From a bacterium (GTDB taxonomy: Bacteria; UBA8248), in NCBI GenBank assembly GCA_965204535.1, contig OZ241996.1, positions 1,344,001-1,408,000 of the forward strand: a stretch of 64,000 nucleotides of DNA, in the 5' to 3' direction. Of this stretch, positions 1 to 64,000 are shown piece after piece. The position numbers and the translations under genes were made by a program. The notes under the pieces were generated by a model. It ran no database searches and had not been told where the DNA came from. It worked only from the letters and a program-made list of their open reading frames with translations. How positions within the stretch are numbered: position 1 is the stretch's first letter; every line of letters starts with the position of its first letter.

Positions 1-599
1 GCCATCAATTCAGGAACAAGGTGGATGCCATCCTGGTAGGCGTGGAGACAGTACTGAAGGACGACCCGTTGCTCACCGCGCGGCCAAGTGGCGCCGAGGG
101 CAAGCCGCTCATGAGAGTCGTGCTGGACTCGAAACTCAGGACGCCCGCCCATGCCCGCATACTGGTGCCCCGGTCGGGAAGTTCCACCATCCTTGTGGCC
201 ACCGACGCGGCGCCCCCGGCGAAGGAAGAGGCGCTGCGCGAAGCGGGTGCGGAAATCATTCGAGGGGAAGCGGACCCCGAAGGCCGGGTGTCGCTCGCTC
301 CGCTTTTGGAGTTGTTGGGAAGCCGCGGCGTTCGCCATATCCTTGTGGAAGGCGGCGGGCGGATGCACGGTTCCTTCCTTCGGGAAGGCCTGGCGGATCG
401 GCTCCTGTATTTTCTGGCGCCCCTCGTAGTGGGGGACCATGAGGCGCCGGGCGCGGTTTCAGGCCTTGATGAAGAGAAATTGCAATCTCTGCCCGGGTTA
501 TTTAATGTAACACATGAAGTTATGGGGAGTGATTTGTTGATTCAAGGATATTTCAAAAGACCGATTTGGAAAGATGTTGAGGAGTGGACAGGTGTTTAG
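1..599 (+). CDS. ribD: RibD riboflavin deaminase/reductase, C-terminal reductase part (5'-truncated by window edge)
   Basis: DAILVGVETVLKDDPLLTAR, RVVLDS and ILVEGGG motifs; first gene of the rib cluster. Confidence 0.93.
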   Translation, partial: HQFRNKVDAILVGVETVLKDDPLLTARPSGAEGKPLMRVVLDSKLRTPAHARILVPRSGSSTILVATDAAPPAKEEALREAGAEIIRGEADPEGRVSLAPLLELLGSRGVRHILVEGGGRMHGSFLREGLADRLLYFLAPLVVGDHEAPGAVSGLDEEKLQSLPGLFNVTHEVMGSDLLIQGYFKRPIWKDVEEWTGV

Positions 600-1242
600 C
601 GGAATTGTTGAGGCCATCGGCGCGATTCGTGCATTGAAAAAAGACGCCAAAGGCGCGCGGATCACCATCGAGGCGCCGGGCGTTTTGGGCGGCGTGCGGC
701 TCGGCGATTCGATTGCGCTCAATGGTGCCTGCATAACGGTTGTTGATTTTGACGACAGGAAGTTTGAAGCCGATTTGTCCGTCGAGACGCTGAGGCGTAC
801 GAATCTGGGAGAACTGGTCGTCGGCGACCGATGCAACCTCGAGCGCGCCATGGCGCTGGGAGAACGCCTCGGCGGGCATCTTGTGAGCGGTCATGTGGAC
901 GGCGTGGGAAGGATAAAGAGCAGAAAAAATGAGGGCGACTCGATTTGGCTCACATTCGAGGCTCCGGTGGAGGTGATGCGCTATGTCGTCTATAAAGGTT
1001 CTGTTGCGGTCGATGGAATCAGTTTGACGGTGGCGGCGTGTGATGGTGAGACTTTTTCGGTGTCGATCATCCCGCATACGAGCGAGCAAACGACGCTCAC
1101 GGAGAAGGAAGATGGCGCCGCTGTGAACCTGGAGGCGGATTTGATCGGGAAATACGTGGAGAAGCTGCTCGCGCCCCACGCGGATTCGAGGTCTCGAGAC
1201 GGCATCACGATGGAAAAGTTAAAGGAGCAAGGCTATGCCTGA
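592..1242 (+). CDS. ribE: Riboflavin synthase (alpha chain)
   Basis: GTG at 592 after AGGAG gives MFSGIVE; GDSIALNGACITV, GGHLVSGHVDG and KGSVAVDGISLTV motifs. Confidence 0.95.
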   Translation: MFSGIVEAIGAIRALKKDAKGARITIEAPGVLGGVRLGDSIALNGACITVVDFDDRKFEADLSVETLRRTNLGELVVGDRCNLERAMALGERLGGHLVSGHVDGVGRIKSRKNEGDSIWLTFEAPVEVMRYVVYKGSVAVDGISLTVAACDGETFSVSIIPHTSEQTTLTEKEDGAAVNLEADLIGKYVEKLLAPHADSRSRDGITMEKLKEQGYA

Positions 1243-2467
1243 GCCGGGGGAGGAAAGAAACTTCGACGAAAATCCTTTCTCGACGATTGAAGAGGCAATC
1301 GGCGATATTAGCGAGGGGCGCATCGTCGTCCTCGTGGATGATGAGGATCGTGAAAACGAGGGCGATTTCATCCTCGCGGCCGAGAAGGTGACTCCGGAAG
1401 TAATCAACTTCATGACGAAACACGCGCGCGGTTTGGTTTGCCTCGCGCTCACGCCCGAGAAAGTGGAATCTCTGGGGCTTCCCATGATGGTGCCCAGCGG
1501 CGAGAACGGCTCCGCCTTCGGCACGGCTTTTACGGTTTCCATCGAGGCTCGCGAAGGCGTTACGACGGGCATCAGCGCTTTCGACAGGGCCCACACCATA
1601 CAAACCGCAATCCAGGAAGACGCCAGGCCGTCGGACCTGGTGACGCCCGGCCACGTTTTCCCGCTGCGGGCACAGCCGGGGGGCGTACTCCGGCGAGCGG
1701 GCCACACAGAGGGCACGGTGGATCTGGCCCGCCTGGCCGGCCTGCAGCCCGCGGGTGTTCTCTGCGAGGTCTTGAATGAAGACGGCTCGATGGCGCGTCT
1801 GCCCAACCTGCGGAAGATAGCGAAAAAAAATAATCTCTCCCTCGTGACCATCAAGGATCTTATCGCTTACCGCATGCGGCATGATCGTCTCGTGGAGCGT
1901 GTGGAGGAGGCTGAGATGCCGACGGCGTTCGGCACTTTCAAGGTATATGCGTACCACAATCAAAGCAGCGGCAGGATTCACGCCGCTTTGGTGATGGGCG
2001 AGTTGAACCCCGACGAACCCACCCATATTCGAGTGCAGCCGGTGAACGCCATCTGGGACTTGTTGGCGCTTTTGCGCTCTGATTGCCCGGACAGGATCAG
2101 AAACGCGCTGGCCAAGATTCAGGAGGCGGGCAAGGGGGTGTTGGTCTTCTTGCAGCCCGATTCGATGGGAGAGGAATTTTCCAGAAAAGAGAAGGTTTCC
2201 CCCGGCCCGCGTGAGGTGGAGCAGAAAATCGGGATCAAGAGCGCGCCGCTCGAAGGGTTGCGCGATTACGGCATCGGGGCCCAAATACTCGTCGATTTGG
2301 GCTTGCGGCGGATTCGGATCATGACGAACGATGAGCGCAGGATTGTGGCGCTCGAAGGCTATGGCCTCGAACTCGAAGACAGAGTGGCGGTGGACATGGA
2401 GCCGCCCTTGCCGTCTTTGCAAAAGAAGAGGAAGGACGGCAGGGAATCCTACTTGCAGCGTCCGTAA
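1235..2467 (+). CDS. ribB: DHBP synthase fused to a degenerate GTP cyclohydrolase II-like domain (RibBX type)
   Basis: Intact RibB motifs DDEDRENEGD, TTGISAFDRA, PGHVFPL and GHTEG; C-terminal domain lacks HSECxTGD...CDC and QEGRGIG but keeps RDYGIGAQIL. Confidence 0.88.
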   Translation: MPEPGEERNFDENPFSTIEEAIGDISEGRIVVLVDDEDRENEGDFILAAEKVTPEVINFMTKHARGLVCLALTPEKVESLGLPMMVPSGENGSAFGTAFTVSIEAREGVTTGISAFDRAHTIQTAIQEDARPSDLVTPGHVFPLRAQPGGVLRRAGHTEGTVDLARLAGLQPAGVLCEVLNEDGSMARLPNLRKIAKKNNLSLVTIKDLIAYRMRHDRLVERVEEAEMPTAFGTFKVYAYHNQSSGRIHAALVMGELNPDEPTHIRVQPVNAIWDLLALLRSDCPDRIRNALAKIQEAGKGVLVFLQPDSMGEEFSRKEKVSPGPREVEQKIGIKSAPLEGLRDYGIGAQILVDLGLRRIRIMTNDERRIVALEGYGLELEDRVAVDMEPPLPSLQKKRKDGRESYLQRP

Positions 2468-2487
2468 CATAGGGGTGTGGAGAGGAA

Positions 2488-2988
2488 ATGGATAATCCGG
2501 TGACGGGCGATCTGAACGGGCGGGGACTGCGGATCGGCCTCGTCTCGTCGCGCTTCAACGATTTCATCGTGACGCACCTCGTCCGGGGGGCCGAGACGGC
2601 TTTGCGGCAATGCGGCGTATCCGGGGCCGATATTGCGCTCGTGCAGGTGCCGGGTTCGTTCGAGCTTCCGGCGGCCGCGATGAGGATGGCGAAATCGCAG
2701 AAATATGACGCCATCGTATGCCTGGGCTGCGTGATACGGGGCGCAACATCTCACTACGATCTGGTGTGCGCCGAGGCGACGAAGGGCATCGCCCAGGTGG
2801 GTGCTCAGACGGGAGTGCCGACCATTTTCGCCGTCGTCACGACGGACACGATTGAGCAAGCCATCGAGCGCTCAGGAACGAAGATGGGAAACAAGGGATA
2901 CGAGGGCGGGCTGGCGGCCGTGGAGATGGCGAACTTGTTTTCGAAAATGGATGAGGATGGGAACGACGCTCCCGAAGAGGGAAAGTGA
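2488..2988 (+). CDS. ribH: 6,7-dimethyl-8-ribityllumazine synthase
   Basis: SRFN, VPGSFELP, LGCVIRGATSHYD and GNKG motifs. Confidence 0.96.
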   Translation: MDNPVTGDLNGRGLRIGLVSSRFNDFIVTHLVRGAETALRQCGVSGADIALVQVPGSFELPAAAMRMAKSQKYDAIVCLGCVIRGATSHYDLVCAEATKGIAQVGAQTGVPTIFAVVTTDTIEQAIERSGTKMGNKGYEGGLAAVEMANLFSKMDEDGNDAPEEGK

Positions 2989-3401
2989 TGGTGGAGAACA
3001 GAAAGGCGGGACGAGAGCTTGCGTTTCAAATCCTGTATCACACCGACCGCACCGCAAGTCTTACGCCGGAGGAAGTGGAGCGCTATTGGCGGTTGCATCC
3101 GGCGGATGAGAGTTCAAAAATGTTCGCCAACAGGTTGATGGCGCTCATTCTGGAGAAAGACCGGCAGATTAACGATTTGCTCAACGAAGCGAGCGAGAGT
3201 TGGTCGCTGGAGCGCATGGATGCCGTATCGAGGAGCATATTGCGTTTGGGCGTTTGTGAAATGTACTTTGTGTTGGATATCCCGCCCGCGGTCACGATGG
3301 ATGAAGCGATTCGCCTGGCCAAACGATACGGGCCGGAAAATGCGCCCGGCTTCGTGAACGGTATTCTGGATCGCCTCTATCAAGAGAAAACGGCGGTATA
3401 A
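2985..3401 (+). CDS. nusB: Transcription antitermination factor NusB
   Basis: RELAFQILY, WSLERM, DEAIRLAKRYG and FVNGILD motifs; follows ribH. Confidence 0.93.
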   Translation: MMVENRKAGRELAFQILYHTDRTASLTPEEVERYWRLHPADESSKMFANRLMALILEKDRQINDLLNEASESWSLERMDAVSRSILRLGVCEMYFVLDIPPAVTMDEAIRLAKRYGPENAPGFVNGILDRLYQEKTAV

Positions 3402-3404
3402 GAG

Positions 3405-3959
3405 GTGATACGACTTCGCTTGTTTCCCCAGGGACTGCATGAGGTGAAAAGTTTTGCCGCCGTTTGCATGTTCGCGGTGGAGCATTTTCCGTTTCAAGGG
3501 CGATTGCTGCAAATCGACCGCTTGCTGGAGAGCGAGGTGAGCGGTCTCATCGAGCAGGGCAAATTGAGCGGCGCTTGGGAGTCGCAAGCCATGTTTGCCT
3601 CGAAGGGGCGGCTCGCGCCTGAGTATGTGTTGTTCGCAGGTGTCGGCTCTATGGAGGACTTGACCCTCACAAAGCTCTACCGGCATGCGAAGGATATTTT
3701 TGGAAGGATGATGAGGGCGTCGGCGAAGAATTTATCGATGCAGGTTTCCGGTTTCGCACAGCTTCCCGATGACTTCACTCCCGTGGCCACGGAGATTATG
3801 AACGGTGCGATACGAGGCGTCATCGGAAATCCCTGGGATGTCGATATTCTTGTTTGCGAACCAGATGATGAGAAATATGACGAATTGATTATGCTGAGTG
3901 AGCAAATTGCTTTCAGCAGTGTGAAGAATCGTGAACTCTCCTTGGAGGTTTTGATTTGA
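3405..3959 (+). CDS. Stand-alone peptidase M17 N-terminal-domain-like protein
   Basis: IDRLLESEVSGLIEQGKLSG...GRLAPEYVLFAGVG resembles the non-catalytic N-domain of leucyl aminopeptidases; no catalytic domain; tightly coupled to both neighbours. Confidence 0.55.
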   Translation: MIRLRLFPQGLHEVKSFAAVCMFAVEHFPFQGRLLQIDRLLESEVSGLIEQGKLSGAWESQAMFASKGRLAPEYVLFAGVGSMEDLTLTKLYRHAKDIFGRMMRASAKNLSMQVSGFAQLPDDFTPVATEIMNGAIRGVIGNPWDVDILVCEPDDEKYDELIMLSEQIAFSSVKNRELSLEVLI

Positions 3960-4492
3960 GCGGGGCGCCTTTGAGGATAGTTCACGATATCCGTTTCGCT
4001 CTGCTGCTATGCATTTTTCTGTCAGCGGGCTGCGGCTACGAACTCGAAGGAACCTTACGGCCCAAGAAACTCGAAACAGTGCAGACCATTTCGATATCAC
4101 CATTCCTGAACCATACGGACGAGCCGGGCCTTGGACGCGCCGTTACGAAAGCGATGAGAGGAAGGTTCCTGCGGGACGGCCGCCTCCGGGTTTCCGACTC
4201 TCCCGATGCGGACGTCGCTCTCGAAGGTGTTGTGCGCGAATATCGTCTCTCTCCAATCGGCTTCACCCAGGCTGACAGGGTTCAGCGATACCGCGTCGTG
4301 GTGCGCACGCGAATACGTCTGCACGACAAAGGGCGGAAGAAATTGCTCATCAATCAGGATTTGGAGTCTTATGCCGAATTCGCTGTCTCATCTTCTATTG
4401 CGCAAAGTGACATGAGCCGCTCGAACGCCCATCAACAAGTGGCCGACTCTTTGTCGAAAGACGTCGTCAGCCTTGTGTTAGAGGGTTTTTAG
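3956..4492 (+). CDS. lptE: LPS assembly lipoprotein LptE
   Basis: Lipobox LSAGC followed by GY; PFLNHT.EPGL motif; directly upstream of holA. Confidence 0.82.
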   Translation: MSGAPLRIVHDIRFALLLCIFLSAGCGYELEGTLRPKKLETVQTISISPFLNHTDEPGLGRAVTKAMRGRFLRDGRLRVSDSPDADVALEGVVREYRLSPIGFTQADRVQRYRVVVRTRIRLHDKGRKKLLINQDLESYAEFAVSSSIAQSDMSRSNAHQQVADSLSKDVVSLVLEGF

Positions 4493-4493
4493 A

Positions 4494-5537
4494 TTGGCCT
4501 CGGGCCGAAAAAAGCCAAAAAGTTCTCTGGCAGCGCTCTCCGATGTCCAAAACGCGCCGACGCAACCCGTATACCTTTTGGAAGGCAAAGACTCTTTTTT
4601 GCGGGATGAATACCTGCGCGTCATTCGACGCAAGGTTCTTGGGGACGGGCCGGATGATTTCACCCATGACCGTTTCGACTGGGCCGAGGCCGATGCGCCC
4701 GCCATCATCACCATCGCCCAGACGATGCCGTTTATGGCAGAGAAGCGCCTCATCGAAATCCTCAATTTCACCAGGCCGGGCGAGAGGGATGAGTCCATCT
4801 TTCTCTCTTATCTCGAGCACCCATCCGCGTCCACGGTTCTGGTCTTTTGCGTCGAAAACGTCGACATGCGCACCACTTTCTTCCAACGCCTGGTGAAGGC
4901 GAGCGTGCATTGTCGGGTAGATATCCTGGAGGGGGAGGAATTAAAGAAATGGCTTCACGGGCGCGCCGTGGAGTTGGGGTTCGAGTTGCGACCGGAGGCC
5001 GCCGATATGTTGGTCGCCATGGTCAAACCCTCAATGATGAGGCTCAGCACCGAACTCGAGAAAATCGCTTCCTATTTGATGCCGGGAACGGTGGCCGGTG
5101 CGGAGGAGATTCGCGAAATCGTCGGCCACTCCAGAGAAGAATTGCTCTATAAGCTGGGCGATTCACTCAGCCAGGGGAGTTTGGGTGGAACCCTCGTTCT
5201 CTTGCGCCGGATGATGGAAACCGAACATCCCGTCGTTTTCATCGGGTTGTTGCGTAATTTGATTCGGCGTTGGACGATTTCAAAGTCCTTGATTAGAAGT
5301 GGCCGGGGCGCCCAGGGAATCTCTCAGACGCTGGGTCTGCAGCCCTTTGTGGCGAGGAGGCTCGAGAGTCAGGTCAGGGGATTGCGTTCCGCTTACTTGC
5401 GCGAGTTATACGGGAAGCTGCTTCAGGTGGACCGCAAGCTCAAGCGGACGAGCGACATGAAGGTCGCCCGTCAGACGCTGGAATTGTTTTTGGTGGATGT
5501 GCGATCCTCCAGAAGCGGGCCGCACAAGGTTGTTTAG
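4494..5537 (+). CDS. holA: DNA polymerase III delta subunit
   Basis: PVYLLEG, TMPFMAEKRL, ELEKI and D..LK motifs; lptE-holA-rpsT synteny. Confidence 0.9.
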   Translation: MASGRKKPKSSLAALSDVQNAPTQPVYLLEGKDSFLRDEYLRVIRRKVLGDGPDDFTHDRFDWAEADAPAIITIAQTMPFMAEKRLIEILNFTRPGERDESIFLSYLEHPSASTVLVFCVENVDMRTTFFQRLVKASVHCRVDILEGEELKKWLHGRAVELGFELRPEAADMLVAMVKPSMMRLSTELEKIASYLMPGTVAGAEEIREIVGHSREELLYKLGDSLSQGSLGGTLVLLRRMMETEHPVVFIGLLRNLIRRWTISKSLIRSGRGAQGISQTLGLQPFVARRLESQVRGLRSAYLRELYGKLLQVDRKLKRTSDMKVARQTLELFLVDVRSSRSGPHKVV

Positions 5538-5795
5538 TTATTTCGAAGAGGCCGCATGAACCCGCTTGGCCAATCTTCCCGCGTGTCTCGACGCTGTTTT
5601 TTTGTGGATAATTCCTTTGGTGGCTGCGCGATCCAATTGCGACTGGGCTTTTCTCAGCAACTCTTCGGGGTTTTCTTCGCTATTCGCCAGGACTTGTTTG
5701 ATGGTATTGCGAAATTGAGTCCGAATAGCGCGGTTTCTGGCGCGGCGAACGATATTCTGGCGATTGCGCTTCTTGGCCGAACGAATATGTGGCAA
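5538..5795 (-). CDS. rpsT: 30S ribosomal protein S20
   Basis: TTG start with GGAGA RBS; SAKKR.RQ...R.RN and KGIIHKKTASR motifs. Confidence 0.96.
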   Translation of the reverse strand: MPHIRSAKKRNRQNIVRRARNRAIRTQFRNTIKQVLANSEENPEELLRKAQSQLDRAATKGIIHKKTASRHAGRLAKRVHAASSK

Positions 5796-5858
5796 TTTGT
5801 TTCATTCTCCGTAAAGATGGTTGAAATGTCTCTCTTGAGGCTGTTTCACAGCCCCGGT

Positions 5859-5886
5859 AAAATACCACGGAACAAAGGGTTGTCAA
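5859..5886 (-). promoter_or_regulatory. Putative sigma70 promoter for rpsT
   Basis: Minus strand TTGACA-16 nt-TATTTT with TG just upstream of the -10 element. Confidence 0.5.
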
Positions 5887-5913
5887 GCTCACCGCCCTGG
5901 TGTCAGGAACCCT

Positions 5914-7593
5914 GTGACCACGCCACCTGAATCCTCTAATCCGGGACGAGAAGAAAATACTTTTGCCGCTGCGCCGGCAGGGAATGGCGATTCCTCGCCG
6001 GAGGAGAGTATTTCCAGGTTTGCGGGTCCCGTTAGCTTGGCCACTCTCCTCAGTCGCGTTGCGGGTTTTTTCCGGGATTTGCTCATCGCCAAATTTTTTG
6101 GCGCCGCGATGATGGCCGATGCCTTTTTTGTCGCATTTGCGATTCCCAATCTTTTCAGGCGCATGTTCATGGAAGGGGCTCTGAGTTCCTCGTTTCTTCC
6201 TGTTTACTCCGATGTGCGAGAGCAATCCGGGATCAAAGAAGCAAAAAAATTCGCCGGCGGCATGTTGGTGTTTCTCATCTTCGCAGGGAGTGCGGGCTGC
6301 GCGATAGGGATTTGGTTCGCTGACCCTTTGATGAGAGTGCTGGCGCCTGGTTTTTCGAGCAACCCGGAAAAACTGGATCTCGCGGCGCAACTCACCAGAA
6401 TTATGTTTCCGTTCATTGTTTTTATCGGGCTGTGGGCGGTCGCAGCCGGTATGTTGAACGCGGCGCGCCGCTTTTTCGTGCCTGCTTTCGCACCCGCGCT
6501 CCAGAACGTGGTTATCATCTTTGCTCTTTTGCTGGCGGATTTTTGGGCAAACAGGGCGGAAGCCATCCGTTGGCTCGCCTGGGCCGTCGTCATTGGCGGG
6601 GCGACGCAGTTTTTCTTCCAACTCCCCTTCATGGGGAAATTGCGAATTTTACCGCTTCCCTCTATTCCCTGGAGGGTGGAGGGTGTCGGTAGATGCCTGG
6701 CGCTGATGGGGCCGGCGGCTCTTGGCGGTGTTGTTTTTCAGGTCAATGTTCTCGTTGACAGGTGGCTGGCTTCGTTCCTGGCGGAAGGCTCCATTTCTTA
6801 TCTCTACTATGCGAACCGATTGGTTCAGCTCCCTCATGGCATATTGAGTCTCGCGGTGGTGTCCGCCGTTTTGCCGGTTTTGTCTGATTATGCGGCGCAA
6901 AACAGGGAAAATTCTGTATCGGGAGATTCCGAGCGGGGCGCCATGCTCGAGGCGGGGAGGCTGACGCTGTTCATCACCATTCCCTCTTCATTCGGCCTGA
7001 TGGTTTTAGCCCACCCGATCATGGAGGTTATTTTCGAGCGGGGCGCCTTTACGCAAAGCCATACCGCTGCGAGCGCAGCCGCTTTGCGGGCGTATGCGGC
7101 AGGGTTGATGTTTTTCGGGATCACGAGACTTTTGGCCGGGGTGTTTCACGCTCGATTGAACACGAGTTTTCCGGTGAAGTGCGCCAATATCACTGTCCTC
7201 GCCAACGTGGTACTCAGCGTCGCCCTGATGTTCCCTCTCGGGTTTATCGGCCTCGCGCTCGCCACGTCGTGCTCAAGCGCCTTAAACGCGGTGCTGTTGC
7301 TGCGGGGCGTCATGCGCGAGTGGAGCGATTTTCCGAAAAAGGAGTTGGCTCATTCCCTGAGCAGGCTTCTGGTGCTTGGAATCTTGACGGGGGTTCTCGC
7401 ATATTTCATCCATCTGCAACTCGTTCATCTGCAATTGTGGGATGCGCAGCACTCGTCGGCCCTTAAATTGGCGATGATGATGCTCGAGGTATCCCTGGCC
7501 GCCTGCTTCTATATTTTCATGGCGAAAAAAATCGATGCTTCTTCATATGAAACCTGGTGCCGTTTCACTCGCCTCACATGGAGAAAATCTTGA
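5914..7593 (+). CDS. murJ: Lipid II flippase MurJ
   Basis: SRVAGFFRD, ADAFFVAFAIPNLFRRMFMEGA and LYYANRLVQLP motifs; many TM helices. Confidence 0.95.
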   Translation: MTTPPESSNPGREENTFAAAPAGNGDSSPEESISRFAGPVSLATLLSRVAGFFRDLLIAKFFGAAMMADAFFVAFAIPNLFRRMFMEGALSSSFLPVYSDVREQSGIKEAKKFAGGMLVFLIFAGSAGCAIGIWFADPLMRVLAPGFSSNPEKLDLAAQLTRIMFPFIVFIGLWAVAAGMLNAARRFFVPAFAPALQNVVIIFALLLADFWANRAEAIRWLAWAVVIGGATQFFFQLPFMGKLRILPLPSIPWRVEGVGRCLALMGPAALGGVVFQVNVLVDRWLASFLAEGSISYLYYANRLVQLPHGILSLAVVSAVLPVLSDYAAQNRENSVSGDSERGAMLEAGRLTLFITIPSSFGLMVLAHPIMEVIFERGAFTQSHTAASAAALRAYAAGLMFFGITRLLAGVFHARLNTSFPVKCANITVLANVVLSVALMFPLGFIGLALATSCSSALNAVLLLRGVMREWSDFPKKELAHSLSRLLVLGILTGVLAYFIHLQLVHLQLWDAQHSSALKLAMMMLEVSLAACFYIFMAKKIDASSYETWCRFTRLTWRKS

Positions 7594-7610
7594 GCAATGG
7601 GGATCAAGCG

Positions 7611-8564
7611 GTGACAAAGGAAAAGTTTTCGACTGAAGAGCACGAAAAAAATAATCAGGTTTCGCTGGATACGAGCCTGGTCGATATTTTAAGAACTTTC
7701 AGGGATTTCCTTCTTATCGAGCGCCGCCGTGCGGTGAATACCGTCGAGAGTTACGGGCGCGACGTCGAATCGTTTTTCTATTGGCTCCAGGAAAACGAGG
7801 ACGTTTCACCGGCGAATTGGTCGAAGAGCATCGTCATTGATTATCTCAAGGATAAGCGGGAGAAGGGGAAATCGGACACCACGCTGCGGCGGCACTTGGC
7901 GTCCATTCGCGCGCTCGCCAGATTGTTGGTTCGCGACGGGTACGCAAAGGAGGATTTTACGGCGGACATTGCGCAACCTGCAAAATGGAAACGTTTGCCC
8001 AAGACCCTTTCGCAAGAAGAGATGTCAAAGATTTTGCTGGCGCCTGACGGCAAAACACCGCAGGCGGTGCGGGATAAGGCGATGTTCGAGCTTTTGTACG
8101 CCACCGGCATGCGCGTCAGTGAGATCATTCGACTCAAACTCAACCAAATTGAACTTGAATCGGGTTTTTGCATTGTTCACGGAAAGGGAGATAAGTCCCG
8201 GCTTGTTCCCATAGGAGATGCAGCGAAAGATATGCTTGCGGATTATCTTGGCGCCGCTCGACAAAGTCTGCTACGCGCCCGGAAATCGGATTATGTGTTT
8301 CTCACGGGCCGGGGAGGACCCATGACCCGTCAAGCTTTTTGGGCGCGGGTCAAGAGATGGGCCAAAGAAGCAGGTGTGGGCAAAAGCGTGAGTCCCCATG
8401 TGTTTCGACACAGCTTTGCAACTCATTTGCTCAATCACGGGGCCGATCTGCGGGCCGTTCAGGCGATGCTCGGGCATTCGGATATTTCCACCACCGAGGT
8501 CTACACGCATGTTGATAGAGAAAAACTGCGGGGACTCTTGGACAAGAGCCACCCGAGGGGGTAG
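7611..8564 (+). CDS. xerD: Tyrosine recombinase XerD (start approximate)
   Basis: LYATGMRVSE, GKGDKSR, MTRQAFW, PHVFRHSFATHLL, VQAMLGH and catalytic Tyr in TEVYTHV. Confidence 0.92.
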   Translation: MTKEKFSTEEHEKNNQVSLDTSLVDILRTFRDFLLIERRRAVNTVESYGRDVESFFYWLQENEDVSPANWSKSIVIDYLKDKREKGKSDTTLRRHLASIRALARLLVRDGYAKEDFTADIAQPAKWKRLPKTLSQEEMSKILLAPDGKTPQAVRDKAMFELLYATGMRVSEIIRLKLNQIELESGFCIVHGKGDKSRLVPIGDAAKDMLADYLGAARQSLLRARKSDYVFLTGRGGPMTRQAFWARVKRWAKEAGVGKSVSPHVFRHSFATHLLNHGADLRAVQAMLGHSDISTTEVYTHVDREKLRGLLDKSHPRG

Positions 8565-8587
8565 GAAATAAAAATAAAGTTCTTTTG

Positions 8588-8616
8588 TTGACGCCTGAAA
8601 TTCTGGGGCGTACGAT
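8588..8616 (+). promoter_or_regulatory. Putative sigma70 promoter for phoH-pgpH-ybeY
   Basis: TTGACG-17 nt-TACGAT preceded by an A/T-rich tract. Confidence 0.6.
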
Positions 8617-8653
8617 CAAATGGCGCATGGAGCTTGGATTTTCTTTTCGAAAG

Positions 8654-9643
8654 ATGACACATGCAAATACGGGGAGCCTGAATCTTTTGGCGACAAGGAT
8701 GTCTGCAAGCCCGCTGGCCGGGCCGGATAGGCTGGTTCATATCATTGGGAATCGGGATGAATCTCTCAAGGCCGTAGAGAGGGCGTTTAACGTAAAAGTC
8801 AGACTTGCGTCAGAGGGGTTCGTAGTTGAAGGCCCGCCCGATGCCGCCGAGAAGGCCCGACTGTTCCTGGATGAGTTGACGGAATGCGTGGAGGAGGGAT
8901 TTCGGTTCGATCCGTTGAACGTCAAGACGCTGGCGCAGGCCGTTGCGGTTGAGCAAGACGTTACGCTTCGTTCCCTGGTGACGAATCGGATATCGGTTTC
9001 ATCGAAGAAACGATACGTCGTTCCCAAGGGCCCGGTCCAGAGTGAATACATAAGGGCGATTCGCGAAAAGGGAGTGACATTCGGAATCGGGCCGGCCGGA
9101 ACGGGGAAAACCTATCTGGCCATGGCTTTGGCGGTTTCCGGGTTGCTGGAGAAGGCATACGCTCGCATTGTGTTGACGAGGCCGGTTGTGGAGGCAGGCG
9201 AGAAGCTCGGGTTTTTGCCTGGTGATTTGCAGGAGAAGGTGAACCCATATCTCAGGCCGCTGTTTGACGCGCTGAACGATATGGTGGAATTCGAACGGGT
9301 GGAGCGTTTCATTCAAAGGGGTGAGATAGAGATAGCGCCGCTCGCATATATGAGGGGCCGTTCGCTGAATGATTCTTTCATCATATTGGATGAAGCGCAG
9401 AACACGACGCCCGAGCAGATGAAAATGTTCCTCACCCGCCTCGGCACCCGAAGCAAAGCGGTCGTAACGGGGGACATTACGCAAATCGATTTGCCCGAAA
9501 CTTCCGGTTGCGGGCTGATTCACGCTCAAGACGTTTTGGGAGATTTAGAAGAAGTTTGTTTCGTCTATTTCAGCGAACGAGATGTGGTTCGCACGCAATT
9601 GGTGAGAAAAATCGTTTCTGCATACGAGGCCCACAGTTTATAG
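8654..9643 (+). CDS. PhoH-family ATPase, YbeZ-like (start approximate)
   Basis: GPAGTGKT, RPVVEAGEKLGFLPGD, LAYMRGR, LDEAQN and GDITQIDL motifs. Confidence 0.93.
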   Translation: MTHANTGSLNLLATRMSASPLAGPDRLVHIIGNRDESLKAVERAFNVKVRLASEGFVVEGPPDAAEKARLFLDELTECVEEGFRFDPLNVKTLAQAVAVEQDVTLRSLVTNRISVSSKKRYVVPKGPVQSEYIRAIREKGVTFGIGPAGTGKTYLAMALAVSGLLEKAYARIVLTRPVVEAGEKLGFLPGDLQEKVNPYLRPLFDALNDMVEFERVERFIQRGEIEIAPLAYMRGRSLNDSFIILDEAQNTTPEQMKMFLTRLGTRSKAVVTGDITQIDLPETSGCGLIHAQDVLGDLEEVCFVYFSERDVVRTQLVRKIVSAYEAHSL

Positions 9644-9742
9644 GCGAGTTCTCCGAAGAGTGCTTGCAATGCCGGGGGCGTTCACATATAGCCGATACGT
9701 CCACGATCCCTTCATAACTGAAGGATTCTGGAGATTGATCGC

Positions 9743-12232
9743 GTGATCCATCGAGCCGGCGTCGGGAAAACTGCCGGAAAACCCAAAAACATCTTTTTGC
9801 GTCTACTGGCGTCGGCGAGACGGTCGCTCGTGGATTGCGCCCTGGCGTTTGCCAACACAAGGACATATCCATGGATTCTGGGCGGGACGCTCGCCGTTGT
9901 GCTCTCGTTTCTGCTCACAACCGATCTTTCGGCGCCACGTGTGTCTTTCGAGGTGGGCGACGTCGTTCCCAGGGACATTAAAGCTCCGCAAGATATGCGC
10001 GTGGTCGATCCCATCGCCACGAATGCGAAGCGCCAGGCAGCCAGAGAAAAAGTCCTGCCTCGTTACGATATTGATACCCAACTTTCACAAGTTGTCCTTA
10101 CCAGGTTGAATGGCGCATTTGAATCCATTCAACGGTCGGTAGACAAAGAACTTGAGAAAGTAAAAGCGGAGCAATTGAAGAAACGGGCCAAGCAGAAGAG
10201 CCGGACTATTTTCTCCGAGTCGGAAGCATATCAGGAAATGTACGCTACTCCCACATTCGTCAAGGCCGAGAGCGCCTTTCACAAGCTCGTGGGAGATAAG
10301 GTTCCGAAGGAATTGGCCGTTTGGTTGAGAAACGAGAGGTTCGCGAACTGGATTCGGGAAGATATCGCCAAATTGTTAAAGGCGGCGTATGCGCATCAAA
10401 TCGTGAGTGACAAGCAATTGTACGCCACCCATGCGGCGAAAGGGATTACGGCGCGTGACATTAGGACAGGGAATCGCGTTTCCGTCAGCCGGTCTATGAA
10501 TCCTCTGGAGCTAAGGCAGGTAGATACATTACTCAAACAAGAAGCTCGAAAAATACTTCCCCACCAAATGCCTCAGAAAGTCGGGGCTTTGCTAATTGCT
10601 CAAACCTTGAAAATGATTCGACCGACGCTGACATTCAACAACAGGGCGACACTTGAGAGCAGAGAAAAGGCCGCGGCCACGGTTCCACCTATCTCTGAAG
10701 TTCTCAAGCAAGGGGAAATGATCGTTCGCGAGGGAGAACGTTTGAGCGAAGGACAAATTGTAAAACTCAAGAGTTTGGAGAATATCCACCGACAAAGTCA
10801 TGTGATAGGCAATTTCACCGGCACTGCTTTGGTGGTTTTCATTCTGCTCATTCTGGCATGGATTTGTGTGCAGAAATACGATGTGAGTTTTTTGTCATCG
10901 CAAAAAAACGTCACACTTTTTGTAATACTGCTTCTGAGTCAAGCCGTTTTGCTGAAATTGGGCATTCTTTTTTCCGAAGTGTTGCATGAAACTTTCCGGG
11001 GAATCCCACTCCACTCGTTTTACTATGTCATTCCATTTTGCTCCGCTTCTCTTCTTGCAGCCGTTTTGCTGGGACGCTCATCGGCGGTGTTGATGGCGGT
11101 TTTCTCCGCCGTTCTGACTGGACTGATTTTGCCGAATCACATCAATTTCAGCATCGTCGCTCTCGGCGGCGGCGTGCTGGCGGCCATCCGATGGAAAGAA
11201 TATCGACGCAGGACTTCTGTGCTTATCGTGGCGTTCATCCTGGGTTTGTTGGGCGCTGCGCTCGCCCTGGGTTTCAATATGCAAGAGGGTTTCAGCGCCG
11301 CAATCATACAGTGGACGGATATTCCCATCGCCTTGCTCGGCGGTCTTTCGAACGTCATCATCGTCGCGGGGGCCATGCCCCTGCTCGAGTCGATTTTCAA
11401 ACTCACGACCGATATGCGTCTTCTGGAGTTGGCCGACCAGAATCACCCACTATTGAGAAAGATGGTCGTCGGCGCGCCGGGCACCTATCACCACAGCCTT
11501 CTCGTCGGCAACCTGGCGGAGGAGGCGTCCGAGGCGATCGGCGCGAATCCGCTTCTGACCCGTGTAGGAGCGTATTTCCACGATATCGGCAAGATGATGA
11601 AACCGGAATATTTCATCGAAAATCAGGGTCGGGAAAACCGTCACGATAGACTGAAGCCCAACATGAGCGCGCTCATCCTGATCAGCCATGTAAAAGAGGG
11701 GGTAGAACTTGCCAAAAGCCATCAACTGCCCAAAGAGATTATCGATTTGATTCAGCAACACCATGGCACATCCTTGATTCGATTTTTTTACGAGAAAGCG
11801 AAGAAGCAAAATGGGGATGGCGCGACAGAAGAGTTTTTCCGCTATCCGGGGCCAAGACCTCAGACGAGAGAAGCGGGCATCCTGATGTTGGCTGATATGG
11901 TGGAAGCATCGTCGCACTCGCTTTCGGATCATTCTCATGGGCGCCTCACCGCTTTGGTAGATAGAATTGTCCAGAGTGCTTTTGCGGAGGGACAATTGGA
12001 CAATTGCAGTCTCACGCTCAGGGATTTGAGCAACATTCAGGACGCCTTCATGCGCGTTTTGGTTGGTATTCATCATCACCGGATTCATTATCCAGGGCAG
12101 GAAGACGCTCCTAAGAAAGGAGCTGCGAATGGAAGTCCTCATCAAAAACCAGCAAAAGCTGTTCGCGCTGGATCACAAAGCGCTGAAGCAACGTTTGGAA
12201 GTCATACGGAAAGCTCTCCGGTCCGGAGATGA
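9743..12232 (+). CDS. 7TM-HD phosphohydrolase (PgpH-like c-di-AMP phosphodiesterase family)
   Basis: Large extracytoplasmic domain, about 7 TM helices, then APGTYHHS, FHDIGK, QHHGT and MLAD; lies between phoH and ybeY. Confidence 0.88.
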   Translation: MIHRAGVGKTAGKPKNIFLRLLASARRSLVDCALAFANTRTYPWILGGTLAVVLSFLLTTDLSAPRVSFEVGDVVPRDIKAPQDMRVVDPIATNAKRQAAREKVLPRYDIDTQLSQVVLTRLNGAFESIQRSVDKELEKVKAEQLKKRAKQKSRTIFSESEAYQEMYATPTFVKAESAFHKLVGDKVPKELAVWLRNERFANWIREDIAKLLKAAYAHQIVSDKQLYATHAAKGITARDIRTGNRVSVSRSMNPLELRQVDTLLKQEARKILPHQMPQKVGALLIAQTLKMIRPTLTFNNRATLESREKAAATVPPISEVLKQGEMIVREGERLSEGQIVKLKSLENIHRQSHVIGNFTGTALVVFILLILAWICVQKYDVSFLSSQKNVTLFVILLLSQAVLLKLGILFSEVLHETFRGIPLHSFYYVIPFCSASLLAAVLLGRSSAVLMAVFSAVLTGLILPNHINFSIVALGGGVLAAIRWKEYRRRTSVLIVAFILGLLGAALALGFNMQEGFSAAIIQWTDIPIALLGGLSNVIIVAGAMPLLESIFKLTTDMRLLELADQNHPLLRKMVVGAPGTYHHSLLVGNLAEEASEAIGANPLLTRVGAYFHDIGKMMKPEYFIENQGRENRHDRLKPNMSALILISHVKEGVELAKSHQLPKEIIDLIQQHHGTSLIRFFYEKAKKQNGDGATEEFFRYPGPRPQTREAGILMLADMVEASSHSLSDHSHGRLTALVDRIVQSAFAEGQLDNCSLTLRDLSNIQDAFMRVLVGIHHHRIHYPGQEDAPKKGAANGSPHQKPAKAVRAGSQSAEATFGSHTESSPVRR

Positions 12233-12611
12233 CGGGTTCAGCGTCATATTTATTCGAGACGAGGAGATGCGAGCGTTAAATTCGCGATATCGGCGGGAAG
12301 ATAAAACAACGGATGTCTTGGCTTTTCCGCCAGCTGATTTCTTTCCGTTCGTGGGTGAACAAAAAGGGGAAGAAACATTTTTAGGAGAAGTGGTCATCTG
12401 CGTGGATGAGGTGCTTCGCCAGGCGGAGGCCGAGGCAGTGGATTACGGAGTCTTGGCGGAGCGTCTGCTCGTACATGGCCTTCTACACCTCAAGGGGTAT
12501 GACCATTACACGGAGTCTGAATCTGCGCGCATGGGTGAGGAAGAAAAAAGAATAGCTTTTTTGCTTGACGGAGAGTGGCTCTATCGAGAAAGGCGTGAAA
12601 ATTTCGAATAG
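12129..12611 (+). CDS. ybeY: rRNA maturation endonuclease YbeY
   Basis: LNSRYR..DKTTDVLAF and HGLLHLKGYDH zinc motif. Confidence 0.93.
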   Translation: MEVLIKNQQKLFALDHKALKQRLEVIRKALRSGDDGFSVIFIRDEEMRALNSRYRREDKTTDVLAFPPADFFPFVGEQKGEETFLGEVVICVDEVLRQAEAEAVDYGVLAERLLVHGLLHLKGYDHYTESESARMGEEEKRIAFLLDGEWLYRERRENFE

Positions 12612-12792
12612 ATAATTGTGGGTGCCATGACACAGGAATTTTGAGTCAATTGCACATTGTTTCTCGTTGGAGAGAACTTAATCTCTTGCCCATTCTCATT
12701 GGCGTGAGGGTGATTTCTGGGAATTTAGAAACGGCCTGCAATCAAATCCGCCCCGATTTTGAAATCTGAAACCTGATGGACTTGGTAGTGAT

Positions 12793-13191
12793 ATGGGTAG
12801 CCTTCGACTCATCATCGGCTTGATTTTGGCATTGGCGATATCGAGCTTCGGTGTCATCAACATGAAGCCGGTGACCGTTGCCTATTATCAGGGCAGCGTC
12901 AACTTGCCTCTTTTTTATGTTCTGTTGGCTGTGTTTGTATGCGGTTTCATGGTGGCATGGTTTGGCGGGGCATTGGACAGATTGAAGTTCAGGAGTCAGA
13001 TAGGAAAATTAAAGCGGGAAGTCAAGACGTTAGAGAATAATCTGGATGAGGTGCGTGAGCAAAGCGGCAAGCTTCTTACCATGGGAAATACGCAAATCGA
13101 TGAATCCGTTGCCGCACGTGATGAACCCACGTCAAAAACGGATTCGAAGTCTCAGATCAGTCTATCCCCCCGCGAATCGAAGGCGGAATAG
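12793..13191 (+). CDS. LapA / DUF1049 family membrane protein
   Basis: TM, then N...VTVAY...LPL, second TM and a coiled-coil tail. Confidence 0.72.
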   Translation: MGSLRLIIGLILALAISSFGVINMKPVTVAYYQGSVNLPLFYVLLAVFVCGFMVAWFGGALDRLKFRSQIGKLKREVKTLENNLDEVREQSGKLLTMGNTQIDESVAARDEPTSKTDSKSQISLSPRESKAE

Positions 13192-13193
13192 GT

Positions 13194-15878
13194 ATGTCCT
13201 CTCCTAAAGGCGCCCTGCAAGCCAAGAAAGAAAAAAATACATCCGGCAAAAGTAGCCCTGGCCCTTCTCCTGCGATGCGCCAATATCTGGAAATGAAAAG
13301 ACGCTATCCGGACGCGATACTGTTTTTCCAGTTGGGTGATTTTTTCGAAATGTTCTATGAAGACGCGAAACTCGGGGCGAAAGTGTTGGAACTCGCGTTA
13401 ACGTCGCGCCAGAGTGATGACAAGGGACCTATCCCGATGTGTGGTGTGCCTTGCCATTCGGCCTCTTCATACTGTGGGCGATTGCTGGAAGCGGGCTATA
13501 AAGTCGCCATATGTGAGCAGGTGGAAGACGCAAGAGAAAGTAAGGGAGTTGTAAAACGTGAGGTAACTCGCGTCCTGACCCCAGGCACTTCGATTGCCGA
13601 CCTAGAGTTACTTGATAGCAAGGAATCTCAATACTTGGCGGGGATCACCGTATCGGCCAGAGAAGGAGAGACGCTTTGGGGAATGGCATGGCTCGATAGT
13701 TCGACCGGTGAGTTTTGTGCAACGCAGGTGGAAGGCGATTCTGCCGAGACGCTGATTTGCAATCAATTGGAGAGGCTCTCTCCTCGTGAACTTATTTTCC
13801 CAGATGCATTTTCCCCTCCAGATGGGTTGAAAAACAAAATTGATGAGCTAAGCATTCATATTGAAAAAAGACCGGACGCCACTTTTTGCGAGTCACTTGA
13901 TGCCAAAAGCCTGGGTTCCACATTTGCGGATGAAGCGAATGTTCTGGCGTATCCGGTAGCAGCAGATTCCGCCGTAGGTGTTTTAACGTATCTCAAAGAA
14001 AACCAGCCTGGAGATTTTCCCCATCTCAAGCCTGTCTTTTTCTCTAGACTCTCAGACTCCATGATTCTCGATACAGCCACGTTGCGAAATTTAGAAATTA
14101 CCCGTCCGGCAGTGGATCGGGGGAAACGGGGCACTCTGTTCGGTTTGCTGGATGAAACGTCAACGGGTATGGGGGGACGGCTGCTGAAAAAATGGGTGCT
14201 TTCACCCTTGATTCAAAAAAAAGCCATCGAATATCGCGCCGAATCAGTAGAAGAACTCGTGAACAATTCCGAAATCCTGAATAGACTCAAAAAAGCCCTT
14301 GAACCTATTCAAGATATCGAGCGGCTTCTGGGACGCGTGGGTTCTCAGACTGCGAATGCCCGAGATATAGCTGGACTAGGCGGATCTTTGGCCATGTTGC
14401 CGGAAGTTTGTGAGGCGCTCGAAGGGATGGCTTCTGAATTGTTTTGTTCCGTCCGGTCGGGCTGGGATTCACTCGAGGACGTAGCGTTGGAACTGAAGAA
14501 CGCGATTGTAGATGATCCGCCTGTTTCCATTCGAGAAGGTGGAATATTTCGAACTGATTATGACCCGGTACTTGCCCGCCTGAGAAAGGCGCAGCAGGAG
14601 GGTGATTCGTGGCTCAAGAATTATGAAAGCAGGGAAAAAGAACGAACGGGGCTGTCTCTGAAAATCGGGTTCAACCGCGTTTTTGGATATTATCTGGAGA
14701 TTCCCAAACGCTTCAGTGAGCAGGCACCGATGGAATATACGCGCAAGCAAACCCTCGTTTCTGCCGAGCGATACATTACTTCCGAGTTGAAAAAGATGGA
14801 AGAAGACCTACTCGGCGCGGAGGAAAAAGCCCATCACCTCGAGTTCATGCTTTTCGGGCGCTTAAGAACGCAAATATCTCAACACGCCAAGCGAATACTT
14901 GCCGCCGCCGAGAGGATAGCGATTCTGGATGCCGTTTTGTCCCTTGCGCTCGTTGCGCGCAAATTCGGATATGTCAGACCCCGAATTATGGATTCTACCG
15001 ATCTGGAAATCATGGAGGGGAGGCATCCCGTCATAGAGGCGGAGAATCCTGGCCTCTCTTTCGTGCCGAACGATTTGTCGATCCGTGACGACCGCCGAAT
15101 ACTCATTATCACAGGGCCGAATATGGCCGGTAAATCCACTTACCTGCGTCAAACGGCACTCATCATTCTAATGGCGCAGATTGGCAGTTTCGTACCAGCC
15201 AAGAGCGCGAAAATCGGTTTGGTTGACAGGGTGTTCACTCGCGTTGGTGCGCATGACCGACTTTTGGAGGGGCAAAGCACCTTCATGGTGGAGATGGTGG
15301 AAACGGCCACCATATTAAGAGAGTCGACCCAGAGGAGTTTCATCGTCCTGGACGAGGTCGGGCGAGGTACGAGTACCTATGATGGCGTCAGCATTGCATG
15401 GTCAATTGTTGAGTATCTTCATAACAAGGTCCAGCACAGGGCGAGGACTTTGTTTGCGACTCATTATCATGAGTTGGCCGAACTCTCAAAAGAGCTCGCT
15501 TGCGTGAAAAACTTGACGGTCGAGGTCCGGGAGTGGGGTGATGAAATCGTTTTCTTGCGAAAAGTAACCGATGGCAGTTGCGATAGAAGCTACGGCATTC
15601 AGGTAGGCAGGCTGGCGGGACTTCCGGAAGAGGTTATCGACCGAGCAAAGACGTTGCTCTCTCGGTTTGAGAGTACGGAGACGACCTCTCGTTCCAGCGA
15701 CGAAAAATCTAATTTGGAAAATCGCTGGGGCAATGGGCAATTGCCTTTGTTTTCAGGAACAGAATCGAAAATCGAAAATTTGTTGAAAAGCATCGATCCG
15801 GATTCCATGACACCTCGTCAAGCTCTCGAAACCCTGTATGAACTCAGGGAAATCATGGCAAATGTTGAGCAGCGATAA
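13194..15878 (+). CDS. mutS: DNA mismatch repair protein MutS
   Basis: GDFFEMF, PMCGVP, TGPNMAGKST, STFMVEM, LDEVGRGT and ATHYHEL motifs. Confidence 0.97.
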   Translation: MSSPKGALQAKKEKNTSGKSSPGPSPAMRQYLEMKRRYPDAILFFQLGDFFEMFYEDAKLGAKVLELALTSRQSDDKGPIPMCGVPCHSASSYCGRLLEAGYKVAICEQVEDARESKGVVKREVTRVLTPGTSIADLELLDSKESQYLAGITVSAREGETLWGMAWLDSSTGEFCATQVEGDSAETLICNQLERLSPRELIFPDAFSPPDGLKNKIDELSIHIEKRPDATFCESLDAKSLGSTFADEANVLAYPVAADSAVGVLTYLKENQPGDFPHLKPVFFSRLSDSMILDTATLRNLEITRPAVDRGKRGTLFGLLDETSTGMGGRLLKKWVLSPLIQKKAIEYRAESVEELVNNSEILNRLKKALEPIQDIERLLGRVGSQTANARDIAGLGGSLAMLPEVCEALEGMASELFCSVRSGWDSLEDVALELKNAIVDDPPVSIREGGIFRTDYDPVLARLRKAQQEGDSWLKNYESREKERTGLSLKIGFNRVFGYYLEIPKRFSEQAPMEYTRKQTLVSAERYITSELKKMEEDLLGAEEKAHHLEFMLFGRLRTQISQHAKRILAAAERIAILDAVLSLALVARKFGYVRPRIMDSTDLEIMEGRHPVIEAENPGLSFVPNDLSIRDDRRILIITGPNMAGKSTYLRQTALIILMAQIGSFVPAKSAKIGLVDRVFTRVGAHDRLLEGQSTFMVEMVETATILRESTQRSFIVLDEVGRGTSTYDGVSIAWSIVEYLHNKVQHRARTLFATHYHELAELSKELACVKNLTVEVREWGDEIVFLRKVTDGSCDRSYGIQVGRLAGLPEEVIDRAKTLLSRFESTETTSRSSDEKSNLENRWGNGQLPLFSGTESKIENLLKSIDPDSMTPRQALETLYELREIMANVEQR

Positions 15879-16005
15879 CAGCAGGGCCAGGTCACAGCGC
15901 ATAATCCGGAAGTGCTCCACGGACATGAAGCCACGGAAGTCAAACAAGGTATTGAGAGCTTTTTTTATATGCGATAGCATTGAATTTCAAGGCCAAGGGG
16001 AGCAT

Positions 16006-16611
16006 ATGTTATCTAACGCCCGGAAAACATTTGTTCTTAGGAAACTTGCCATAGCCATCTGTATGATTTTCGCTTTGGCGGGGCCGGCGATTTCCGCAAC
16101 AGATAGCCAAGATGGAATTCGGATAAAAGATATTATTGTTATCAAGAAGAATGGGCAGTTGCTTGTTTTTGGTTCTCTTTTGGGTGCATTTTCGACGAAA
16201 TTGTTGGAAGCTATTCATAGCGGTGTGACTACGAAGTTTATTTTTGACGTAAGTCTCTTTCGCTCTCGCAAGCTGATTTATGATTTGGAAGTCACCTCGC
16301 GGCAATTACATCACCAAGTGAAATATAGCGCCTTGAAAAAAACATACACTTTTCATCTCAAAGAAGGGGAAAAAGAGATCGAGAGAAAAGTGACGAAAAG
16401 CCAAGGCGAAATGACGGACTGGATGCGCGAGCTGAATGGCGCGCCCATTGCCCCTGGCAAGGTCTTGCCCCCAAATAGTCGATACTATGTCAAAATCAGA
16501 GCGCGGATGAATCATGTGGATTTTGTTTTTCCCTTTAATTACTTGCTTGCTTTTTGGGGGAAGCAGTCTGATTGGAGCTATTCCCAGACATTTAGTTCTG
16601 AAGGAATGTGA
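16006..16611 (+). CDS. DUF4390-like exported protein
   Basis: ATG after GGGGAG; signal peptide; EAIHSGV...F pattern; position immediately upstream of an ntrY-like kinase. Confidence 0.72.
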   Translation: MLSNARKTFVLRKLAIAICMIFALAGPAISATDSQDGIRIKDIIVIKKNGQLLVFGSLLGAFSTKLLEAIHSGVTTKFIFDVSLFRSRKLIYDLEVTSRQLHHQVKYSALKKTYTFHLKEGEKEIERKVTKSQGEMTDWMRELNGAPIAPGKVLPPNSRYYVKIRARMNHVDFVFPFNYLLAFWGKQSDWSYSQTFSSEGM

Positions 16612-16614
16612 ACT

Positions 16615-18876
16615 GTGCATCCAACGCGACTGAATCAGGAGATCTCTTCGCGCCGACGAAGAACACTTCTGCGATCCTTCATCGCTTTGATCATCATTGC
16701 GACTCTTTCGTTTACGGCTTGGATTTACTTCAAAGAGCTTGAGCCGGAAGTCCCACTGTTAAACAATGTTGTCGTATTTGCGCTAGTGAATCTGAGCATC
16801 ATTTTGCTCATGGTGGTTATTCTCCTGGTAGCAAAGCACTTGGTGCGTCTTTACTACGAGGGGAGAACGGGTGCCGGTCGTTCACGCTTGCAATTAAAAC
16901 TCGTATTGGCGTTTGTCGGATTTACGCTCATCCCTGTAGTGGCTCTTTTCGTGGTGGCCAGCGGTTTGATTAACCAAAGTTTTAATGCTTTGTTCAACAT
17001 GAACGTGGAGAGAGCGCTCAAAGGCTCTTTCGAAGTGGCTCAAACGTATTATCGCGAGGTGGAGCGAAACACGCTGTTCAGCGCGAGTCGCCTTGCGCTG
17101 ACGTTGGAGAAGACACGACCTAATATAATAACGAACTCCAAGGCGGCTGAAAAAACATTGGAGGCCGAGAGAAAGAACTTGGGGGTGGATTTCATCCAAC
17201 TCTACGATAGGGAGCGGAAGGAGATCGTATCGGTCAGGCGCCCGGGGTTGGCGCAAGCCACAACGTTTTCGCCACTGGTGGGATACGTAGATCAAGTGAT
17301 TGATGGGGAGTCGCGCTCAAGTATAGAGAATTGGGAAAAAGGAGATGTCATCTATGGCGTGGCGCCTTTGAAGAGTCAAAAAAAAGTGGTGGGGTTTATC
17401 GTCGTATCCAAATACGTGCCTGATCGACTTGTGGCGAAGATCAGAGGCATATCGGACTCCTTTGTGAACTATAAAGAGTTGGAACTGTCCAAGAATCCAA
17501 TCAAAGCAAACTACATCATTACTTTCTTGGTGGTTACTTTGCTCATTCTCTTTGCGGCCATCTGGTTCGGCTTCTACCTCGCTCGAGGGATTACGGTTCC
17601 CATCGAGAAATTGGCGGAAGCTACAAGGGCGGTGTCGGATGGCAACCTCGAACATCGCGTGGATGCGCAGGCAGATGGCGAAGTGGGGATTTTGGTCAAC
17701 GCATTTAACAGCATGACGGAAGAATTGTTGGCCAACAAGGAAAAAATCGAAGAATCTTCTGAAATCTTGAGCCGTTCCAACCTGGAAATCGACAGAAGAC
17801 GCAGGTATATGGAAGCGATGCTTGAAAATATCGGAGCGGGTGTAATATCAATCAATCGCCGAGGGCGCGTTACTATCCTCAACAAAGCAGCCGGGGAGTT
17901 GCTGAGGATTGAACCGCAGAATGCCGTAGGGCAAATGTTCAGCGAGGTTTTCGAAAGCACACATCTTGAGCCTGTTCGTCAGTTGATGCGCTCTATGCGA
18001 GCCCGAGAACACCAAAGCGCTTCGGAGCAAGTGGAGGTCATGATTGATGGCCGTGTGCTGACACTACGCGCGAGCTTGACTCTGCTGAAGAGCGCAGATG
18101 GCGGCAGACTTGGTGCCGTCATTGTGTTTGATGACATGACGGCTTTGATACGGGCTCAAAAAGTGGCCGCATGGCAGGAAGTGGCCCGTGGCATCGCGCA
18201 CGAGATCAAAAATCCACTTACGCCGATTCAACTTTCTGCTCAGAGAATGAGACGAAAATTTGATAATGAGGCCTATGATTTTACCGAAGTATTTGAATCT
18301 TGCACGGATACTATTATCAATCAGGTAACAAGCCTGATTGATATGGTGGATGAATTCAGCCGATTCGCTCGCATGCCGGAGCCGAGATTGAGGCTCTGCG
18401 GGTTTGTCCCCCTCATTGAGGATGTTGCAAATTTATATCGTGGCAGGAAGGGGGATGTGAAATTTTCGATTCATATCGATGTTGGGAATACTGCTGTCAT
18501 GGCGGATCCCGAGCAGTTGCAGCGCGTGTTTATCAATTTGTTGGAAAATGCCTTTGAATCCCACGATGTCGAGGGCGAGATTGATTTGCAAGCGTGGAGT
18601 GATAAAGACAGAAATATGATAGTTGTTGAAGTGGCCGACCAGGGGCAAGGTATATCGGAAGATGTGAAAGGCCATATATTCTCGCCTTACTTTTCGACAA
18701 AGGATAGAGGCACCGGGTTGGGTTTGGCTATATGTCAGCGCATTGTGGCGGATCACAATGGAACAATAGGCGTGCGAGATAACCATCCGTCTGGTTCCAT
18801 TTTTCGCGTAACATTGCCACTGGCGCCTGCTGTGGACATCACGCCCGAAAAGCAAAGGACGGCTTCCATTGGATAA
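16615..18876 (+). CDS. NtrY-like sensor histidine kinase (TMs, periplasmic domain, HAMP, PAS, HisKA, HATPase)
   Basis: AAWQEVARGIAHEIKNPLTPIQLSAQR H-box typical of NtrY; NLLENA, DQGQG and GTGLGL boxes. Confidence 0.92.
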   Translation: MHPTRLNQEISSRRRRTLLRSFIALIIIATLSFTAWIYFKELEPEVPLLNNVVVFALVNLSIILLMVVILLVAKHLVRLYYEGRTGAGRSRLQLKLVLAFVGFTLIPVVALFVVASGLINQSFNALFNMNVERALKGSFEVAQTYYREVERNTLFSASRLALTLEKTRPNIITNSKAAEKTLEAERKNLGVDFIQLYDRERKEIVSVRRPGLAQATTFSPLVGYVDQVIDGESRSSIENWEKGDVIYGVAPLKSQKKVVGFIVVSKYVPDRLVAKIRGISDSFVNYKELELSKNPIKANYIITFLVVTLLILFAAIWFGFYLARGITVPIEKLAEATRAVSDGNLEHRVDAQADGEVGILVNAFNSMTEELLANKEKIEESSEILSRSNLEIDRRRRYMEAMLENIGAGVISINRRGRVTILNKAAGELLRIEPQNAVGQMFSEVFESTHLEPVRQLMRSMRAREHQSASEQVEVMIDGRVLTLRASLTLLKSADGGRLGAVIVFDDMTALIRAQKVAAWQEVARGIAHEIKNPLTPIQLSAQRMRRKFDNEAYDFTEVFESCTDTIINQVTSLIDMVDEFSRFARMPEPRLRLCGFVPLIEDVANLYRGRKGDVKFSIHIDVGNTAVMADPEQLQRVFINLLENAFESHDVEGEIDLQAWSDKDRNMIVVEVADQGQGISEDVKGHIFSPYFSTKDRGTGLGLAICQRIVADHNGTIGVRDNHPSGSIFRVTLPLAPAVDITPEKQRTASIG

Positions 18877-21001
18877 GGGACATGTGCTTATCGTCGATGA
18901 TGAGCGTGAAATACTCGTGAGCCTGGAAGATGTCTTGCTGGATGAAGGGTATCGCGTAGAACGGGCCGAGTCCGGAGAAACTGCTCTTCAGTTGGTCCGG
19001 ACCGAAGCTCCCGATGTGGTTCTGGTTGATGTGTGGATGCCCGGCATTGATGGAATCAAAACTTTACAAGCAGTGAAAGAGTCCAACGCAGATATCGAAG
19101 TCGTCCTGATGTCGGGCCACGGCAATATTGAGACCGCAGTGGCCGCAACAAAGTCAGGAGCTTTTAATTTCATTGAAAAACCTCTATCCATTGATACGGT
19201 TTTGCGCATAGTCGATTCCGCCGTTCAAGCGCGAAGGGCCAAGGATATTAAGGCGAATAATGTTGGCGACGTGATACTTGACGGTGCCAGCAAGCATGTT
19301 CAGAGGGTTCGAAGAGCAATCAGGAGAGCGGCGAAAGATATTGGGCCCTTGCTGATCGCAGGTGAAAGGGGAACCGGCAAGCGTTTTATCGCAAGGGCGA
19401 TCCACGAGAACGGCGCCGGAAAAGAAGAAGGCTTTCGGCCTGTTCATTGCCGTTCGCTGTTTCCAATGGCGGAGATATGCGAATGGGAAGATGCCCTGGA
19501 GCGGCTGGTGCCCGATACCTTTCAAGGGACTATATATCTGGATGGTCTGGAACAGTTGCCCATAGCGGAGCGTGGAAAATTTCTTGTTCAATTTCTTGAG
19601 CGCATAGAGGATTCAAAGCGTTTAATCGTATCCGTTGATTACATAGGAACTCCAAAGGATAAGGCTTACGTGGAAGCCTTATCTGATAAAATTGGCGCGG
19701 ATGTAATACACTTGCCCCCTTTGCGCGAACGCAAAGGGGATATTTTGCCGTTAGCAAACAGATTCTTGAGTGAATGCGTTGAAGTTGGCGGGCATGAAAA
19801 GGAATTTCCTGAGGATGTCATTGCGGTTCTGGAGGACTATGACTGGCCGGGCAATATTGCTGAATTAAAAGGTGCAGTGACCAAAGCGGCATCCACATCG
19901 CAAGGATCGGAGATTCACATCGACCACTTGCCGGACACGATACGCGAGGCTTCTGATTTCGAGGTGAGCACATCAAAAAACGATACCCCGTCCAATTTTA
20001 ATGTGGCCAGAACGCAGTGGGAGAGACAGTACCTTGCCTTCCATTTGGAGGAGCACGGTTGGGACATCAATAAGACCGCCAAGGCGGTGGGCATGACGAA
20101 ACCTGCTTTAATGCGAAAAATTAAAACATACAATATAGAACCCATATTGCCGGCGTCGACGACGCTAAGGGAATCAAATCAGAGGAGCATTTCGAAAAGT
20201 GTCGTATTGTATGGCCGGGGGCTTCACTCAGGGCTGAAAACCGGATTGATCATCGAGCCTCTGCCACCGGGGAGCGGGATACAATTCGGCAACCTGACAA
20301 GCCCCGATACTGTGAGGGCGAGTGTCGATTTCGTGGATGGCACCAACCATGCGACAAACTTGCGCAATGGGACTGTGACTGCTCGAACAATTGAGCATCT
20401 CATGAGCGCGCTGCACGCATATAAGATAAGCAATATACTCATCAAAATGAGTGAGGAAGTGCCCGTCATGGATGGGTCGGCAGTGGAGTTTTGTCTCTTG
20501 CTTGAAGAAGCAGGCATTGAAGATCAGGAAGAAAAACGCGAGGACTTGTGGATTGATAAGGTATATGAGGTAGGTGAACCGAATGACGGAAAGGGCTACG
20601 TTCGTATCGAGCCGGCGGATTCTTTTTCGGTTTCATACCTTATTGATTATCCTAAACCGATTGGGAAGCAAACCTACGTGTATGAGCACAAGAATGCATT
20701 GGGTTTTCAGGAAGAAATCGCACCGGCCCGTACTTTTGGTTTTGTCAATGAGTTGGAGTCGCTCGAAAAAATGGGCTTGGCCGAGGGAGGTCGTTGGGAT
20801 AACGTGATTCTCGTGGACAAAGCACGCGTTGTGAATACCCGATTGCGATTTCCCAATGAGTTCGTTCGCCATAAAATTCTTGACGTGATCGGAGATCTGT
20901 ATTTAACCGGTCGTCCCGTCCGAGGAAAAGTAACCGCTGAGAGAAGTGGACACCGACATAATGTAGCTTTGGTCAAGAAATTGATGGAAGTCCATGGCTG
21001 A
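18869..21001 (+). CDS. lpxC: Fusion of an NtrX-like response regulator (REC, degenerate AAA+, HTH) with UDP-3-O-acyl-GlcNAc deacetylase LpxC
   Basis: Single 710-aa ORF: DDE, D54(VWMP), MSGHG and EKP receiver motifs; GERGTGK; WPGN; then QRSI...GRGLHSG, TIEHLMSAL, EVPVMDGS, IAPARTFGF, RFPNEFVRHKILD and SGH. Confidence 0.92.
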   Translation: MDKGHVLIVDDEREILVSLEDVLLDEGYRVERAESGETALQLVRTEAPDVVLVDVWMPGIDGIKTLQAVKESNADIEVVLMSGHGNIETAVAATKSGAFNFIEKPLSIDTVLRIVDSAVQARRAKDIKANNVGDVILDGASKHVQRVRRAIRRAAKDIGPLLIAGERGTGKRFIARAIHENGAGKEEGFRPVHCRSLFPMAEICEWEDALERLVPDTFQGTIYLDGLEQLPIAERGKFLVQFLERIEDSKRLIVSVDYIGTPKDKAYVEALSDKIGADVIHLPPLRERKGDILPLANRFLSECVEVGGHEKEFPEDVIAVLEDYDWPGNIAELKGAVTKAASTSQGSEIHIDHLPDTIREASDFEVSTSKNDTPSNFNVARTQWERQYLAFHLEEHGWDINKTAKAVGMTKPALMRKIKTYNIEPILPASTTLRESNQRSISKSVVLYGRGLHSGLKTGLIIEPLPPGSGIQFGNLTSPDTVRASVDFVDGTNHATNLRNGTVTARTIEHLMSALHAYKISNILIKMSEEVPVMDGSAVEFCLLLEEAGIEDQEEKREDLWIDKVYEVGEPNDGKGYVRIEPADSFSVSYLIDYPKPIGKQTYVYEHKNALGFQEEIAPARTFGFVNELESLEKMGLAEGGRWDNVILVDKARVVNTRLRFPNEFVRHKILDVIGDLYLTGRPVRGKVTAERSGHRHNVALVKKLMEVHG

Positions 21002-21052
21002 TTTTGGGTACATCCCGAACGATTCCGCCTGCTAAATCATGGAACATCACTT

Positions 21053-22108
21053 TTGAATGAGGATTGTCTGACATACCGCGACGCGGGCGTCGATATCGAG
21101 TTGGGCGAGGGTTTCGTTCAGGCTATCGCCCAAATTGTAAAATCCACCCATTCTAGCCAAAGTGGCCGTATTCTGAAGGGGACGACGGATTTTGCAGGTT
21201 TGTTCCGTCTGGGCGGGGAATATGAAGATCCTGTACTTGTTTCAGGGACCGACGGTGTCGGCACGAAATTGCTCTTGGCCCAAGAGTTCGAGCGTCATGA
21301 TTCCATAGGGGTCGACTTGGTGGCCATGTGCGTCAACGATATCCTAGCCATGGGCGCAGAACCGCTTTTTTTTCTTGACTACATTGCGACGGGCAAGATT
21401 GATCAGAGCGTATTGAAGACAGTCGTATCCGGGATTGCGCGAGGATGCCGGGAAGCAGGATGCGCCCTCCTCGGGGGTGAGACCGCCGAGATGCCTGATA
21501 TGTATAAGTCGGGCGTGTATGATCTCGCCGGATTCGCCGTGGGAGTGGTTGAGCGTGGAAACCTCGACAATAGAACGCCTGTAAAAGCAGGTGATGTTAT
21601 TGTAGCTCTTCCTTCTTCAGGAATTCATAGCAACGGATATTCTTTGGTGCGAAAAATATTTGATTCAAAAGAAACACGGGATGCGGCGGCGCAAAAGCTA
21701 GGTGCTCTCATTGAAGATGTTTTATTGGAGCCGACCCGGATTTACGCCAAAGGGGTCCATTCCGTTCGAAGAGAAGAGGGAATTAGCGGCATCGCGCACA
21801 TCACTGGAGGTGGAATTCCGGGAAACGTAAACCGTGTCATGCCAGATGAATTGCAGGCTAAATTTTATCCTGAAAAATGGGTGGCGCCCGAGATATTCTC
21901 ATTGATCCAAGAATTCGGCCCGGTTGAGAGCGCGGAGATGTATCATACTTTCAACATGGGCTTGGGTTTTGTCTTTCTCGTGAGATCGGAGCGAGCCGAG
22001 TCTTTGCTTGGATGTTTGAAAAATGCGGGAGAACAAGCCATGGTTGTTGGCGAAGTCGCCAATAAACCGAAGGGCGGCCAATCCGTCGTCATTGAGGGCG
22101 TATTTTAG
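21053..22108 (+). CDS. purM: Phosphoribosylformylglycinamidine cyclo-ligase
   Basis: TYRDAGVD, GTDGVGTK, GGETAEMP, HSNGYSL, HITGGG and TFNMG motifs. Confidence 0.97.
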   Translation: MNEDCLTYRDAGVDIELGEGFVQAIAQIVKSTHSSQSGRILKGTTDFAGLFRLGGEYEDPVLVSGTDGVGTKLLLAQEFERHDSIGVDLVAMCVNDILAMGAEPLFFLDYIATGKIDQSVLKTVVSGIARGCREAGCALLGGETAEMPDMYKSGVYDLAGFAVGVVERGNLDNRTPVKAGDVIVALPSSGIHSNGYSLVRKIFDSKETRDAAAQKLGALIEDVLLEPTRIYAKGVHSVRREEGISGIAHITGGGIPGNVNRVMPDELQAKFYPEKWVAPEIFSLIQEFGPVESAEMYHTFNMGLGFVFLVRSERAESLLGCLKNAGEQAMVVGEVANKPKGGQSVVIEGVF

Positions 22109-22761
22109 TGCATTCAGGAACACGATTACGTGTGGGTGTTTTGGCTTCGGGTCGTGGGTCCAACTTGCAAGCTCTTATTGATGCCGCGCGGAACGCGAAT
22201 TTCCCGGCGGAAGTTGTATTGGTGCTGAGCGACAAAAAAAATGCGTATGCGCTCAAGCGCGCCTCGATGGCCGGCATACGGGCTAGGCATCTGGCGCCGA
22301 AGGAGGAGGGTTTTTATCGGAAGATGGGCGATGAGATTGAAAATTACGGAATCGATCTCGTCTGTTGCGCTGGTTTCATGCGCATTTTACCGCCGGAGTT
22401 TGTCAACCGTTTCTCAGGAAGAATCATCAACATTCATCCCTCGCTTCTGCCGAGTTTCCCTGGTCTGCATGCACAAAGAAAAGCCTTGGATACCGGTGTG
22501 AGAGTGACCGGCTGCACGGTCCACTTTGTGGACGAGGGGGTGGATACGGGACCGATTATTTTGCAAGCTGCCGTACCGGTTCTGCCCCGTGACGATGAAG
22601 AAACCCTTTCGGAGAGGATTCTCGCTTATGAGCACCGCATCTACCCACTGGCGGTGCGACTCATCGCCGAGGGGAGCGTTCGTTGGGTTGATGGTGTTGC
22701 GGAATACATGGGCGACGCTTTTCTGGATGGCGGAGGTTTCATCTCACCTGTTTCGGAGTAG
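22108..22761 (+). CDS. purN: Phosphoribosylglycinamide formyltransferase
   Basis: SGRGSNLQA, NIHPSLLP and GCTVHFV...DTGPII motifs. Confidence 0.96.
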   Translation: MHSGTRLRVGVLASGRGSNLQALIDAARNANFPAEVVLVLSDKKNAYALKRASMAGIRARHLAPKEEGFYRKMGDEIENYGIDLVCCAGFMRILPPEFVNRFSGRIINIHPSLLPSFPGLHAQRKALDTGVRVTGCTVHFVDEGVDTGPIILQAAVPVLPRDDEETLSERILAYEHRIYPLAVRLIAEGSVRWVDGVAEYMGDAFLDGGGFISPVSE

Positions 22762-22786
22762 TCATTCATAAAGGATTACAAGAGTT

Positions 22787-23515
22787 TTGCGCAAATTGAG
22801 TTTTTTCATACTGGTATTCGGTTTTTCGTTTTTCGCATTTTTGCAAGAGTACGCTCTCGCCGCGTCTATGGCGGAAGAATCGCGTCCAAAGGCGGAGAAA
22901 ATAATCACCGAACTTCAGAAAAAATATGACACACTTGAATCTCTGCAAGCCTCATTCGAGCAGAAAAATGAATTGAAGTCCCTCGGGCGAACGACGACGT
23001 CGAGCGGAACCCTGTTGTGGAAGAAGCCCGGCAGACTCCGCATGGAGTACGTTACGCCTGAAAAGCAACTCCTGGTTTCCGATGGCCACACGTTTTGGCT
23101 CTACACCGCTCGCTTCAAGCAGGTGATGGTTTCCAAAACCGGGGGCTTTGGGTTTGGCGCCACTCCTTTGTTATTTTTGTCAGGAAAGGGGAATTTGAAA
23201 AAGAATTTTCATGTAACTGTGGAAGAGGTTGGAATTGCCGAACGAAGCGGGGGGATTTGGAGGGCCGGTCAGCCCCATCGCATTCGCATGGAGCCGAAGG
23301 CTGCGAGCGCTTCGTTTCGCCGAATGTGGATCGAAGTGGAGCCTGAAAATTTCAGGATCCTCACTCTGGTTTATATTGATAACATCGGCAACAAGAGCCA
23401 TCTGCGGTTTTCAAATATCAAAGAAAACGTCAGAATCACAAGAGAGGAATTTCGATTTATCGTGCCGCCGAACGTCGAAGTTCTGCAAATGCCGTCTCAC
23501 AGTGGCCAGCGATAA
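22787..23515 (+). CDS. lolA: Outer-membrane lipoprotein carrier LolA
   Basis: Signal peptide; ASFEQ, KKPGRLRMEY..PEKQLLVSDG and F.F.VP.NVEV motifs. Confidence 0.85.
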   Translation: MRKLSFFILVFGFSFFAFLQEYALAASMAEESRPKAEKIITELQKKYDTLESLQASFEQKNELKSLGRTTTSSGTLLWKKPGRLRMEYVTPEKQLLVSDGHTFWLYTARFKQVMVSKTGGFGFGATPLLFLSGKGNLKKNFHVTVEEVGIAERSGGIWRAGQPHRIRMEPKAASASFRRMWIEVEPENFRILTLVYIDNIGNKSHLRFSNIKENVRITREEFRFIVPPNVEVLQMPSHSGQR

Positions 23516-23524
23516 AGGATTCTT

Positions 23525-24730
23525 TTGAAAATGGCGATGCAAGTCATAAACTGGGTGATGGGTTTTGGGCAGACGATTTTCTGGGCTGTGCTGGTTCTCG
23601 GATTGCTCATCTTTATCCATGAACTGGGCCACCATCTCGTCGCGAAATGGCTCAAAATCGGCGTTTCCACGTTTTCCTTGGGTTTCGGGTGCCGCATCTG
23701 GGGTTTTCAGCGGGGAGAGACTGAATATCGCGTGTCCCTGATCCCTTTGGGCGGTTATGTGAAGCTCGTGGGGGAAGACCCCGAAGCACAACCTGATAAT
23801 CCCGATATTCCCAAAGAACCGGATGAGCCGGAGAAATCATTCTACTTGCGGCCTGTGAGTCACCGATTGGCTGTGATTTCGGCGGGGCCTTTGTTTAATG
23901 TCGCCTTGGCGATACTCCTCAGTTGGGGGTTGCACCTTGGAGGTATTCCCGTCCCTGGAACGTGGGTCGGCGGTGTTTTGCCCGATACGCCTGCACAAAA
24001 GGCGACCCTTCAAGCAGGCGATCACATCGTTGCCATCGATGGGAAGAGGATTCAGAAATGGTCCGAGCTTGTCGAAATTATACGAAGAAACGCCGATAAT
24101 AAACTCGTTTTGACGGTGGAACGCGGCCGCAAATCCTTTGAAACGTCGATCATTCCGACATCGAAGAGTGCGACGGGCAAGGAGTTGGGTTATGGCCGAA
24201 TCGGTATCAGTATCGGTCAAGGCACTTACACCGAGCGTTTTGGCTTTTTTGAGTCCCTGGGGAAGGGATTCGAACAGAATTACCGCATCGCCAGCTTAAC
24301 GGTCATTACGCTGTATTCGATGCTCACGAAGACCATTCCGGCGGACATTGGCGGCCCGATTCGTATTTCTGTGGTGGCCGCGGAGCAGGCGCAACGCGGG
24401 TTCCGCTATCTCATCATGTTTACGATTTTACTCAGCATTAACCTGGCGATTTTGAACTTGTTGCCAATCCCGGTTCTCGATGGCGGGCATATTTTTTTCT
24501 TGCTTATCGAAGCCTTGCGTGGCAAACCTATCAGCCTCAGGGTCCGAGAGGTGGCCATGCAGGTCGGCACCGTTCTTCTCATCGGTTTGATGATCTTTGC
24601 TACCTACAAGGACAGCGTGTATTATCTTTTTGGGAGGGACTCGGCAACGATAACGAAAAAAGAAGAGCAAAAGGGAAAAAGTAGGGATACAATGAAATTA
24701 TCTCCTGAAAGCCAGAAAGGCGGCAAATAG
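23525..24730 (+). CDS. rseP: RIP metalloprotease RseP
   Basis: HELGH, FSLGFG, IPLGGYVK, AGPLFN, a PDZ domain and NLLPIPVLDGG. Confidence 0.95.
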   Translation: MKMAMQVINWVMGFGQTIFWAVLVLGLLIFIHELGHHLVAKWLKIGVSTFSLGFGCRIWGFQRGETEYRVSLIPLGGYVKLVGEDPEAQPDNPDIPKEPDEPEKSFYLRPVSHRLAVISAGPLFNVALAILLSWGLHLGGIPVPGTWVGGVLPDTPAQKATLQAGDHIVAIDGKRIQKWSELVEIIRRNADNKLVLTVERGRKSFETSIIPTSKSATGKELGYGRIGISIGQGTYTERFGFFESLGKGFEQNYRIASLTVITLYSMLTKTIPADIGGPIRISVVAAEQAQRGFRYLIMFTILLSINLAILNLLPIPVLDGGHIFFLLIEALRGKPISLRVREVAMQVGTVLLIGLMIFATYKDSVYYLFGRDSATITKKEEQKGKSRDTMKLSPESQKGGK

Positions 24731-24741
24731 GGATTTTGACC

Positions 24742-25986
24742 ATGTTTCAGCCATTTACGGACGACGTGTTTTACACGAAACCCATACCGGGAATCGGCCT
24801 GCCCCCCAAAGAGCAGGCCGGCACCACTCTGCCGATGGTTGAAGCGGATTCAACCGGCGAAGCGTTGCCTTGTGCGGATCCGTCGTTGTTCCCCCTGAAT
24901 CGACGAAAAAGCTCCCAGGTCGAAGTGCGGGGCGTCAAAATCGGTGGCGGCGCCCCCATCGTGGTGCAATCGATGTGCAACACCTACACGCACGATGTGG
25001 AGGCAACCATAGCTCAAATCGAACGCCTGGAAGCCGCCGGGTGTGAAATTGTGCGTTTGGCCGTTCCTGACGAGAAATCGGCCAATGCGCTCTCTAAAAT
25101 CAGAAAACGCACCGAGATGCCCTTGGTGGCGGATATCCATTTCGATTATCGCTACGCCTTGATGGCGGCGGATGCGGGGATAGATTGCTTGCGCATCAAT
25201 CCCGGTAACATCAATGGAGAGGAACGGGTGAGTGAGGTGGTCGCCGCGGCGAAAGACCACGGCCTGCCCATTCGCGTGGGTGTGAACGCCGGTTCTTTGG
25301 AAAAGCATCTGCTCGATCGTTTTGGCGGCGCAACCCCCGAAGCTATGGTGGAAAGTGGTTTGCGTCATGTCGCCATGCTGGAGAAGCGAAACTTTTATGA
25401 CACGAAAATCTCCCTGAAAGCTTCCGATGTCGCGAGGGCGGTGAAAGCCTATCGGTTGATGGCGAAACGCGTCGAGTATCCTCTCCATCTCGGCATCACG
25501 GAGAGTGGAAGCCTCCAGACGGGGAGCATAAAAAGCGCTGTCGGCCTGGGCATTCTGCTCTCAGAAGGCATTGGCGACACCATTCGCGTTTCCTTGGCCG
25601 CGGACCCGGTGGAGGAAGTGCGCGTGGGCTACGAAATTCTGAAAAGCCTCAAGTTGCGCCAAAAGGGCGTGAATGTTGTCGCATGTCCATCATGCGGGCG
25701 TGTCCAGATTGACGTGGATAAGCTGACCATGGAGATAGAACAAGAGCTGGCCCACATCAATGCTCCCATCACGGTGGCTGTCATGGGTTGTGAGGTGAAC
25801 GGTCCCGGAGAGGCGAAAGACGCAGACATCGGCGTGGCCGGCGGCCACAAACGAGCTCTGATTTTCATGAAAGGTGAAAAATCGGGCTTGGTGTCCTATG
25901 AGGATATCAAGAAAAATCTGGTTGAGCGTGTAGAGCAACTTGCAGAGCAATATGAACGAGGTCAATTCGAGATAGCTCATTCCTGA
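24742..25986 (+). CDS. ispG: HMBPP synthase IspG
   Basis: VQSM, VADIHF, RINPGN, RVGVNAGS, CPSCGR and MGCEVNGPGE motifs. Confidence 0.96.
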   Translation: MFQPFTDDVFYTKPIPGIGLPPKEQAGTTLPMVEADSTGEALPCADPSLFPLNRRKSSQVEVRGVKIGGGAPIVVQSMCNTYTHDVEATIAQIERLEAAGCEIVRLAVPDEKSANALSKIRKRTEMPLVADIHFDYRYALMAADAGIDCLRINPGNINGEERVSEVVAAAKDHGLPIRVGVNAGSLEKHLLDRFGGATPEAMVESGLRHVAMLEKRNFYDTKISLKASDVARAVKAYRLMAKRVEYPLHLGITESGSLQTGSIKSAVGLGILLSEGIGDTIRVSLAADPVEEVRVGYEILKSLKLRQKGVNVVACPSCGRVQIDVDKLTMEIEQELAHINAPITVAVMGCEVNGPGEAKDADIGVAGGHKRALIFMKGEKSGLVSYEDIKKNLVERVEQLAEQYERGQFEIAHS

Positions 25987-26000
25987 GAAAAATCTGATTC

Positions 26001-27713
26001 ATGCGATTCTCACGCGGGTTTATACCCACATTAAAAGAAGCGCCCGCTGATGCGGAAGTCGTCAGCCATAAACTGATGGTACGGTCGGGCATGATTCGCC
26101 GCCTGGCGGCCGGGGTATACACGCTTTTGCCCCTCGGCGTGCGCGTGCAGCGCAAAGTCGAACAGATTTTGCGCGAGGAGTTGAATCGCGCAGGCGCACA
26201 AGAGGTTTTCCTGCCAACGCTGAATCCCGCAGAGCTTTGGCGAAAAACGGGACGGTGGGAAGTGTACGGCAAAGAATTGCTCCGCTTGAAAGATCGCCAT
26301 GAGCGTGATTTTTGTCTGGGTCCCACACACGAGGAGGTAATCACCGATCTGGTGGCGCGCGAAGTGAGGAGTTATCGGGAACTGCCTCTCAACCTGTATC
26401 AGATTCAAACGAAATTCAGAGATGAGATAAGGCCCCGCTTCGGCGTCATGCGAGGGCGGGAGTTTACGATGAAGGACGGCTACAGCTTTGATCGAGACGA
26501 GGCGGGTGCGGAGCAAAGCTATGAAGAAATGGTGCAAGCCTATACCCGGATATTTCGGCGTTGTGGTTTGAAGTTCAGCGCTGTGGAGGCGGATTCAGGT
26601 GCTATTGGCGGGAGTTTTTCGCATGAGTTCATGGTCATGGCCGATACAGGTGAGGAAGCGATCACCGTTTGTGATTCGTGCGCGTACGCAGCGAACGTCG
26701 AAAAATCGCCGGTATCTTTGAAGTTACCCGAGACCGAAGAAAGCGAGCTTAAAAAAGTTCATACTCCCGGCGCCCATACGATAGAGGAGGTTGCCGAATT
26801 TTTTTCTTTGCCTCCATATCGCATGGTGAAAACTCTTTTGTATGTTGCGGATGGTGAGCCGGTGGCGGCAATGATTCCAGGCCACAGGGATTTGAATGAA
26901 ATCAAACTGAAGAATGCGCTTGATGCGGTGGATATAAAGCTTGCTGACGCCGAGACGGTAGAGGAGCTCACCAATTCCGAAGTGGGTTTCGCAGGCCCTG
27001 TAGGCTTGTCGAATGTCCGACTCGTCGCCGATTACGCCATTGAAAATAGAGGCGGGCTCATTGTCGGGGCGAATCAAACAGACTATCACTACACGGGCGC
27101 GCGCGAGGGTCGTGATTTTGAGGCAAGTGAATTTGCAGACCTTACCGTTGCCCAGGAAGGAGATGCTTGTCCCAGTTGTAAAGCGGAGCTCAGCATCAGG
27201 CGCGGGATCGAAGTGGGGCATGTCTTCAAACTGGGTTGTAAGTATTCCGAATCCCTGGATGCTACCTATCAGGATGAGAGTGGCGAGACGCACACCATCG
27301 TCATGGGTTGTTACGGCATTGGCGTGGGCCGCACAGTGGCGGCAGCCATAGAGCAGAACCATGATGAGGACGGCATTATCTGGCCGACTCCCATCGCTCC
27401 ATATCATGTGGACATCATTCCGGTGAGAGTGGATGATGAAACCATGAAAGTTTGCGATGGCATATACGATTCGCTCGAGTCCGCAGGGCTGGATGTTGCG
27501 CTTGATGACAGGGATGAGCGCCCGGGTGTGAAATTCAAGGATGCCGACCTTATCGGTTTTCCCTATAAGATAGTCGTCGGACCAAAGAGGCTCAAGGAAG
27601 GAAAAATCGAGTTGAAATCGAGGAAAACAGGGGATACACAATTTGTGGCGATAAACGAGGCTGCATCTTTTCTCAAAAATCTGATTTCCGAAGAAATGGA
27701 TTTCGTCGGATAA
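26001..27713 (+). CDS. proS: Proline--tRNA ligase with editing insertion
   Basis: GPTHEE, KFRDEIRPRFGVMRGREF, GIEVGHVF and MGCYGIG motifs. Confidence 0.97.
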   Translation: MRFSRGFIPTLKEAPADAEVVSHKLMVRSGMIRRLAAGVYTLLPLGVRVQRKVEQILREELNRAGAQEVFLPTLNPAELWRKTGRWEVYGKELLRLKDRHERDFCLGPTHEEVITDLVAREVRSYRELPLNLYQIQTKFRDEIRPRFGVMRGREFTMKDGYSFDRDEAGAEQSYEEMVQAYTRIFRRCGLKFSAVEADSGAIGGSFSHEFMVMADTGEEAITVCDSCAYAANVEKSPVSLKLPETEESELKKVHTPGAHTIEEVAEFFSLPPYRMVKTLLYVADGEPVAAMIPGHRDLNEIKLKNALDAVDIKLADAETVEELTNSEVGFAGPVGLSNVRLVADYAIENRGGLIVGANQTDYHYTGAREGRDFEASEFADLTVAQEGDACPSCKAELSIRRGIEVGHVFKLGCKYSESLDATYQDESGETHTIVMGCYGIGVGRTVAAAIEQNHDEDGIIWPTPIAPYHVDIIPVRVDDETMKVCDGIYDSLESAGLDVALDDRDERPGVKFKDADLIGFPYKIVVGPKRLKEGKIELKSRKTGDTQFVAINEAASFLKNLISEEMDFVG

Positions 27714-27817
27714 TTTATGAGATTCTCGGATTCTTCTTCGAAAAGGATTTTGGATTTCCTTATCAAATGTTGGTCGCGTCCGGGGTTTAGGGCGAGGGAA
27801 AAGCAAAAATAGAAAAC

Positions 27818-27847
27818 TTGACGTTTTCGGGCCTGTGCATTTATATT
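27818..27847 (+). promoter_or_regulatory. Putative sigma70 promoter for the small-ORF / tRNA-Met / tilS unit
   Basis: TTGACG-17/18 nt-(T)TATATT with an A-rich upstream tract. Confidence 0.55.
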
Positions 27848-27890
27848 CTGCTCCTGTAGCGAGGTGAGTTTTGGAAGGAGATAGTCGAGC

Positions 27891-28082
27891 GTGGCCTACC
27901 AGGGAGTTCGCGAGTGTGCAGTTTGCGCTTGGCGAGAGGGTTGCCGCCTGAAGTATCGCAATGAACCGAACGGAGCGATTTTTTGTCCGGAATTTTCTCC
28001 GGATTTGAAGATACAACAAACCGAATCGAGGGAAATGCCGCCTTCGCCCGAAGGCTTGGAACGGGGAGCAAATGACAAATGA
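27891..28082 (+). CDS. Small four-cysteine protein (63 aa)
   Basis: GGAAGGAG RBS before GTG; CAVCAWREGC...CPEF pattern. Confidence 0.7.
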   Translation: MAYQGVRECAVCAWREGCRLKYRNEPNGAIFCPEFSPDLKIQQTESREMPPSPEGLERGANDK

Positions 28083-28234
28083 GACGTGAAATCGAGATTC
28101 TTATTTTGCTCTTTTTGGGGTACCTGTGCTTGATGGTAGGCTTTCGCATGGAAGACATTGGCATACAGGTTTTTTGCTATATTCTCTCGGCCATGTTTTT
28201 TTTCGCCATATTCCGACCCAAGCAGTCTCCCTGA
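28079..28234 (+). CDS. Small two-TM membrane protein (51 aa; absent from the ORF track)
   Basis: ATGA overlap with the upstream stop; MRREIEILILLFLGYLCLMVGFRMEDIGIQVFCYILSAMFFFAIFRPKQSP; ends 13 nt before the tRNA. Confidence 0.6.
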   Translation: MRREIEILILLFLGYLCLMVGFRMEDIGIQVFCYILSAMFFFAIFRPKQSP

Positions 28235-28247
28235 CGGGGTGCATTCT

Positions 28248-28324
28248 GGCGGCGTAGCTCAACCGGTTAGAGCATACGGCTCATATCCGTAGTGTTGGGG
28301 GTTCAAGTCCCTCCGCCGCTACCA
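28248..28324 (+). tRNA. tRNA-Met (CAT), elongator type
   Basis: GGCGGCG/CGCCGCT acceptor stem, TACGG-CTCATAT-CCGTA anticodon arm, GTTCAAGT T-loop and encoded CCA. Confidence 0.93.
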
Positions 28325-28352
28325 TTCCTCGCCACCAGGGGAGGAACTCCCG

Positions 28353-29840
28353 ATGACCTCGGACACCTCGCAAACAAATCCACTTAAAATAAAAAAACGA
28401 TTTGAAGCCAAGGTGAGAAAAGGCCTCCAGAAATCGGCTTATGCGGCCGAGTCTGCCCCTTTGATGGTCGGTTTTTCCGGTGGCGCAGATTCCACGGCTC
28501 TTTTGTTGTCCTTGAAGTCGATCCTGCCGGAATCACAACTCCTGTGTGCCGTTCATATCGAACATGGACTCCGTGGCGGTCTTTCAAAAAAAGATGCTGA
28601 GCATGCTGAGCAGGTGTGTTTGCGACACGATATCGATTTTCGTTGTGAGCACGTTCATGTGTCTCGAACAGCGCAATTGGGTCTTGAAGGAGCTGCCCGC
28701 GAATCAAGGCGCTCGGCCTTCCTGACGATTGCGAAGGAGATGGGCGCTGATACCATCGCGTTGGCCCACAACAGGGATGATCAAGCCGAAACCGTGCTCA
28801 TGCGTTTATTTGAAGGGGCAGGCGTCAGGGGGATGGGAGGTATGAAGTGGAGGACCCCGCTTTCGTCGAAAGGAGAAGATGCGTTCCACATCATCCGGCC
28901 TTTACTGGATTTGTCGCGTGAGGAGATTTTGGAGTACTTGGAGATACTGGGCATCTCCTGGGTCGAGGATGAAACGAATCTGGACGAGAGTCGCCTCAGA
29001 AATCGGATACGCAAAAAAATTATGCCGATGGTTCGGGAGCACTTGGGGGATGCGGCCATTAGCGGAATCGCCAAGAGTGCGGAGATATCGGCCCCGCTTG
29101 TTTTCCTGATGGATGAAATGTCCAAGGAATTGACGGTGAAATTCATCCATAAAGACAACGGGAAACTCGTTGTTTCTCCTTTAGGGGCAGTGAAGGAACT
29201 CGCTCAATCGCTTAGAGCGGAGGTTTGGCGTGCGGCACTTGCAATGCTCAGAGGCGAATCGCCCGCCCAAACCGGCAGACGCGCTCTCCGGGAATGGATT
29301 GAAGGCCTGGATCGCCTGGCAATGGGAGATAAACCCTCGGGTGTGTTGAGTTTGCCGGGCGGCCTGGAAGCGAGAAAGGAATATGACCGCCTTATCTTCG
29401 GGAGTTCCCTTGTTGATTCGAAGTTGCTTGAGGAGAAAAAACTGCGGGTTCCAGGAAAGACGGTTCATCATTCACTAGGCCTTGCGATAGAAGCATCATG
29501 TCATTTTACACATCGTTCAAACGGCGCATGGGAGGTGTGTCTCGACCTGGAAAAGCTGGGGGCGGATGCCTGTATCCGAACCCGGCGTGATGGAGATCGG
29601 TTCCATCCATTGGGACGAACAAAAGCGAAGAAACTCAAGGATTACCTCATAAAGCGGAAAATACCGAAATCCGTAAGGAATCGAATACCTCTCCTGGCCG
29701 TAGGAGGTAAGGTGGCATGGATCATAGGTCATCAGGTTTCAGCGGAATTCGTGCTTGATGGGAATGAGAAGAGGGGGGTTACCCTTAAAGCGTTGCTGGA
29801 GAATGAAGACAGTAAGCTCTTAAGTTCTTTGGGTTATTGA
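28353..29840 (+). CDS. tilS: tRNA(Ile)-lysidine synthase
   Basis: SGGADS PP-loop, AHNRDDQAET, IRPLL, RNRIR and C-terminal GDRF...KKLKD. Confidence 0.95.
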   Translation: MTSDTSQTNPLKIKKRFEAKVRKGLQKSAYAAESAPLMVGFSGGADSTALLLSLKSILPESQLLCAVHIEHGLRGGLSKKDAEHAEQVCLRHDIDFRCEHVHVSRTAQLGLEGAARESRRSAFLTIAKEMGADTIALAHNRDDQAETVLMRLFEGAGVRGMGGMKWRTPLSSKGEDAFHIIRPLLDLSREEILEYLEILGISWVEDETNLDESRLRNRIRKKIMPMVREHLGDAAISGIAKSAEISAPLVFLMDEMSKELTVKFIHKDNGKLVVSPLGAVKELAQSLRAEVWRAALAMLRGESPAQTGRRALREWIEGLDRLAMGDKPSGVLSLPGGLEARKEYDRLIFGSSLVDSKLLEEKKLRVPGKTVHHSLGLAIEASCHFTHRSNGAWEVCLDLEKLGADACIRTRRDGDRFHPLGRTKAKKLKDYLIKRKIPKSVRNRIPLLAVGGKVAWIIGHQVSAEFVLDGNEKRGVTLKALLENEDSKLLSSLGY

Positions 29841-29932
29841 TTTGGAGTTTAGCTCGTAGACGGATGGGAAAAATCCTGATAACGTGTTTTCAGGGTTTAG
29901 AGAGCCGCTTACGCGAGAAAAAGGAAGGCATT

Positions 29933-31852
29933 TTGAATCAATTTTACAAGAATTTGGCGCTTTGGCTGATTATCGGGTTGATAATGGTTGGTTTGTTTCA
30001 AGCCTTCAATAGCCCGCGCTCAACCGACCGAACGGTTGTCTACAGCGATTTCCTGCAAGCGGTATCTGATGGACAGGTGACCGAAGTGATCGTCCAGGGA
30101 GACAATATTCGAGGTCGCTACCTGAGCGGCAGGTCCTTTCATACCCATGCTCCCAAAGACCCGAAGCTGATCGACACACTCAGAGCCAAGGGCGTTCGCA
30201 TCACGGCGCAGCCCGTAGAACAAAACTCCTGGTATATGAACATGCTGTTGAGTTGGCTGCCTATGCTGGTGATGCTGGGCGTTTGGATTTTCTTCATGCG
30301 CCAGATGCAAATGGGCGGCTCCAAAGCTCTGTCGTTCGGAAAAAGCAAAGCGCGAATGATGCCCGAATCTGCGAAGAAAAAGATTACGTTCGCAGATGTG
30401 GCCGGTATCGAGGAAGCCAAGGAAGAACTTGAAGAACTCGTTGATTTTCTCCGCGACCCGCAGAAGTTCACGCGCCTGGGCGCGCGTATTCCCAAGGGTG
30501 TCCTGATGGTTGGGCCTCCGGGCACGGGCAAAACCTTGCTGGCGCGGGCCATCGCGGGTGAAGCGGACGTGCCGTTTTTCTCGATAAGCGGATCGAGTTT
30601 TGTGGAGATGTTTGTCGGGGTCGGGGCGTCGAGAGTCCGGGATTTGTTCGAGCAGGGCAAAGCAAATGCGCCTTGCATCATTTTCATCGATGAGATTGAT
30701 GCTGTCGGGCGACACAGGGGCGCCGGCCTGGGAGGTGGTCACGATGAGCGCGAGCAAACGCTCAATCAACTTCTCGTCGAGATGGATGGTTTTGAGTCGA
30801 ATGACGGGGTCATCCTGATGGCAGCGACGAACCGGCCGGACGTGCTGGATCCGGCTTTGCTCAGGCCAGGCCGCTTTGACCGCCAGATTGTCGTTTCCTT
30901 GCCAGATATTAAAGGGCGCTTGGCCATTTTGAAGGTGCATGCCGTAAAGGTGCCGCTCGATGAATCCGTCGATTTGAGTCTCATCGCGCGCGGAACCCCG
31001 CGATTTGCGGGCGCTGACTTGGCGAATCTTTTGAACGAATCCGCACTTCTCGCGGCGCGCCGGGGAAAACAGTCCGTTGAAAACGAAGACTTGATGGAAG
31101 CGAAGGATAAAGTCTTGATGGGCAAGGAGCGGCGCAGCATGGCGCTCAGCGAAAAAGAGAAGAAAAACACGGCCTACCACGAAGCGGGGCACGCCCTTGT
31201 TTCATTACTGATACCCGGGACGGACCCGGTAGAGAAGGTAACGATCATCCCGCGTGGTTTTTCGTTGGGAAGTACATGGTCCTCTCCTCTTGAAGATCGT
31301 TACAGCAACGACAAGACATTTTTAACGAACCAGCTTGCCTGCCTGATGGGTGGACGTGCGGCAGAGATGTTGGTCTTTGAAGAATTGACGACAGGGGCGA
31401 AAGCAGATATCCAGACGGCGACCGACCTGGCGAGAAGTATGGTTTGTGAATGGGGGATGAGCGAAAAACTCGGTCCTTTGGCGTATGGGAAAAAGCATGA
31501 GCAGATCTTTTTGGGCCGTGAAATCTCCCAGCACAGGGATTATAGCGACCAGGTGGCCTTGGAAATTGATAACGAAGTGAAGGATATGGTCTCGTCGAGT
31601 TATGAGAGAGCGTATAAGTTACTCGAGGAAAATCGGGACAAGCTCGATTTGCTCGCCAATGCGCTACTCGAGTATGAAACCATCGATCTCAAAGACATCG
31701 AGTCTTTGATGGAAACCGGGGAGATTTCCAGGAGTCGCAAGCGAAAAGACGGGGTTGGTGAGGGAAAGACCCCTGTCTCTTCTGAACCGGAGGAAAAACC
31801 TCGCGAGGATCCGCAAGGGTCACCGACGGACCTGGCGCCCGGCCAAGCCTAG
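29933..31852 (+). CDS. ftsH: ATP-dependent zinc metalloprotease FtsH
   Basis: TTG start giving [11 protein letters not shown]; [23 protein letters not shown] and HEAGH motifs. Confidence 0.97.
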
Positions 31853-31965
31853 TTTCTCCTTAAATTTCAATTTATGATAGAGCATAGGAGTGCCGCTGAA
31901 TTTTGGCATTCGGGAGACGAACGTCCAAATAGCATCGTGTTGCAGGTGTGGTTTTGAGGGATAAG

Positions 31966-32694
31966 ATGGCTAAGCTCTGTGTGAATGTGGACCACGTTGC
32001 CACCATCCGTGAAGCGCGGAAGACGAACGAACCCGACCCGGTGGCGGCCGCGCTTATTGCTGAGCGTGCGGGCGCGATAGGCATCACCATTCACCTGCGT
32101 GAAGACAGGAGGCATATCCAGGACAGGGATTTGAAATTGATGCGCCAAGTGGTTCGAGGCAAACTCAACCTGGAGATGGCGCCTGTACCCGAGATGCAGG
32201 GCATCGCACTTGATGTGAAGCCGGAACAAGTCACCCTGGTTCCGGAGCGACGTGAAGAGATAACGACCGAGGGCGGCTTGGACGTGGCAGGCAACATCGA
32301 GCAAATAGCCGGCTTGATGAAGCCGTTGCGAGAAGCGGGGCTTCTCTTGAGTCTTTTTATCGACCCGCATCCCGAGCAGATTGAAGCCGCCAAGGAGTTA
32401 AACGCAGATTTCGTGGAATTGAACACGGCGGCATATTCTGAAGCCAAAGGGCAGGTGTCCCAGAAAGAAGAGTTGACATCACTCCGTAATGCTTCTTTAC
32501 AGACCCACGGACTCGGCATTGGGGTACACGCCGGCCACGGCCTTACTTATCTCAATGTGGAAGCCGTGGCCTCTCTGCCCCACCTGCAGGAACTGAATAT
32601 TGGACACAGCATTGTCTCGCTTTCTGTTTTTGTCGGATTTGAGAGAGCTGTGCGTGAGATGTCGGATATCATCGAGCGAGCAGGCCCCGCCTGA
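31966..32694 (+). CDS. pdxJ: Pyridoxine 5'-phosphate synthase
   Basis: [28 protein letters not shown] and LNIGHSI motifs. Confidence 0.96.
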
Positions 32695-32696
32695 AC

Positions 32697-34271
32697 ATGC
32701 CGATTCCCGTCGTTACAGCCCAGGAAATGTCGAATATCGACAATCGGGCGATTCAAGAATATGGAATTCCCTCCACGTGCCTGATGGAGACGGCAGGTGC
32801 AAAATCCGCCCAAAATATATGGGAAACATATGGCAGAAATGATTTCCGTGTCCTGATTGTTTGCGGGAAAGGGAATAACGGCGGGGATGGCTTCGTCATT
32901 GCCAGGCATTTGTTCAATGCCGGGGCCGATGTTGATGTCGCGATTTTGTTCCCGCGGAATGAAGCCAAAGGTGACCCAGCCGTTTTCTTGAAGTCTCTTG
33001 AAAAGATGAAAATTTCCATCATCGAAGTGGAGGAGGAAAATACCTCACGTTTCGAAGCTTTGGTGAAAAATGCGGACCTGATAGTAGATGCCATTCTGGG
33101 AACCGGGTTTCAGCCGCCTGCCCGTGGCCTTCCGGAGAAAGTGATCCGCATCCTTTCCGCTAACGAGACCCCGATAATAGCTATCGATATACCATCCGGG
33201 CTCGACGGCACTACAGGTGGGGCCGAACTCCCATATATCCATGCGAAAACTACCTTGGCGCTGGGCGGTCTCAAGCGGGGGCATCTTCTCATGCCGGCCG
33301 CTGAGCATGTGGGTGAGGTGATATCTCTTGATATCGGGATTCCGAACGAGTGTCTGAAAGAAGAAAACATTTTACTCCACGTCACGGAACCTTCAGACGT
33401 AGCTGCGAATTTGCCTGAAAGACGCCCCGATGCGCATAAAGGGGATGCCGGCCATCTTTTGTTGATAGCCGGCGCGCCCGGTATGTCGGGAGCCGCATTG
33501 ATGACGGCCATGTCGGCCCTTCGCACGGGCGCAGGCCGGGTGACGCTTGCGGTGCCTGAAAGTATTTCTCCTCTGGTGGAGAGCAGATACCCGGAAGTCA
33601 TGACGTTGTCTTTGCCGGCCACCGAGTCTGGAGCTGTTGATGCTTCGGCGTTCGATTTTCTCGTTGAACGTTCAGAAGACATGAGTGCTTTGGTGATAGG
33701 ACCCGGGCTTCTGACGAACCCGAGAACGATTGAGCTTGTCCATTTACTCATCCAACACATTGGCGCACCCGTCGTCCTCGATGCCGATGCCCTGAATGCG
33801 CTTGCTCAGGATTTGACTATCCTGGACGGCAGACTCGCTCAACTGATCCTGACGCCACACCCTGGAGAAATGGCGAGGCTCCTTGGGATCTCGACGAGAG
33901 AAGTACAAGAAGACCGCATTACACACGCAAGCTCATTTGCCTCACAGCATCATCTTGACATCGCCTTAAAGGGCTGGGGAACAATTGTCGCCACATCGGA
34001 CGGGGAAATCTGGTACAACCCCACCGGAAATTCCAATATGGCCACCGCAGGCAGCGGAGACGTATTGGCGGGCGTTATTGGCGCTTTGCTCGCCCAGGGG
34101 CTTTCCCGAAAATGGTCTTTGATATGCGGGGTTTATTTGCATGGCTTATCTGGTGAATTGGCATCCTTGGAAGTGGGCGGGCTCGGAATCACGGCAACCG
34201 ATATTTTGCAAGCCCTTCCCAAGGCGAGAAGGGAAGTGTTCATGGAAGTAGGAGATTCTGAAACTGCTTGA
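32697..34271 (+). CDS. nnr: Bifunctional NAD(P)HX epimerase/dehydratase
   Basis: GKGNNGGDG, DIPSG, HKG, LDADAL, TPHPGE and ATAGSGDVL motifs. Confidence 0.94.
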   Translation: MPIPVVTAQEMSNIDNRAIQEYGIPSTCLMETAGAKSAQNIWETYGRNDFRVLIVCGKGNNGGDGFVIARHLFNAGADVDVAILFPRNEAKGDPAVFLKSLEKMKISIIEVEEENTSRFEALVKNADLIVDAILGTGFQPPARGLPEKVIRILSANETPIIAIDIPSGLDGTTGGAELPYIHAKTTLALGGLKRGHLLMPAAEHVGEVISLDIGIPNECLKEENILLHVTEPSDVAANLPERRPDAHKGDAGHLLLIAGAPGMSGAALMTAMSALRTGAGRVTLAVPESISPLVESRYPEVMTLSLPATESGAVDASAFDFLVERSEDMSALVIGPGLLTNPRTIELVHLLIQHIGAPVVLDADALNALAQDLTILDGRLAQLILTPHPGEMARLLGISTREVQEDRITHASSFASQHHLDIALKGWGTIVATSDGEIWYNPTGNSNMATAGSGDVLAGVIGALLAQGLSRKWSLICGVYLHGLSGELASLEVGGLGITATDILQALPKARREVFMEVGDSETA

Positions 34272-34284
34272 ATTCCCCTTTGAG

Positions 34285-34698
34285 ATGCGAAGTGATTCGT
34301 TAGAGCAAACGGTCGAACTAGGTGCTCGCTTGGCTGAAGTATCGAGACCCGGCGAGGTCGTTTTGCTCGATGGTGACTTAGGCGCAGGGAAAACTGCATT
34401 CGCAAAGGGTTTTATCGCATCGATGCCGGGGGGAGAAGGGCAGATCATCAGAAGCCCCACGTTTGTCTATATTCACCACTATCCAACCTTGCCGCCTACC
34501 CACCACATCGATTTGTACCGGCTTCCAAAAGGTTCAGACCTCATGGAAATGGGTTTGTGGGATCATATAGGTGAGAGCGATATTGTATTGATCGAGTGGC
34601 CTAACCATGTGGAGAAATGGCGTTTCCCTGTATCGACACACGTGAAGTTTGAGGTTGTGGGAGATGGAAGTCGGCACCTGTACTTTTTCCGGCCGTGA
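34285..34698 (+). CDS. tsaE: t6A biosynthesis ATPase TsaE
   Basis: GDLGAGKT, SPTF, HIDLYRL and IEWP motifs. Confidence 0.94.
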   Translation: MRSDSLEQTVELGARLAEVSRPGEVVLLDGDLGAGKTAFAKGFIASMPGGEGQIIRSPTFVYIHHYPTLPPTHHIDLYRLPKGSDLMEMGLWDHIGESDIVLIEWPNHVEKWRFPVSTHVKFEVVGDGSRHLYFFRP

Positions 34699-34887
34699 GA
34701 TATTTCTTCTTTACAAAGAAACGAAAGGGTGGCACTCTTACAGGGCATTGTTTTTGCTTATCTTCTTGATGTAACAGATGGAAACGGTACGAGAAAATAA
34801 ATTTCATGGTTCTGGAGGGATGAGTTTCTTATCGCAGATATGACATGTGCTGTCGTTGAATACCGCCTGTGCTTCAGAAGGTTTGCG

Positions 34888-35499
34888 ATGCTTTTCCGTA
34901 AGATGCTGAGAACGGTATTGCTGGGCTTTCTGCTCGTGATGGGCGGTACGATTGCCTATTTCATCTTGGGCTCTGCAAATCATCAACTCAATTTAGGGGG
35001 TATTTCGCTCACAGACTCGGATGCGGACTTTAGCATAGATAAAATGCATGTCGTCCAAAACACAAAAGGTGTCAGGGAATGGGAGTTGTGGGCCGACTCC
35101 GCCAAGGTGTACCGCCAAAAAGGCTTCACCATTCTCAAGAACCTGAAGCTTCGGTTTTATCCGAAAGAAGGTGAGCCCGCGCATGTGACTGCTCAAGAGG
35201 GAACCATGCAGAATGAGAGTCGGAACATTCGCATCAGCGGCAATGTTACCATCTTGGCTTCTAATGGCGTTTCGATGAAAACGGATTCTTTGTATTTTCG
35301 CTCAAAAGAGAAACGCATTGATTCGGATTCGCGGGTTTTGATGGAAGGGGCTCGTTTTCGTCTGGTCGGTACCGGTCTACAGGGGCGAACCGATACTGGG
35401 AAATACAAACTGAAGGAGAAAGTGAGCGCTACGATATACGGTGCGAGCGAGTATTCCCTCAAGGAGGAAAGAGGAAATAAGCTAACTCGCGCCAACTAA
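34888..35499 (+). CDS. lptC: LPS export protein LptC
   Basis: N-terminal TM anchor followed by beta-rich WELWADSA...GNV...TDSL; upstream of lptA-lptB. Confidence 0.85.
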   Translation: MLFRKMLRTVLLGFLLVMGGTIAYFILGSANHQLNLGGISLTDSDADFSIDKMHVVQNTKGVREWELWADSAKVYRQKGFTILKNLKLRFYPKEGEPAHVTAQEGTMQNESRNIRISGNVTILASNGVSMKTDSLYFRSKEKRIDSDSRVLMEGARFRLVGTGLQGRTDTGKYKLKEKVSATIYGASEYSLKEERGNKLTRAN

Positions 35500-35537
35500 A
35501 GGGGCACATACGGCCAATCCCCTGTTGGAGGGCTGTT

Positions 35538-36131
35538 TTGAAACCGAAAAACTACCGCCTGAAACGTCTTACCCTCATTGGCCTGGGAATATGCTTAGGC
35601 TTTTTGGTGTGGGGCAACACTAACTTATCCGCCCAGGAAAAAACCAAGAAAAGTCACTTAAACCGCAAGGCGCAGATCCACATTGTCTCCGATAAAATGG
35701 AAGTAAACAGTCGGAAGAACCTCATTGTGTTCATCGGCAATGTGGAAGCGAACCAGGGGAAGATGAGACTAAAGGCGAATCGCCTCGAAATATATACGCT
35801 GGAAAACAGACAATTCGGCTCGAAGCGAAGGCCAACTCCCAAGGACAGGGCAGGGGAAATCGATAGAATCGTGGCCATTGGAAACGTAGAGATGGATCAG
35901 GCAAAACGAAGGTTCGCCACTGCTGCCCGGCTCGAATATCAAGAATCCACCGGCATCGCCGTTTTGACGGGAAACCCTCGCGTATGGGAAGGCAAAAATC
36001 GCTTAGTCGGCGCTGAAATAAAGTTGAATTTGAAAGAAGACAAAACGATAGTTCATGGTTCGAAGCGCCAAAGAGTCAGCGTTACCCTATTTCCTTCCAG
36101 CGAGACACCCCGCCGCAAAAAATCAAACTAG
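35538..36131 (+). CDS. lptA: LPS transport periplasmic protein LptA
   Basis: Signal peptide; [19 protein letters not shown] and LTGNP motifs. Confidence 0.88.
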
Positions 36132-36135
36132 ACTC

Positions 36136-36900
36136 ATGTCAACCCGAACCGATGGCACTGCTGTACGCGGTGAAGGCGCTGTTTCCGTTCAGGCCACTGA
36201 GTTAACTAAAAGCTATTCCGGTCGAACGGTTGTCTCCGGCGTGGAGTTCGAAGTGCATCCTGGCGAAATCGTCGGTTTGCTTGGACCAAACGGGGCCGGC
36301 AAGACGACGATATTTTATATGATTGTCGGACTGATCGCTCCGGATGCGGGAAAAATTTTCTTGAATGGCAGGGAAATCACCGACCAGCCCATGCATATGC
36401 GCGCCAAGAGGGGAATCAGCTATCTTCCTCAGGAAGCGTCTGTGTTTCGCCGCCTTTCGGTAAGGCAAAACATCATGGCGGTGCTTGAATTGGTTTTGCG
36501 TGCTCCAGACCAGCGCGAGCGGCGATTAAACGAGATTCTAGAGGACTTGGATATCCAGCACATTCAATCTTTGAAGGGATATGCTCTCTCCGGCGGGGAA
36601 CGGCGGCGTGTAGAAATTGCCCGGGCATTGGCCACTGATCCCGCTTTTATGCTCCTTGATGAGCCTTTCGCCGGCATTGACCCCATCGTGGTTCACGACA
36701 TTCAGGAGATAGTGATGGGTTTAAAGGCTCGTGGAATTGGAGTCATCATTACAGACCACAACGTGCGCGAGGCCCTTCAGATATCTGACAGGGCGTACAT
36801 CATCAATGAGGGGCGTATACTGGAGTCCGGTACCCCGGAAGAAATTGCCGTAAGCGATAAAGCCCGGAATGTTTATCTGGGCGAAAAATTTCGTTTTTAA
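36136..36900 (+). CDS. lptB: LPS export ABC ATPase LptB
   Basis: [44 protein letters not shown] and YLGEKF motifs. Confidence 0.96.
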
Positions 36901-36916
36901 GGTGAGGGAAATCCAC

Positions 36917-38359
36917 GTGGCCTTGCAGCATAAGATGGCAATGAGGGCGGAGCAGCGTCTCGTCATGACCGCCATGATGCGGCAGGCGATTGGCCTTTTG
37001 CCGTTGAGCCGCATGGAAATGCAGCAAGCCGTTCAGCAGGAAATGTTGAATAATCCCTTGTTGGAAGAAATTCAGGATGAAGAAAAAGAAGTAGTTGATG
37101 GAGAGATGCCGGAATTGAGAATCGATGTTCCCGAGAATCAAAACGATGAAAGAGGTGAGGTGGAGATTGATTGGGAAAACATCGCGCAGGACAATCTTGA
37201 TGATTTCTCGCCTTCAGCCCCCGTTGATGATTTTCCCTCTTATGAGCAGACCTTGGCGCGACCCGATACGTTGTATGAACACCTGGAGTGGCAATTGAGT
37301 CTTTCGGTGGTTCCTGAACCGATAGCATGGATTGCCGGGCAAATTATCTGGAATGTAAATGAGGAAGGTTATCTTGAGGCCGACGTGGAAGAGTTGGCAG
37401 CCAACGCGGGCCTTGGGTCTCGAGAAGCTCATAGGGCGTTGGCCTTGGTGCAGGGGTTCAATCCGCCCGGCGTTGCTGCGAGGACACTTCAAGAATGCCT
37501 GCTTATACAGTTGAAAAATAATGAATTGCCTGTGAACGGAAATAGCTCTATCGTGGAGCTTGCGAGAGTCTTGGTGCGAAAGAATATAGAGAAGATAGGT
37601 GAGCCTCCATATGCGAAACTCGCCAAGGCCAACGACGTCGATGTGGAAGACATCGTTCAGGCCGTCGACATCATTCGGAGCCTCGACCCGCGTCCAGGGT
37701 TGCGTTTTTCTGATCGCAGAGTGGAGATAGTGGTCCCGGATGTGAGCGTCGACAAAAGAGGAGATGAATATGAGGTGACACTCAATGACGATGACCTGCC
37801 ACTCCTGCGCGTCAACTCTAAATATGCGGCCATGGCGGTCGACAAAGCGGGAATCTCGCCCGACACGCGGAAGTATCTGGAGGAAAAGTTAAGGGCAGCT
37901 GCCTGGTTTGTGAAAAGTATAGAGCAAAGAAAACAGACGATTCTGAAAGTTTGCCGAAGCATCGTGCGTTTCCAAAAAGATTTTCTGGATTATGGCGTGA
38001 GTCATATAAAGCCCCTCATCTTGAGGGATGTGGCGCAAGATATCGGGATGCACGAATCGACCGTGAGTCGTGTTACGACGGACAAGTATATGGATACCCC
38101 GCAGGGTGTTTTAAGCTTTAAGTATTTTTTTCACAGTGGGTTGGAATCAAGTGCGGGGGAGAGTGCCTCTTCCGTGGCCGTAAAGGAAATCATCAAGAAT
38201 ATGGTCGCGCAGGAAAACCCTGAGAAGCCGCTCACCGACCAGCAAATTGCGGATAGGCTCAAGCAGGACAACGTGGCGATAGCAAGGCGAACGGTGACGA
38301 AATACCGCAAGGAGCTCCGCATCTCGCCCACCAGCAAAAGACGCAAAATACGTCAATAA
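36917..38359 (+). CDS. rpoN: RNA polymerase sigma-54 factor
   Basis: Q/L-rich region I, NPLLE, MHESTVSRV and RpoN box ARRTVTKYR. Confidence 0.97.
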   Translation: MALQHKMAMRAEQRLVMTAMMRQAIGLLPLSRMEMQQAVQQEMLNNPLLEEIQDEEKEVVDGEMPELRIDVPENQNDERGEVEIDWENIAQDNLDDFSPSAPVDDFPSYEQTLARPDTLYEHLEWQLSLSVVPEPIAWIAGQIIWNVNEEGYLEADVEELAANAGLGSREAHRALALVQGFNPPGVAARTLQECLLIQLKNNELPVNGNSSIVELARVLVRKNIEKIGEPPYAKLAKANDVDVEDIVQAVDIIRSLDPRPGLRFSDRRVEIVVPDVSVDKRGDEYEVTLNDDDLPLLRVNSKYAAMAVDKAGISPDTRKYLEEKLRAAAWFVKSIEQRKQTILKVCRSIVRFQKDFLDYGVSHIKPLILRDVAQDIGMHESTVSRVTTDKYMDTPQGVLSFKYFFHSGLESSAGESASSVAVKEIIKNMVAQENPEKPLTDQQIADRLKQDNVAIARRTVTKYRKELRISPTSKRRKIRQ

Positions 38360-38613
38360 CATCTAAGCGCGGTTTGCTCATGAGCTCATAATTCTCACCT
38401 GCGCACCCTATGGTTCGCAGGGGCGACTCAGGAAGATCCCCGGTTCCGCGGTTTATCTGAAAAAAGGAAAAATATTTGTTATTATTCGCATAGGTGGACG
38501 TTCCATTTTCTGGTGCGCAACATGGCGTCTCAATGGTCTCGTATCGGAGATTTTTCTGGATATCCCGGAACGGACATTGAAGCCCCTGGGTGTGTAGAGC
38601 ATCGAGGAACATT

Positions 38614-39552
38614 ATGAGCAAGCTCTCAGTATCTCAATTGTACGCAGATCTGCGGGAAGAGTTAAAGCTCTCCGTAGTTTCGGGCCAGTCCGGCATGAGC
38701 CGACAGATCAATCATACGCACTTTCAAAAAAATGGTTTGCCACTCGCCGGTTTTCTGAAAGCCGTACATCCCGATAGGGTTCAGGTATGGGGCAGCACGG
38801 AGGTTCGTTTTCTTGAGGACCTCGATGAGGAGAGGCGGATCGAGGCCGTGCGTAAATATTTTCGCATGCCCTTGTGCGCGGTGCTGGTCACAGGTGGGAA
38901 AGATATCTTCCCGAGCATCCGGGAAGCGTCTGATAAGTCTAACGTGCCGATTATCGTCTCGGGATTGCCCGGCAAGGAATTGATGTCGAGATTGTCGGGA
39001 TATCTCGAGGAGCACCTCTCTCTTCATGCGCGGCTACACGGCGTCCTTGTTGATTTGTACGGTGTGGGGGTGCTCATTCAAGGCAAGAGCGGTATCGGGA
39101 AAAGCGAATGCGCTCTCCATTTGGTCACGCGGGGACACCGGCTCGTTGCCGATGACGTGGTGGACATCCAGTTGCGTGGGAATGAGTTGGTCGGAAAAAG
39201 CACCGAATTGCTCAAGCATCATATAGAGGTGAGGGGACTCGGAATACTGAACCTGAAAGACCTTTTCGGCGTCGTGGCGATTCGATACGAAAAAAATGTC
39301 GAGATGATCGTCGAGTTGATTCCTTTGACCCCGGATTTGCCTTTCGAGCGTCTGGGAATAGACATCGAGACGCAAAATATCCTGGGCAAGTGCCTGCCGC
39401 ACGTGAAAATTCCCGTTGCTCCCGGGAGGAATATCCCCACGCTCATTGAGGTGGCGGCCAGGAACCTGTTGCTGCAAAGAATGGGTTATTTCTCCGCAGA
39501 GGAGTTCAGTCGCACACTTTCCGCTCAAATTGCTCTCGGGACGACGAGTTAG
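38614..39552 (+). CDS. hprK: HPr kinase/phosphorylase
   Basis: HGVLVD, GKSGIGKSE, LVADD, EVRGLGI and PGRN motifs. Confidence 0.95.
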   Translation: MSKLSVSQLYADLREELKLSVVSGQSGMSRQINHTHFQKNGLPLAGFLKAVHPDRVQVWGSTEVRFLEDLDEERRIEAVRKYFRMPLCAVLVTGGKDIFPSIREASDKSNVPIIVSGLPGKELMSRLSGYLEEHLSLHARLHGVLVDLYGVGVLIQGKSGIGKSECALHLVTRGHRLVADDVVDIQLRGNELVGKSTELLKHHIEVRGLGILNLKDLFGVVAIRYEKNVEMIVELIPLTPDLPFERLGIDIETQNILGKCLPHVKIPVAPGRNIPTLIEVAARNLLLQRMGYFSAEEFSRTLSAQIALGTTS

Positions 39553-39583
39553 CCGGGAAGAGGAAGAGAAGAGGTTTCGCCGC

Positions 39584-40006
39584 ATGATTGGTTTGGTGAT
39601 CGTCGGCCATGGAGACTATCCGGAAGCGCTGTTGAGTGCGGCTGAGTCCGTCTTGTCCGGAGCAACCCAAATGAAAGCCCTTTCCCTACGGCCTGACGCC
39701 GATCCCGCCGGATTCACGGAAAAAATCGAAAAGGCGGTTATGGAGGTAGATGCGGGCGAGGGCGTGATTATCATGACGGATATGATGGGAGGCGCTCCTA
39801 CGAATGCGGCGCTCGCTATGCTGAACCATTCCGGGGTAGAGGTTGTGACGGGAGTGAATTTGCCGATGCTCTTGAAATTGTCGTTTATCAAGGGAAAGAC
39901 CGTCTCCGAAGCGGCGCGTTTTCTGGTGGAGTACGGGAGGCGGAATCTGGCCCAGCCGAGCGAAATGATCAATTCCGTGAAACAACGCCCAGCCAAGGAG
40001 GAATAA
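39584..40006 (+). CDS. PTS EIIA, mannose/fructose type
   Basis: MIGLVIVGHG, TDMMGGAPTN and GVNLPML motifs. Confidence 0.9.
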   Translation: MIGLVIVGHGDYPEALLSAAESVLSGATQMKALSLRPDADPAGFTEKIEKAVMEVDAGEGVIIMTDMMGGAPTNAALAMLNHSGVEVVTGVNLPMLLKLSFIKGKTVSEAARFLVEYGRRNLAQPSEMINSVKQRPAKEE

Positions 40007-40015
40007 ACGCCCATC

Positions 40016-40285
40016 ATGGCGGAACAAAGAGTTAGCATCAGCAATCAAATGGGGCTTCACGCCAGAGCAGCGGCCAAATTCGTGAGACTGTCGAGTACAT
40101 TCGAGAGCGAAATTCTTGTTCGGTTCCGCGATATGGAAGTGGACGGAAAGAGCATCATGGGTGTCATGATGCTTGCCGCGACCCCCGGCTCGGAACTCCT
40201 GATAAGCGCGTGTGGTTCAGATGAAAATGCTGCCGTTGCAGAATTAGCGGATATGGTTCGAACCGGCTTTGGAGAAATTGCATAG
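40016..40285 (+). CDS. ptsH: Phosphocarrier HPr
   Basis: GLHARAA (His15) and DGKSIMG (Ser46) motifs. Confidence 0.95.
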   Translation: MAEQRVSISNQMGLHARAAAKFVRLSSTFESEILVRFRDMEVDGKSIMGVMMLAATPGSELLISACGSDENAAVAELADMVRTGFGEIA

Positions 40286-40581
40286 GGTTTCGTGTTGCCA
40301 CGCGGGAGATTGAAAGGCCATGTATTCATACAGACTCTACAAAAAGATGTTTAACTTATTGATAGGTATATGATTAAAAAACTAACCCGAACGATAGTTT
40401 TCGCCTGTCCGCCCCGCATTCAGAGGCTTTCTCACAGGCAGTTTGACGAAAAAACAACATTTTTCCCGCGCGCTTCCGTCTAAATTCAAGAAATGATAAA
40501 AGACGCCGGAAAACACATCCAGTACAGCGAGGCGTTCTGTTGGATTTGATGACAACCTCCAATTTCTGTAGGAGATTTTAG

Positions 40582-43070
<2,489 letters not shown>

Positions 43071-43088
43071 AGTTTCTCCGCATCCGAT

Positions 43089-44408
43089 ATGCCGCCCGCC
43101 ACGGGAGAGTTTTCTGTGGCTGGAAATTTATTCGCCGCGTCGCGCCAGAAAAAAAAGACAAAACGGCTGTTGGGGAATTCATTTCTCATCCTTGGTTTTT
43201 TCCTCGTTTTCTGGGCACAAGAGGGGGGGAACGCCTTTGGCGCGCGGGGATTGGACGCAAGAGTTCTCGGAGTTCGGGAATTCTCCACCCCGGATTATGC
43301 GCGGATAGTCTTCATTTTGAACCGCAAAACGTTTGATTTCAAATCGGGCATCTTGAAAAAGCCCACGCGGATTTTTATTGATATCCCTCGCGGGCGCATT
43401 GAGCGGAGCGCTCGAATTCCGAAATTTTCTCCAGGACGCAGCATCGTATCGCGCCTCAGGTTTGGCAACCCGAGGAAAGGCAGGCTGCGCCTCGTGATTG
43501 ATATAGCGAAAAAACATGATGCCAAATACCGAATTTTCACCCTCGCGAATCCGCAACGCATCGTGGTTGACGTATGGGCCAAAAGCACGAGCATCCTGAA
43601 ACACCCCCAAAGGGGAGGGCGCAAGCGCCCGAAACCCGGCAAGTCCACCCGCGCGCTCAAGACGCCCCCGCGCCGGAAAAAGCTGACCCGCCGCGAGATG
43701 AATCTGGTTCAAAGATTTCGCCACGGTCTGGGTAGAATCGTCCTGGACCCAGGACATGGGGGCAAGGACCCGGGCGCCATCGGTTTATCCGGTTTGAGAG
43801 AAAAACGAGTTGCTCTCGACATCGCACTTAGAACCAGGCGGGTGTTGAGGCGTATCTTGCCCGGTAACAAGGTCTATCTCACTCGAACGACTGACAGATA
43901 CATTTCCCTGTCTCGTAGAACATCGTTCGCCAATGAACATGATGCGGACATATTCATCTCGATTCATGCGAACAGCGCGCATTCGCGGCGCATCCACGGA
44001 ATCGAAACCTATCTGCTGAGCGAGGCGTCATCGGCCAGAGCGCTCAGGTTGGCAGCCAGAGAAAGCGGGACGACCCTGGAACACATGAGCGATTTGCAAA
44101 AAATCCTGAATGATCTGGGATTGAGGTCGAAAGTCACGGAGTCTCAACAACTGGCCCGGCGGGTTCAGCAAGCGATGCTCTCTCGTCTGAGGCCCGGTTA
44201 TCGCGGAATCCGCGATCTGGGTGTCAAGCGTGGGCCGTTCTACGTGCTGCTCGGCGCCCGGATGCCGAGCATACTGGTCGAGGTCGCCTTCATCTCGAAT
44301 CAACGGGAAGCGCGGCGGATGAGAAGCTCCAAATACCGTCAGGCGCTTGCGGAAGGAATTGCAAGAGGTATCATGCAGTTTGTGCGCCGGCCCCCGAGGA
44401 GCCGATAA
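43089..44408 (+). CDS. N-acetylmuramoyl-L-alanine amidase (AMIN + Amidase_3, AmiC-like); start uncertain
   Basis: PTRIFID and PQRIVVD AMIN motifs; LDPGHGGKDPGA, SIHANS and ILVEVAF catalytic motifs. Confidence 0.92.
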   Translation: MPPATGEFSVAGNLFAASRQKKKTKRLLGNSFLILGFFLVFWAQEGGNAFGARGLDARVLGVREFSTPDYARIVFILNRKTFDFKSGILKKPTRIFIDIPRGRIERSARIPKFSPGRSIVSRLRFGNPRKGRLRLVIDIAKKHDAKYRIFTLANPQRIVVDVWAKSTSILKHPQRGGRKRPKPGKSTRALKTPPRRKKLTRREMNLVQRFRHGLGRIVLDPGHGGKDPGAIGLSGLREKRVALDIALRTRRVLRRILPGNKVYLTRTTDRYISLSRRTSFANEHDADIFISIHANSAHSRRIHGIETYLLSEASSARALRLAARESGTTLEHMSDLQKILNDLGLRSKVTESQQLARRVQQAMLSRLRPGYRGIRDLGVKRGPFYVLLGARMPSILVEVAFISNQREARRMRSSKYRQALAEGIARGIMQFVRRPPRSR

Positions 44409-44453
44409 AAGCGCCTTGAGACGCTAAATCCCGCATTTTCTGGAAACGCTTCC

Positions 44454-45821
44454 ATGCCTTCTCTCGTATTCGTAATCGTAGGGCGACCGAATGTGGGGAA
44501 ATCTACGTTCTTCAATCGTCTCACCGGCAGACGGGACGCCATTGTCCGTGCGGAACCGGGAGTGACCCGGGACAGGCGCTACGGCGAGGGGGAATGGGAA
44601 GGCAGTAAATTTCTCGCCGTCGATACGGGCGGCATTGCCGCATTGGAAAGCGATCCTTTTTTGCCGAAAATTCAGGAACAGACGGCAGCCGCCATCGCGG
44701 AGAGTGATGTGGTTTTATTTCTTGTCGATGGAATCGAGGGCCTCCTTCCTGGGGATCACGAAATCGCGCAAATGCTCCGCGTCTCGAAGAAACCGGTGTT
44801 GCTCATTCTGAATAAATCAGATTCCAAACGCGCACGAGAGGCGGAATGGGATTTTTACCAACTGGGCCTTGGGGATGTTTGGCCCGTTTCGGCGGAACAT
44901 GGTTCAGGCGTGTCCGAGGTGATGGATGAGGCGGTTCGCATCGCTTCGGGTGAGCTTGGAAGCGAAGAGACTGGGGATACGGATGAGCATCGGGTCGCCG
45001 TCGTCGGCCGCCCAAATGTGGGGAAATCCTCTTTCGTGAATCAACTCCTGGGAAGCGAACGCTCTCTGGTGAGTCCAGTCCCAGGCACAACACGAGACCC
45101 GGTGGATTCCCTATGTTTGAGAGAGGGAAACTCTTACCGTCTCGTGGATACAGCCGGCATCAGGAGAAGAGGAAAGATCGGAAAGCGCCAGGTGGAGGCG
45201 GTGAGCATGATTATGGCCTATCGAAGCATCGAACGCGCACAGATCGCTTTGCTGCTCATCGACGCGACCGAAGGTCCGAAAACGATGGATGCGCAGATAG
45301 CCCGCCACATCAAAGAATCCGGCCGCGCCTGCGCGATTTTGTTGAATAAATGGGACCTCGTCGAGAAGGAAAGCAAGACGTTCGATGGGACGGTACGCGA
45401 AATCAGGGACAAACTGGTTCACATCCAATTCGCGCCGGTTCTCTCAGTCTCCGCTCTGACGGGCCAGAGGTGCGAGCGGGTATTCGACGTAATAGACAAG
45501 ATCCTCGAGTCTCATTTCAGGCGTGTGCCCACTGGACAATTGAACCGGGCAATCGCGGAAATCGTTAATGCGCACCCCCCGCCCACAGTTTCGGGGGGGC
45601 GGCGTCCCAAAGTGTATTACGCTACGCAAAGCGGCGTTTCTCCGCCTCATGTCATTCTCTTTGCAAGTCTCGCAAGCCAAATCCCTGTGGAGCAATATGG
45701 GAGGTACGTGGAAAATAGGTTGAGAGAGCGGTTTGATTTTGAGGGTACGCCGCTCAGGGTGAGCTTCCGCCAAAGAGGGGCGAGCGCCCCGCGAAGACGA
45801 AGGGGAAAAGCAAGGCGATAA
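44454..45821 (+). CDS. der: Ribosome biogenesis GTPase Der (EngA)
   Basis: Two GRPNVGKS P-loops; DTGG/DTAG; NKSD/NKWD; C-terminal KH-like domain. Confidence 0.97.
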   Translation: MPSLVFVIVGRPNVGKSTFFNRLTGRRDAIVRAEPGVTRDRRYGEGEWEGSKFLAVDTGGIAALESDPFLPKIQEQTAAAIAESDVVLFLVDGIEGLLPGDHEIAQMLRVSKKPVLLILNKSDSKRAREAEWDFYQLGLGDVWPVSAEHGSGVSEVMDEAVRIASGELGSEETGDTDEHRVAVVGRPNVGKSSFVNQLLGSERSLVSPVPGTTRDPVDSLCLREGNSYRLVDTAGIRRRGKIGKRQVEAVSMIMAYRSIERAQIALLLIDATEGPKTMDAQIARHIKESGRACAILLNKWDLVEKESKTFDGTVREIRDKLVHIQFAPVLSVSALTGQRCERVFDVIDKILESHFRRVPTGQLNRAIAEIVNAHPPPTVSGGRRPKVYYATQSGVSPPHVILFASLASQIPVEQYGRYVENRLRERFDFEGTPLRVSFRQRGASAPRRRRGKARR

Positions 45822-45910
45822 CTTCAAGAATTTTCGAGAGTTTGGCGCAAGCGCACAACCTTATAGTTCATACCCAGCTTTAATGATGCCCCGCAAGTAA
45901 TTCAATCTGA

Positions 45911-45939
45911 TTGACAAAACGAACCTTGGATGGCACGAT
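45911..45939 (+). promoter_or_regulatory. Putative sigma70 promoter for the EF-G paralogue
   Basis: TTGACA-17 nt-CACGAT. Confidence 0.45.
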
Positions 45940-46038
45940 TTGAGGCATATTTGTTTTCGTATTCATCACCGAGTCGGGCGCGAGGCTCTTTCTAAACGTC
46001 ACGTTGCCAAAGGACTGATATCAGAGGAGTTGAGGTAA

Positions 46039-48126
46039 ATGGCGGCGCACGAAACAGACAAAATTCGAAACGTAGCTTTCGTGGGGGAGGGAGGAAACGG
46101 GAAAACTTCCCTTGTGGAGGCCTGCCTTTTCACCGCTGGAAGTACGGACAGGCAGGGGAAGGTAGATGCAGGCAACACGATACTTGACTCGGAACCCGAA
46201 GAAGTGAAAAGAAACTCCTCCATCCTGGGTGCGGTGGCCTACGCCGATTGGAACAGGCATCGTATCAACCTTCTCGACACACCGGGATATTCGAATTTCA
46301 TATCGGATACCGTCGCAGCCATTTGCGCATGTGACAACGCCGTCGTCGTGCTGAATTCTCATTCAGAACCCAAGGTGATTACCGAAAAAGTTTTGGGTTG
46401 GGCCGAGGAAGAAGGTTTGTGTCAATTCATATTTCTGAACCAAATGGATCATGAACAAGCCGATTTGAGCCGCGCGATGGAATTTGCGGAAAAGACGATT
46501 GATAAACGTCTTGTGGTATTGCAGGTGCCGATGAACCCGGGCGCCGGTTTCGATGGGGTTGTCGATCTCATCTCGGGCAAAGCTTTCACCTATCAAGTCG
46601 AGGGGAATGGAAAGGGTGTGGAGAGCGATATTCCCGCAGAACTGGCCGATACCTGCGAAGAGTATCGCGGGCAACTCATCGAGTTCGCGGCAGAGGCCAA
46701 TGAAGAGGTTCTCGAGAAGTATCTGGAAGGAGAGGAGCTTTCACCGGATGAGATCGTCCAGGGATTGCACCAGGGGATTCATGAAGGTTCCTTTATGCCG
46801 GTTTTGTGTGGTTGCGGATTGAAAAACATAGGCACGGACCTGTTACTCCAGGCAATAGAGGAGTTCGGCGCCTCGCCCTCGGCGCGTGAATTCAAAGCGA
46901 ATAACGCGAACGGCGAGGAGGTGAGCATCAAAGCGGACTCAGGTGAACCTTTCCGCGCCCTGGTGTTCAAAACGGTAGTGGATGCTTTCGCAGGCAAGTT
47001 GAATTATTTCCGGGTGGTCTCGGGCGAGGTTTCTTCCGACACCGCCGTTCTGAACACCACGCAATCGGAGAAAGAGAGAATCGGTTCCTTGCTCTTCATT
47101 CAGGGCAAAGGCCAGTCTCCCGTCTCCGACAAACTGGTGCCGGGAGATATCGCCGCGCTCGCCAAGCTGAAAACCACGAGAACCGGGGATACGCTCTGCG
47201 ACGATGCCGGCGCCGTCGTGTTCGAACCCATCAGCTTCCCCTCGCCCGTCATCTCCTACGCCGTGGAGCCCAAGAGCAAGGGTGATGAGGAAAAACTCAG
47301 CACGGCTCTCGCGCGTTTGCGCGATGAAGACCCGGCGCTCACCGTCAGCCGTGATTCTCAAACGAAAGAGATGCTTCTCTCGGGCCTGGGCGTTCTGCAC
47401 ATTGAGGTGATAGTCGAGCGCATCAAGCGCAAATATGGCGTGGAAGTGGAGATGAAGACTCCGCGCGTGCCCTACAAGGAAACGATTAAGGGCAGAACCA
47501 AGGTACAGGGCCGCTACAAGAAACAAACCGGTGGGCGAGGACAGTTTGGAGACACCTGGCTTGAGATCGAGCCGCTACAGCGTGGCGGCGGGTTCGAGTT
47601 CGTGGATAAAATCGTGGGTGGCGCGATTCCCAAGACGTTCATTCCGGCCGTGGAAAAGGGAATCGTGGAAGCGATGGATGCTGGAACCCTGGCGGGCTAT
47701 CCCGTTACGGATCTGAAAATCACGCTTTATGACGGCAGTTTTCACAACGTCGACAGTTCGGAAATGGCCTTCAAGATTGCCGGTTCTCTTGGATTCAAGA
47801 AAGGGGTTCAGGAGTGCAGGCCGACTCTTCTCGAGCCGATTATGAACATGCAAATCGTTGTGCCGGAAGAATATATGGGCGACATCATCGGCGACATGAA
47901 TTCACGCAGGGGCAGGGTGCTCGGCATGGACCCGGGCATCGGCGGCAAACAGGTCATCAAATCTCAAGTTCCCATGGCGGAGGTGTTGAACTATGCGCCC
48001 GCGCTGCGATCGCTGACCGCAGATCGAGGTGATTTCTCGATGGAATTTTCTCACTATGAGGAAGTGCCGGGACAAATTTCCGAGAAAATCATATCTGAAG
48101 CGGCGACTGCCCGTGAGAGCGAGTAA
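46039..48126 (+). CDS. Elongation factor G paralogue (EF-G2 / FusA2 type)
   Basis: Full EF-G domain layout (KKQTGGRGQFG, DSSEMAF, LLEPIM) with a divergent G domain (GEGGNGKT, DTPGY, NQMD); outside the str operon. Confidence 0.9.
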   Translation: MAAHETDKIRNVAFVGEGGNGKTSLVEACLFTAGSTDRQGKVDAGNTILDSEPEEVKRNSSILGAVAYADWNRHRINLLDTPGYSNFISDTVAAICACDNAVVVLNSHSEPKVITEKVLGWAEEEGLCQFIFLNQMDHEQADLSRAMEFAEKTIDKRLVVLQVPMNPGAGFDGVVDLISGKAFTYQVEGNGKGVESDIPAELADTCEEYRGQLIEFAAEANEEVLEKYLEGEELSPDEIVQGLHQGIHEGSFMPVLCGCGLKNIGTDLLLQAIEEFGASPSAREFKANNANGEEVSIKADSGEPFRALVFKTVVDAFAGKLNYFRVVSGEVSSDTAVLNTTQSEKERIGSLLFIQGKGQSPVSDKLVPGDIAALAKLKTTRTGDTLCDDAGAVVFEPISFPSPVISYAVEPKSKGDEEKLSTALARLRDEDPALTVSRDSQTKEMLLSGLGVLHIEVIVERIKRKYGVEVEMKTPRVPYKETIKGRTKVQGRYKKQTGGRGQFGDTWLEIEPLQRGGGFEFVDKIVGGAIPKTFIPAVEKGIVEAMDAGTLAGYPVTDLKITLYDGSFHNVDSSEMAFKIAGSLGFKKGVQECRPTLLEPIMNMQIVVPEEYMGDIIGDMNSRRGRVLGMDPGIGGKQVIKSQVPMAEVLNYAPALRSLTADRGDFSMEFSHYEEVPGQISEKIISEAATARESE

Positions 48127-48157
48127 TTCGCATATATAGAGGTAGAGGGTTCTTATC

Positions 48158-49393
48158 ATGGCGAGAAAAGGGGTGAATCTTCTGGAAGGCGATGATGAGG
48201 AAAGGGAAGGGGACTCGGACGGGGACTCTGGAGACGATGGAGGAAGTTACGAGCGTCGAAGAGGCGGTTTCGTCGACGTCTTGATGGTCATCCTGTTCGT
48301 GTGCGTCATGTTGGGCGGCGTGGCTTGGGCGGGGTATCAATTTTGGTGGCTTCCCAAAGTGAAAAAAGAGGCGCAACTCAAAAGAGCCCGCATGAAGCAA
48401 GAACAACAGAGAAGAATGCTTTTGGCGAACAGGCAAGGCACGCGACGAGTTCCCGAACGGGTTTCTCAGACCGCGGGCGCCGCGCCGCCGCAAAGAGCTA
48501 TGGGTGCAACGGGTCGAAACATACAGCCTAACCGCCCCACACCTCCGCGGTCGGCTGAAAAAAAGGCGATGCCACGAAAATCCACTCCCCGAAGCCCGGC
48601 TGCAAAGGCGCCGCCCGCCACTTCAGCGGTGATGGAAAAGCCCGCTGCTCCGCCGAAGATGAAAGAAAAGCCGAGGCGCGAGCCGGCGATGGTCATTCAA
48701 ATCCCCGAGAAGAAAGCTTCGGTTCCTAAAACCGGGCCCGCTCGCTCGATTCTCCGCAAAAAACAGGTTGCCGAGAAGAAGCCGGAAGCGCCGAAAGCAA
48801 AAATTCAAAGTGCACCAGGCGCCCGCAAGTCGACTCGGGGTTTTTACTATAGCGTTCAGGTGGCTTCCTGCAGGACCGAGCGTTGCGCGGATTCGTTTTC
48901 AAAACGCTTGAAGAGCAAGGGGTTTTCCGCCTTCAGGGTGGCAAGCACAAGCCGCGCGACCACCAGAAGCCGTGCGACAAGCACAAGCCGTGCGAGGCGT
49001 CGCAGTGGTCAGCAGATCACAGAGGTGCGCCTCGGTTCGTTTTCGAGTCTGTCTAAGGCCCGGGCCCTGGCGAGCAGGGCGAAGAAGAACAAGATCGAGG
49101 CCAGGGTATACCGCTCCGATAAGCAATGGAGGGTGGCGGCAGGAAGGTTCAGGAATCTGGAAGATGCGGCCCTTCTTCTGGACCGCGCGGAAGATGCCGG
49201 ATTTCGCGGTGAGCTCGCCTCCCGGCTTCAAAATGGGAGGACTTCCCGGCCTCAAAGTGGAAAGACGAGGAAGCTTTACAGGATACGAACCGGAAAATTC
49301 GAAACCCTCCGTAAGGCGATGGCGTTCAGGAAGAAAATCCGCCTTGCCGGGTTTTCCGATGCCATTGTAGTTCGCCGCAGATCGAGAAGATAG
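48158..49393 (+). CDS. Bitopic SPOR-domain cell division/envelope protein
   Basis: Acidic N-terminal tail, one TM, P/A/K-rich linker and four SPOR half-repeats ([30 protein letters not shown]). Confidence 0.82.
48941..48994 (+). repeat. Three imperfect in-frame 18-bp tandem repeats (ASTSRA / TTRSRA / TSTSRA)
   Basis: gcaagcacaagccgcgcg accaccagaagccgtgcg acaagcacaagccgtgcg. Confidence 0.8.
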
Positions 49394-49403
49394 GGAGCTG
49401 ACC

Positions 49404-49826
49404 ATGGCCCAGAACGCCCAGAATCAACACATACCCGACAAGTTGTTTTTCAAGATCGGTGAAGTGGCGGAATTGACGGGTACAAAGCCCCATGTACTGC
49501 GTTATTGGGAGAGTGAATTCCGAATGCTCCGACCGGCGAAAGGGGATTCCGGGCAACGCATATATCGCCGCAAAGACGTGGAACTCGTTTTCTCGATCAA
49601 GCAATTGTTGTACGAAGAGAACTTCACCATTGCCGGAGCCAAGAAACAGCTTCAAAAACAAAGAGCAGCGAGAGCTGAAGCAAACAAGGCGAAAAAACCT
49701 GCTGAAGCCAAGCCGGACACTACTCCTGTATTGCCGTTTGAAAGTTCTGACCGGGAAAACCTCGATCTGACGTGGATTCGCAAAGAACTCAGGGAAATAC
49801 TAGGGATACTTGATAGGGGCTGTTGA
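49404..49826 (+). CDS. MerR-family transcriptional regulator (type usually found after ihfA)
   Basis: [13 protein letters not shown]...[10 protein letters not shown]...R.YRRKD...LLY...FTIAGA. Confidence 0.88.
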
Positions 49827-50042
49827 GACTCGCCTGGATTTGGCTTGCTGATTCTGCCGGTCTGCATTTCCAGTAGCTATTGACGGATCAGCCCGTTCTG
49901 CTTATTGTGCCGCCCGCTCAATTCTAAACACGGAAATTGCGCCAGAGGCTATGAACGTAGTGAACCGATAAGAGAATTGTCCATATGTTCCGATAGAGCC
50001 GTGGCGCTGGTCCGGAGCTCAACACTAAAGGATCATGGTTAG

Positions 50043-50717
50043 ATGGCCAGAACTTTCAGAAAAGAAATCCGGCAGCCCGACGCGTTGCAAACCCATGGAA
50101 GAAAAGCAGTTCTTTGGTTTGTAGAGAATCAAAAGTATTTCTACCTGGGGCTTGGCGTTGTTATTTTGGTGGCGGTCGTTTTTGTGGGCTACCGCATGTG
50201 GGATGAGCGCGCGCGCGAAAAAGCGTTCCTGGCCTATGGCTTGGCCAATATCGCTTCTCTGGATAGCAAGAGCGGCGAAGCGGTGGAAACCGCCTTCCAA
50301 AAGGTGGCCGACGATTACCCGCGCTCGCGTCCGGGTCTTCTGGCGCGCTTGCGACTCGCGGCCCTGCTGCGCGAGAGGAAACAATATCAAGGCGCGCGGG
50401 CGCAATATGAGCTTGTGGCGAAGAGCAGCGTATCCTCAGAGACCGACAAGGAATTGGCGAAGCGCGGAATCGCCTCCGTATTGATGCTTGAGGGAGCCTG
50501 CGCGGAAGCCGTCCCGATATGGAAGTCGATTCTTGAAAAAGGGAGTCTTTTCACGTCCGAAGATCTGTATATCTCGATTGCCGATTGTCAGGAGAAGCTC
50601 GGACGATTCGAGGATGCGCGCAAGACTTATGAAGAGTTGAGCAAAAAGCACCCGGAGAGTCCGTTTCTGACCGAACGAATCCGTGCGAAAGTGGGCGGCG
50701 AGAAACCCGCTAAATAA
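50043..50717 (+). CDS. YfgM-like membrane-anchored TPR protein
   Basis: W..EN before a single TM, DYP.S..G.LARL and TPR-like helices. Confidence 0.75.
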   Translation: MARTFRKEIRQPDALQTHGRKAVLWFVENQKYFYLGLGVVILVAVVFVGYRMWDERAREKAFLAYGLANIASLDSKSGEAVETAFQKVADDYPRSRPGLLARLRLAALLRERKQYQGARAQYELVAKSSVSSETDKELAKRGIASVLMLEGACAEAVPIWKSILEKGSLFTSEDLYISIADCQEKLGRFEDARKTYEELSKKHPESPFLTERIRAKVGGEKPAK

Positions 50718-50747
50718 AAACCATTCCGAACATTCATCGCATGACGT

Positions 50748-50775
50748 AATGCCGATAAGATATGTTATGTAAAGT
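50748..50775 (+). other. dif: dif chromosome dimer resolution site (XerC/XerD)
   Basis: AATGCCGATAA-GATATG-TTATGTAAAGT: 11-6-11 layout with inner ATAA/TTAT and a TTATGTAAAGT XerD arm; intergenic; KOPS and gene polarity switch here. Confidence 0.85.
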
Positions 50776-50834
50776 TATATCCAGGGCCGTTGCCTGCTCT
50801 TTCGTCTGAACTCCTCTGCGTGATAGACTGGGCC

Positions 50835-52058
50835 ATGAAGCCACCCGCTCAAGGAAAACCCCTTGCCGTTCGTGGACATCCCGTGGATGAAGGCGCTCTT
50901 CGCCAGATTGAGTGCTGTCTCGCCGATGATGAAGCGCGGGCAGGCGCTTTGTGCGCCGACCACCACCTGGGCTATTCCATGCCCATCGGGGGCATTATCG
51001 CCTACGAGAATGCCGTATCGCCGAGCGGTGTGGGCTATGACATCGCTTGCGGGAACAAGGCCGTCAAAACGGACCTGAAGGCCTCGGACGTGCGTCCTGA
51101 ACTATCCGGCATCATGGACGAGATATTTCGCAACCTGGAATTCGGCATGGGCCGGAAAAATCCCGAACCCATCGACGACCCGCTTTTCGATGATCCCGCG
51201 TGGAAGTTGTCGCCCGAATTCGAGGATTTGAAGCCGTTGGCGCGCTCGCAGTTGGGCACCATCGGCGCGGGCAATCACTATGTCGATTTATTCGTCGAAG
51301 AGGCGAACGACGCGCTTTGGGTCGGGATTCACTTCGGCTCAAGAGGCTTTGGCCACAAAACATGCACCGGTTTCTTGAATCTGGCGAAAAACCGCAAATT
51401 CGATGCCCCTCCTGCCCGTGAGGAAATACACTCTCCAGCCACCGTCTTTTCTCTCTTCTCCCCCTTGGGAGAAGACTATTTCGCCGCCATGAAGCTGGCC
51501 GGGCGTTACGCCTATGCCGGAAGGGATTATGTGGGTGGTCGGGTGCTCGACATCCTTGGCGCCGACTCGGTATGGGAAGTACACAACCACCACAATTTCG
51601 CCTGGGAGGAAGAGCACGACGGCAAGCGCTGCATCGTGGTCCGCAAGGGCGCCACGCCCGCCTGGCCGGGCCAGAAATGTTTTATCGGCGGGAGCATGGG
51701 AGATCTCTCCGTCATCGCCGAAGGCGTTGAGACGCCGGGGGCGAAATCTCTCCTCTACTCCACGGTTCATGGCGCGGGCCGCGTGATGAGCAGAACCAAG
51801 GCGGCCGGAAGGAAAAGGTGGCTCAAGGGCCGTCTGATCCGCAAGGGCGGCGCGATCACGCGCCAGGACATGAACGAGTGGGTCGAGGACATCGGCGTCG
51901 TGCTTCGCGGAGCGGATACGGACGAGGCGCCGCAGGCGTACAAACGGCTTGATAAGGTATTGAAACTGCACGACGACGCACTTCGCATTTTGCACGTGCT
52001 CAGGCCCATCGGAGTGGCGATGGCGGGCCCCGATGTCCAGGATGAATTCAGGGACTAG
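50835..52058 (+). CDS. rtcB: RtcB-family 3'-phosphate/5'-OH RNA ligase
   Basis: ADHHLG, VGYDIACG, GAGNHY, HFGSRG, HNHHN, RKGA, HGAGR and DEAPQAYK motifs. Confidence 0.93.
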   Translation: MKPPAQGKPLAVRGHPVDEGALRQIECCLADDEARAGALCADHHLGYSMPIGGIIAYENAVSPSGVGYDIACGNKAVKTDLKASDVRPELSGIMDEIFRNLEFGMGRKNPEPIDDPLFDDPAWKLSPEFEDLKPLARSQLGTIGAGNHYVDLFVEEANDALWVGIHFGSRGFGHKTCTGFLNLAKNRKFDAPPAREEIHSPATVFSLFSPLGEDYFAAMKLAGRYAYAGRDYVGGRVLDILGADSVWEVHNHHNFAWEEEHDGKRCIVVRKGATPAWPGQKCFIGGSMGDLSVIAEGVETPGAKSLLYSTVHGAGRVMSRTKAAGRKRWLKGRLIRKGGAITRQDMNEWVEDIGVVLRGADTDEAPQAYKRLDKVLKLHDDALRILHVLRPIGVAMAGPDVQDEFRD

Positions 52059-52195
52059 CTTGGCGTCTATACCATAATGTAATTTATCAAGTTCTACATC
52101 ATAAATATCTATAAATAAGTTGATTGAATGTTTTATATCATGTTCCTGCAAACGCGAATTCCGAAAGACACACTTCCCGGTTGAATGCCTTGTTA

Positions 52196-53194
52196 TTACC
52201 GCGAAAAAACCGGGTCGGTCCGGCCCTCGACGTCGAGTTCGAATCCCGCGTCATGTATCATGAGATGGGCCATGGCTGACTCCTGGCCGGATGTGGTGAG
52301 GTAGCCGTCCACGAAAATCGAGTTGGCCGGATATAGAGCCAGGGGCTGCATTTCTCTCAGTTGAACTTCCCTTCCCCCGGCGACGCGAATTTCGGAGCGG
52401 GGGTTGTAGAAGCGCATCAAGCAGAGCAGCTTGAGGCAGGCGATTGGCCCGAGCAACGGCCTACCTTCGAGCGGCGTGCCGCCGATCGGATTGAGGAAGT
52501 TCACCGGTATGGATTCGGGCGCGAGCGTGCTCAGCGCCTCACACACGTCGATGATGTCCTCAGCGCTCTCCCCTTGCCCGAAAATGACGCCCGAGCATAA
52601 TTCGAGACCGGCCCCGCGCGCCGCGCTCAAAGTATCCATGCGGTCGTCATAGGTGTGGGTGGAGCAGATTTGCGGATAATAGCGCTCGCTCGTGTTGAGG
52701 TTGTGATTGAAACGATCGACGCCCGCCTCGCTGAGTCTGGCGGCCTGGGAGGCTTCCATCAAACCGAGAGAACAGCACACGGAAAGGCGGTGGCGTGATT
52801 TTATCTCGGCGACGGCCCGACAGAGTCTTTCGATTTCCGCGTCCGATGGCCCCCGCGCGCTGATGACGATGCAGTAGCGCCTCGAACCGGCCGCCTCGGC
52901 CCGTGAGGCGCCCTCCAGGAGTTGTTCCTCATCCACCAGCTCGTATCTGTCGATTTGAGTGCTGGAGACGGCGGATTGAGAGCAATAGCCGCAATCCTCA
53001 GGACAGATGCCGCTCTTGGCGTTGATGAGGTAGTGAATCTGCACTTTCTTTCCGAAATAGGCGCGGCGGATTGTGAAGGCGGCGTCGAGAAGCTGAAGAA
53101 GCTCTTCGTCGGGCGCATTGATGACGGAGAGCGCCTCTTCTCGTCTGGGTCTTGCATCTTCTAGGGCGCGCCGCGCCAGTTTATGGTAGTTCAA
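52196..53194 (-). CDS. bioB: Biotin synthase (likely TTG start at 53194)
   Basis: CPEDCGYC radical-SAM motif; CCSLG, NHNLNT, LCSG, SIPVNFL, AGGRE, ANSIF and YLTT motifs. Confidence 0.95.
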   Translation of the reverse strand: MNYHKLARRALEDARPRREEALSVINAPDEELLQLLDAAFTIRRAYFGKKVQIHYLINAKSGICPEDCGYCSQSAVSSTQIDRYELVDEEQLLEGASRAEAAGSRRYCIVISARGPSDAEIERLCRAVAEIKSRHRLSVCCSLGLMEASQAARLSEAGVDRFNHNLNTSERYYPQICSTHTYDDRMDTLSAARGAGLELCSGVIFGQGESAEDIIDVCEALSTLAPESIPVNFLNPIGGTPLEGRPLLGPIACLKLLCLMRFYNPRSEIRVAGGREVQLREMQPLALYPANSIFVDGYLTTSGQESAMAHLMIHDAGFELDVEGRTDPVFSR

Positions 53195-53401
53195 AGAGCG
53201 ATTCCTTCTGCTTGGGCGTCTGACCCGAAACTTTACGCGCCGCCCCACTCTTTGGCAAACGAGTGCGGCGAAGAGAGCGCAAAGGGGAGATGGTTCCCTT
53301 GTCTGCGCTGCTCGCGTGACTTATGATGAATCCGGTTTTCAACACTTAAGGCGATCCATAATAATTTACCATTATACCCCTTAGATTCAATGAGGTATTT
53401 G

Positions 53402-56290
53402 ATGGAAGTTATTGCAACACTTGAAGAAGAATTGCGCACAGCCATTGATGGCGAAGTACGCTTTGATGCGTACACGAGAAAAATATACAGCACCGACGCG
53501 AGCATGTACGAGATAGAGCCCGTGGGCCTCGTATTGCCGAAAACGAACGACGACGTGCAAAAAACGCTTCGAATCGCCCAAAAACACAACGTCGCCATCC
53601 TGCCCCGTGGCGGCGGAACCAGCCTCGCCGGCCAGACCGTGGGCGAAGCGTTGATCCTCGATTTTTCCAAATACATGAACCAGGTGCTCGAACTGAACGC
53701 CGATGAGGAATGGGCGCGCATCCAGCCGGGACTCGTGCAGGATCATTTCAACGATTACCTGAGCCCGCACGGATTCGTCTTCGGCCCCAACACCTCCACG
53801 AGCAGCCGCGCCACCATCGGCGGCATGCTGGGGAACAACTCCTCGGGTTCGCGCTCCATCGTCTACGGGAAGACGGTGGACCACGTCATCGAAGTTTCGG
53901 GCTATTTCGCCGATGGCGAGCCCTTCTCCTTCGGGCCCCTGGATGCAGGGTCTCTCGAAGAACTCATGCGCCAGGATTCACGCGCGGGCAGGCTTCACAA
54001 GGCGCTGAAGGACATCGTGGACGAGCAGCGGGTGGAGATTGAGGACCGCTATCCCAACATCATGCGCCGCGTGAGCGGCTATAACCTCGATGAACTCGCC
54101 CGGGAGACGCAACCCTTCAACCTCGCCAAGCTCATGGTGGGCGCCGAGGGCACGCTGGCCGTGGTCACGGAAGCCAAGGTGCGCGTGTGCCCCAAGCCCA
54201 AGGCGCTCGGCGTCCTGGTGGTGCATTTCCACAGCATTGAGGAGGCCCTTGCCGCAAGCACGACCATTCTGACCCACGACGTGGCGGCGATAGAGATCAT
54301 CGACCGGGTGATCATCGAACTCGCCAAGCAGAACCTGGAAGCCCAGCGCCTGATGGACAGCTTCGTGGTGGGCGACCCGGATTCGTTCCTGACGATTGAA
54401 TTTTTCGCCGACAACGACGATGAGGCCAAAGAGAAAGTAATGCGCCTGCACGATGAACTCGAAGCGAAGAACATCGGCTACGCGCGCGTTCCGCTGGACG
54501 ACCCCGCCCACAAGCAAGATTGCCTGAACATGCGAAAGGCCGGCCTAGGCTTTCTCCTCGGGCGCCGGGGCGACTGGAAGCCCTGCGCCTTCGTGGAGGA
54601 CTGCGCGGTGGCCCCCGAACACCTCCTGGATTATTACCGGCATTTCGAAGCCATCATGAAGAAGTACGATACGGAAACCTCCTACTACGGCCATACGAGC
54701 GTGGGCCTTCTGCACCTGCGCCCCCTCATCAACCTCAAAGAGGATGAGGAGATCGGAAAAATGGCCGCCATCGCCGAGGAGGTCTCGGACCTCGTGCTCG
54801 AATACGGCGGCGCCATGAGCGGAGAGCACGGCGACGGTCTGGCGAGAAGCCAGTGGATACCCAAATTCTTCGGCGAGAAACTCTATGGGGCGTTCGTCGA
54901 AGTGAAGCGGCTCTTCGACCCCGAAAACCGGATGAACCCCGGCAAGATCGTGAACGCCCTCCCCTTCACCGAAAACCTTCGTTTCGACGGCTCCTACAAG
55001 ACGCCCGAGATACCGACTATCATGGATTTTTCGGGCGACGGCGGCTTCGTGCGCGCGATCGAGCTTTGTAATGGCGTGGGCGCGTGCCGCAAGCGCGACG
55101 GCACGATGTGTCCCTCCTATCAGGCGACGATGGAAGAAGAACACTCCACGCGCGGGCGGGCGAACGCGCTCAGAGAAGTCATCGCGAACGGAATCCCCGG
55201 TGAGGATCTGGGCAGCGAGCGGCTCTATGAGGTGCTGGACCTCTGCATCTCGTGCAAGGGCTGCAAGGCGGAGTGTCCCTCCAGCGTGGACATGGCGAAG
55301 ATCAAGGCCGAGGTGCTCCAGGCCTACTACGACAAGAACGGCGTGCCCCTGCGCGTGCGGATGATGGGGCGCATCGCGCGTATCAACCGCCTGAGCGCTC
55401 CGGTGGCGCCGGTCGTGAACTGGACGCTGGGGAATCGCTTCGTGCGCTCCATGCTGGACAGGTTCTTGGGCATCGACAAGCGAAGAAGGCTCCCTCCCTT
55501 GGTGACACCCACCTTCGAGGAGTGGTTCGAGAGCCGTCCTGCCTCCCGCAACGGGGCCGGCGCGCGCGGAAAAGTTTTGTTCTTAAACGATACGTTCACG
55601 AACTTCAATTACCCCGAAATCGGAAAAGCCGCCGTCAAGGTGCTGGAGGCGGCTGGCTTCGAGGTCGGGCTGGCGGAGACGGGTTGCTGCGGGCGGCCCA
55701 TGATCTCGCACGGCCTTTTGCGCGAGGGCCAGAAGCTGGCCGAGGAGAACATCGCGAGGCTCTCTCCCGCCATAGAGGCGGGGCTTCCGATCATCGGCGT
55801 CGAGCCGAGTTGTCTGCTGACTTTCCGGGATGAATACCCGGACCTCGTGACGGGCGATGCGGCGGGGCGCCTGGCGGAGAATTCCTGGATGCTGGAAGAA
55901 TTCCTGCAAAACCTGCATGAAAAAGGCGAACTCGACCTGAAATTCAAGACCCCGAAACGGCAAAATGCCCTCTTCCACGGCCATTGTCACCAGAAAGCCC
56001 TGGTGGGCACAGGGCCTTCCCTGGCGATGCTGGACATGATCCCCGATTTGGAGGTAACGCAGATACCTTCAGGCTGCTGTGGGATGGCCGGTTCGTTCGG
56101 CTACGAGAAAGAACACTTCGACATCTCGCTCGCCATCGGTGAGACGAAGCTCTTTCCCGCCCTGAGAGCAGGCGATGAAGAGGCCACCACTATTGCCAAC
56201 GGCGTTTCCTGCCGACAGCAAATCGCTACCGGCGTCGGCAAGAAGGCGCTCCACATCGCCGAGGTGCTGGCCGACGCACTGGATGAATAG
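53402..56290 (+). CDS. FAD-linked oxidase fused to 4Fe-4S and CCG domains (YdiJ / GlcDF-like 2-hydroxyacid dehydrogenase)
   Basis: PRGGGTSLAGQ, SGYNL, GAEGTL, GEHGDG, NPGK, CNGVGAC, CISCKGCKAECP and two CCG motifs. Confidence 0.9.
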   Translation: MEVIATLEEELRTAIDGEVRFDAYTRKIYSTDASMYEIEPVGLVLPKTNDDVQKTLRIAQKHNVAILPRGGGTSLAGQTVGEALILDFSKYMNQVLELNADEEWARIQPGLVQDHFNDYLSPHGFVFGPNTSTSSRATIGGMLGNNSSGSRSIVYGKTVDHVIEVSGYFADGEPFSFGPLDAGSLEELMRQDSRAGRLHKALKDIVDEQRVEIEDRYPNIMRRVSGYNLDELARETQPFNLAKLMVGAEGTLAVVTEAKVRVCPKPKALGVLVVHFHSIEEALAASTTILTHDVAAIEIIDRVIIELAKQNLEAQRLMDSFVVGDPDSFLTIEFFADNDDEAKEKVMRLHDELEAKNIGYARVPLDDPAHKQDCLNMRKAGLGFLLGRRGDWKPCAFVEDCAVAPEHLLDYYRHFEAIMKKYDTETSYYGHTSVGLLHLRPLINLKEDEEIGKMAAIAEEVSDLVLEYGGAMSGEHGDGLARSQWIPKFFGEKLYGAFVEVKRLFDPENRMNPGKIVNALPFTENLRFDGSYKTPEIPTIMDFSGDGGFVRAIELCNGVGACRKRDGTMCPSYQATMEEEHSTRGRANALREVIANGIPGEDLGSERLYEVLDLCISCKGCKAECPSSVDMAKIKAEVLQAYYDKNGVPLRVRMMGRIARINRLSAPVAPVVNWTLGNRFVRSMLDRFLGIDKRRRLPPLVTPTFEEWFESRPASRNGAGARGKVLFLNDTFTNFNYPEIGKAAVKVLEAAGFEVGLAETGCCGRPMISHGLLREGQKLAEENIARLSPAIEAGLPIIGVEPSCLLTFRDEYPDLVTGDAAGRLAENSWMLEEFLQNLHEKGELDLKFKTPKRQNALFHGHCHQKALVGTGPSLAMLDMIPDLEVTQIPSGCCGMAGSFGYEKEHFDISLAIGETKLFPALRAGDEEATTIANGVSCRQQIATGVGKKALHIAEVLADALDE

Positions 56291-56312
56291 ATTCTAAGCT
56301 ATAAAACCAAAT

Positions 56313-56356
56313 TATAAACAATAAGATGAAAGAATATCTTCAGGTTATTGTTTATA
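56313..56356. terminator. AT-rich hairpin between convergent genes (possible bidirectional terminator)
   Basis: TATAAACAATAA...TTATTGTTTATA perfect 12-bp inverted repeat with partial inner pairing. Confidence 0.5.
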
Positions 56357-56360
56357 TCCC

Positions 56361-57455
56361 TTAATCCGGGTTTCGGATGACGGAGCGCAAGGTTTCGCCG
56401 CGTTCCATCGCCTCGAAAGCGGGCTCCACGTCTTCAAGACCGATGACCTTCGTGACCATGCGGTCGAGGTCGAGCTCTCCTTTTTCATACCAGTCGGCGA
56501 GAAGCGGGAAATCCCTCGACGGCAGGCAGTCCCCGTACCACGATACGCGCAGCGCGCCGCCCAGGCCGAAGAACTGGAGCATCGGCAGTTCCATCATCAT
56601 GTCGGGGGCCGGCACGCCGATGAGGGTGCAGGTGCCCGCCAGGTCGCGCGACCACATCGCCTGCAGGAGCGTCTGCGGCGTTCCCACGGCCTCGAAGGAA
56701 TAATCGACGCCGTTCCCGCCCGTGAGGTCCTTGATCGCTTCCACCGGGTCGGTTTCAGACGCGTTGACGACGTCGGTCGCGCCGAAGTCCCTGGCCCAGT
56801 CGAGCTTGTTATCGGCGATGTCGACGCCGATGATTTTCGCTGCGCGCGACATTTTCGCACCCATGATGACGCTGCAGCCCACGCCGCCGCATCCGTACAC
56901 CGCCACGGTGCTCCCGCGTCTCACCTGCGCCGTATAGAGACAGGCGCCCACGCCCGTCATGACGCCGCAGCCGATGAGGCAGGCCTGCTCCGGCTTACAT
57001 GCAGCGGGCACTTTCACCGCCTGTTTCGCGGCGACGACGGTGTGCGTACAGTACGTGCCGATGCCAATGGAGGGGCTCAAAACCCGCCCGTCTTTTTTCG
57101 CGTACATTTTCGAAGTCGCGTTCAAACTGGCGGCGCATAGGCTGGGCTGGCCGATGGAGCAGAAGCGGCAGAGTCCGCAGGGGGCGCGCCAGGCCAGAAC
57201 GACGTAGTCGCCCACGGCCAGGTCGGAGACGCCCTCCCCCACTTCCTGAACGATGCCGGAGCCTTCATGGCCGAGGAGGTAAGGAAATTCATCCCCGATT
57301 TTTCCTTGCTTGTAGTGCAAGTCCGTGTGGCAGACACCGCTGGCCTGAATTTTCACCAGCACCTCGCCGGGACCCGGGGAGGCGAGTTCGATTTCCTCCA
57401 CTTCCGTGCGTTCGTTCGCTACTCTTGAAATGACGCCATGGCCGATGATGCTCAT
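56361..57455 (-). CDS. Zn-dependent dehydrogenase resembling S-(hydroxymethyl)mycothiol dehydrogenase MscR
   Basis: GVCHTDL, FPYLLGHE, WRAPCGLCRFC...C, GCGVM, GCGGVG, RDLAGT...GVP and SWYGDCLP.RDFP; ATG after GGAGG. Confidence 0.85.
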   Translation of the reverse strand: MSIIGHGVISRVANERTEVEEIELASPGPGEVLVKIQASGVCHTDLHYKQGKIGDEFPYLLGHEGSGIVQEVGEGVSDLAVGDYVVLAWRAPCGLCRFCSIGQPSLCAASLNATSKMYAKKDGRVLSPSIGIGTYCTHTVVAAKQAVKVPAACKPEQACLIGCGVMTGVGACLYTAQVRRGSTVAVYGCGGVGCSVIMGAKMSRAAKIIGVDIADNKLDWARDFGATDVVNASETDPVEAIKDLTGGNGVDYSFEAVGTPQTLLQAMWSRDLAGTCTLIGVPAPDMMMELPMLQFFGLGGALRVSWYGDCLPSRDFPLLADWYEKGELDLDRMVTKVIGLEDVEPAFEAMERGETLRSVIRNPD

Positions 57456-57573
57456 ACGCTTCCTCCCCGGTCGTATATTTATGAGTCGCCCGCTATAATG
57501 CGCCACGCAAACTGAAAATTTCCGTTAACGACTTTATTCTCTCCCACGAGGGATTATTGCGCAAGGAGGCGAT

Positions 57574-58764
57574 ATGTCCGAAGAATGGTACCCGCGTTTC
57601 TCGCAACCAGAAATGAGCAGGCGTCATGCGGCGGCGAAGGGCCTGATGGAAGAAGAAGGTCTGGATGCGCTCTTGTTCTTCGGCATGGGCGGCACGAACC
57701 GAAACGCCCAGGCGAACATCTACTGGCTTTCGTGCTATAGGGATTTTAACCACTGCTATCTGATTTTCCCGAAAGATGGCCCCCCTTCCCTATTCACGGG
57801 CTTGTACAACCACCTGCACAACGCGCAAATGCAGTGCATCTTCGAGGACGTGCGCCACGGAGCCTACGGCAACCCCGAACGCATGGCGGATCAACTCGAC
57901 GCCCTGGGGCTGGGGAACGCGCGCATCGGACTGGTGGGCATCAACCCCCGCTTCAAGATCCTGCTGCCCTTCGAGCACATGGACTATCTGGCGGAGCGCT
58001 TCCCGGAGGCGGGGTGGGTGGATGTGAGCGCCAGATTCAGGGACTTGCGGCTGATAAAGAGCGACGAGGAAATCGAGTGGCTGACCGAGGCGGCGCGGCT
58101 CACGGACCTCGCCATGGAAGCGGCCCGAATCCATGCGAAACCGGGGATTCCCGAAATCGAACTCTCGGGCAGGATGGCCGCCGCGTTCAGAGAGCAAGGC
58201 GGCGAGCAGATGGTGCAGTTCGTGACGGCCACGCCGATGTCGAACCCCCGCACGCCCGTCCCCTGGCAGAACCCGACGAGGCGAAAACTCGAAGCGGGCG
58301 ACGTGCTCATCATGGAGATCAGCGCGGCGTATTACGGCTATGCGGGCCAGAGCCTGCGCACCTTCACCATCGGAGACGACCCGACGCCGCCCTATCAGGC
58401 GCTGCTCGACGCCGCTATCGAGGTGTACGAGGGCGTGGGCAAAACCATGAAGGCAGGCAATTCCGCCCAGGCCGTCTTCGAGGCCACCGACCCGCTGCCC
58501 GAGAGGGGTTTTCAGATCTACGATTCGCTCGCGCACGGTTTCGGCACGGACCTGCTGCAGCCTTCCATCGGCATTCGGGGTTCGAACTATCTCGCACCGC
58601 CCGCCGACTTCAAATACCGCGAAAACATGGTGATGGTGATTCAGCCCAACCCCATGGACTCGGAAGGCCGCGGCGTGCAGATGGGCGATATGGGAATCGT
58701 CACCAGCGAGGGGTTCCGCTCCCTGCACACCTTCCCCATGAAAGCGTTCCGCTGCGACGGGTGA
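57574..58764 (+). CDS. M24 / creatinase-fold hydrolase with non-canonical metal site
   Basis: Creatinase_N-like N-terminus, RLIKSDEEI, EISAAYYGYAGQ, HGFG, IQPN and GVQMGD; AAGGAGG RBS. Confidence 0.8.
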   Translation: MSEEWYPRFSQPEMSRRHAAAKGLMEEEGLDALLFFGMGGTNRNAQANIYWLSCYRDFNHCYLIFPKDGPPSLFTGLYNHLHNAQMQCIFEDVRHGAYGNPERMADQLDALGLGNARIGLVGINPRFKILLPFEHMDYLAERFPEAGWVDVSARFRDLRLIKSDEEIEWLTEAARLTDLAMEAARIHAKPGIPEIELSGRMAAAFREQGGEQMVQFVTATPMSNPRTPVPWQNPTRRKLEAGDVLIMEISAAYYGYAGQSLRTFTIGDDPTPPYQALLDAAIEVYEGVGKTMKAGNSAQAVFEATDPLPERGFQIYDSLAHGFGTDLLQPSIGIRGSNYLAPPADFKYRENMVMVIQPNPMDSEGRGVQMGDMGIVTSEGFRSLHTFPMKAFRCDG

Positions 58765-58837
58765 TGACGCCGATGGGGGTTTGTTGAAGAAAACCCGTGA
58801 AGGAGGTTTGCAGGTCGGGCGCGTCGGCAGGGGACCT

Positions 58838-58903
58838 GTAGGGACAACCCTCCGTGCTTGTCCTTTTTCGGGGTGTCGGACAGGCACGGAGGCCTGTCCC
58901 TAC
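58838..58903. repeat. GTAG-type REP doublet (inverted pair forming a hairpin)
   Basis: GTAGGGACAACCCTCCGTGCTTGTCC ... GGACAGGCACGGAGGCCTGTCCCTAC, 23/26 inverted match; between convergent genes. Confidence 0.8.
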
Positions 58904-58928
58904 GGGCTCCTCCCCGGTAGACTCCTTG

Positions 58929-59393
58929 TCAATCTTCCTCGTAATACGCCCCGCTTCTCGTGCCGTCCACCGCATCGCCGGCCACGAAGTAGGTGGTGTC
59001 CTTCGATGCGAAATACAGGCAATCCTCATCGACCGTGGTAACGCAATAGTGCTCCGCACCGGCCGGAATGTGGATCACCTGCCCTGCCTCGGCGACTCCC
59101 TCCACGTCTCGCACCCGGTATTTCAATCGGCCTTTGATCACATAGTTGAATTGCTCGTTCGCGTGGGTGTGGAGTCTCGACCCGGTGCCTTTGGGCTTGT
59201 TCACTAGCACAACCTGAAGTTTCTCTCCCCGCACGGCGCTGCCGACAGAAGATGAATAGTGAGGCCCGATCATGAACTGGTCCATCTCCTGCATGTTGAA
59301 CAGGTAGTTTCCCGGCGTCACCTTCACCACCTTCTCATTGGTTTCCTCGTGGATGTTCGCGTATTTCTTTTCATTTTCCGCTGCTTCGTTCAT
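58929..59393 (-). CDS. Cupin-domain protein
   Basis: GTGSRLHTHANEQFNYVIKG and IHIPAGAEH motifs. Confidence 0.88.
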   Translation of the reverse strand: MNEAAENEKKYANIHEETNEKVVKVTPGNYLFNMQEMDQFMIGPHYSSSVGSAVRGEKLQVVLVNKPKGTGSRLHTHANEQFNYVIKGRLKYRVRDVEGVAEAGQVIHIPAGAEHYCVTTVDEDCLYFASKDTTYFVAGDAVDGTRSGAYYEED

Positions 59394-59432
59394 CTCTTCA
59401 CTCCCGCTTCATACAATCGCGTTGAATTTTCA

Positions 59433-59876
59433 TTATTCCGGTTCTTGATCCGCATTGAGATAAGGACCCGAGTTCTCGCCGTCCACGGGTTCCCCGTACA
59501 TGACGTGCGAGGTGTCCTTGACGGCGTAGTATTCCGCGTCCCCCTTGCCGGTGGCGTAGGTGTAGTGCTCGACGTTCGCCGGAATGTGAATCAAGGTTCC
59601 GGGGCCGGCCAAGCCCTCCACATCGCCCACCCTGACTTGCAGCTCGCCCTTGATAACGAAGTTGAACTGCTCGTTCGGGTGGGTGTGAAGCCTCGATCCC
59701 GTGCCCGGCTTTTTCCGCACGAGCGCCACCTGTACGCGCTCACCCTCCACGATGCCGCCGCGCCCGGATGAGTAGTGCCCGCCGATGGGCAGTTGCTCCA
59801 TATCGGCGAGGTCATAGACGTAGCGTTCCTCTTCCGCCTTCACGGCGCGAATGCTATCTCCTTCCTGACGACTCAT
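59433..59876 (-). CDS. Cupin-domain protein (paralogue of neighbour)
   Basis: GTGSRLHTHPNEQFNFVIKG and IHIPANVEH motifs. Confidence 0.88.
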   Translation of the reverse strand: MSRQEGDSIRAVKAEEERYVYDLADMEQLPIGGHYSSGRGGIVEGERVQVALVRKKPGTGSRLHTHPNEQFNFVIKGELQVRVGDVEGLAGPGTLIHIPANVEHYTYATGKGDAEYYAVKDTSHVMYGEPVDGENSGPYLNADQEPE

Positions 59877-60072
59877 GCCTTTCCCCTTTCTCTGAAACGT
59901 AAAAAACTTTTCCTCATTCCTAGATGCGCTTAATGTAACGATGGCGGCGAAAACGCGCCACCCGCTCCATCCATTGCGCCATTGTGCATCCGCGCATAGA
60001 ATCCGGGCGTCTCAACTGCCACTTGAGATTACACAACAGACTTTTATTTCTTTTCATGCGAAGGAAAAATTC

Positions 60073-60690
60073 ATGGAATTCGTCATCAAGATTTATGACA
60101 GGCCGGAGGCGGCCGCATTGAGGGATGTCCACCGCAAGGCGCATCTCGATTATCTCAAAAGTTTCGACGACGCCACCCGCTTCGCCGGTCCGTTCCTGAC
60201 CGACGACGGGAAGCTCGAACTGGGCAGCTTCCGCATTCTGGATTTGCCCGACCGCGCCGCCGCCGAAGAACACGTAGCGAACGAGCCGTTCATCATCGAG
60301 GGGATTCAGGAGCGGCCCTCGGTTCATCGCTGGCGCGCCACCGTGCCCCACTCCTGGCGCGACTGCCCGCGAGAAGAAGGGAACCGCCAGTTCTACGTCC
60401 ATGCGCTGGACAAGGCGGACGGGGGCGCGATTCGCAAGACCCTGCACGAAGAGCACGTGGCCTACCTGACCGAGAACGGCGATTCGGTGATGGTGCGCGG
60501 CCCCCTGGTCACCGATGACGGAGAGACCAGAAACGGAAGCGTGCTACTGCTCGATTTTCCCGACATCAAGGCGGCGCGGGCGTTCTGGGCGGAGGAGCCC
60601 TACAACCGCGCTGGCCTGTATGAGAGCGTGGAATTCTACGCTTGGCGCTTCGGGCGGGTGTTCGACAGATTCAAGACGCCCGCGTCGTAA
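60073..60690 (+). CDS. Tandem two-domain YciI-family protein
   Basis: Two repeats: D...R....HLDYL...AGP.L.DDG...GS...EPF and D...R....HVAYL...RGPL..DDG...GS...EPY. Confidence 0.82.
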   Translation: MEFVIKIYDRPEAAALRDVHRKAHLDYLKSFDDATRFAGPFLTDDGKLELGSFRILDLPDRAAAEEHVANEPFIIEGIQERPSVHRWRATVPHSWRDCPREEGNRQFYVHALDKADGGAIRKTLHEEHVAYLTENGDSVMVRGPLVTDDGETRNGSVLLLDFPDIKAARAFWAEEPYNRAGLYESVEFYAWRFGRVFDRFKTPAS

Positions 60691-60707
60691 TTATCCAGAT
60701 AAGTTGC

Positions 60708-62168
60708 TCAAAGAATCTCGCCGGTGAACTCCGTTCGCACCCGCTCCTTGAGCGAGCGAACCGCCTTGAGCGACATCTTGAGGACCTGTTTCTCCCTTCG
60801 CGAGATAGCCGACTTCCTCACGTAGCGCGTCGCTTTTTTGATGCGCCTGAAATCCCGGAGTTGCTGGCGCAGGAGCAGATAGGTCAGATGCTCCAGGGCG
60901 GCGTTGTAATCATCGAACTCATCGTTGTTGAAAACCCCCGCCTTGTGGAGCAGACGGATGCGCTCGTAAGTGGAGGTCGCCTCCATGCCCTCTTTCAGGG
61001 CGAGTAGCCGGACAGCCCCGACCAGGGGGAGGATGCCCCCGTGTTTCAGGTTCACGCCGGGGGGAAGGCCCTCCCCGACTTTCTCGGTGCGCAGCATGCC
61101 GAACAGGCCGAGGGCGACATGCCTGTCCTCCTCGGTCTGGAACATCGCCTGGAGCACGGCGGGCTCTTTTTGCACGAAGGTCGTGATGTGATCGCGCAAT
61201 TCCCGCCCCAGGGAGATATCCCCGCAGGCGGTGTCGAAGTCGAAGAAGACGTCGCTCAACTGAACCTGGAACGTGCTTCTCTTCTGGAACCAGCGCAGGG
61301 TCTGGTGCTTCCACTCAGAAATCGATTTGCGCCAAAGCGGGTTCGTGGCCATCACGTTGCCGTCGCACAGGGGGAAGCCGATGGCTTCGAGATTCCAGGT
61401 CAGCAGTTCCGAGAACTGCATGAAGTAGTCGTTGACTTCGTTGTGCCGTTCCACGGGGTAGTCTTCGAGGATAATGCCGTTGTCCTGATCGGGGTTGATG
61501 AAGTTCTCGCCCCGTCCGCTTGAGCCCATGACGATCACGGCGAAGCGGACGGGCGGCGCGCCTCCGCCCGCCTTTTCGATGGTCTCCGTCACTTTTTCGG
61601 CCACGCGGCTGTAGATGTCGTTGTTCACGTGCGTGAGCAGCGCCTGGATTTCGGGCGCGGGGAGGTTGTCTTCGAGGAGTTCCTGCGCCACGACAGCCTG
61701 CACGGCTTTGATCTCCTGCAAGCCGTAGAGTTCGGGGACCTGCGTGAGCGCGTCGATGTGCTCCACCACATGCGCGGCCGCCACCGCCATGGCGTCCTCT
61801 AAGTCGAGCAGGCCGAGGGGGCGGTTCGCCTCATCGACCACGGGCATGTGACGGTGGCCGAGGCGGCGCATGCGAGCGATGGTGTGGTAGAGGTAGTCCC
61901 CCTGTTTTGCGGAATAAACGCGGGGCGTCATCACCTGCTCTATCGTCTCCGTCCCGTCGCACCGCAGGGCGACGCGGCGCGTCACGTCTTTTTCCGTAAA
62001 GATGCCGGAGAGGGCCTTTTTCTCATCCGTCACGAGAACGCACGTAGCGCCCGTCTCCGCCATCCGGGAGATGACAATCCCGATATTCTCCGAAGCCGGG
62101 ACGATGAGCGATTCGGGTTTGAGGAAATCATCCACAAGGCAGGAGAAAATTCTCGTCTGGGATTTCAT
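60708..62168 (-). CDS. CBS-pair + DUF294 / DUF294_C putative nucleotidyltransferase
   Basis: GIFTEKD and RHMPVVD CBS motifs; MGSSGRGE, DQDN, CDGNVMATNPLW, FFDF and NLKHGG motifs. Confidence 0.87.
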   Translation of the reverse strand: MKSQTRIFSCLVDDFLKPESLIVPASENIGIVISRMAETGATCVLVTDEKKALSGIFTEKDVTRRVALRCDGTETIEQVMTPRVYSAKQGDYLYHTIARMRRLGHRHMPVVDEANRPLGLLDLEDAMAVAAAHVVEHIDALTQVPELYGLQEIKAVQAVVAQELLEDNLPAPEIQALLTHVNNDIYSRVAEKVTETIEKAGGGAPPVRFAVIVMGSSGRGENFINPDQDNGIILEDYPVERHNEVNDYFMQFSELLTWNLEAIGFPLCDGNVMATNPLWRKSISEWKHQTLRWFQKRSTFQVQLSDVFFDFDTACGDISLGRELRDHITTFVQKEPAVLQAMFQTEEDRHVALGLFGMLRTEKVGEGLPPGVNLKHGGILPLVGAVRLLALKEGMEATSTYERIRLLHKAGVFNNDEFDDYNAALEHLTYLLLRQQLRDFRRIKKATRYVRKSAISRREKQVLKMSLKAVRSLKERVRTEFTGEIL

Positions 62169-62431
62169 GGGTTTCGGGGTCCGTCTTTGCGGCGGATGTC
62201 CGGTGACGCCTTGGGGCTCACGGCGCGTAATGAGGCTATAGTATAGCTTAGTTCTTCATGTGTTTGTCCAGGTGGGTGATGCGCATCTCTATCGCCGCCA
62301 CGCAGGCGCGCGAGCCGTTCCAGGCACGGAAATAATCCGGTGCGTTTCGCCTCCTCCTCTAGTGTGAGAGAATCCCGTCTCCGGGAAGAAAGCTCCCTTG
62401 CCGCTCATCAGTTTGAGCAGAAGGAACGAAC

Positions 62432-62713
62432 ATGACCGAAAGCAAATGCCCTGAGTGCGAGGCTGAAACGTCCGGCGCCGAACCCTGCCCCGAATGCGGC
62501 GAAGCGCTGGTGGAAAAGCCCGCAGACGAGCGGCCCCTGAACGTCATCGACGCCAAGGCGATCGTCGTGAAAGTCATGTGGGGCACGGGTGCGCTGATGC
62601 TCTGCGGCGGCCTGGGGGCGCTCTCCATCGGCGCGACAAAACCCGCCGTCGGCCTGCTGGGCCTCGGCGGCCTCCTCTTCGCCGGTTCTTACGTTGTCGA
62701 CTGGTGGACTTGA
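62432..62713 (+). CDS. Small zinc-ribbon membrane protein
   Basis: CPEC...CPECG followed by two hydrophobic helices; AGAAGGA RBS. Confidence 0.7.
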   Translation: MTESKCPECEAETSGAEPCPECGEALVEKPADERPLNVIDAKAIVVKVMWGTGALMLCGGLGALSIGATKPAVGLLGLGGLLFAGSYVVDWWT

Positions 62714-62832
62714 GGGTTCCGGGTTCCAAACTGGTATCGGAAGATTTAGGATTGAATCATAACTATTCGAATATCCCTTTCGATTTCTTGCAGACCAAGG
62801 AGAGAGAAAATTCACTCCCTCCTAGAGGGACC

Positions 62833-62988
62833 TGTTGAAAAAGCCCCGATTGAATAGTTCGGCGTAGGGGTCAGACATATATGTCTGACTGTGTGTGCTC
62901 CCGTTTTCTGTGTTTTCGTCCAAGCGATTAGGCGGACACATGGGTCCGCCCCTACGTGCCGAGCCTGATTGATGCTGGTTTTTCAACA
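62833..62988. mobile_element. MITE-like element: 10-bp terminal inverted repeats enclosing two inverted GTAG REPs
   Basis: TGTTGAAAAA (62833) and TTTTTCAACA (ending 62988); GTAGGGGTCAGACATATATGTCTGAC (62864-62889) and GGCGGACACATGGGTCCGCCCCTAC (62931-62955). Confidence 0.6.
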
Positions 62989-63049
62989 AACCTGTCCTGC
63001 AGCGGCATCAACTCCACCTATGACACGGCAAACGGACAGCATTTCGGTT

Positions 63050-63126
63050 TGGTACCCCCGGCAGGATTCGAACCTGCGGCCTACGGATTAGGAATCCGGC
63101 GCTCTATCCTGCTGAGCTACGGGGGC
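63050..63126 (-). tRNA. tRNA-Arg (CCT)
   Basis: GCCCCCGTAGCTCAGCAGGATAGAGCG-CCGGATTCCTAATCCGT-AGGCC-GCAGGTTCGAATCCTGC-CGGGGGTACCA. Confidence 0.95.
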
Positions 63127-63129
63127 GCT

Positions 63130-63657
63130 TCAGTCGTATGTTATCAAAGAGCGCACTGCGTGTGGAGCGAGGCGCTCGCGCCCGTTCAGGAACGCGAGTT
63201 CGATGAGGAAAGAAAAGCCGTGGATGCTCCCGCTCAAGGATTCCACGAGCGAGACGCAGGCGGAGGCGGTGCCGCCGGTGGCGAGCACGTCGTCGGCGAT
63301 GAGCACCTTTGCGCCGGGTGCGACGGCGTCCTTGTGGATTTCGAGCGTGTCCGTGCCGTATTCGAGGTCGTAAGTCGCCTGGGTCTTCTCCCAGGGGAGT
63401 TTCCCCGCTTTTCTCACGAGAGCGAAGCCCGCGCCGAGCTTATAGGCGATAGGCGCGCCGATGATGAAGCCGCGCGCCTCGACGCCCAGGACGACGTCGA
63501 TGCCCTCGCCCATCAAAGGCTCCGCCGCCATGTCCACCGCCGCCTGAAAGGCCTCGGCGTTCTGGAACATGGGCGTGATGTCCTTGAACAGGATTCCTTC
63601 TTTGGGGAAATCGGGCACGTCGCGAATGTGCGCCAGAAGCTGGCTGATGTCCGACAT
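63130..63657 (-). CDS. apt: Adenine phosphoribosyltransferase
   Basis: PDFPKEGILFKDI, EARGF, RKAGKLP, LEYG and DDVLATGGT motifs. Confidence 0.97.
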   Translation of the reverse strand: MSDISQLLAHIRDVPDFPKEGILFKDITPMFQNAEAFQAAVDMAAEPLMGEGIDVVLGVEARGFIIGAPIAYKLGAGFALVRKAGKLPWEKTQATYDLEYGTDTLEIHKDAVAPGAKVLIADDVLATGGTASACVSLVESLSGSIHGFSFLIELAFLNGRERLAPHAVRSLITYD

Positions 63658-63831
63658 GAAAGCTACCTCTCGTGGATGATGAAGTTTTGGCCTCGTATGG
63701 CGTTCATCTGTGGCAAGACAAGAAATCTAGATAGCATTCTCTTTCGGGCGTGTCATCACGTCGTGCGCATAAAATTTCTCTCAAGCGGATGAGCGGACTG
63801 TCGCCGAGCCGCCACCGATCCGCAACCGGCC

Positions 63832-64000
63832 CTACGGCAGATAGGACAGCGGGTTCTTCGGCCGCGTGCGATGGCGGATCTCGAAATGAAGGCGCGCGGT
63901 CTTGAAGCGCGGCGTGCGGCCCGTGCGGGCGATGGGCGCGCCGCGCGAGACGCGCTGCCCCTTGCGCACGAGATTCTCGGCGACGTTGGCGTAGATGGAG
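63832..64000 (-). CDS. C-terminus of an M23/LytM-domain protein, NlpD-like (truncated by window edge)
   Basis: Manual translation SIYANVAENLVRKGQRVSRGAPIARTG...RLHFEIR...NPLSYLP*; HxH reduced to RLH as in amidase activators. Confidence 0.8.
   Translation of the reverse strand, partial: SIYANVAENLVRKGQRVSRGAPIARTGRTPRFKTARLHFEIRHRTRPKNPLSYLP

Follow-up and report, generated by a model that had tools for sequence, protein, structure and literature searches.

The only lpxC gene of this genome is joined in frame to an NtrX-like response regulator and lies directly behind the gene for an NtrY-type kinase. The kinase therefore probably controls lipid A synthesis at the level of the enzyme. LpxC is the committing enzyme of outer-membrane lipid A synthesis. 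We favor a reading, with a probability of roughly 0.6, in which the kinase would set the phosphorylation of receiver residue D54 and the activity of the attached LpxC would be switched by direct contact, control having moved from a promoter to an enzyme. The initial annotation had likewise proposed the enzyme as the output of the two-component system. That proposal is strengthened by the sole lpxC, the adjacent kinase, selection on the receiver, regulator decay and the LpxC surface, and is tempered by the purifying selection that still acts on the helix-turn-helix (HTH) and AAA+ regions of the long form. The features of the window (the whole stretch of 64,000 nucleotides that was analyzed) that bear on this reading are as follows.

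15838..16611, + strand: DUF4390 (PlrP-like) protein (Pfam PF14334)
16615..18876, + strand: NtrY-type membrane sensor kinase, 753 aa (NtrY_N, HAMP, PAS, HisKA, HATPase)
18869..21001, + strand: ntrX-lpxC fusion gene, 710 aa, TTG start (open reading frame and Pfam; the genome's only LpxC match)
18884..19210, + strand: receiver, aa 6-114 (Pfam PF00072 Response_reg, E 3e-28)
19283..19963, + strand: decayed sigma-54-activator AAA+ and lid, aa 139-365 (Pfam, motif counts)
20015..20131, + strand: Fis-type HTH, aa 383-421 (Pfam PF02954 HTH_8, barely above cut-off)
20132..20179, + strand: variable linker from HTH to LpxC (dN/dS 0.69 for aa 425-436)
20180..20986, + strand: complete LpxC deacetylase domain, aa 438-706, with a short C-terminal tail (PF03331, TIGR00325)
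20204..20446, + strand: stretch of LpxC domain I strands with V446, Y448, G459, I461, L524 and K526 (by comparison; strands from a model)

The fusion gene is one uninterrupted open reading frame whose TTG start overlaps the final 8 nucleotides of the kinase gene. Its LpxC part matches PF03331 with 278 bits (cut-off 27; 267 of 268 model positions covered) and TIGR00325 with 241 bits (cut-off 187), and the modelled domain fits solved LpxC chains with an rmsd of 1.6-2 Å and a TM-score of 0.82-0.95. The zinc and catalytic residues E509, H510, H668, K669, D672 and H695 are all present and fall on the corresponding motifs in an alignment with a solved LpxC; we take them to be the equivalents of E. 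coli LpxC E78/H79 (E509/H510), H238/K239/D242 (H668/K669/D672) and H265 (H695). By fold and residues, this part of the protein is a member of the LpxC family, with predicted deacetylase activity on UDP-3-O-acyl-GlcNAc. The receiver has its acidic pocket and switch residues (D10, D11, E12, phosphoacceptor D54 encoded at 19028-19030, S82-G-H-G and K104-P105). Pfam splits the AAA+ region into a weak, partial Sigma54_activ match (139-285) and AAA_lid_14 (286-365), and the best regulator model for the protein is the NtrX family model NF051870, at 248 bits against a cut-off of 600. The domain order of the initial annotation (receiver, AAA+-like, Fis-like HTH and LpxC from about residue 438) agrees with these Pfam matches, and all of the motif residues that it had placed (D10-E12, D54, SGHG, KP, E509/H510, H668-D672, H695) are where it put them. 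In the structure model, all three regulator domains are well folded and match Brucella NtrX entries (best PDB sequence match 5m7n), and linker residues 427-432 have a pLDDT below 50. The full-length model is uninformative on domain contacts because its pTM of 0.53 could arise from the regulator half alone.

An artifact, whether a lost stop codon or misassembly that joins two genes or an LpxC started internally, is exceedingly improbable. The claim of an unbroken frame holds up in independent contigs and in homologues: in three of four public runs (four studies), one contig among those listed bridges positions 20100-20200, none of the four carries an insertion or deletion at the fusion junction, and both Pfam families occur in 116 of the best 120 homologues. 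Misassembly or a lost stop codon was rejected on these contigs and on the hundreds of fused homologues. As previously noted for this DNA, there is no stop or convincing internal ribosome-binding site before LpxC; the two in-frame candidate starts within 25 codons of LpxC, M415 and L427, both lack a Shine-Dalgarno-like core. Among 31 related loci, 13 have no ATG, GTG or TTG in that region and one has a start codon with a Shine-Dalgarno-like core, and an internal start was rejected because neither element is conserved. In favor of an artifact is one 490-contig assembly (G009) in which the receiver is in a different frame from AAA-HTH-LpxC, adjoining an apparent short duplication. G009 and G028, the latter with a frame break within LpxC, are the exceptions within the phylum. 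Scans for a sigma-54 promoter pattern gave one weak match upstream of seven unfused lpxC genes and none in five window stretches, and sigma-70 promoter and terminator scans gave results at chance level.

The initial annotation had also left the copy number of lpxC and the spread of the architecture to be checked. The fusion is the single LpxC match in a genome that carries lpxA, lpxB and lpxK. Across the phylum, 50 of 51 genomes have an LpxC match, each of the 45 full-length matches belongs to an open frame of 356-755 aa, no genome has a second full copy, and the receiver is in frame with LpxC in 37 of the 39 genomes inspected. Both domains occur together in 300 of 422 collected proteins. The six LpxC catalytic residues are invariant in all 300, with D54 kept in 298 and K104 in 299; D54 remains conserved even in lineages with identity as low as about 35-40%, including loci without an adjacent kinase. 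Fused LpxCs form one branch of the tree, and all of them descend from one event.

The regulator half has decayed unevenly. Over 20 same-genus loci, dN/dS is 0.055 for the receiver and 0.055 for LpxC, and it is 0.22 for the AAA+ core, 0.14 for the AAA+ lid and 0.13 for the HTH. Walker A is kept in this protein, with R replacing the usual E after the Lys, as is the W-x-G-N lid motif; the GAFTGA loop is deleted, and the Walker B glutamate, the arginine-finger motif and the sensor II arginine are lost. An intact sigma-54 activator was rejected on these grounds. The 70 long fusions include 0 with GAFTGA, 5 with Walker B DE, 0 with the arginine-finger motif and 5 with the sensor II arginine (27, 35, 31 and 35, respectively, of 35 unfused relatives), and the last three motifs are each found in 0 of 22 members of this clade. 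Short receiver-LpxC forms without AAA+, whose phospho-site is perfect, make up 127 of the 300 fused proteins, and the HTH is also missing in those that were aligned. At least seven long/short changes are required on the tree, a single clade of short forms is rejected (AU p 1.5e-11), and one short form arose inside this genus, with the HTH end left as a scar (P0054/L026). AAA+ and HTH have been lost repeatedly while the receiver stayed as constrained as LpxC. These common forms lacking AAA+ and HTH had been overlooked in the initial annotation.

The adjacent kinase, whose H-box is intact (H529 in HEIKN), is likely the cognate kinase/phosphatase of the fused receiver. Of 36 fused genome loci, 34 have it immediately upstream and two lack it; among 21 distant fused metagenome loci, 4 have a kinase and 11 have at least 1 kb of upstream sequence without a kinase match. 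The DUF4390 gene, whose true start is probably 16006, encodes an N-terminus that looks by eye like a signal peptide, and it is conserved upstream of ntrY at fused and unfused loci alike. Directly upstream of DUF4390-ntrY-ntrX, 7 of 38 unfused loci carry lpxC. Because lpxC comes first in this order, the fusion required a rearrangement. The genome also has two FtsH genes, one of them 9 kb from the fusion, and a LapA-domain gene; the YejM N-terminal domain was not found in the genome (95.7% complete). The weak, 28-position LapB model PF18073 matches none of the 150 of 221 candidates scored in this genome and is matched in 10 of 51 genomes of the phylum, a result that we did not use for LapB because the model also matches Gram-positive controls.

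A distinctive surface is found on the fused LpxCs. Polar residues at 446, 459 and 461 occur in 1, 0 and 4% of 64 fused LpxCs versus 76, 89 and 83% of 96 stand-alone LpxCs, and K526 occurs in 98% versus 2% of the same proteins. A second set shows the same pattern: G459 and K526 are each present in 21 of 21 fused proteins, and in 2 and 1 of 55 stand-alone proteins, respectively. From this comparison we infer that the outer sheet face bearing V446, Y448, G459, I461 and K526 is a candidate receiver docking site. One stand-alone LpxC inside the fused branch (P0209, found on five contigs of up to 35.8 kb) has reverted to R/F/E/L at 446/459/461/526 and retains the clade markers Y518 and C542. The reversion comes from this single sequence, and the metagenome collection holds no relatives of it. 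The surface patch is kept in three other receiver-less members of the branch, of which P0189 and P0202 look cut and P0208 sits on a 925-bp contig. Since all fused LpxCs stem from one event, the surface residues may instead reflect common inheritance within the clade or form a surface for LpxC dimerization. No receiver positions are conserved in fused but not in unfused proteins, which means that no counterpart of the patch was found on the receiver. In an underpowered analysis of receiver-LpxC covariation (300 rows, effective number 87), the top cross-domain pairs exceed a neighbor-swapped control, involve buried residues and resemble shared ancestry. A model of a short form (pTM 0.69, LpxC about 0.61 of its length, 50 linker residues disordered) hints weakly that receiver and LpxC adopt a fixed pose. 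The linkers of the fusions, which are long and variable, speak against the direct-contact reading, as do the distant loci without an adjacent kinase.

It is reasonable to speculate on how such a switch might operate. The periplasmic DUF4390 protein would tune NtrY, which would phosphorylate and dephosphorylate D54, and the receiver would dock against the sheet of LpxC domain I, on its outer side. The unphosphorylated receiver might restrain LpxC and phosphorylation relieve the restraint (about 60:40 within this model), a relief of inhibition modelled on the CheB type that would preserve the sense of the Desulfovibrio system described below, in which phosphate means more LpxC. For the long form, the main role of the inactive AAA+ and of the HTH could be that of a spacer or dimer scaffold. 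Historically, a kinase/regulator pair controlling lpxC transcription, often beside lpxC, may have fused once with its target, after which control could have shifted from the promoter to the protein. At slightly better than even odds, we read the fusion as a further form of LpxC control beside proteolysis, MurA/LapB binding and transcription, with the long and short forms recording the path from transcription factor to allosteric switch.

Other explanations merit consideration. An unlikely one is that the receiver sets the location or lifetime of LpxC rather than its rate, either by tethering it close to the lipid A machinery, through NtrY in the membrane, or by making its exposure to a protease such as FtsH depend on phosphorylation. 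No part other than the receiver is always kept, the fusion linkers are flexible, and after the last GH fused LpxCs have a median of 17 residues versus 39 for stand-alone enzymes, which leaves no room for a tail degron of the E. coli type; the two FtsH genes and the lack of a match to the YejM N-terminal domain also fit. However, many short forms are distant from a kinase gene, and this explanation alone accounts neither for the altered sheet face nor for the P0209 reversion. Somewhat less probable is a two-job long form, in which an always-active LpxC is attached to a regulator that, like NtrX of Alphaproteobacteria, binds DNA and acts independently of sigma-54, with phosphorylation controlling DNA binding and perhaps substrate feedback.

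A remaining DNA-binding role would be consistent with the purifying selection on the HTH and AAA+ lid, the retained Walker A and W-x-G-N motifs and the well-folded, Brucella NtrX-like regulator domains; moreover, gene regulation by alphaproteobacterial NtrX or by Caulobacter NtrC does not require GAFTGA (bioRxiv 2023.06.06.543975). Yet this fits long forms only, and AAA+ and HTH have vanished many times, even inside one genus, from proteins whose phospho-site stayed perfect. Less probable again is a neutral fusion of neighboring, co-expressed genes, with LpxC constitutive and the receiver a folding partner or a phosphate sink for the kinase. The seven unfused loci with lpxC beside ntrYX, the decaying AAA+ and the renewed loss of the receiver in at least one lineage (P0209) are compatible with neutrality, but selection on the receiver equals that on essential LpxC, D54 persists in distant proteins and without an adjacent kinase, and the lpxC-first order demands a rearrangement.

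The direct-contact reading can be compared with several known systems. In the Desulfovibrio reports (PMC3333781, PMC4045070), lpxC is the single target of D. vulgaris DVU2934, kinase loss in D. alaskensis raises lpxC alone, and lpxC of Syntrophobacter lies directly upstream of the orthologous operon, the same order as in the seven unfused loci. The pairing of a kinase with an NtrC-family regulator for which lpxC is the only known target (DVU2931/DVU2934, Dde_3000/Dde_3003) is similar to that seen here, and DVU2934 is likened to the fused regulator by description, not by orthology. The Desulfovibrio regulator is a separate sigma-54 activator at the lpxC promoter, whereas here the regulator shares one chain with LpxC and its sigma-54 motifs are lost. 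A kinase/regulator pair dedicated to lpxC is already known. The initial annotation had overlooked the Desulfovibrio system.

According to reports on NtrYX (PMC7240162, PMC13001219), NtrY/NtrX (PlrS/PlrR) and PlrP share with this locus the DUF4390-ntrY-ntrX order and the HEIKN motif, and NtrX shares with the fusion a receiver-AAA+-HTH arrangement without GAFTGA and a link to envelope control. Loss of ntrYX in R. sphaeroides raises lpxC mRNA 8.8-fold, an effect judged indirect, and PlrP has a role in Bordetella (PMC13001219). The known NtrYX outputs are transcriptional and, unlike the fusion, none is known to carry an enzyme. The LpxC sources describe protein regulators (FtsH/LapB/YejM in E. coli, MurA in P. 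aeruginosa), allosteric control by the partners MurA and LapB, and LpxC-FabZ as the sole lpxC fusion named in a 2010 survey (PMC12444477, PMC11046580, PMC9995270, PMC13333357, PMC3087551). The E. coli and P. aeruginosa enzymes have the same fold and catalytic residues as the LpxC here, and their activity is altered by a bound partner protein; MurA and LapB are separate partners, whereas here the partner is a covalently attached phospho-switch domain. The words "fusion" and "fused" occur 0 times in the two reviews among these sources (2025, 2026), and no description of a receiver-LpxC fusion was found in literature comprising mostly main texts of papers free of subscription.

Lipid A flux setting outside enteric bacteria and LpxC allostery, the latter named an open question in PMC13333357, would become approachable through one purified protein. 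The fusion supplies a switch (D54) and a likely kinase, and it offers a candidate allosteric surface on an enzyme targeted by antibiotics. If the reading is correct, the signal-poor NtrYX family would gain a single measurable output, and a regulator would have been captured by the product of a gene formerly under its control.

Response regulators with enzymatic output include CheB, PleD/WspR and receiver-HD-GYP proteins. The fusion resembles these, and CheB in particular, in holding a receiver and a catalytic domain in one chain. Their outputs are signaling enzymes, whereas the output here is a committed, normally essential biosynthetic enzyme. The sole organism label among 20 distant fusions is Spirochaetota.

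The response regulator-LpxC fusion, which the initial annotation described as an uninterrupted 710-aa ORF at window positions 18869-21001 (+), is real, conserved, and widespread. A single open frame of 710 residues is present at this location, its TTG start shares 8 bases with the end of the upstream gene, and Pfam assigns it the following domains:

aa 6-114, receiver
aa 139-285, sigma-54-activator AAA+ domain, a weak partial match
aa 286-365, AAA+ lid
aa 383-421, Fis-type HTH
aa 438-706, complete LpxC

By every sequence test, this protein is an LpxC. It passes the TIGR00325 (LpxC) cut-off, the residues named in the initial annotation are all in place, and the LpxC motifs align with those of a solved LpxC. 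The LpxC part of the predicted structure superimposes on most entries for solved LpxC chains at 1.6-2 A, and the front half matches Brucella NtrX. The regulator part is derived from NtrX, although this family model, its best regulator match, is below cut-off (248 of 600 bits). Identity as a sigma-54 activator can be rejected. Among 70 long fusions (receiver-AAA+-HTH-LpxC), GAFTGA and the arginine-finger motif are kept in none, and the Walker B DE and sensor II arginine are kept in five each; the corresponding counts for 35 unfused relatives, a set excluding three broken or cut relatives, are 27, 31, 35, and 35. This decay does not reflect loss of sigma-54, because rpoN and two activators with intact GAFTGA are retained elsewhere in the genome (entry for rpoN and intact enhancer-binding proteins, G000:C2:2431144-2432055 and 2908098-2909444). 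Overall, the architecture resembles that of response regulators with enzymatic outputs, a class whose defining property is an activity that responds to phosphorylation.

The possibility that the fusion is an artefact of misassembly or of an internal start is negligible, given contigs that span the junction, fused homologues, and the lack of a conserved internal start. A single listed contig crosses the HTH-LpxC junction in three of four public runs (four studies), and no insertions or deletions in the gene are listed in these four runs. The labelled sources holding the gene are sponge metagenomes and one marine metagenome. Receiver and LpxC families are both present in 116 of the best 120 homologues. 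Internal starts ahead of LpxC are not conserved in frame within the 25 preceding codons across 31 loci, where ATG, GTG, and TTG are absent altogether in 13 and a candidate with a Shine-Dalgarno-like core occurs in one.

A search for additional copies yielded one LpxC match in this genome (95.7% complete), with lpxA, lpxB, and lpxK found elsewhere, and so the fusion protein is, on sequence grounds, the cell's LpxC. LpxC is matched in 50 of 51 genomes of the phylum. The 45 full-length matches all reside inside long frames (356-755 aa), five genomes carry partial matches only, and no second full lpxC copy was found in any of the 51. The receiver is in frame with LpxC in 37 of the 39 genomes whose locus was read; of the remaining two, one is truncated at the edge of its contig, and G009 carries a frame break. 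Elsewhere in the phylum, G003 (93% complete) has no LpxC match, and G028 has a frame break within LpxC. Relatives are labelled Nitrospinae/Nitrospinota, Tectomicrobia, Schekmanbacteria, Deltaproteobacteria, Thermodesulfobacteriota, Binatia, Bdellovibrionales, and Spirochaetota.

The fusion appears to have arisen once. An LpxC-domain tree was built from 87 of the 164 eligible rows, the 77 omitted ones being stand-alone LpxCs. In this tree, all fused LpxCs occupy a single branch (SH-aLRT 99) separate from 19 stand-alone LpxCs, seven of which neighbor ntrYX, and FastTree with 111 rows gave the same split. A single clade of short forms (receiver-LpxC without AAA+/HTH) is rejected, and the tree requires at least seven changes between long and short forms. 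One short form originated within this genus and retains the last HTH residues. Because short forms carry such HTH scars and the AAA+ domain is decayed, we infer that the direction of change was probably loss of AAA+/HTH.

Comparison of 64 fused with 96 stand-alone LpxCs revealed differing positions that alternate along neighboring strands of LpxC domain I. Polar residues occupy positions 446, 459, and 461 in 1, 0, and 4% of fused proteins versus 76, 89, and 83% of stand-alone enzymes, and Lys526 is present in 98% versus 2%. The pattern recurs in another set that possibly shares members with this one, where G459 and K526 each occur in 21 of 21 fused proteins versus 2 and 1 of 55 stand-alone proteins, respectively. 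Polarity in stand-alone LpxC, the strands of the model, and the LpxC fold suggest that these positions form the solvent-exposed side of the sheet, facing away from the catalytic centre. Four receiver-less sequences lie inside the fused branch. The face has reverted in P0209 (five contigs), which retains other clade markers, and is retained in P0208 (a 925-bp contig) and in P0189 and P0202, which look cut. A short-form model gave a pTM of 0.69 versus roughly 0.61 suppliable by LpxC alone, a weak hint, obtained without controls, of a fixed receiver-LpxC arrangement. On the receiver, comparison of fused with unfused proteins revealed no counterpart to this fusion-specific face. Because the fusion arose a single time, the LpxC face might instead be a trait inherited within the clade or a surface for dimerization.

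The genes upstream encode a DUF4390 protein and an NtrY-type kinase of 753 aa whose HEIKN box is intact. In Bordetella, this motif identifies a bifunctional kinase/phosphatase, whose phosphatase activity is restrained by the DUF4390 protein PlrP (PMC13001219). In 34 of the 36 fused genome loci, the kinase gene immediately precedes the fusion; two more loci are cut before LpxC. Of 21 distant metagenome loci, four have the kinase ahead of the fusion, 11 with flanks of at least 1 kb lack it, and six are too short to judge. Orphan receiver-LpxC genes at L051:3498-4832 and L052:8001-9359 follow a radical SAM gene, with a Sir2 gene nearby, and no kinase match was found within either locus. In 7 of 38 unfused ntrX-like loci, lpxC is immediately ahead of DUF4390-ntrY-ntrX; deltaproteobacterial records with the order lpxC-DUF4390-ntrY-ntrX are L067, L070, L071, L072, L080, L082, L085, and L169. 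The GAFTGA loop is already altered, with ATPase motifs intact, in unfused L065, L066, L069, L070, L072, L082, and L085.

We favor, at a probability of about 0.6, a mechanism in which NtrY, tuned by the DUF4390 protein, would set the phosphorylation level of D54, and the receiver would dock on the domain I face to control LpxC activity, with phosphorylation probably representing the 'on' state. Of 422 proteins compared, receiver and LpxC are each nearly complete in 300 (173 long and 127 short forms, with many close relatives among them); D54 is present in 298, K104 in 299, and the six LpxC catalytic residues in all 300. Earlier reports describe allosteric activation of LpxC by MurA and inhibition by LapB (PMC12444477, PMC9995270, PMC11046580). 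It is unlikely that the receiver instead governs the location or half-life of LpxC.

Somewhat more doubtful is a DNA-binding regulator that carries a passenger enzyme; in its favor are selection on the HTH and the regulators lacking GAFTGA that are described in bioRxiv 2023.06.06.543975. Across 20 loci of the genus, with 125-160 of the 190 pairs usable for each domain, pooled dN/dS is 0.055 for both receiver and LpxC. The AAA+ core stands at 0.22 and its lid at 0.14, the HTH at 0.13, and linkers span 0.25-0.69. A neutral fusion seems improbable.

Published studies link similar systems to lpxC. The sole target of the sigma-54 regulator DVU2934 in D. vulgaris is lpxC, and loss of the D. alaskensis kinase raises lpxC alone (PMC3333781, PMC4045070). 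Loss of NtrYX in R. sphaeroides elevates lpxC mRNA 8.8-fold and LPS twofold, effects judged indirect (PMC7240162). We found no description of a receiver-LpxC fusion in the literature searched, which included few subscription papers, and so the fusion is undescribed as far as this search extends. The words 'fusion' and 'fused' are absent from two recent reviews of LpxC control, lpxC-fabZ is the only fusion named in a 2010 survey, and the consulted text of PMC5007114 mentions Nitrospina LPS genes without such a fusion. Although inferred, the proposed mechanism offers a specific, testable surface on LpxC.

The fusion lies within a long envelope/housekeeping run that includes lptE, murJ, lolA, rseP, ftsH, lptC-lptA-ABC ATPase, and rpoN. 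Features of the window are:

3956-7593, 22787-24730, 29837-31852, 34840-38359 (+), stretches of this run
12793-13191 (+), gene with a LapA domain (PF06305); its downstream neighbor is mutS-like and not lapB
48158-49393 (+), three SPOR domains in one protein
59941-60690 (+), double YCII-domain protein
60708-62168 (-), adjoining CBS-DUF294 nucleotidyltransferase-like gene
3405-3959 (+) and 62956-63792 (+), ORFs of 184 and 278 aa with no Pfam match at E 1e-5

The LapA-domain gene keeps its position in most fused phylum loci with sufficient flank.
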